In this document: in pieces, positions 1-20,000 of the stretch
Layout of the letters: each line of letters begins with the position of its first letter
Numbering within the stretch: position 1 is the stretch's first letter
Origin: Bacteroidales bacterium
GTDB lineage: Bacteria > Bacteroidota > Bacteroidia > Bacteroidales > CAIWKO01
Assembly: GCA_035389045.1 (NCBI GenBank)
Contig: DAOORA010000020.1
Coordinates: 45,669-65,668 of the forward strand
Direction: 5' to 3'
DNA length: 20,000 nt
Notes under the pieces: model-generated
What the model saw: the letters and a program-made list of their open reading frames with translations, nothing else
Told to the model about the DNA's origin: nothing
Database searches by the model: none
Position numbers and translations under genes: made by a program

Positions 1-1
1 C

Positions 2-457
2 TTCATGAAGCGTACCGGTAATGCTGTCTGCTGTTTTAGAATGAAATGCATAAGGAACACTTATCAATTGTGTTATCCCCATCAACACAAAGGAACTTCC
101 GCCACTTTGATCAAGTTCAACTTTAATAAAATACGTATTGTTTGCCCAACTAATGGCAGCCATAGTGCCGGCTAAAGGTGTACCATCTCCGATTTTCAGT
201 ACCGACAAGCCAAAGGTATTTGTGGTATCTTTTTGTGTTTCCACATATACGGCATCGCCCGATACAGAGCCCTGTAATATACTGATACGGAATGAAACCG
301 GCTGGTTTGCAACTATATTCCCTGAATTATCCCTGACTACGGTCTGATAGTTAAACTTTTCAGGTGTCTGTGCATTTATTTTTATCGCACTTATTACAAA
401 GAATACCAACAATAAGTAACATTTAATTTTTTTAATTATAAAAACTTTCATTGTCAT
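2..457 (-). CDS. Secreted Bacteroidota protein, 5' part only (runs off the left edge); N-terminal domain of the 'AQxPEKFxYQxVVRD...SVPYA' type seen in adhesin/collagen-like/FISUMP-domain proteins
   Basis: Manually translated open frame from ATG 457 (alternative ATG 451): MTMKVFIIKKIKCYLLLVFFVISAIKINAQTPEKFNYQTVVRDNSGNIVANQPVSFRISILQGSVSGDAVYVETQ...LMGITQLISVPYAFHSKTADSITGTLHE. Signal peptide ending INA-Q. No stop inside the window, which is probably why the ORF track missed it. Confidence 0.85.
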   Translation of the reverse strand, partial: MTMKVFIIKKIKCYLLLVFFVISAIKINAQTPEKFNYQTVVRDNSGNIVANQPVSFRISILQGSVSGDAVYVETQKDTTNTFGLSVLKIGDGTPLAGTMAAISWANNTYFIKVELDQSGGSSFVLMGITQLISVPYAFHSKTADSITGTLHE

Positions 458-472
458 TTATTTTATAAACCC

Positions 473-636
473 TTAGAAACTGTTTTGATTTCATGTTACA
501 TGAGATTTATGATGGATTTTTTAGCGAAACGAGGCAGATTTTGCAGACATAGATAATCCTATGTCGAAAAATCTAACAAAGTTGCAGCAAAAAAACGCAT
601 AAAGATATAAAAAGAAAAAATCAAAACAATTTTTTA
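473..636. mobile_element. Putative MITE (~158 bp, 476-633) with terminal inverted repeats and a TTA target-site duplication
   Basis: Left end gaaactgttttgattt (476-491) matches the reverse complement of right end aaatcaaaacaatttt (618-633) at 14/16. TTA lies directly outside both ends (473-475, 634-636). Central hairpin GACATAG-ataatc-CTATGTC (546-565) is flanked by agatttt/aaaatct (536-542, 568-574). Confidence 0.55.
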
Positions 637-653
637 GATGATTATCCCAGTTA

Positions 654-674
654 GGCGAAGGTTCTACCTTCGTC
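654..674. repeat. Short GC-rich hairpin
   Basis: cgaaggt-tct-accttcg (656-672), extendable by a G-T and a G-C pair. Confidence 0.4.
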
Positions 675-780
675 GAAACTATACTAACAGGCTCTGTCTG
701 TAACAAAGCAATAATTTTTTTACTAAAAACTAAAAAAGAGAAGGCCAACAGTATAGCATTTTTATGAAAAACGATTAAAT

Positions 781-837
781 ATTGCAGGCTGGAGCCTGTG
801 ATAATTAGTACGACTTAGGCTGGAGCCTAAGTCGAAC
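781..837. repeat. Tandem pair of REP-like palindromes sharing the core aggctggagcct
   Basis: attgcaggct-gg-agcctgtgat (781-802, fully paired if G-T wobble is allowed) and cgacttaggct-gg-agcctaagtcg (811-834, perfect 11-bp arms, extends with one mismatch to 808-837). Confidence 0.65.
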
Positions 838-934
838 AAGGAACTTTTCGATTCAGACACTGAGGAAATGCGTAAAAGCATTGATAAATAACCATTGAAT
901 GAAGTGTCATTTTATCCAGGTTTACTTTATCTCA

Positions 935-1026
935 GCCACATAGGCACCAAGGCACAAAGATTCCACAATTTTTATGTTTTTGATATAGTGTAGCTTAGTG
1001 TCTTAGTGTCTTAGTGTCTTAGTGGC
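935..1026. repeat. Octamer tandem repeat (cttagtgt)x3 + cttagtgg, with a degenerate inverted counterpart upstream
   Basis: Units at 994-1001, 1002-1009, 1010-1017 and 1018-1025. Upstream arm gccacataggcaccaaggcacaaag (935-959) matches the reverse complement of 1002-1026 at 19/25. Confidence 0.75.
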
Positions 1027-1113
1027 ATTGTTATAGAATATCATTTGTCGGACAATAGTGAAAAAGAATATTTCTTACCGAAATAACTTTGAAGGCAACC
1101 TCATTTACCTTTA

Positions 1114-2688
1114 TCAATAACTTGAAGCATTTGAAGCCGCATATACTTCATATTCATAAGTTATGGTTTTCTTTTCTTTTCCTTTAAAAGGAATCTCCCA
1201 GTCTATAGTGATATAGGGATTCAGCCCGGCGTAACGGCCGCTTTTTTGTATTTTCCCATCATGACTGGCATTGAGTGCATTGGCAGTCAGGCTTTTGGTC
1301 ACTGTTAGCAAAATATCCTTATCCTGAAGGTTCTCAACATATATTGTTCCTTTAATAGTGACTTTGTTGTAATAGGTTTTACCTATCTTTCTGACGTTCT
1401 CTTCTTTTTTTACTTCATCTTCCTTGTTTTTCACAACTATATCTCCGGCTTTGGCGAGCTGTACCGCTGCGTTGGCGCCTTTAGGGGTATATTTGATACG
1501 GTCCTGGGCCAGCGGCTGGAAGTTATCATCCTGAACAAATACAGGCGCTGTGGTAAACGGGTGCGCGGTATTATTGGTAATAAGAAGGGAATGATACACA
1601 TCAAATCTTTTTTCCGGATCATTGCTGATGTAATTGTACTGTGAATATGCGGCGACGTCGCCGATGGAAACCTCATAAACATCTTTGTAAGGAACTTTCG
1701 ATGAAAAGATCTGGAAACTGGTTTTGCTTTGTGCAGGAAGGCTTACTTTGCCAAGCTTGTACATATAAAGATCACTCGATTTTTCACCTTCGGCAGAATA
1801 ATCATAATACTGCGGGATATCATTTCCATCAAGTGACCTTTCTTCGGCCATATAAACATTGCTTGTATAATAGGTCTGTGTCTGCATATAAGGTACTGCG
1901 GCGGGTTTAATATCATAAAGTGCCGTCAGGCAATTATTGAACACCGGGTCGCACTGAAAACCATAATAAAACTGAGGATTCCCGACGGTCAGTGTAAGTT
2001 CGGCATCATCAATATCCTCCGCATAGTTTTCGACAAGAGCTTTCATCTCCAGCTGAAGTTCGTTTTCACTGATCAATTTTATGTTGTAGGAAGGTATCCA
2101 TTGTATTCCGCTTTGCATATAAACAACCCGCAAATCCGTGCTTGCCATATTTTTATCAAAATAAATCCTCGCCACACGCACTAGAGAATCTACCGATAGT
2201 TCGCCGACATTGGCATCATCAATAGTAAACTCCACCACCGAAGCAACCGGGTAAAAAGTTGTTTTATTGTCGGCAAGTTTTATTTTTGCGATACCCGACC
2301 CTTCATAATATTCCGACAGTGTTCCGCTGATCTCGCGCAGGTTTTTTTCGCTCCCCACAGCGTAAGTAAAACGAACCTTTTTTCTAACAGAGCCTTTGAA
2401 TATATCATTGAAATTCTGAGGTTTCTTGGTTTTCTTTATGGTATCGGTCAGAAAACAAACTTTTGTTATTTTATTCTCTTTTGCAGGGTTCAGCCAGTAT
2501 GTTCCCATCAAAGGCTGTTTCGGAAGCTCAAGTATGGTACAGCCTTTATCAACCCTTACACTGCCTTCTTTGGCAATAAAATAGGTGCCATTTTTAAACA
2601 CATTGATCTGCATCGGCTTCAGACTGCTCTGTGCGAACAGGAACACCGATATCGAAATTAAACATAAAGAGGCAATGATTTTTTTCAT
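1114..2688 (-). CDS. Exported DUF4139 (DUF4140/DUF4139)-domain protein
   Basis: 524 aa with signal peptide MKKIIASLCLISISVFLFAQ. Family-like segments: INVFKNG near the N-terminus, YMQSGIQWIPSYNIKL, ALVENYAEDIDDAELTLTVGNP, DLYMYKLGKVSLP, and C-terminal WEIPFKGKEKKTITYEY. Confidence 0.75.
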   Translation of the reverse strand: MKKIIASLCLISISVFLFAQSSLKPMQINVFKNGTYFIAKEGSVRVDKGCTILELPKQPLMGTYWLNPAKENKITKVCFLTDTIKKTKKPQNFNDIFKGSVRKKVRFTYAVGSEKNLREISGTLSEYYEGSGIAKIKLADNKTTFYPVASVVEFTIDDANVGELSVDSLVRVARIYFDKNMASTDLRVVYMQSGIQWIPSYNIKLISENELQLEMKALVENYAEDIDDAELTLTVGNPQFYYGFQCDPVFNNCLTALYDIKPAAVPYMQTQTYYTSNVYMAEERSLDGNDIPQYYDYSAEGEKSSDLYMYKLGKVSLPAQSKTSFQIFSSKVPYKDVYEVSIGDVAAYSQYNYISNDPEKRFDVYHSLLITNNTAHPFTTAPVFVQDDNFQPLAQDRIKYTPKGANAAVQLAKAGDIVVKNKEDEVKKEENVRKIGKTYYNKVTIKGTIYVENLQDKDILLTVTKSLTANALNASHDGKIQKSGRYAGLNPYITIDWEIPFKGKEKKTITYEYEVYAASNASSY

Positions 2689-2707
2689 AGTTCATGGATT
2701 TTTATTA

Positions 2708-2715
2708 TATATTTG
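2708..2715 (+). promoter_or_regulatory. Bacteroidota sigma-70 -7 box (TAnnTTTG) upstream of the methyltransferase
   Basis: TATATTTG ends 32 nt before ATG 2748, within the 59-bp divergent intergenic gap. No clear -33 TTTG seen. Confidence 0.5.
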
Positions 2716-2747
2716 CTTTCAGGGAAAAATTTATAGCACCAAATCTT

Positions 2748-3494
2748 ATGCCAAAAACCAATAATTCAGGCAGTTCCGTAAATAATAAAGGAAAGCTTTA
2801 CCTGCTTCCTGCCACCCTGGGTGATGATTCGGATCCTGCTGAAGTATTACCACTTCATACGCTGAATATTATAAAAAAATTAGAAGTCTTTATCGTCGAA
2901 GAGCTGAAAACAGCCCGACGTTTTCTCAAACAGGTTGACAAAAATATCATCATTGATACATTGCAAATTCTGATTTACAACGAACACAGCATAAAAGAGA
3001 ACACCGCAAGTTATATAGAGCCTATGCTTGAAGGTAAAGATACAGGTTTGCTTTCCGAAGCAGGAATGCCTTGTATAGCTGATCCCGGAGCAGACATTGT
3101 TGCTGCAGCGCACCGGCAGTGCATCGAAGTTGTCCCGCTTTCCGGTCCGTCGTCACTTTTATTGGCATTAATTGCTTCGGGTTTTAGCGGACAGAATTTT
3201 ACATTCCATGGTTATCTTCCCATAGAAAAAGATAGAAGGGCTAAGAAAATCAGGCAGTTAGAAATACTGTCGCAGCAATACAAACAAACACAAATCTTCA
3301 TCGAAACCCCTTACCGCAACCATCAGATGATACAATCCATCATTGAAAACTGCCGTGAAGAGACTATGCTGTGCGTTGCCTCCGACCTCACCCTGCCGTC
3401 ACAAAAAATCATCTCGCAATCCGTAAAATCGTGGAAAAAAATGACCCCGGACCTTCATAAGCGTCCGGCAGTTTTTCTACTTTTTACTCCCTGA
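2748..3494 (+). CDS. SAM-dependent methyltransferase, tetrapyrrole-methylase fold, RsmI-like family
   Basis: Motifs GKLYLLPATLGD, VEELKTARRFLK, GLLSEAGMPCIADPGA, VVPLSGPSSLLLALIASGFSGQNFTFHGYLP, FIETPYRN. Start moved from 2694 to ATG 2748 because the longer version would cover the promoter box and start 6 nt from the divergent gene. Confidence 0.85.
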   Translation: MPKTNNSGSSVNNKGKLYLLPATLGDDSDPAEVLPLHTLNIIKKLEVFIVEELKTARRFLKQVDKNIIIDTLQILIYNEHSIKENTASYIEPMLEGKDTGLLSEAGMPCIADPGADIVAAAHRQCIEVVPLSGPSSLLLALIASGFSGQNFTFHGYLPIEKDRRAKKIRQLEILSQQYKQTQIFIETPYRNHQMIQSIIENCREETMLCVASDLTLPSQKIISQSVKSWKKMTPDLHKRPAVFLLFTP

Positions 3495-3606
3495 TCTGAC
3501 GGACCTTATCCCACAAGGGTAAATTTCATTGGATGTAAAAAGTATCCTGTCAAAAAAAATTCCGAACTTTGAGCCGAAACATGCTTTTTTACATAGAAAT
3601 ACAGCA

Positions 3607-6600
3607 ATGAAGAACACATCACCGCCCAATACTTCCGACGCATTAAAAGCCAATCTCACCGTGACCAGGCCCAAAAAAATTGTGCTGACCGATGAACACA
3701 AATGGTTATTGGGGCTTTCAGCCAATTACTATGGAATTCAGGAACGTACAACGAACTTTTTCAACGAATATCATCATCCTTTTCCCGACCAGAAACTGAT
3801 CAGCGATGAACTCCGGCGCCTGGCACTGGGCGATTTCTGGTTTTATGCTCAGTGCCGTGATAAAGAAAAGGCGCTCAGGATCATATTGGGAATATTTGAA
3901 GAAACTCTCGAAAAAACAAAGGATCAGGTTGTTTTTGAAAGCGTATTTCCGGCATTTGTTGAATACTTAGCCATGATTGCCCGCCATGAAATCCCTGATA
4001 TCGAATTGCTTAAAGCCGGGCTGGGTATAATGAAAAAATGGATCGCCATAAATCATTTGGTGGTACTCAGAAATTCAACATATTTAAAAAATCAGCTCGG
4101 ACTGCTTCATCATAATGAATTGCTTAAAAATGAGTTTTTTCAGCTACTGTATGAACTTGCAGGTAGAGTATTACATTTCTGGGCAGACACTTCGGACGTG
4201 GAAATATGGTACAAAAAGAACAGGGAATATTTAAGCAAAGGTTTTGCCCATGAACTGAGAAATATAGGTAAACCCTATTTTAATAAACTGATTAAGAAGT
4301 GGGAAAGCGTGCGGAATTTTGATGAGCTCGACAAAAACATCCCTCTTTATCAAGAATTTACAGATTATTTTACAAAACATACCGATACTTTTCATGTTAT
4401 AAACGACCGTTTTTATTTTATTGTCTACCTGATGCATATCCCGGGTATGGTTCATATCAAAAACACCCTTCTTGCTGATCTGAACAGGCTGATAAAAAAG
4501 ATGTTTCTGGAGATCAAACCCGAACAGGCCGACCCTTTCCTGGATAATATTTTTTCACTTTTTCATGAATTACACAAAGAACATAGCTCCACGGTATTGG
4601 ATTGTGTTTTAACTTTAGGAAAAGAAATTATCCACACTGACCATGAAGAAAATATTCAGAAATTTGTTCAAAAGCTCATTGGGCTTCCGTTCGTAGTACC
4701 CGGTAAGCTGAGACTCAGCAACGAATGGAGAACGATGGTTGATCCCGGTCATATAAAAAACATCCGTGTATGGCTGGAATTATTCGAAACGGCTCCTGAC
4801 CAATATTCGAAACTCATCGCTGCACTCACCGTGAACCTCAAACTGAACGGTATTTTTATTTTCGACACCGACCTGTTCCAGAAAGATGTAACTGCACTGC
4901 TGAATTCAGATATCCAAAAATATTTCAGGCTTGTCAAACAGCTTTGCCGGATATTTCCGGTATATTTCAATGAGATAGGCGCTGAAGGAGAGTTACGGGA
5001 CATCACAACAGCCATTGATGAACTTACGAGCCGTCAGGACAAACTCATCCACTTTCTGCGAAAACAGGTGCATATTGAAAGCAACAACACCCATATCGAA
5101 CTAACCCGAAAGATCTATAATTTTTGGATAGACGGACAAATCGACAATCTGAAACCCTTATTACCTGAAGATGTACTGGCAAACATCAGCCCAAACGGGA
5201 AATGGGTAGCACCCATGCATAAACTCATTATGAAGGTGGCTGAAAAAGCCCACATAAAACAGGCCACCGAACTATTAGAAGAGCATCCTGACAAAATAGA
5301 CAAACTGGTAAACACCATTACCGGCGAACTACCGGCAAACAAAATAAGACTCATGATGTTATGCCGGCTGTATTATTTGCTTATTGAAAAATACTCATTC
5401 AATACGGTCAACATCACAAAAAGCATCCTGAAATATAATTTTATTCCACATTCGGAGGTCGAAGCACTGGAGGATGCTTTGTCGAAAAAGAACAGGGAAG
5501 CCGCTCTTACATATATTTTCAGCTTTATCAGCCTTCTCAATAAAGTTATACTGCAGGAAGAAAAAACTGAAGGATGGGAAAATATTTATCACAAGCGGCA
5601 TGTTGCATTCGGAATCCCTTCCATGTATGGGGAGTACCATGAACGTCGTTTTGAAGCGCTGGGACTGATCTACAAATTGGAACAGGCTGCTTTGCTGATC
5701 ATGGAAGAATGGGTGAAATCCATCAACCTGAATTACATTACCGCCAAAACTCTCGAAAAAATTGCTTCCGTACTGCAACTATATAAAGAAGGTCTGTTGC
5801 TGGACGGTATTGAAAACAATGCGTTCAATTCAAACCTCAGCATGTTCGATTATAGTTTGAAATCGCAAAGTTTTTCGCTGGGTCAGTACACCAATATTTT
5901 CGGTTTCATGGGAGAAAATATCCGTGAGATCATCAGTAAATATTTTTTCAGGCCTTATGAAGAAGTCCTGAAAATTGTGATCCCGCGGATGCCTGCCAGG
6001 CAACGCATTGATGGCCCCGATGTACAGAGTTTTCTGCATATGCAATCTGAGTCATTTTACCGGGATATGCTGTCCTCCTCGTTTTTATTGCAGAGCCTCG
6101 ATAACTTTATCACTACCGTGCTGACCTCCCTGCGCAGTATGATGGACAATTACAGCATAGATAAGATCCGCGACATCATGTCGTACAACCCTGATATGGT
6201 GATCAGTACGCTGTATGACCAATCAAAAAATATTGACAACCAGGTATATATCGGATCGAAAGCCTATTACCTCAAGAAGCTGTATTCATTAGGATACCCG
6301 GTACCGCCCGGATTTGTTATCACTACCGAGGTTTTCCGGCGTATTGACACGATACTCCAGAACAAAATGATGAGCCGGGAGATTGACAACATGATCATGG
6401 CCCAGATAAAAAAACTGGAAAAAATGACAGGCCAGGAATTTGGCAATCCCAGAAACCCGTTGATGCTTTCCGTACGTTCAGGCACAGCCGTATCGATGCC
6501 CGGCGCGATGAATACTTTTTTAAATGTGGGTATCAATGAGAAAATCATTGAAGCGCTCAGCGTGCAACCCAATTATGGCTGGACTTCATGGGATTGCTAT

Positions 6601-7704
6601 CGCAGGTTCCTGCAGAGTTGGGGTATGGCATCAGGACTGACGCGCGACACCTTTGACCAGATCATGATTGATTTCAAGAAGATGTATAATGTAAAACAAA
6701 AAGTACAGTTCACAAAAGAGCAAATGAGGGAGATATCCTTTGGTTACCGTGAGGTTTTGCAGAAAAATAACATCCAGATCGAAGAAGAAGTATTTCCGCA
6801 GATCAGACAAGCCATTCTGAATGTTTTTGATTCATGGAATTCCGACCGTGCCATAGTGTACCGCAAGCATCTTCAGATTGCAGATGAATGGGGCACCGCC
6901 GTAGTTGTCCAAAAGATGGTGCTCGGAAACATCAATTATACATCAGGAACCGGCGTAGTGTTCACTCATAATCCTCATATGAATAAGCCGGGTGTCCATT
7001 TATACGGTGATTATTCACTGGTCAGCCAGGGTGAAGACGTAGTTGGCGGGCTGGTTCATGTACTTCCTATTTCTCGAAATCAGACACACGGTCGCACCAA
7101 AGAAAGCTCTCTTGAAGAAAAATTTCCTGAAACATACAGGCGGTTATACGAAATTGCATGTGAACTGACTGAAAAACATGGCTTCGGACACCAGGAAATT
7201 GAGTTCACCTTTGAAACTGAGCATAAGAAGGATCTGTACATACTTCAAACCCGCGACCAGGACGTCCGTCCCAAGGACAAAACACACCAATTTGCCCTTA
7301 CCGGCGTAAAAATGAAACTGCTTGGACAAGGCATAGGAATTGGCGGAGGATCATTGAACGGTGTACTGATCTTTGATACCGAAGATATGGAACTGATGAG
7401 AAACAAATACCCGGATAAAAAACTCATATTGGTCAGGCCGGACACTGTACCTGACGACATTGGCATTATATTCGGATGCGACGGACTGCTTACCGCACGC
7501 GGCGGAGCGACCTCACACGCTGCAGTCACGGCTGCACGATTAGGAAAAATATGTATTGTCAACTGTACCGACCTGACGGTTTACGAACGGGAGAAAAAAT
7601 GCGTAATCAAAAAACAAGTATTAAATGTTGGCGATGAAATTGCTATGGATGGCACATTCGGAAATATTTACAAGGGCAAATACCCTTTGATGCAACCCGA
7701 ATAA
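3607..7704 (+). CDS. PPDK-like dikinase: ~880-aa unknown N-terminal region + ATP-grasp nucleotide-binding domain + phospho-His swivel domain; no PEP/pyruvate TIM barrel
   Basis: IGSKAYYL..LGYPVPPGFVITTE (from ~6250), LSVRSGTAVSMPGAMNTFLNVG, WDCYRRFLQ, QGEDVVGG, EIEFTFE...LYILQTR, and GGATSHAAVTAARLGK (His codon 7516-7518). The protein stops right after the His domain. ATG 3607 preferred over the TTG at 3529. Confidence 0.85.
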   Translation: MKNTSPPNTSDALKANLTVTRPKKIVLTDEHKWLLGLSANYYGIQERTTNFFNEYHHPFPDQKLISDELRRLALGDFWFYAQCRDKEKALRIILGIFEETLEKTKDQVVFESVFPAFVEYLAMIARHEIPDIELLKAGLGIMKKWIAINHLVVLRNSTYLKNQLGLLHHNELLKNEFFQLLYELAGRVLHFWADTSDVEIWYKKNREYLSKGFAHELRNIGKPYFNKLIKKWESVRNFDELDKNIPLYQEFTDYFTKHTDTFHVINDRFYFIVYLMHIPGMVHIKNTLLADLNRLIKKMFLEIKPEQADPFLDNIFSLFHELHKEHSSTVLDCVLTLGKEIIHTDHEENIQKFVQKLIGLPFVVPGKLRLSNEWRTMVDPGHIKNIRVWLELFETAPDQYSKLIAALTVNLKLNGIFIFDTDLFQKDVTALLNSDIQKYFRLVKQLCRIFPVYFNEIGAEGELRDITTAIDELTSRQDKLIHFLRKQVHIESNNTHIELTRKIYNFWIDGQIDNLKPLLPEDVLANISPNGKWVAPMHKLIMKVAEKAHIKQATELLEEHPDKIDKLVNTITGELPANKIRLMMLCRLYYLLIEKYSFNTVNITKSILKYNFIPHSEVEALEDALSKKNREAALTYIFSFISLLNKVILQEEKTEGWENIYHKRHVAFGIPSMYGEYHERRFEALGLIYKLEQAALLIMEEWVKSINLNYITAKTLEKIASVLQLYKEGLLLDGIENNAFNSNLSMFDYSLKSQSFSLGQYTNIFGFMGENIREIISKYFFRPYEEVLKIVIPRMPARQRIDGPDVQSFLHMQSESFYRDMLSSSFLLQSLDNFITTVLTSLRSMMDNYSIDKIRDIMSYNPDMVISTLYDQSKNIDNQVYIGSKAYYLKKLYSLGYPVPPGFVITTEVFRRIDTILQNKMMSREIDNMIMAQIKKLEKMTGQEFGNPRNPLMLSVRSGTAVSMPGAMNTFLNVGINEKIIEALSVQPNYGWTSWDCYRRFLQSWGMASGLTRDTFDQIMIDFKKMYNVKQKVQFTKEQMREISFGYREVLQKNNIQIEEEVFPQIRQAILNVFDSWNSDRAIVYRKHLQIADEWGTAVVVQKMVLGNINYTSGTGVVFTHNPHMNKPGVHLYGDYSLVSQGEDVVGGLVHVLPISRNQTHGRTKESSLEEKFPETYRRLYEIACELTEKHGFGHQEIEFTFETEHKKDLYILQTRDQDVRPKDKTHQFALTGVKMKLLGQGIGIGGGSLNGVLIFDTEDMELMRNKYPDKKLILVRPDTVPDDIGIIFGCDGLLTARGGATSHAAVTAARLGKICIVNCTDLTVYEREKKCVIKKQVLNVGDEIAMDGTFGNIYKGKYPLMQPE

Positions 7705-7730
7705 CAGGGATTATACACCCTGTTACTTTA
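7702..7730 (+). terminator. Stem-loop overlapping the stop codon of the PPDK-like gene (weak terminator or mRNA stability hairpin)
   Basis: taacaggg-attataca-ccctgtta, perfect 8-bp stem (7702-7725), followed only by cttta, a poor U-tract. Confidence 0.35.
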
Positions 7731-7831
7731 TGCAAGAACGGTCATCATTGATAATAAAATACAATTAGTGAAATAACCATAAACATAAAACATATTAAAT
7801 AATATATTAATTAATTAAATTATTGTGAAAC

Positions 7832-9085
7832 ATGAAAGCGGAGATAAAAAACAAGAATTATTTAGGCATTAACAGTCTTGGCAGAATTGGCAAATTAACG
7901 CTTTGGAACCAACTCGTCACGCGTCATTTCGATGGAATAGTCATTAATCTTGGCCGTAAAACGGGAAAAAAAATTGAAGATCTTGTACAGGCACTTGGAA
8001 CCGACTCAACCTACGGCGACCTGGGAAATTTTCTTTACGGACAAAAATCAAGGCGTGATTTGATAAATATAGTGGATTCCGAACAGTATCTGTTTGACAT
8101 TGACGGTATGCCGGTGAAAGTCCTTACGGAAGAGCGAAATCCGGCTGCTGTACCATGGAAAAAGGAACAGGTTCAGATTGTAGTAGATTGTACGGGGCAA
8201 TTTACGGATCCCACCCTTGCTCCTGACAGCCCGAAAGGAAGCCTGCGCGGACACCTGGAAGGCGGTGCGCGTAAAGTGATTGTGAGCGCTCCCTTCAAAA
8301 TAAAGGAAGCAGGGAAGAAAATGCCCGACGACAGTATTATGATGGTTTTTGGCATCAATCACCTCGAATATGACCCGCTCAGACACCACGTAATTTCTGC
8401 GGCCAGTTGCACCACCACAGGCTTATCGCATATGATCAAACCGCTGATGGAGGACCGTTTCACTTCAAAAATTCTCACGGCTTCCATGTCGACCGTACAT
8501 GCAGCCACCAACACGCAAAGTGTCCTCGACGCCTTACCCAAATCCGGCGCCAGCGATCTCCGTAAGACCCGTTCTGTTTTTAATAATATCATTCTATCCA
8601 CCACAGGGGCAGCAAAAGCGCTGGAATCCATCATTCCGCAGATACAGGAAATTGGTTTTATGGCCGATTCGGTACGCATTCCCACCTCCACAGTGTCTAT
8701 GATAACACTGAATATTACCTTTAATTCAGGTCTTGATGAAAAAGGAAATCCCATTATCAACCATAAGCATATCAATAATATCTATAAAAGCGCCGCCGAA
8801 GGGCCTCAAAAAGGGCTGCTGGTATTTTCAGAAAAACAGAATGTGTCAACCGACCTCCTGGGTTTCAGGGCAGCTATTGTCATTGAAGGCCACGAAAGCC
8901 ACACCCGTACAGGCTTCATCAAACTGCCGGCAGAAACGGTAAAGGCGCTGGGCGTCAAAAGTCCGGTTGATATCAATATACCAGTGACACATGCCAAAAT
9001 ATTCGGCTGGTACGACAATGAATTCGGGAGCTATGTCAACCTGCTCGATAAGCTGACATGTTACATCGATCAGCATATCCGTTAA
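7832..9085 (+). CDS. gap: Divergent type I glyceraldehyde-3-phosphate dehydrogenase family protein (417 aa)
   Basis: LGINSLGRIG Rossmann motif, VDCTGQFT, HLEGGARKVIVSAP, catalytic SAASCTTTGL (Cys193), TVHAAT (His223), STTGAAKA, SVRIPTSTVS, WYDNEFG. Confidence 0.8.
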   Translation: MKAEIKNKNYLGINSLGRIGKLTLWNQLVTRHFDGIVINLGRKTGKKIEDLVQALGTDSTYGDLGNFLYGQKSRRDLINIVDSEQYLFDIDGMPVKVLTEERNPAAVPWKKEQVQIVVDCTGQFTDPTLAPDSPKGSLRGHLEGGARKVIVSAPFKIKEAGKKMPDDSIMMVFGINHLEYDPLRHHVISAASCTTTGLSHMIKPLMEDRFTSKILTASMSTVHAATNTQSVLDALPKSGASDLRKTRSVFNNIILSTTGAAKALESIIPQIQEIGFMADSVRIPTSTVSMITLNITFNSGLDEKGNPIINHKHINNIYKSAAEGPQKGLLVFSEKQNVSTDLLGFRAAIVIEGHESHTRTGFIKLPAETVKALGVKSPVDINIPVTHAKIFGWYDNEFGSYVNLLDKLTCYIDQHIR

Positions 9086-9124
9086 TAATTAACATATTTA
9101 ATTAACTTTTTTAACCAACAACTC

Positions 9125-10393
9125 ATGTCAATATTACTCAGCAACGCCACTTACATAGACTACCAGACACTGGAATTTATACCATGTAACATCATTATTG
9201 AAAGCTATCCCTATTCCACTATTGTTTTTACTGAAAAACAGGACAACGGCGCCGATACTAAGGTTGATTGTTCAGGGAAATATGTCACACGGGCATTTGG
9301 CTGCGGACATCATCATGTATATTCGGCGCTTGCAACAGGAATGCCCGCTCCCAAAAAAATCCCGTCGAATTTTTTAGAGATACTGCAATACGTATGGTGG
9401 ACACTGGATAAGTGTCTGGATAAAGAAATGATTGAGATCAGCGCCCTGGTCACCGCCATCGAATGTGCCAGAAATGGGGTAACCTGTGTGGTGGACCATC
9501 ACTCCTCTCCTTTCGCCATTGAAGGTTCACTCGAAATAATAGCCAAAGCCTTTGATCAGGTAGGCATATCACATCTTTTGTGTTATGAAATTTCCGACCG
9601 CGACGGAGAACAAGCAGTGAAACAGTCACTTGACGAAACAGCGGATTTTCTTTCACACAGGCAGGGACTAGTAGGTCTTCATGCCTCATTTACCGTATCT
9701 GACCAAACACTCAGGCAGGCAAAGGAGCTTACCGAAAAATTTGACACGGGTATTCATATCCATGTTGCTGAGGATGAGTTAGACGAACGATTATGTGTTG
9801 AACATCAAGGCAAACGGGTTGTTGAACGTTTGAACGACCACGGACTGCTGAAGAATAACAAAACGATACTGAGCCATTGCTTATACATCAACCATAAAGA
9901 AAGAGAGATAATAGGCAAATCGGGAGCCTGGATTGCACAGAATACCGAAAGCAACATGAATAACAAGGTTGGATTTTTCAATTCGGAAGGAATAAAAAAG
10001 AATATTATGCTTGGCACCGACGGCATGCACAGCGACATGCTGAAAAGTGCAAAAACAACTTTTTTTGCAGGTCAGAATTTTGATAAAATTGATTATGCCG
10101 AAACCTACCGCCGTCTCAGAAATGTTAATTTCTATTTTAATGAAAACGGTTTTTCCGGTGATGCCGATAACAACCTGGTAGTGCTTGACTATAACCCATA
10201 TACAGAGTTCAATTCAGGGAATTTTTTAGGTCATTTTATTTTCAGCATCGAATCAAAACATGTTCAGCATGTGATATCTGATGGCAGACTCATCGTCAAA
10301 GACCGCAAGGTTATTACAGTGGATGAAGATGAGATACACAAAGCCAGCAGGGAATTAAGCAAAAAACTCTGGAACAAAATGAAAGAACTTTAG
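9125..10393 (+). CDS. ssnA: SsnA-like metal-dependent amidohydrolase
   Basis: HxH motif in CGHHHVYSALATGM, followed by NFLEILQYVWWTLDKCLD, VVDHHSSP, GLHASFT, HIHVAED and LGTDG; these segments match the SsnA subfamily pattern. Confidence 0.75.
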   Translation: MSILLSNATYIDYQTLEFIPCNIIIESYPYSTIVFTEKQDNGADTKVDCSGKYVTRAFGCGHHHVYSALATGMPAPKKIPSNFLEILQYVWWTLDKCLDKEMIEISALVTAIECARNGVTCVVDHHSSPFAIEGSLEIIAKAFDQVGISHLLCYEISDRDGEQAVKQSLDETADFLSHRQGLVGLHASFTVSDQTLRQAKELTEKFDTGIHIHVAEDELDERLCVEHQGKRVVERLNDHGLLKNNKTILSHCLYINHKEREIIGKSGAWIAQNTESNMNNKVGFFNSEGIKKNIMLGTDGMHSDMLKSAKTTFFAGQNFDKIDYAETYRRLRNVNFYFNENGFSGDADNNLVVLDYNPYTEFNSGNFLGHFIFSIESKHVQHVISDGRLIVKDRKVITVDEDEIHKASRELSKKLWNKMKEL

Positions 10394-10480
10394 TATTTAA
10401 CCATAGCAAATATATTTTTTCTCAGAGGATCATCCCTAAGCATAACAATTTTACAACCATAAGACTACAAACAACTGCTC

Positions 10481-11860
10481 ATGCCTCTCCTGATAAAAAA
10501 CCCGCTGATTGTCAATGCCGGTGAAAGTAACGTAGCCGATATCCTTATAGATAAGGGTATTATCGTTGAGATTTCCGGAAATATTGATGCCGGGAACCAT
10601 CAAATTATAGATGCAGGAGGTCTGTATGCCTTTCCCGGCGGCATCGATCCTCACGTACACCTGCAACTGCCAACACCGGCCGGAAATTCAAGTGATGATT
10701 TCAGAAGTGGTACCATTGCGGCTTTAGCGGGAGGAACTACAACCATCATTGATTTTGTGACCCCCAGGCGCGGGCAGTCGCATACCGAAGCCCTACGGTT
10801 GCGAAAATCAGAAGCGACGGCATCCCTGACCGATTACAGCCTGCATGGCAGCATCGTTTCGCTGAATGAAAATACAGAGGATGAAGTACGTATCTGCATA
10901 GAAGAAGAAGGAATTACTTCTTTTAAAACGTACCTGGCATACCGTAACACGGTTGGTATCAATTATGAAATGTTGCGCCAGGTAATGCAAATAGTTAAAA
11001 AACATAACGGACTGGTCACCATTCACTGCGAGGATGGCGATGAGATCAGCCGTCTGCAGCAGGATTTCGTTTCAAAAGGACTAACATCCCCGCTATACCA
11101 TGCGTTATCGCGCCCCGAATACACCGAATATGAAGCGGTGGCCGAAGTCCTGAAACTTTCTCAGGAAACCGGATGTAATGTTTATATTGTCCATGTTTCA
11201 GCAAAAAGAAGCATGGAACTTATTGCGCCCTGCAGATCTTCGGGAAAGGTATTTGCCGAAACCTGCCCGCACTATTTGCTTTTAGACGACAGCAATTATC
11301 AAAAGCCCCTCCCCGGCTCACTAAAATATGTGATAAGCCCGCCAAATCGAAATAAGGAAAGTATAGAAGCCCTGTGGCAACATATCACAGATGGAACCAT
11401 TGACGTACTTTCGACCGACCATTGCCCGTTCCACACCTTTGGTCAAAAAGATACCGGCGCTGATAATTTCACCCTGATACCCAATGGCGCAGGGGGTATT
11501 GAATACCGCCTTGCCCTTTTGTATACTTACGGAGTGCTTGAAAAAAGAATTTCTCTTAACCGTTTTACAGAACTTACTTCAACCAATGCTGCGAAAATTT
11601 TCGGGTTGTATCCTCAAAAAGGTATCATCGCCGTAGGTTCCGATGCAGATATGGTGTTATGGAATCCTGGTGCGGAAGGGATCATCTCCCGCAAGACACA
11701 ATTTCAAAACTGTGATTCAAATATCTATGACGGGATTCCTGTTAAAGGGTCACCGGAGTATGTCATCTGTGGCGGAAAAATAGCCTTCGCACATGGAAAA
11801 GCAGTTACAGAAGGGTTACATGGGAGATTTCTTAAAAGGCTACTGCGCCGGATGATTTGA
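10481..11860 (+). CDS. hydA: Dihydropyrimidinase / D-hydantoinase (HydA/HyuA family)
   Basis: PGGIDPHVHL, AALAGGTTTIIDF, SFKTYLAY (carbamylated Lys), IHCEDG, YIVHVS, AETCPHYL, STDHCPF, IPNGAGGIE, AAKIFGLYPQKG. Confidence 0.9.
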   Translation: MPLLIKNPLIVNAGESNVADILIDKGIIVEISGNIDAGNHQIIDAGGLYAFPGGIDPHVHLQLPTPAGNSSDDFRSGTIAALAGGTTTIIDFVTPRRGQSHTEALRLRKSEATASLTDYSLHGSIVSLNENTEDEVRICIEEEGITSFKTYLAYRNTVGINYEMLRQVMQIVKKHNGLVTIHCEDGDEISRLQQDFVSKGLTSPLYHALSRPEYTEYEAVAEVLKLSQETGCNVYIVHVSAKRSMELIAPCRSSGKVFAETCPHYLLLDDSNYQKPLPGSLKYVISPPNRNKESIEALWQHITDGTIDVLSTDHCPFHTFGQKDTGADNFTLIPNGAGGIEYRLALLYTYGVLEKRISLNRFTELTSTNAAKIFGLYPQKGIIAVGSDADMVLWNPGAEGIISRKTQFQNCDSNIYDGIPVKGSPEYVICGGKIAFAHGKAVTEGLHGRFLKRLLRRMI

Positions 11861-11895
11861 TCTCCTCAACTTGTTTTATCGCCTTGAATTATTTC

Positions 11896-11945
11896 TTATA
11901 AATCGCCAAAACTGATATTTTTTGTGTACATTTGGCGATTTATAA
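11896..11945. repeat. Palindromic site A (15-bp arms, 20-bp spacer) containing the TACATTTG promoter box of the ATPase gene
   Basis: ttataaatcgccaaa (11896-11910) and tttggcgatttataa (11931-11945) are exact reverse complements. TACATTTG at 11927-11934. ATG follows at 11962. Confidence 0.85.
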
Positions 11946-11961
11946 CCAATATAATAATAAG

Positions 11962-13374
11962 ATGAAACTTATTGGCAGAGAACCTGAAAAATCAATACTT
12001 GAGCAAGCATTAAGAAGCAGGCATGCCGAGCTCATTGCAGTATTTGGAAGAAGGAGGGTCGGGAAAACATACCTGGTTCAACACGTTTACAAAAACGATT
12101 TCATTTTTGAGTTTTCAGGAATTTTGCACGGCACCCTGAAGCAGCAACTCGACAATTTTCATCTTACCTTAACCCGAAAAAAAAGAAAAATAAAAAAACC
12201 GGCTAACTGGCTTGAAGCATTCAGCCAACTTATTGAAATCATTGAATCATTATCCCTTAAAAAAAAGAAGGTGATTTTCATGGATGAATTTCCCTGGCTC
12301 GACACCCGGAAATCAGGATTTCTGGCTGCCTTTGATAACTTCTGGAACAGTTACGCAGTGAAAAACAAAAACCTGGTGGTGGTTATTTGCGGATCAGCAG
12401 CATCATACATGATCCAGAAGATTATTAACAATAAAGGCGGCTTGCACAACCGCATCACGCAGAAGATACGCCTGCTTCCTTTTACACTGAAAGAATCGGA
12501 GCAATTTTTAAACTATAATAATGTAAAATTTACCCGCTACGATATTTTGCAGCTATATATGGCCATGGGCGGAATTCCTTATTATCTCGGTAAAGTGTCA
12601 CCCGGTGAAAGCGTACCGCAGAATATTGACCGCTTATGTTTCACAAAAGACGGCGCACTGAGAACAGAATTCAATACTGTTTTTACATCCTTGTTTGAAG
12701 TGCCCCACAATCATGAGCTCATTATCCGGATTCTTGCATCAGTACGCAAGGGATTGACAAGAAATGAAATGCTGAAAAAAATGAAAACACAAACCGGCGG
12801 CGGTATCACAAAAACGCTCATGGAACTTGAAGAATCCGGATTTATAGAAAAATACCTGCCTTACCTGGGTACTAAAGATTCTTTATACCGCCTGACCGAC
12901 GAATATTCGTTGTTCTATTTAAAATTTATTGAACACTCGAAACCATCCAGACACGGCGTCTGGCAGAGTATGTTCAACAATGCATCATACAGGTCATGGG
13001 CCGGTTTTTGTTTTGAATCGGTTTGTATCAAACACATTGAGCAGATCAAAGAAGGCTTGAAAATTGCCGGAATAAAATCCGAGCAGGGAAGCTGGCTGGA
13101 CAAAAAGCAGGAAAACGGGGCACAGATAGACCTGTTGATCGACCGCGCAGATAATGTAATCAATATATGCGAAATTAAATTTTATAATTCCGCCTTCACT
13201 ATCGATAAAAAATATGCCGGCGAACTGGCAAAAAAGACAGCTGCTTTTTCGAAAAGCACCCAATCAAAAAAAAATATCCGGATAACACTGATAAGCACGT
13301 ATGGCTTGATACCAAACAAATACAGCAGGCAATACGTCCAGAATGAACTAACAATGGATGATTTGTTTGTATAG
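11962..13374 (+). CDS. AAA+ ATPase (archaeal-ATPase-like) with winged-helix region and C-terminal PD-(D/E)xK-like domain (DUF234/DUF4143-type architecture)
   Basis: MKLIGREPE start typical of the family. Walker A GRRRVGKT, Walker B VIFMDEFPW, ICGSAAS, GGIPYYL, helix-turn-helix-like GLTRNEMLKKM...GGITKTLMELEESGFI, nuclease-like QIDLLI...CEIKF. ATG 11962 preferred over TTG 11932, which lies inside the promoter palindrome. Confidence 0.85.
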   Translation: MKLIGREPEKSILEQALRSRHAELIAVFGRRRVGKTYLVQHVYKNDFIFEFSGILHGTLKQQLDNFHLTLTRKKRKIKKPANWLEAFSQLIEIIESLSLKKKKVIFMDEFPWLDTRKSGFLAAFDNFWNSYAVKNKNLVVVICGSAASYMIQKIINNKGGLHNRITQKIRLLPFTLKESEQFLNYNNVKFTRYDILQLYMAMGGIPYYLGKVSPGESVPQNIDRLCFTKDGALRTEFNTVFTSLFEVPHNHELIIRILASVRKGLTRNEMLKKMKTQTGGGITKTLMELEESGFIEKYLPYLGTKDSLYRLTDEYSLFYLKFIEHSKPSRHGVWQSMFNNASYRSWAGFCFESVCIKHIEQIKEGLKIAGIKSEQGSWLDKKQENGAQIDLLIDRADNVINICEIKFYNSAFTIDKKYAGELAKKTAAFSKSTQSKKNIRITLISTYGLIPNKYSRQYVQNELTMDDLFV

Positions 13375-13376
13375 CT

Positions 13377-13422
13377 ATATCTCGCCAAAACTATACATTT
13401 TATGCTACATTTGGCGAGATAT
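13377..13422. repeat. Palindromic site B (13-bp arms, 20-bp spacer), direct-repeat copy of site A
   Basis: atatctcgccaaa (13377-13389) and tttggcgagatat (13410-13422) are exact reverse complements. Shares tcgccaaaact-N13-tacatttggcga with site A. TACATTTG at 13406-13413. Confidence 0.85.
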
Positions 13423-13559
13423 GCAACTGATCAATAAATAAAAAACCGCTAATCTTGATTAGATAATTGTTTGTTTTGAAATTAGTTTTCGGGGTATTTG
13501 GTTTAAATACTTTATGAGTAAGTAATTCTAAAATCACAGAAAATGTAAAAGCCTCATTT

Positions 13560-13567
13560 TAAATTTG
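13560..13567 (+). promoter_or_regulatory. Possible -7 box (TAAATTTG) for the alpha-2-macroglobulin gene
   Basis: Matches TAnnTTTG, ~160 nt upstream of ATG 13726. The region is AT-rich, so a chance match is possible. Confidence 0.3.
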
Positions 13568-13725
13568 ACGGGTTATTGATGATTTACTTAAATGCCGTCA
13601 GCTATATTTTTAATTCAGTCCGTACTTTAGCAAGGAGATGAAAAGATTGAATTAAAAAAACTTTCCTGTCTTTATGGAATTTTTCCGATATTGCATCTAT
13701 AAAAGCAAATTAAAAAAATTTTCCC

Positions 13726-16700
13726 ATGAAAACAATTAAAATCATTGCTCTTATTCTTCTGGTGTCGGTGACTGCCATTGCAGTAAAATCAGTCATTCCG
13801 GCTTTTTTTTCTGAGCGGTCGGCCGGCGTAATGATCTCTCCAAACGACGACTATAATAAACTCTGGGCAAAAGCCGATTCGCTGCTTAACAAAGGCCTTA
13901 CACGCTCGGCTATAGAAGTGGTTCAGGTGATTTACGAAAAAGCCAAACTGGAAAATAATACCGGAAATTTCGTTAAAGCCGTCACCTATAAACTCCGGCT
14001 CGAATCTTATATCAGCGAGGATGATTATGTTAAGGAAATCAATGATCTTAACAAAGAAGCCGCTGAAGCACGCTTTCCCATCAAGCCGGTAATACATTCG
14101 ATGATCGCCGAAGTATACTGGAAATATTACCAGAACAACCGGTACAAGTTTCTGAACCGTACCGAAACAGTGGATTTTGTTCCTGAAGATATCAGGACAT
14201 GGGATCTGAGAAAGATCGTGGAACAATCGATCAAATATTATCAGTTGTCACTCGAAAATGTCGATAGTCTAAAAAATACATCCATAAATGTGTATGATGA
14301 AATAATTGTGAAACAAGGCGGCGATTCAAAAAATTTCAGGCCAACACTTTATGACTTCCTTATACACCGTGCCATAGATTTTTTTGCAAACGAAGAGCCG
14401 GGACTGGTAAGCCCTGTCAACCGTTTTGAGATTGACAAAGCTGAATTTTTTGCCCCCTATGATTCATATATCATTTTCCAGATAAAAACGAATGACAAGT
14501 ATTCATTGAATTATTATGCAGCCAGGTTGTTTCAGGATCTGCTTGACTTCCATAAGAACGATGCCGACCCGCGATCACTTATTGATAACGATTTGAAGCG
14601 CCTGAAATTTATGAAGCAAAAATCTATAAACCCTGATAAGGATACCTTATTCATGCAGGCACTTGAAACGCTCAATAAAAAATTTGAATCTTTTCCGGCA
14701 TCTTCTGAAGTGATTTATGAAATTGCCAATTATTATTACCAACAGGGCGCTACCTATGCATCAACCAACGACGAGTCAGATCGCTGGAAACTTAAAAAAG
14801 CTTATGAAATCTGCGACATAGCTATTAAAAAATTCCCGGATGCTTTCGGATCAAACAACTGCAAATACCTGCAGTCAAAGATCAGGGAGAAATCGCTGAC
14901 TTTTACCAGCGAAGAAGTAAATGTCCCCGGAAAGCCTTTCAGGGGTCTTCTTTCCTACCACAACCTGAACAAGGTGTATATCAGGATTTGCAAGGCAGAT
15001 TACAAATGGTATGATAAACTGATCAGTCAGTATTATTACGATGACAAACTTATCCAGCCTCTACTTAAACTTACTCCGCAAAAAACATTCAGTGTGGATA
15101 TTACAACCCCCGGGGATTATCAAAGCCATTCGGCAGAAATCAAAATTCCCGAACTGGAAGCCGGTTTTTACGTGATACTTATCGGAACCGATGCCGGTTT
15201 CACATATAACACTGAAGCCATAGCCTATTCCAGTTTCTGGATGTCAAACCTGTCTTACCTGAAGCGCACAACAGAGAGCGGAAAGACTCAGTTCGTCGTG
15301 ATGAACCGCGAAAACGGGCAAGCAGTCAAAGGGGTTTCGGCACAGGTTTACAACGAAATATACAACTATGCGTCACGCCGGTATGAATACCACAGCGGTC
15401 CGGTCTATTTAACCGATGAGAACGGTATGTTTGAGGTTGTTTCTACGTCTAACAACTACAATAATTCATATATTGAATTCAATTATTCAAATGATAAGCT
15501 GAAATCAACCGTTTTTTACCAGTATAAATCGTATAAAAATGAAAAAAAGAAATACAACAGGACTATATTCTTTACGGACAGGATGATATACCGCCCCGGG
15601 CAGACAATTTATTTTAAAGGAATATTGCTCGAAACCGACGGTGAAAATTCAGTAATAAAGCCGGGCATAGAAAGCAATGTTGTTTTTTATGATGTCAACT
15701 ATCAGAAAGTTTCGGAAATAAAACTCACCAGCAATGAATACGGTACATTTAGTGGTTCTTTCACCATACCCACCGGCTTGCTCAACGGTCAGATGCACAT
15801 TGCAGATAACTGGGGCAGCATATATTTCTCTGTAGAAGAATATAAACGCCCGAAATTTGAAGTGAAATTTGAACCTGTGAAAGGATCGTACAAACTGGGT
15901 GAGAAAGTAACCGTTAAGGGTACGGCCGTTGCCTATGCGGGCTCCAATATCGATAATGCACAGGTAAAATACCGTGTGGTGCGTACGGCACGTTTCCCGT
16001 ATTGGTGGTACTACTGGTACGGATATTACCCGAATTCGCCACAGATGGAAATAACTAACGGAAACACCACTACTGATGATAAGGGCGAATACACCATAGA
16101 ATTTACCGCCATACCGGATTACAAGGTCAGCCGAAAATCCGACCCTGTATTCTCTTATGTGATCTATGCTGACGTTACTGATATCAATGGAGAAACACGC
16201 TCCTCGCAGACCACGGTGAACGCCGGTTACAAAGCGCTGATGGTGGCCGTTGGATTACCCGGCGAAATAGAAAAAAGCAGCAAAGACCCCTTTGTCATTT
16301 CTACAACCAACCTGAGCGGCACGTACGAATATGCCACAGGCAGCATCATCATCCACAAGCTGAAACAACCGGAGAAACTATTCCGCAGCAGGTTATGGAA
16401 AGAACCCGATATAAAACTTATTTCGAAAAATGATTATTATCAATGGTTTCCATATGACCTTTACGAAGATGAAAATAACACCTCCAGGTGGGCCAAAGAA
16501 AGCAAAGTAATGGAATACGACTTCGATACAGAGAAAGATTCGCTGATGCATATTCCGAACCTTTCCACATGGCAATCAGGGCAATATGTTCTTGAGATCA
16601 CTTCGGTTGACAAATTCGGTGAAAAAGTTCAGGCCTTCATCTATTTTACAGTATATTCAAAAAACGATAAAACCATACCTGTAAACGATTTTGCATGGTT

Positions 16701-19700
16701 TGCAACCATCAAAGCCAAAGGTGAACCAGGCGAAGAAGCAACTTTTCTTGTAGGTACAAAAGAGCTGAATGTACACGTACTTATGGAAGTGGAAGTAAGG
16801 AATACCATCGTGCAGAAACAATGGCTCAAATTAAACAATGAATTAAAAAATATCAATATACCTATAAAAGAAGAATACCGCGGCAACTTTGCAGTGCACT
16901 TCACTTTTATCCGCCAGGGCAGAGTGTACCGGTATGATGTTAACGTAGAAGTCCCTTATACAAACAAAGAGCTGGATATTAACTTTGAGACGTTCCGCAA
17001 CAAACTGGAACCTGGCCAGAAAGAAGAATGGAAAATCAGGATAAAAAGTAAAAACGGAGAAAAAGCTGCTGCAGAGATGCTTGCGGGTATGTATGATGCC
17101 TCACTGGACGCCTACCGGTCAAATTCCTGGTATCTGGCACTCTTCAGCAATTTCTACATGAGACAGCAGTGGGAAACATCCAATGGATTTTCCACAGAAG
17201 TATCAAACATCTACACCGTGAACTGGAACCCATACGTATATTTTCACTACCGTTATTATGATTACCTTAACTGGTTTGGCTATGACAGTTATTATTACCG
17301 CTATGCTAACAGAGGAGATTATGAATATGATTATTTTGAAGCCAATCAACCGGTATCTATGGATGAAGTGGTTACTGCCGCTGAATCAACCGGAGGAAAA
17401 AGAGTTGCAAAAACTGTTTTGGCACAAGGCCAGGCTGGCGGAATGACAGAAGCTGCAGACAACATCGATAGCAGAGAAAAAAAAGACGATTCTTACAAAA
17501 CGGCAAACACAGGATTGTTGGATGGAACTGTAGCAGGCGAAATTGCAAAAGACAAAGATCTGAATTTCAGCGATATAAAAACACGTACCAATTTTAACGA
17601 AACCGCATTTTTCTATCCTCACCTGCTCACCAACGAAAACGGAGAAATTATAATTTCTTTCACCGTGCCCGAAGCGCTTACAAAATGGAAATTCATGGGA
17701 CTTGCCCATACCAAAGATCTTAAAATTGGCACTATACAAAAGGAGGTGCTTACACAAAAAGACCTGATGGTTGTTCCTAACCCTCCCCGCTTCTTCCGCG
17801 AAAACGACCGTATCGTTTTTTCCTCTAAAATAACCAATCTCTCAGCAGACTCAATAAACGCCTATGCCACCTTAATGCTTTTCAATGCGGAAACCCAGCA
17901 GCCTATTGATGTATTGACAGGCAATACCGATCAGGTGAAATGTGTTGGCATACCCAAAGGACAGAGCAAGGCGGTAGAGTGGTCAATATCCATACCCGAG
18001 AACATTCCGGCCATCACTTACAAAGTTGTGGCCAAAGCCGGAAACTTCACCGATGGCGAGGAAATGATCATTCCTGTTTTAACAAACCGTATGCTGGTCA
18101 CCGAAACCATGCCGCTACCCATACGCGGAAACCAGGTTAAGAATTTCAATTTCGAAAAACTCATCAACGCATACAAATCCAACACACTGAAAAACTATAA
18201 ACTTACTCTCGAATTCACATCCAACCCATCGTGGTATGCGGTTCAGGCGCTCCCATACATGATCGAATATCCCTACGAATGTACCGAGCAGATATTCAGC
18301 CGTTTTTATGCCAACAGCATTGCTACTTACATCGCTAATTCCAATCCTAAGATCAGGGAAGTGTTTGACAGCTGGAAAAACATCACACCAGACGCCTTGT
18401 TGTCAAATCTTGAGAAGAATCAGGATCTTAAATATGTAATGTTGCAGGAAACCCCCTGGGTGCTTGAGGCAAAAAGCGAATCGCAGTCGAAACGCAATAT
18501 CGGCATTCTGCTTGAAGAAAAACGAATGAAAACCGAGATTGAACGCGCTCTGAAGAAACTCGAAAAATTACAGGTCTCGAACGGAGGATGGACATGGTTC
18601 CCCGGCATGCCCGACGACCGTTATATCACACAACATATCATCACAGGATTCTGCCACCTTGACAAGCTTGGGGTCAGGGACATCCGCGATCAGTACAAGG
18701 TATGGAACATGGTCAAAAGAGGTTCTCATTACCTTGATGACCGTATCCGAGAGGATTATGAATGGCTGTTAAGATATGATCCGGATCACATGTTTGAAAA
18801 TCACCTTGGTGGAATACAGATACAATATCTTTATGCCCGAAGTTATTTTATTAAATCTATCCCTGTTGAAGCAAAGAATAAAAAGGCTTTCGACTATTAT
18901 TTCGGGCAGGCAAAAAAATACTGGTTACAAAACAACCGTTACCTTCAAGGCATGATAGCACTGTCTTTGAACCGTCTGGAAGAAAAAATAACAGCCACAG
19001 ACATTGTAAAATCGCTCAAGGAAAATGCAATCTTCAGTGAAGAAATGGGCATGTACTGGAAAGATATGGATTACGGATATTATTGGTATCAGGCGCCTAT
19101 CGAAACACAGGCGTTGCTGATCGAATGTTTTGATGAAGTAGCCAACGACAAACAGTCGGTCGAAGAAATGAAAGTCTGGCTGCTCAAACAAAAACAGACA
19201 CAAAACTGGAAGACGACCAAGGCAACAGCGGAAGCCTGTTACGCTTTGTTGTTAAGGGGGACAGACTTCCTGGCCAACGACCCGCAAGTCAGCATAACAC
19301 TTGGAGGAATGCTTGTAGATCCAAAGAATTTGCCCGATGTAAAACAACAGGCAGGAACAGGCTATTTCAGGACATCATGGCTGGAAGATGCCATAAAACC
19401 AGACATGGGAAAAGTGAAAGTTACAAAATCGGATGATGGCATTGCTTGGGGGGCACTATACTGGCAATATTTTGAACAGCTGGACAAGATCACGCCTGCT
19501 CAGACACCCTTAAAGATTGAAAAGAAACTGTTTGTAGAACGTAACTCAGACCATGGCCCTGTGATAACTCCCATTACAGATGATACCAAACTGAAACTCG
19601 GCGACAAGATAAAAGTGCGTATTGAACTCCGTTCAGACCGCGATATGGAATACATCCACATGAAAGACATGAGGGCCAGCGGATTTGAACCCATCAATGT

Positions 19701-19929
19701 TATTTCGCAATACAAATATCAGGGAGGCCTTGGCTACTACGAAAGCACGGGCGATGCCGCCACCAACTTCTTTATCTCGTATCTTAAAAAAGGAACCTAT
19801 GTCTTTGAATATCCTTTACGTGTGGCTCAAAAGGGCGATTTCTCCAATGGTATCACGTCGATACAGTGCATGTATGCCCCTGAATTTTCGGCCCATTCCG
19901 AGGGAATCAGAGTGAAAGTTTCCGGATAG
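13726..19929 (+). CDS. Bacterial alpha-2-macroglobulin family protein (2067 aa)
   Basis: FFTDRMIYRPGQTIYFKG, VEEYKRPKFEV, RTNFNETAFFYPHL, PEALTKWKFMG, PRFFRENDRI, thioester YPYECTEQ (Cys1519, codons 18280-18291), C-terminal DMRASGFEP and IQCMYAPEFSAHS. Hydrophobic N-terminal signal or anchor. Confidence 0.92.
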   Translation: MKTIKIIALILLVSVTAIAVKSVIPAFFSERSAGVMISPNDDYNKLWAKADSLLNKGLTRSAIEVVQVIYEKAKLENNTGNFVKAVTYKLRLESYISEDDYVKEINDLNKEAAEARFPIKPVIHSMIAEVYWKYYQNNRYKFLNRTETVDFVPEDIRTWDLRKIVEQSIKYYQLSLENVDSLKNTSINVYDEIIVKQGGDSKNFRPTLYDFLIHRAIDFFANEEPGLVSPVNRFEIDKAEFFAPYDSYIIFQIKTNDKYSLNYYAARLFQDLLDFHKNDADPRSLIDNDLKRLKFMKQKSINPDKDTLFMQALETLNKKFESFPASSEVIYEIANYYYQQGATYASTNDESDRWKLKKAYEICDIAIKKFPDAFGSNNCKYLQSKIREKSLTFTSEEVNVPGKPFRGLLSYHNLNKVYIRICKADYKWYDKLISQYYYDDKLIQPLLKLTPQKTFSVDITTPGDYQSHSAEIKIPELEAGFYVILIGTDAGFTYNTEAIAYSSFWMSNLSYLKRTTESGKTQFVVMNRENGQAVKGVSAQVYNEIYNYASRRYEYHSGPVYLTDENGMFEVVSTSNNYNNSYIEFNYSNDKLKSTVFYQYKSYKNEKKKYNRTIFFTDRMIYRPGQTIYFKGILLETDGENSVIKPGIESNVVFYDVNYQKVSEIKLTSNEYGTFSGSFTIPTGLLNGQMHIADNWGSIYFSVEEYKRPKFEVKFEPVKGSYKLGEKVTVKGTAVAYAGSNIDNAQVKYRVVRTARFPYWWYYWYGYYPNSPQMEITNGNTTTDDKGEYTIEFTAIPDYKVSRKSDPVFSYVIYADVTDINGETRSSQTTVNAGYKALMVAVGLPGEIEKSSKDPFVISTTNLSGTYEYATGSIIIHKLKQPEKLFRSRLWKEPDIKLISKNDYYQWFPYDLYEDENNTSRWAKESKVMEYDFDTEKDSLMHIPNLSTWQSGQYVLEITSVDKFGEKVQAFIYFTVYSKNDKTIPVNDFAWFATIKAKGEPGEEATFLVGTKELNVHVLMEVEVRNTIVQKQWLKLNNELKNINIPIKEEYRGNFAVHFTFIRQGRVYRYDVNVEVPYTNKELDINFETFRNKLEPGQKEEWKIRIKSKNGEKAAAEMLAGMYDASLDAYRSNSWYLALFSNFYMRQQWETSNGFSTEVSNIYTVNWNPYVYFHYRYYDYLNWFGYDSYYYRYANRGDYEYDYFEANQPVSMDEVVTAAESTGGKRVAKTVLAQGQAGGMTEAADNIDSREKKDDSYKTANTGLLDGTVAGEIAKDKDLNFSDIKTRTNFNETAFFYPHLLTNENGEIIISFTVPEALTKWKFMGLAHTKDLKIGTIQKEVLTQKDLMVVPNPPRFFRENDRIVFSSKITNLSADSINAYATLMLFNAETQQPIDVLTGNTDQVKCVGIPKGQSKAVEWSISIPENIPAITYKVVAKAGNFTDGEEMIIPVLTNRMLVTETMPLPIRGNQVKNFNFEKLINAYKSNTLKNYKLTLEFTSNPSWYAVQALPYMIEYPYECTEQIFSRFYANSIATYIANSNPKIREVFDSWKNITPDALLSNLEKNQDLKYVMLQETPWVLEAKSESQSKRNIGILLEEKRMKTEIERALKKLEKLQVSNGGWTWFPGMPDDRYITQHIITGFCHLDKLGVRDIRDQYKVWNMVKRGSHYLDDRIREDYEWLLRYDPDHMFENHLGGIQIQYLYARSYFIKSIPVEAKNKKAFDYYFGQAKKYWLQNNRYLQGMIALSLNRLEEKITATDIVKSLKENAIFSEEMGMYWKDMDYGYYWYQAPIETQALLIECFDEVANDKQSVEEMKVWLLKQKQTQNWKTTKATAEACYALLLRGTDFLANDPQVSITLGGMLVDPKNLPDVKQQAGTGYFRTSWLEDAIKPDMGKVKVTKSDDGIAWGALYWQYFEQLDKITPAQTPLKIEKKLFVERNSDHGPVITPITDDTKLKLGDKIKVRIELRSDRDMEYIHMKDMRASGFEPINVISQYKYQGGLGYYESTGDAATNFFISYLKKGTYVFEYPLRVAQKGDFSNGITSIQCMYAPEFSAHSEGIRVKVSG

Positions 19930-20000
19930 GTATAATAGAATTAACCCCTAACTTGGATATTAACACGTATTAGTTAATAAAAAATTTCAGAAATCCTTTG

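Follow-up and report, generated by a model that had tools for sequence, protein, structure and literature searches.

Which acceptor is served by a dikinase that has the catalytic chassis of pyruvate phosphate dikinase (PPDK) and no pyruvate-binding barrel? The question is raised by a gene in a 20,000-nucleotide stretch of DNA from a Bacteroidales bacterium (GCA_035389045.1, DAOORA010000020.1:45669-65668; hereafter the window, with positions counted from its first letter). A sequence-only reading of the window had proposed that the product uses a new acceptor and that an automatic PPDK label would be wrong; source databases name the protein 'pyruvate, orthophosphate dikinase'. The features of the locus are as follows.

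3607..7704, + strand: barrel-less PPDK-like dikinase, whole gene, 1365 aa
3607..4683, + strand: weakly conserved helical-repeat region, residues 1-359
4684..6216, + strand: conserved all-alpha core, residues 360-870, the proposed acceptor (third) active site, from invariance and a stand-alone model
6232..7257, + strand: PPDK-type ATP-grasp nucleotide-binding domain, residues 876-1217, from Pfam, NCBIfam and PPDK alignment
7312..7680, + strand: phospho-histidine swivel domain (PEP-utilizers mobile domain), residues 1236-1358, from Pfam and PPDK alignment
7516..7518, + strand: codon of His1304 within GGATSHAAV, aligned to the catalytic His of PPDK (GGMTSHAAV)
7705..7831, no strand: AT-rich spacer of 127 bp between the dikinase and GAPDH genes
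7832..9085, + strand: 'long' glyceraldehyde-3-phosphate dehydrogenase (GAPDH) paralogue, 417 aa, dedicated partner, from profiles and alignments

A TTG at 3529 opens a frame of 1391 aa and the ATG at 3607 one of 1365 aa, ending at 7704; homologue alignments begin at the latter methionine. The ~150-kDa product matched the Pfam families PPDK_N (PF01326; best stretch 917-1172, 122 bits against a cut-off of 27) and PEP-utilizers (PF00391; 1271-1350, 57 bits against 23.1), and no match to PEP-utilizers_C (PF02896), the PEP/pyruvate TIM barrel, was obtained in the protein. PPDK was the top match both in the PDB (E 2.5e-73) and in NCBIfam. In phmmer alignments to the solved Clostridium symbiosum PPDK, residues ~878-1217 corresponded to PPDK 15-338 and residues ~1237-1359 to PPDK 390-510. 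The protein ends 6 residues past the position aligned to PPDK 510, the end of the His domain, bearing out the earlier statements that the frame stops at this boundary and that the barrel is absent. The next gene begins at 7832, 127 bp after the stop at 7704, as had also been stated; its identity as a GAPDH had been missed. No convincing terminator was found in the spacer.

All the motifs named in the sequence-only reading are present in the translation, namely the retained ATP-grasp motifs IGSK, SVRSG, QEIEFTFE and LQTRD together with QGEDVV, GGATSHAAV and WDCYRRF. Moreover, K885, R957, E1197/E1199, Q1214/R1216 and T1302-S1303-H1304 were invariant in all 16 aligned sequences; the ATP-grasp Lys, Arg, Glu and Gln residues presumably play the catalytic roles of their PPDK counterparts. 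Homology thereby establishes that the ATP-grasp domain is of the PPDK type and is accompanied by a swivelling phospho-His domain, every catalytic motif being intact. On the PPDK model TIGR01828, the protein scored 367.4 bits, below the cut-off of 843.45 and confined to positions 12-335 of 865, so the database label fails the curated threshold of that family. The ATP-grasp domain scored far higher on this model (367 bits) than on the PEP synthase models (94 and 81 bits), which fits the earlier placement in the PPDK branch, and the enzyme would be expected to use Pi/PPi branch chemistry.

The candidate acceptor site lies in residues 1-870, for which no Pfam family matched. Two AlphaFold2 models of the N-terminal region (pLDDT 91.4 and 93.6; pTM 0.87 and 0.91) were all-helical with just two beta-hairpins, the stand-alone model of the core (residues 360-870) having pLDDT 93.6 and pTM 0.91. 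The large unrecognized helical region described earlier was thus recovered, and it is not a PEP/pyruvate barrel. With the whole N-terminal region as the query, no specific relative was found among solved structures. Conservation mapping in homologues, which had been suggested, yielded 14 invariant core positions (D420, P451, R464, D471, R485, K486, H489, K595, Y596, K663, H665, S672, G675 and G734), and the five N-terminal patches proposed beforehand proved real, containing D420, R464, D471, R485, K486, H489, K663, H665, S672 and G675. These D/R/K/H/Y/S/G/P positions (420-734) persist in 66-72 sequences, down to ~17-20% identity, and are kept in a distant 13-member branch. The combination of invariant polar, Gly and Pro positions with confident models makes the domain look like an enzyme, while residues 1-359 may serve as a scaffold or oligomerization module. 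A hemerythrin domain is fused at the N-terminus in 2 of the 17 distant members scanned, which is equally compatible with a sensing or regulatory protein and with an enzyme under regulation.

More than 1000 clusters of whole-protein homologues (1034 found) share this length and layout, which argues that the architecture is not due to chance. Nearly all of the best 120 of the 1034 homologues measured ~1357-1371 aa, and 116 of the 120 listed carried both Pfam domains, the other four being shorter, partial and matched by PPDK_N only. The dikinase was present in 40 of 401 sampled genomes of the source organism's order and in roughly 107 of 381 sampled Thermodesulfobacteriota genomes, with at least 740 matching stretches in a one-genome-per-species collection. 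Our literature search found no paper on a barrel-less, GAPDH-linked dikinase family; the family is large, widespread and unstudied.

The strongest clue to the acceptor is the GAPDH neighbour. Across 79 loci (78 plus the source locus), a GAPDH gene adjoins the dikinase in 69, with the long type immediately downstream in 41, a canonical type immediately upstream in 26 and variants of these two arrangements in 3. Nine loci lacked GAPDH; six of these were cut by contig ends, and three (L007, L052 and L054) had both flanks present and no GAPDH nearby. The other neighbours at the source locus recurred in none of the 78 loci. A distant Thermodesulfobacteriota branch has a GAPDH within 1.5 kb of the dikinase at 24 of 25 loci; the long type occurs at 23 of them, the short type at 14 and the two together at 13. 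The long gene is adjacent even when convergent, as at 13 of the 23 loci. Furthermore, the long GAPDH occurred in 21 of the 401 genomes, all of them among the 40 dikinase carriers and none among the 361 others; in one carrier, it lies ~120 kb from the dikinase (G231). A FastTree phylogeny of 67 dikinases, in which midpoint rooting served for drawing only, placed the canonical-GAPDH arrangement within the long-GAPDH arrangement at two separate places in Bacteroidota. This nesting suggests that the dikinase became associated with the GAPDH family anew, and not through inherited synteny alone. Comparative genomics shows that the dikinase works together with GAPDH. Short metatranscriptome contigs from two studies, 100% identical to the source DNA, map on both genes and provide a weak hint that the dikinase and the long GAPDH are expressed.

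Two different GAPDHs flank the dikinase gene in many genomes. At L036, the stop of the short GAPDH and the start of the dikinase share an 8-nt overlap, and the long GAPDH comes next in order. Aligned to Thermus GAPDH (1cer), the long GAPDH of the window retains the catalytic Cys193 and His223 and the phosphate-site residues, and the TTGAAKA segment is likewise kept; we take Thr179, Arg231, Thr208-Gly209 and the S-loop arginines to form the phosphate site of type I GAPDH. Because C193, H223, T226, R244, R247, R282 and the WYDNE motif are invariant in all 41 long and short partners, the substrate of the partner is, on sequence grounds, a phospho-triose. The long type scored 295.7 bits on the TIGR01534 equivalog, below the cut-off of 367.2, and carries ~80 extra residues in seven insertions. 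At the NAD-specificity position, it reads V-I/V-N-[LVAIC]-G-R, whereas short partners read G-I-N-D-L; the long type lacks the acidic residue, presumably equivalent to Asp32 of GAPDH, which we take to select NAD over NADP.

We are therefore fairly confident that the protein is a dikinase with a new acceptor, functionally coupled to GAPDH. In the mechanism that we propose, ATP would pyrophosphorylate His1304, Pi would remove the outer phosphate as PPi in the manner of PPDK, and the swivel domain would carry His~P to a third site, formed by the new all-helical domain (residues ~360-870) instead of the TIM barrel. There, the invariant Asp/Arg/Lys/His set may hold Mg2+ together with an acceptor that is small and strongly anionic, most likely 3-phosphoglycerate (3-PG). 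The reaction would read 3-phosphoglycerate + ATP + Pi <-> 1,3-bisphosphoglycerate + AMP + PPi, an assignment to which we give somewhat less than an even chance, the acceptor being read from the gene neighbourhood alone. Such an enzyme would form a PPi-linked parallel to phosphoglycerate kinase (PGK), feeding or fed by the adjacent GAPDH; we favour the gluconeogenic direction, and the reverse direction would yield ATP from AMP + PPi. By textbook standard free energies, the dikinase route would be ~15 kJ/mol more favourable than PGK for activation of 3-PG, and PPDK and PEP synthase aid the pyruvate-to-PEP step in the same way. PPi-PFK and PPDK are the other PPi-linked enzymes of the glycolytic/gluconeogenic trunk. 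We advance only with caution the fuller picture of a 3-phosphoglycerate,phosphate dikinase as the third of this kind, passing a labile acyl phosphate to a dedicated, perhaps NADP(H)-using GAPDH.

The dikinase is no replacement for PGK, since each of the 40 dikinase carriers in the 401-genome sample retains PGK; the source genome has two PGK matches. Unless regulated, PGK and the dikinase together could run a futile cycle with the net conversion ADP + Pi -> AMP + PPi. Pathway context compatible with 3-PG was rare in the 104 loci searched (glycerate kinase in 1, 2-hydroxyacid dehydrogenase in 2, PGK in 1). The individual cases are anecdotal: L060 encodes, on one strand, glycerate kinase, the dikinase, the long GAPDH, a 2-hydroxyacid dehydrogenase and an MFS transporter, and in G681 the dikinase is divergent to pgk-tpiA.

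The presence of PGK, which already serves the 3-PG step in these genomes, bears on a competing interpretation in which the same chassis phosphorylates another triose, glycerate or cofactor-pool acceptor (glycerate, glyceraldehyde or glyceraldehyde-3-P, hydroxypyruvate, NAD+ to give NADP+, or Pi to give a second PPi), with GAPDH as a pathway neighbour and not the direct consumer or producer. We consider this possible, if on the unlikely side. Only the neighbourhood constrains the identity of the acceptor, and the products reported for relatives equipped with different acceptor domains (rifampin phosphotransferase, hydroxyphenylethanone kinase, MarK and TalE) are simple phosphate esters or phosphoramidates. 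Cofactor chemistry could matter for a long GAPDH devoid of the NAD-specificity acidic residue; an NAD synthase gene follows the dikinase at L050, and aldehyde dehydrogenase genes follow the dikinase-GAPDH pair at L039 and L040. Nevertheless, all these context genes are rare, whereas GAPDH is the sole neighbour conserved across phyla. Both GAPDH types retain the residues for catalysis and phosphate binding that mark a phosphorylating glyceraldehyde-3-P dehydrogenase, and 3-PG is the most directly shared metabolite able to take a phosphoryl group and become the GAPDH substrate.

A regulatory role, in which His~P or the helical domain phosphorylates or gates GAPDH or another protein, appears improbable to us. 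Its precedent is the mycobacterial VadK, which according to a preprint depends on ATP and Mg to autophosphorylate on His422 and co-immunoprecipitates with enzymes of the methylcitrate cycle (bioRxiv 10.1101/2025.10.30.685616). The hemerythrin sensor domain of the two distant members points the same way, and strict pairing with a dedicated seven-insertion GAPDH and the 8-nt overlap at L036 would be in keeping with a physical complex. A domain of 870 residues with 14 positions invariant to ~20% identity, however, resembles a small-ligand catalytic site rather than a docking surface, and VadK has no such domain. Moreover, the dikinase scored 286.8 bits on NF004531 (PRK05878), below the cut-off of 456; this 534-position model, labelled pyruvate, phosphate dikinase in NCBIfam, has the size of the two shared domains, and we assume that it represents VadK. 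Hardly credible is an ordinary PPDK or PEP synthase with its barrel supplied in trans, or a decayed remnant of one, despite the database label and the strongly PPDK-like ATP-grasp and His domains. No barrel gene lies in the neighbourhood and, in favour of the earlier reading, no separate barrel subunit co-occurs over the 79 loci, GAPDH being the sole conserved neighbour. The source genome encodes a separate, full PPDK with its barrel, and in five further host genomes the 13 matches to PF02896 all belong to frames 564-1081 aa long, as long as ordinary EI, PEPS or PPDK proteins are. The intact frame and the strongly conserved N-terminal domain, along with the nearly fixed length of the homologues, argue against gene decay.

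Although the glycolytic and gluconeogenic trunk counts as fully mapped, a large share of anaerobes carries this large GAPDH-adjacent enzyme, and the pairing suggests an undescribed step in lower sugar metabolism. Action at the 3-PG/1,3-bisphosphoglycerate node would alter how energy is budgeted and metabolism modelled in fermenters, syntrophs and sulfate reducers and would bear on the source of PPi in PPi-dependent glycolysis; a 3-PG dikinase would offer energy-limited anaerobes a thermodynamic bypass of PGK or, together with PGK, a PPi-making route. Even with another acceptor, the protein would add a new catalytic domain to the phospho-His dikinase toolkit.

Among known systems, PPDK (EC 2.7.9.1; TIGR01828; 1KBL/1DIK) shares the ATP-grasp and swivelling phospho-His domains with all motifs, and probably also the Pi/PPi partial reaction; the dikinase differs in having an 870-aa all-helical N-terminus instead of the TIM barrel and GAPDH as its conserved partner. 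PEP synthase (pyruvate, water dikinase) runs through the same three steps of phospho-His chemistry and its His domain is homologous, but it has a barrel and an ATP-grasp of another subtype; membership was rejected (TIGR01418, 81 bits against 740; NF005057, 94 against 598; no barrel). Rifampin phosphotransferase (RPH) follows the same logic of ATP-grasp, swivelling His domain and family-specific acceptor domain, although the acceptor domains differ. The domain order of RPH also departs from that of the dikinase, with the RIF-binding domain placed between ATP-grasp and His domain, and the reaction is water-dependent, giving AMP + Pi. On NF041857 (RPH), the dikinase reached 33.3 bits against a cut-off of 999, in the ATP-grasp part only. 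With RPH there is precedent for this chassis acting on acceptors other than pyruvate (PMC4844700).

VadK (Rv1127c) likewise joins a PPDK-derived ATP-grasp and a His domain without a barrel; the preprint describes an actinobacterial protein of two domains only, with a reported mass of ~50 kDa, and proposes it as a regulatory kinase of the methylcitrate cycle (bioRxiv 10.1101/2025.10.30.685616). The dikinase adds the conserved 870-aa domain and pairs with GAPDH. The prodiginine ligases PigC, RedH and HapC combine PPDK-like ATP-binding and phosphotransfer parts with another substrate domain (PMC13534948); they belong to secondary metabolism, have no GAPDH link and gave 26-37 bits against cut-offs of 1300-1350 (NF052631 and NF052632). 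PGK (PF00162) is a functional analogue only, with no homology: under the leading hypothesis, both enzymes would interconvert 3-PG and 1,3-bisphosphoglycerate beside GAPDH, PGK with ADP/ATP and the dikinase, as proposed, with AMP + PPi / ATP + Pi.

We placed the start of the dikinase gene at the ATG at position 3607; the alignment of its homologues begins at its Met. The Pfam domains of the protein and genes of the window are as follows.

Features of the window (residues are those of the dikinase)
3607-7704, + strand: dikinase gene, 1365 aa from the ATG at 3607, within a 1391-aa frame opening at TTG 3529
Residues 917-1172 (best stretch): PPDK_N, Pfam, 122 bits
Residues 1271-1350: PEP-utilizers mobile domain, Pfam, 57 bits
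7516-7518, + strand: codon of His1304, from a coordinate check
7832-9085, + strand: long GAPDH, 417 aa
2694-3494, + strand: TP_methylase/RsmI-like protein, 110 bits against an RsmI equivalog cut-off of 168
9125-10393, + strand: SsnA-like aminohydrolase, NF005540, 379 bits against a cut-off of 444
10481-11860, + strand: D-hydantoinase/dihydropyrimidinase, 497 bits, above the TIGR02033 cut-off
11932-13374, + strand: ATPase_2/DUF234 protein (archaeal-type ATPase), 480 aa, between hydantoinase and macroglobulin
13726-19929, + strand: bacterial alpha-2-macroglobulin, 2067 aa, with MG2, bait-region, A2M and bMG10 domains

The sequence-only reading had described a dikinase that keeps its catalytic motifs, lacks the pyruvate barrel and ends at its His domain, and our analysis upheld this description. 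The motifs IGSK, SVRSG, QGEDVV, QEIEFTFE, LQTRD, WDCYRRF and GGATSHAAV were all present in the translation. A Pfam scan of the whole protein detected no PEP-utilizers_C barrel, and neither Pfam nor NCBIfam matched residues 1-870, in agreement with the roughly 880 unrecognised N-terminal residues proposed earlier. By alignment, residues ~878-1217 correspond to positions 15-338 of the Clostridium symbiosum PPDK and residues ~1237-1359 to positions 390-510; the C-terminus lies 6 residues past the last PPDK-aligned position, at the end of the His domain. The 127-bp gap to the next gene, which starts at 7832, was likewise confirmed.

The top solved-structure matches of the dikinase are PPDKs (E 2.5e-73); against TIGR01828, the PPDK model, it scores 367 bits, below the cut-off of 843. 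By this curated cut-off the label 'pyruvate phosphate dikinase' is wrong, as had been anticipated, and an ordinary PPDK is a very improbable reading. The scores also fell below the cut-offs of NF004531 (534 positions, labelled pyruvate, phosphate dikinase; 287 bits vs 456), the PEP synthase models (81-94 bits vs 598-740), the rifampin phosphotransferase model (33 bits vs 999) and the prodigiosin ligase models (26-37 bits vs 1300-1350). Furthermore, the same genome encodes, in a 928-aa frame, a complete barrel-containing PPDK as a separate protein. The ATP-grasp domain is clearly of the PPDK subtype, from which we infer that the second partial reaction would turn Pi into PPi. Two further atypical PPDK_N proteins lie ~9 kb apart on contig C32 of this genome (L086:199-3165 and L087:46-3156); one is 988 aa long, the other at least 1036 aa. 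In both, 430-485 residues at the N-terminus are unassigned, and no mobile His domain or barrel was recognised.

AlphaFold2 modelled residues 1-880 from a 66-row alignment as an all-helical structure (pLDDT 91.4, pTM 0.87) with two beta-hairpins at ~369-377 and 657-678, bearing out the helical character suggested from sequence and showing no TIM barrel, a fold that had been named as a possibility to check. The core, residues 360-870, modelled alone with pLDDT 93.6 and pTM 0.91. A Foldseek search of the whole 1-880 model against the PDB returned only generic HEAT-/karyopherin-like repeats (best E 6.8e-4, TM at most 0.19), a profile of the N-terminal sequence found nothing below E 0.08 among all PDB chains, and the ESM Atlas gave only unnamed clusters (0.76-0.85). 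As these searches yielded no specific relative, we call the fold unassigned rather than new. Within the core, D420, P451, R464, D471, R485, K486, H489, K595, Y596, K663, H665, S672, G675 and G734 are invariant across 66-72 sequences with identity down to ~17-20%, and they are likewise invariant among the 13 members of a separate distant branch. These positions lie within the candidate patches proposed earlier, which mapping onto homologues substantiated; residues 1-359 are conserved far less than the core. The Asp/Arg/Lys/His set resembles a Mg2+-dependent phosphotransfer site and may accommodate a small anion.

The dikinase is a real, widespread and uncharacterised feature. A word-indexed search, in which 8000 candidates were scored, found at least 1034 clusters matching residues 1-870; 116 of the 120 matches listed carry both Pfam domains and measure 1357-1400 aa, the other four being shorter and partial. 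Exhaustive HMMER with the N-terminal query on 50%-identity representatives returned 439 proteins at E <= 0.001, of which 162 reached E <= 1e-30; long proteins among them again measure ~1350-1540 aa. In a collection of one genome per species at least 740 of at least 746 pattern matches encode a relative. Hosts include Bacteroidota, Bacillota, Atribacterota, Thermodesulfobacteriota, Myxococcota, Calditrichota, Cloacimonadota, Chlorobiota and the candidate division CSSED10-310. Occurrence within the window's order is patchy (40/401 sampled genomes, 25/236 genera), with one full-length copy per carrier; in genome G273 it is in two pieces on separate contigs. Among the matches listed for a distant-branch profile in 381 sampled genomes from the phylum to which the Geobacter-type genome G406 belongs, those of ~107 genomes reach into the N-terminal domain; the others are ordinary PPDKs. 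Two of the 17 distant members scanned (P0184 and P0176) carry a hemerythrin HHE domain fused at the dikinase N-terminus, which suggests an O2, redox or iron input. The homologues P0134 (861 aa) and P0155 (851 aa) comprise only the N-terminal domain, stopping close to its boundary, and neither matches Pfam; either a genuine split of the protein or fragmentation could account for them. The openly accessible full-text literature yielded no paper on the family. A Desulfovibrio PPDK-like gene (Dde_0604/DVU0246), which may or may not belong to the dikinase family, is described in a two-component cluster.

Comparison of 79 loci (78 related loci and the window) showed that the GAPDH gene at 7832..9085 is the only window neighbour that recurs, and GAPDH alone emerged again when all flanking ORFs were clustered without supervision. 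A long GAPDH (~417 aa, 57-82% identical to the window's) lies directly downstream of the dikinase in 41/79 loci, and a canonical GAPDH (~335 aa) directly upstream in 26/79, of which 22 are divergent and 4 on the same strand, overlapping the dikinase start. Three loci are variants (L064 overlapping, L061 with a split ORF, L078 with the gene 4.7 kb away). The remaining nine are without GAPDH; contig ends truncate six of them, and L007, L052 and L054 have both flanks present. A short GAPDH also lies upstream in at least three long-GAPDH loci (L018, L036 and L042); in L036 the end of this gene and the start of the dikinase gene share 8 nt. Moreover, in the distant Thermodesulfobacteriota branch GAPDH occurred within the 1.5-kb flanks in 24/25 loci, the exception being at a contig end; 23 of the 25 have the long form, 14 the short and 13 both. 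Since the long GAPDH is convergent with the dikinase in 13 of those 23, the adjacency persists without co-transcription.

The dikinases of the Atribacterota loci L052 and L049 are near-identical (branch lengths 0.018 each); the long GAPDH between dikinase and bioY in L049 is missing from that place in L052, suggesting that the partner was lost or relocated recently. A rumen Bacteroidales locus has NadE (NAD synthase) directly after the dikinase (L050:12118-12879), with only a short upstream GAPDH. The RsmI-like, SsnA-like, hydantoinase, ATPase, alpha-2-macroglobulin and DUF4139 neighbours, each in 0/78 related loci, were rejected as partners. The combination of an SsnA-like protein and a hydantoinase has precedents in purine and selenium-linked catabolic clusters. 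The RsmI-like protein could be a SAM methyltransferase that is divergent or of a different kind.

Phylogenetic profiling extended the association beyond adjacency. Called at E <= 1e-80 (identities 60-89%), the long GAPDH occurs in 21/401 genomes of the window's order, all 21 among the 40 dikinase carriers and none among the 361 others, which identifies it as a dedicated partner. Five genomes with the canonical arrangement hold 2-3 GAPDH-family matches apiece, and in G001 (locus L058), the sole genome for which coordinates were converted, the dikinase-adjacent copy is the best-scoring canonical one. A FastTree phylogeny of 67 dikinases of at least 1300 aa, from which 12 shorter rows were dropped, has the long-GAPDH arrangement across all phyla and the canonical arrangement nested at two places in Bacteroidota. 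The arrangement labels require 4-5 changes on this tree compared to ~21-22 when shuffled (0/500 shuffles as low), figures to be read with labels shared among kin, a midpoint root for display and local FastTree support, which make any order of the changes tentative. Use of a different GAPDH member at two separate places argues for a functional tie over frozen synteny. Collectively, the dikinase-GAPDH partnership is near-obligate.

The 127-bp spacer contains no terminator, a combined promoter and terminator scan being at chance level. Two metatranscriptome studies contain short contigs that match the window at 100% identity and fall on the dikinase gene (4129-7414), and in one of the two on the GAPDH gene as well; coverage of both genes is patchy, with none at 2864-3919, and gives a weak hint of expression, DNA carry-over being possible. 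A complex prediction for the core, lacking residues 1-359, and the long GAPDH, with alignments for both, was uninformative (ipSAE 0.00 and 0.00, mark 0.32).

The long GAPDH retains Cys193, His223, T226, R244, R247, R282, TTGAAKA and WYDNE; alignment to 1cer gave the classical equivalents Cys149, His176, Thr179, the S-loop arginines, Arg231 and Thr208-Gly209. Apart from TTGAAKA, these residues are invariant in 41/41 partners, long and short forms together. Given the catalytic and phosphate-site roles that we take them to have, the partner should be a phosphorylating dehydrogenase acting on a 3-phospho-aldehyde/acyl phosphate. The long form scores below the cut-off of TIGR01534 (296 bits vs 367) and carries seven insertions, ~80 residues in total. 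It reads V-I/V-N-[LVAIC]-G-R where the short GAPDH reads G-I-N-D-L; the missing Asp is presumably the NAD-selecting residue, whose loss would open the site to NADP(H) and suit a reductive, gluconeogenic role.

The protein combines an intact phospho-His chassis of the PPDK type with a third domain that is conserved, and it is tied to GAPDH; we consider it probable that it serves a new acceptor in a reaction coupled to GAPDH. For the acceptor, our best guess, a tentative one, is 3-phosphoglycerate. ATP would pyrophosphorylate His1304, Pi would take off the outer phosphate to give PPi, and the swivel domain would bring His~P to the helical core, which would phosphorylate 3-phosphoglycerate to 1,3-bisphosphoglycerate for reduction by GAPDH; run in reverse, the system could make ATP from AMP + PPi. 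Three contexts fit this assignment, but are rare. Locus L060 encodes, in this order, glycerate kinase, dikinase, long GAPDH, 2-hydroxyacid dehydrogenase and an MFS transporter on one strand, L028 shares the last two with it, and in genome G681 the dikinase is divergent to pgk-tpiA; among 104 loci, glycerate kinase occurs once, 2-hydroxyacid dehydrogenase twice and PGK once.

Two different GAPDHs flanking one dikinase, which the 3-phosphoglycerate assignment leaves without explanation, count against it, and another small-molecule acceptor is possible, if somewhat unlikely. PGK occurs in 393/401 sampled genomes and in 40/40 dikinase carriers, which rules out the dikinase as a PGK replacement and makes it an addition. 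Together the two enzymes would cycle, with net conversion of ADP + Pi to AMP + PPi, which would be either a problem or a source of PPi. The window's genome has two PGK matches, the second of them divergent (276 bits, C17:58741-59952, locus L080) beside the main one (509 bits), and two matches are also found in several relatives of the same family. A regulatory, protein-directed role appears improbable; control by O2, redox or iron is hinted at by the hemerythrin fusions. This role is a live rival on the findings of a preprint on the mycobacterial barrel-less PPDK relative VadK (Rv1127c), which is reported to autophosphorylate on His and to co-purify with methylcitrate-cycle enzymes and is proposed to be a regulatory kinase (bioRxiv 10.1101/2025.10.30.685616).

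Phosphorylation of 3-phosphoglycerate by the dikinase would also differ energetically from the PGK reaction. Standard free energies are -30.5 kJ/mol for ATP to ADP, ~-45.6 for ATP to AMP + PPi, -19 for PPi, -49 for 1,3-bisphosphoglycerate and -62 for PEP. From these textbook values, activation of 3-phosphoglycerate costs ~+19 kJ/mol via PGK versus ~+4 via a Pi-dependent dikinase, and the dikinase-driven reaction would be exergonic once PPi is consumed. PPDK and PEP synthase use the same energetic device on pyruvate.

What the first reader, a model, noticed from the sequence alone, without database searches (positions are those of the whole stretch)
3607..9085. Hypothesis: dikinase + GAPDH form a two-gene module replacing phosphoglycerate kinase (AMP/PPi-linked acyl-phosphate step)
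Seen: the two atypical genes are adjacent and co-oriented. Established: GAPDH makes or consumes the acyl-phosphate 1,3-bisphosphoglycerate and is commonly encoded next to pgk; PPDK chemistry couples ATP+Pi to AMP+PPi via phospho-His. Inference (untested): the barrel-less dikinase interconverts 3-phosphoglycerate (or another carboxylate) and its acyl-phosphate for the GAPDH-like partner. That would be an undescribed PPi-conserving glycolytic step or a strongly driven carboxylate-reduction route in anaerobes. An alternative is that it phosphorylates a protein. I recall similar pairs in anaerobic deltaproteobacteria, but that needs verifying.
Basis: inference. Interest (0 to 1): 0.75.

Follow-up and report, generated by a model that had tools for sequence, protein, structure and literature searches.

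The report
Barrel-less dikinase paired with odd GAPDH
A large uncharacterised enzyme, built from the ATP-using half of pyruvate phosphate dikinase plus a new helical domain, sits next to glyceraldehyde-3-phosphate dehydrogenase genes in bacteria of many phyla, which points to an undescribed step of central carbon metabolism that works beside phosphoglycerate kinase.

Summary
Window 3607-7704 encodes a 1365-aa protein: an 870-aa all-helical N-domain with no family or fold match, then a PPDK-type ATP-grasp and phospho-His domain. There is no PEP/pyruvate barrel. Window 7832-9085 encodes a 417-aa GAPDH relative. It keeps the catalytic Cys/His and the phosphate-site residues, carries eight insertions, and lacks the NAD-specifying Asp.

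The linkage is strong. The dikinase lies in 69 of 80 loci picked by the GAPDH-like gene, in three orientations and many phyla. A GAPDH-family gene lies beside 67 of 80 loci picked by the dikinase. That gene is the 417-aa type, a canonical gap, or both. No third gene is conserved.

"Replacing pgk" fails: PGK is present in 10 of 11 carrier genomes tested, including this one.

My best reading (0.4) is a PPDK-like His-phosphotransferase whose new domain carries the third half-reaction. It most likely interconverts 3-phosphoglycerate and 1,3-bisphosphoglycerate with ATP+Pi/AMP+PPi, in parallel to PGK, with the 417-aa enzyme as a probably NADP-accepting partner.

Rival readings are action on the GAPDH protein itself or on another substrate. 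Five literature searches found no description. The chemistry is untested.

The parts
3607..7704 (+). Gene for the 1365-aa barrel-less dikinase ('dik')
   Evidence: ORF. The ATG at 3607 fits the homologue lengths of 1357-1400 aa. Pfam finds PF01326 and PF00391 only.
3607..6216 (+). N-domain (residues 1-870): all-helical, with no family or fold match
   Evidence: No Pfam hit over threshold and no PDB sequence hit. AF2 pLDDT 86.1. Foldseek gives only alpha-solenoids with TM 0.14 or less at E<=0.001. VIA best Z is 10.8 over 95 residues of a helical bundle.
4660..5724 (+). Conserved core of the N-domain (residues 352-706). Motifs: DTDLFQ (residue 420), IGAEGELR (457), HFLRKQVH (482), KRHxAxGIPSMYG hairpin (663)
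   Evidence: 37 invariant columns in 33 sequences. AF2 pLDDT 87.0. VIA best Z 6.9 and no Foldseek hit at E<=0.001. Entropy is as low as in the ATP-grasp. Motif positions.
6244..7257 (+). PPDK-type ATP-grasp nucleotide domain (residues about 880-1217)
   Evidence: Aligns to PPDK 1kbl residues 16-337 at 193 bits. SVRSG, SMPGAMNT, EIEFT and LQTRD are kept. TIGR01828 scores 367 bits against 94 for PEP synthase.
7315..7683 (+). Swivelling phospho-His domain (residues about 1237-1359). The catalytic His1304 lies in GGATSHAA at 7516-7518
   Evidence: Aligns to 1kbl residues 389-509. PF00391. Position.
7705..7831 (.). 127-bp AT-rich spacer between the two genes
   Evidence: Sequence. The scan gives no terminator-like site in it, and promoter-like hits are at chance level.
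7832..9085 (+). Gene for the 417-aa GAPDH-like dehydrogenase. Cys193 is at 8408-8410, His223 lies in VHAAT, and N39-x-G41-R42 replaces the N-D motif
   Evidence: PF00044 and PF02800. TIGR01534 scores 295.7, below the 367.2 cut-off. Alignments. Positions.

Best explanation
The two genes are a functionally coupled module found in many bacterial phyla.

Shown:
- dik keeps the PPDK apparatus for the reaction E-His + ATP + Pi <-> E-His~P + AMP + PPi. That apparatus is an ATP-grasp plus a swivelling domain carrying His1304.
- dik has lost the PEP/pyruvate barrel.
- In its place, at the N-terminus, it carries an 870-aa helical domain. The core of that domain is as conserved as the ATP site.

Inferred:
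- The new domain is the site of the third half-reaction, where His~P exchanges phosphate with a substrate from the GAPDH reaction.
- The most likely reaction is 3-phosphoglycerate + ATP + Pi <-> 1,3-bisphosphoglycerate + AMP + PPi.
- In that scheme dik relates to PGK as PPDK relates to pyruvate kinase.
- The 417-aa GAPDH-like enzyme interconverts the acyl phosphate and glyceraldehyde-3-phosphate. It lacks the NAD-specifying Asp, so it probably accepts NADP(H).
- The route runs beside PGK, not instead of it.
- Many carriers are syntrophs or amino-acid and acetate users that are not known for sugar catabolism (recalled physiology). I therefore favour a gluconeogenic push that still works at low energy charge and saves PPi. 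The reverse, PPi-conserving glycolytic direction is thermodynamically open.
For: Architecture:
- The C-terminal 495 aa align to C. symbiosum PPDK residues 16-337 and 389-509, with the Lys, SVRSG, SMPG loop, ExEFT, LQTR and TSH motifs kept.
- dik is far nearer to PPDK (367 bits) than to PEP synthase (94 bits). This favours Pi/PPi chemistry over water dikinase chemistry.

Linkage:
- 69 of 80 loci picked by the GAPDH-like gene hold dik. 64 hold it within 1 kb: 42 co-oriented, 15 convergent, 7 divergent.
- 67 of 80 loci picked by the dik N-domain hold a GAPDH-family neighbour: 38 with the 417-aa type only, 8 with a canonical gap plus the 417-aa type, and 21 with a canonical gap only.
- Three-gene clusters occur in Thermoleophilia, Desulfobacterota and a Bacteroidota clade, in different arrangements.
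- No third gene is conserved; the next gene cluster is present in 9 of 81 loci.

Co-occurrence in genomes:
- The 417-aa type was found in 9 of 201 same-order genomes, and all 9 are among the 19 that have dik.
- Where the two genes are unlinked, dik is elsewhere in the genome in 4 of 5 cases.

GAPDH-like chemistry:
- Cys193, His223, Thr226, Ser192, Thr194, Thr258-Gly259, Arg244, Arg247 and Arg282 are invariant. Asp32 is replaced by an invariant N-x-G-R.
- All 23 canonical GAPDH sequences printed keep the acidic residue (N-D in 22, N-E in 1). These are 21 dik-adjacent genes plus this genome's two own.

N-domain as a working site:
- 64 columns of the N-domain are at least 95% invariant in both the 92 dik rows with a 417-aa partner and the 30-row clade without one.
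- Only 1 switch column separates the two groups in the whole protein.

Thermodynamics (recalled textbook values): ATP to AMP + 2 Pi is about -65 kJ/mol, PPi formation about +19, and the acyl phosphate about +49. The net is close to zero, so the reaction would be reversible like that of PPDK.
Against: - No assay exists. The substrate is inferred only from gene neighbours and from the retained anion sites.
- The N-domain resembles no known enzyme fold. Its only structural matches are helical repeats and bundles, which often bind proteins.
- If dik simply made 1,3-BPG, which PGK also makes, it is unclear why a dedicated GAPDH clade should occur only with dik.
- 8 of 80 dik loci with enough flank have no GAPDH neighbour. 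4 of the 10 loci fetched from dik genomes that lack the 417-aa type show none either.
- 2 of 10 long relatives scanned carry an N-terminal hemerythrin domain, which is typical of sensor proteins.
- NADP use is inferred from one position only.
- The linked loci are not all independent. The canonical-gap-only arrangement is one clade of 30 rows.
Confidence: 0.4

Rival explanations
1. dik acts on the GAPDH protein itself and not on a free metabolite. This would be an Enzyme-I-like phosphotransfer from His1304 to a residue, or to a bound intermediate, of GAPDH or GAPDH-like. Its purpose would be regulation, phosphate delivery into the active site without free 1,3-BPG, or repair of the oxidised catalytic Cys.
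For: - The N-domain matches only alpha-solenoid and helical-bundle scaffolds.
- A hemerythrin sensor domain is fused in 2 of 10 long relatives scanned.
- The 417-aa type has invariant inserted loops rich in His, Thr and Arg (EGHExHTRTGF, residues 352-362), and it occurs only in genomes that have dik.
- Precedent, recalled: the same swivel domain phosphorylates the protein HPr in PTS Enzyme I, and EI-Ntr carries a sensor domain.
Against: - The N-domain core is equally invariant whether the partner is the 417-aa type or a canonical GAPDH that lacks those loops: 64 shared invariant columns and 1 switch column.
- The invariant residues are mostly charged or polar and sit in short motifs (DTD, EGE, RKQxH, KRH). 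This looks like a catalytic or ligand site.
- The 417-aa enzyme keeps every catalytic residue across many phyla, so it is an enzyme and not only an acceptor.
Confidence: 0.2
2. The module handles another small molecule. Candidates are a different phosphorylated carboxylate/aldehyde pair (for example a four-carbon phospho-acid) or phosphorylation of a triose. In this reading the canonical gap neighbours reflect a shared pathway and not a shared substrate.
For: - The 417-aa clade is only 30-33% identical to canonical GAPDH, has eight insertions plus a C-terminal tail, and scores under the TIGR01534 cut-off.
- It depends on dik in genomes, whereas dik does not depend on it. That would fit a product that only dik makes.
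- Other barrel-less relatives (rifampicin phosphotransferase, PigC; NCBIfam names) phosphorylate quite different acceptors.
Against: - Both anion sites and the whole catalytic set of GAPDH are kept.
- In 29 of 80 dik-picked loci the neighbour includes a canonical GAPDH carrying the N-D motif: 21 canonical only and 8 with both types.
- In the 10 sampled same-order genomes that have dik but no 417-aa type, a canonical GAPDH is the only kind of GAPDH neighbour seen beside dik, in 6 of the 10 loci fetched.
Confidence: 0.2
3. One reading: the pair replaces phosphoglycerate kinase in its carriers.
For: One of 11 carrier genomes tested gave no PGK hit (G499, a metagenome bin of unknown completeness). 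In a Cloacimonas genome the only PGK hit is a divergent type at 264.8 bits.
Against: PGK is present in this genome (509.5 and 276.1 bits), in 5 of 5 same-order carriers and in 4 of 5 carriers from other phyla.
Confidence: 0.03
4. The adjacency has no functional meaning: two unrelated genes that happen to be neighbours.
For: The intergenic scan gives no operon evidence. No RNA contig bridges the spacer.
Against: Linkage persists across many phyla in co-oriented, convergent and divergent layouts, and with two GAPDH clades. Co-occurrence in genomes persists even when the genes are unlinked.
Confidence: 0.02

Closest known systems
Pyruvate, phosphate dikinase (PPDK, TIGR01828; solved as 1kbl/1dik)
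   Same: ATP-grasp domain and swivelling His domain, with the nucleotide and phosphate motifs and the T-S-H phospho-His motif conserved. dik is far closer to PPDK than to PEP synthase.
   Different: There is no PEP/pyruvate TIM barrel, and the protein stops at PPDK residue about 509. An 870-aa helical domain is added at the N-terminus. It scores 367 bits against a cut-off of 843. The genome has its own true PPDK.
Barrel-less relatives of the dikinases: rifampicin phosphotransferase (NF041857) and prodigiosin ligases PigC/RedH (NF052631/NF052632)
   Same: The principle is the same: an ATP-grasp plus a swivel His domain, joined to a family-specific acceptor domain in place of the barrel (the architecture of those enzymes is recalled).
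   Different: Similarity is only marginal, 25-37 bits against cut-offs of 999-1350. The acceptor domain here is N-terminal, much larger and unrelated.
Phosphoglycerate kinase + GAPDH, and other kinase + phosphorylating-reductase pairs (ProB/ProA, ArgB/ArgC, Ask/Asd; recalled)
   Same: The gene pairing follows the same logic: an enzyme that makes an acyl phosphate sits beside the dehydrogenase that reduces it. The GAPDH-like partner keeps the Cys/His and both anion sites.
   Different: The activating enzyme is a His-phosphotransferase of the dikinase type, not a PGK or an amino-acid-kinase fold. PGK is kept in the same genomes.
Type I GAPDH (TIGR01534), including NADP-using gluconeogenic forms such as B. 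subtilis GapB (recalled) and the ArsJ-associated GAPDH (NF033735)
   Same: Same fold and the same catalytic and phosphate-site residues.
   Different: It has eight insertions and a C-terminal tail, 417 against about 335 aa. Asp32 is replaced by an invariant N-x-G-R. It scores 295.7 bits, below the 367.2 cut-off, and 159.7 against 450 for the ArsJ type. It occurs only in genomes with dik in the sample searched.
PTS Enzyme I / EI-Ntr (recalled)
   Same: The same swivel His domain can phosphorylate a protein, and a sensor domain can be fused to the N-terminus. Compare the hemerythrin-fused relatives.
   Different: Enzyme I takes phosphate from PEP at a TIM barrel and has no ATP-grasp. dik has the ATP-grasp and no barrel.

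Membership tests
Pyruvate, phosphate dikinase (TIGR01828) | N-terminal ATP-grasp nucleotide-binding domain with conserved ATP/Pi residues | tested here: met
   PF01326 at 122 bits. Alignment to 1kbl residues 16-337 with SVRSG, SMPG loop, ExEFT and LQTR kept. The roles of those residues are recalled.
Pyruvate, phosphate dikinase (TIGR01828) | Swivelling domain with catalytic His in the T-S-H motif | tested here: met
   PF00391 at 57 bits. GGATSHAA, His1304, aligned to the 1kbl GGMTSHAA.
Pyruvate, phosphate dikinase (TIGR01828) | C-terminal PEP/pyruvate-binding TIM barrel | tested here: not met
   No barrel family among the Pfam hits. The protein ends 6 residues after the last aligned His-domain residue, at PPDK position about 509 of 873.
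Pyruvate, phosphate dikinase (TIGR01828) | Whole-protein score over the curated cut-off | tested here: not met
   367.3 bits against 843.45.
PEP synthase / pyruvate, water dikinase (TIGR01418) | Whole-protein score over the curated cut-off | tested here: not met
   81 bits against 739.75. NF005057 scores 94.1 against 598.
Rifampicin phosphotransferase / PigC-type barrel-less dikinases | Family-specific acceptor domain and score over the cut-off | tested here: not met
   33.2 bits against 999 (NF041857), 25.5 against 1300 (PigC) and 36.7 against 1350 (RedH).
Type I GAPDH (TIGR01534) | Catalytic Cys (SCTT) and His | tested here: met
   Cys193 and His223 are invariant in 13 aligned sequences that include two canonical GAPDHs.
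Type I GAPDH (TIGR01534) | Substrate-phosphate and inorganic-phosphate sites (Thr179, Arg231; Ser148, Thr150, Thr208-Gly209, Arg195 in the usual numbering, recalled) | tested here: met
   Equivalents Thr226, Arg282, Ser192, Thr194 and Thr258-Gly259 are invariant. Position 195 is Lys245 here and Lys or Arg in the family, flanked by invariant Arg244 and Arg247.
Type I GAPDH (TIGR01534) | Acidic residue after beta-2 (Asp32) that selects NAD | tested here: not met
   N39-L-G41-R42 replaces N-D, and N39, G41 and R42 are invariant in 11 family members. The 23 canonical sequences printed keep N-D in 22 and N-E in 1.
Type I GAPDH (TIGR01534) | Whole-protein score over the curated cut-off | tested here: not met
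   295.7 bits against 367.2. The two canonical copies in the genome score 444.1 and 372.9.
Type I GAPDH (TIGR01534) | Activity on glyceraldehyde-3-phosphate / 1,3-bisphosphoglycerate | not testable with these tools
   Needs an enzyme assay.
Anti-phage defence systems (PADLOC) | Match to any defence protein model | tested here: not met
   0 families for either protein at E<=0.001.

The most novel reading that the evidence does not exclude
A new reaction of central carbon metabolism: 3-phosphoglycerate + ATP + Pi <-> 1,3-bisphosphoglycerate + AMP + PPi. It would be catalysed at a domain of previously unseen fold, fed by a PPDK-type phospho-His arm, and would work with a dedicated, probably NADP-accepting GAPDH. 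That would add another PPi-linked step to glycolysis/gluconeogenesis, beside PPi-phosphofructokinase and PPDK, in anaerobes and soil bacteria of many phyla. A bolder variant, also not excluded, is that the phosphate is handed directly into the GAPDH active site, so the pair acts as a carboxylate reductase without free 1,3-BPG.
Probability: 0.3. Interest if true: 0.85.

Novelty: new variant of a known kind. Interest (0 to 1): 0.72.

Why it matters
The PGK step is treated as invariant in glycolysis and gluconeogenesis. The PGK review I consulted (passages only) names only the Rapoport-Luebering shunt as a bypass.

A PPDK-like alternative at this step would change ATP and PPi bookkeeping in models of energy-limited anaerobes such as digester Bacteroidales, Cloacimonadota, Syntrophia and amino-acid-fermenting Clostridia, and of some soil Actinomycetota.

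Whatever the exact chemistry, the work defines three things that current annotation hides under the labels 'PEP/pyruvate-binding protein' and 'glyceraldehyde-3-phosphate dehydrogenase':
- a large conserved domain with no known fold;
- a distinct GAPDH clade that is over 60% identical across phyla;
- a gene pair that is directly testable with two recombinant proteins and a spectrophotometer.

Tried and rejected
- Complex prediction. I submitted dik residues 292-870 with the GAPDH-like protein, both as alignments. The score was 0.00 and the tool gave no answer. I draw nothing from it. Residues 1-291, the ATP-grasp and the His domain were not tried.
- Fold searches. The whole N-domain model (Foldseek, VIA wide) and the core model (VIA wide, Foldseek) matched only generic helical repeats and bundles. 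Z values of 10.8 and 6.9 are within what the tool calls common for helical models. This does not prove a new fold.
- Sequence searches of the N-domain. Pfam at E up to 10 gave nothing over threshold. PDB gave one hit at E 0.35. The protein atlas gave hits under 0.9 only.
- Other architectures for the N-domain core. A profile search of 1.84 billion representatives found 384 hits at E<=0.001. The 150 listed are about 1335-1540 aa or fragments. All 10 long ones scanned carry PPDK_N. The 234 hits not listed were not seen.
- Fusions of the two genes. The two candidates, P0241 (1588 aa) and P0242 (1000 aa), are singletons. One has an abrupt in-frame junction and the other has frameshift-like low-complexity stretches. 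I do not count them as evidence.
- A third conserved neighbour: none found. Neighbours in loci that lack the usual partner are unrelated to one another.
- Promoter and terminator scan: at chance level.
- RNA. Contigs from two metatranscriptome runs, at 99% identity or more, cover pieces of both genes at low depth. None bridges the spacer, and DNA carry-over cannot be excluded. This is not evidence of co-transcription.
- Defence-system models: no match.
- Literature. Five full-text searches found no paper on this protein family, the pair, or a phosphoglycerate dikinase. Only listings and abstracts were seen, plus passages of PMC7729029. Subscription journals are not covered.


Full report
WHAT IS THERE

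The window has two co-oriented genes on the + strand. The first ORF is listed from TTG 3529, but ATG 3607 gives 1365 aa. The 120 homologues listed are 1357-1400 aa and align over 96-100% of that version, so I take the gene as 3607-7704. The second gene is 7832-9085 (417 aa). A 127-bp AT-rich spacer lies between them.

Upstream is an RsmI-like methyltransferase gene. Downstream are an SsnA-like amidohydrolase and a dihydropyrimidinase.

THE LARGE PROTEIN ('dik')

Pfam finds only PPDK_N (ATP-grasp) and PEP-utilizers (mobile His domain), both in the last 495 residues. It finds no PEP/pyruvate barrel. The first 870 residues match no Pfam family over threshold and no solved chain by sequence.

The C-terminal 495 aa align to Clostridium symbiosum PPDK (1kbl) residues 16-337 and 389-509. 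These motifs are kept: the G-x-K near the start, SVRSG, the SMPG loop, ExEFT, LQTR and GGxTSHAA. Their catalytic roles are recalled, not tested here. The phospho-His is His1304. The protein ends a few residues after the His domain, where PPDK's linker to the barrel would begin.

NCBIfam scores it 367 bits on PPDK (cut-off 843) against 81-94 bits on PEP synthase. The phosphotransfer half therefore derives from PPDK, which uses Pi and makes PPi, and not from the water dikinases. The genome also has a true full-length PPDK (1245 bits).

THE N-DOMAIN

An alignment of 33 N-domains from many phyla has 42 invariant columns, concentrated in residues 362-692. The motifs are GGIFIxDTDLFQRD, FPVYFxEIGAEGELR, RLIHFLRKQVHxESNNT and ENIYxKRHIAAGIPSMYGxYxEPKFEALG.

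AlphaFold2 gives a confident all-helical model with one beta-hairpin that carries the KRH...IPSMYG motif. pLDDT is 86.1 and pTM 0.77. The core alone has pLDDT 87.0.

Structure searches gave only generic matches:
- Foldseek against the PDB returns alpha-solenoids with TM 0.14 or less at E<=0.001.
- VIA-align returns helical bundles, with best Z 10.8 over 95 residues.
- For the core alone, the best Z is 6.9 and Foldseek has no hit at E<=0.001.

I therefore call the fold unrecognised, not proven new.

A profile of the core finds 384 representatives among 1.84 billion proteins. The 150 listed are about 1335-1540 aa or fragments. All 10 long ones scanned carry PPDK_N, 7 of 10 carry PEP-utilizers, and 2 of 10 have an added N-terminal hemerythrin domain. 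In what I saw, the domain occurs only in this architecture.

THE GAPDH-LIKE PROTEIN

It has the two GAPDH Pfam domains but scores 295.7 bits on TIGR01534, under the cut-off of 367.2. It is 30-33% identical to the genome's two canonical GAPDHs.

Compared with them it has eight insertions and a C-terminal tail. The largest insertions are 13 aa after residue 65 and 24 aa after residue 358. The second follows an invariant EGHExHTRTGF segment.

These residues are invariant: catalytic Cys193 and His223, and the equivalents of the two phosphate sites (Ser192, Thr194, Thr226, Thr258-Gly259, Arg244, Arg247, Arg282). The Arg195 equivalent is Lys or Arg. The usual residue numbering and roles are recalled.

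The Asp that selects NAD at the end of beta-2 is replaced by an invariant N-x-G-R. All 23 canonical GAPDH sequences I extracted keep an acidic residue there, N-D in 22 and N-E in 1. These are 21 dik-adjacent genes and this genome's two own. By general Rossmann-fold rules, this suggests that NADP(H) is accepted. That is an inference from one position.

The clade is tightly conserved, at 62-71% identity between Bacteroidales, Clostridia, Geobacteraceae and Cloacimonas sequences.

LINKAGE, STARTING FROM THE GAPDH-LIKE GENE

Eighty genome loci with a relative of 47-82% identity were fetched. By their record titles they come from Bacteroidota, Bacillota, Thermodesulfobacteriota, Myxococcota, Cloacimonadota, Calditrichota, Sumerlaeota, Fermentibacter, Actinomycetota, Chloroflexia, Acidobacteriota, Gemmatimonadetes, Methylomirabilota and others.

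tblastn finds dik in 69 of the 80:
- 64 within 1 kb: 42 upstream and co-oriented, as in the window; 15 downstream and convergent, mostly Desulfobacterota; 7 upstream and divergent, in Thermoleophilia.
- 5 at 1.07-6.7 kb.
- Of the 11 without dik, 7 have a flank too short to judge and 4 have room.

For five of the unlinked cases I searched the whole genome, and dik is elsewhere in 4 of 5. Clustering all ORFs of the 81 loci shows no third conserved gene; the next cluster is present in 9 loci.

LINKAGE, STARTING FROM dik

Eighty metagenome loci were picked by the N-domain alone. Their neighbours are as follows:
- 38 have the 417-aa type immediately downstream.
- 8 have a canonical GAPDH upstream plus the 417-aa type downstream.
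- 19 have a canonical GAPDH upstream in divergent orientation.
- 1 has a canonical GAPDH upstream and co-oriented, with the downstream side cut off.
- 1 has a canonical GAPDH 1362 bp away.
- 8 have no GAPDH although there is room.
- 5 have a flank too short to judge.

So 67 of 80 have a GAPDH-family neighbour.

Three-gene clusters (canonical gap, dik, 417-aa type) occur in different arrangements in Thermoleophilia, Desulfobacterota and a Bacteroidota-like clade.

A FastTree of 128 complete dik sequences was built; 43 of 171 sources were dropped because dik was missing, cut or interrupted. Partner type is clustered, needing 17 changes against a shuffled mean of 48.7. All 'canonical only' or 'no neighbour' rows of the Bacteroidales kind form one clade of 30 (21 canonical, 9 none; local support 100). 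These loci are therefore not 30 independent events.

CO-OCCURRENCE IN GENOMES

In 301 genomes sampled from the phylum, only this one has dik. In 201 genomes sampled from the order, 19 have dik. Nine have the 417-aa type, and all nine are among the 19.

For the ten genomes with dik but no 417-aa type I fetched the dik loci. A canonical GAPDH is adjacent in 6 of 10. Some of the other four are cut by contig ends.

So the 417-aa type was seen only with dik, but dik does occur without it.

THE PGK QUESTION

This genome has two PGK hits (509.5 and 276.1 bits) and two canonical GAPDHs. PGK is present in 5 of 5 same-order carriers and in 4 of 5 carriers from other phyla. The exception is a bin of unknown completeness. 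The module therefore does not replace PGK.

WHAT THE N-DOMAIN IS FOR

I compared 92 dik rows that have a 417-aa partner with the 30-row clade that has none:
- The entropy profile has the same shape in both. The lows at residues 351-500 and 651-700 are as deep as in the ATP-grasp.
- 167 columns are at least 95% invariant in both groups, and 64 of them lie in the N-domain.
- Only one column switches consensus between the groups.

The conserved core is therefore not a docking surface specific to the inserted loops of the 417-aa type. It behaves like a catalytic or ligand site that is common to all members.

MECHANISM: SHOWN AND INFERRED

Shown: the architecture, the retained PPDK and GAPDH motifs, the linkage and the co-occurrence.

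Inferred:
- dik runs the two PPDK half-reactions (ATP + Pi to AMP + PPi, with His1304~P). It then exchanges that phosphate at the N-domain with a metabolite of the GAPDH reaction.
- The simplest candidate is the carboxylate of 3-PG, giving 1,3-BPG. The neighbouring GAPDH then interconverts 1,3-BPG and G3P.
- With recalled textbook free energies the overall reaction is near equilibrium. It could therefore push gluconeogenesis at low energy charge, or conserve PPi in glycolysis, just as PPDK does beside pyruvate kinase.
- I favour the gluconeogenic direction for two reasons. Many carriers (Smithella, Syntrophorhabdus, Geobacter, Cloacimonas, Anaerovoracaceae; names, physiology recalled) are not sugar fermenters. 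The dedicated partner also lacks the NAD-selecting Asp.

WEAK POINTS

- No assay exists.
- The N-domain looks like a scaffold by fold.
- A few relatives carry a hemerythrin sensor domain.
- It is unexplained why a dedicated GAPDH would be needed for a product that PGK also makes.

For these reasons the rival readings, action on the GAPDH protein or on another phospho-acid, each keep about 0.2.

EXPRESSION AND LITERATURE

Contigs from two metatranscriptome runs, at 99% identity or more, cover parts of both genes. Depth is low, nothing bridges the spacer, and DNA carry-over is possible.

Five full-text searches found no description of the family, the pair or a phosphoglycerate dikinase; I saw listings and abstracts only. 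Passages of a PGK review name only the Rapoport-Luebering bypass. Public names for these proteins are generic: 'PEP/pyruvate-binding domain-containing protein', 'ppdk2' and 'glyceraldehyde 3-phosphate dehydrogenase'.

VERDICT

This is a new variant of the dikinase kind, with an unrecognised acceptor domain and a dedicated GAPDH clade. It is of high interest because the hypothesis can be tested directly.

Noticed in passing
window 9125-11860: An SsnA-like amidohydrolase (NF005540, 379 bits, under its 444 cut-off) and a dihydropyrimidinase/D-hydantoinase (TIGR02033, 497 bits) lie directly downstream of the pair. They are not conserved with it. In one Lentimicrobium locus (L015), a xanthine-dehydrogenase-like molybdoenzyme and an ssnA homologue lie just upstream of an unlinked 417-aa GAPDH-like gene.
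   Followed up: partly
G000:C17:58741-59952 (L002:1462-2769): This genome has a second, divergent PGK homologue (276 bits against 509 for the main one), lying between a nitroreductase gene and a ROK-family kinase gene. A PGK hit at a similar score is the only PGK hit in a Cloacimonas genome (264.8 bits) and a second hit in G399 (268.9 bits).
   Followed up: partly
P0334 (1540 aa), P0323 (1455 aa): Distant relatives of dik carry an N-terminal hemerythrin HHE domain. This hints at oxygen, iron or redox sensing in part of the family.
   Followed up: no
P0241 (1588 aa), P0242 (1000 aa): These are singleton predicted proteins in which dik runs into the N-terminal half of a 417-aa-type GAPDH. One junction is abrupt and in frame, and the other protein looks frameshifted. 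They may be assembly or gene-calling artefacts.
   Followed up: partly
G000:C2:70898-71863 (L004:1492-2496): The genome's second canonical GAPDH (372.9 bits) lies between a nucleoside:H+ symporter gene and an AMP-binding (acyl-CoA-ligase-type) gene. By eye, its N-terminal motif is nearer to that of the canonical gap found co-oriented upstream of dik in other genomes; this was not tested.
   Followed up: no
L029:11255-12832: In a Spirochaetales locus the 417-aa GAPDH-like gene has no adjacent dik and is followed by an MFS transporter. This layout is reminiscent of the ArsJ-associated GAPDH pair (recalled). dik is elsewhere in that genome.
   Followed up: no
window 13726-19929: A 2067-aa bacterial alpha-2-macroglobulin-like protein (MG2, A2M bait region, A2M and bMG10 domains).
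   Followed up: partly
window 11932-13374 and 1114-2688: An archaeal-type ATPase with DUF234 (PF01637) lies on the + strand. A 524-aa DUF4139-like protein with a hydrophobic N-terminal stretch lies on the - strand, scoring 30.3 bits, just under its 31.8 cut-off.
   Followed up: no
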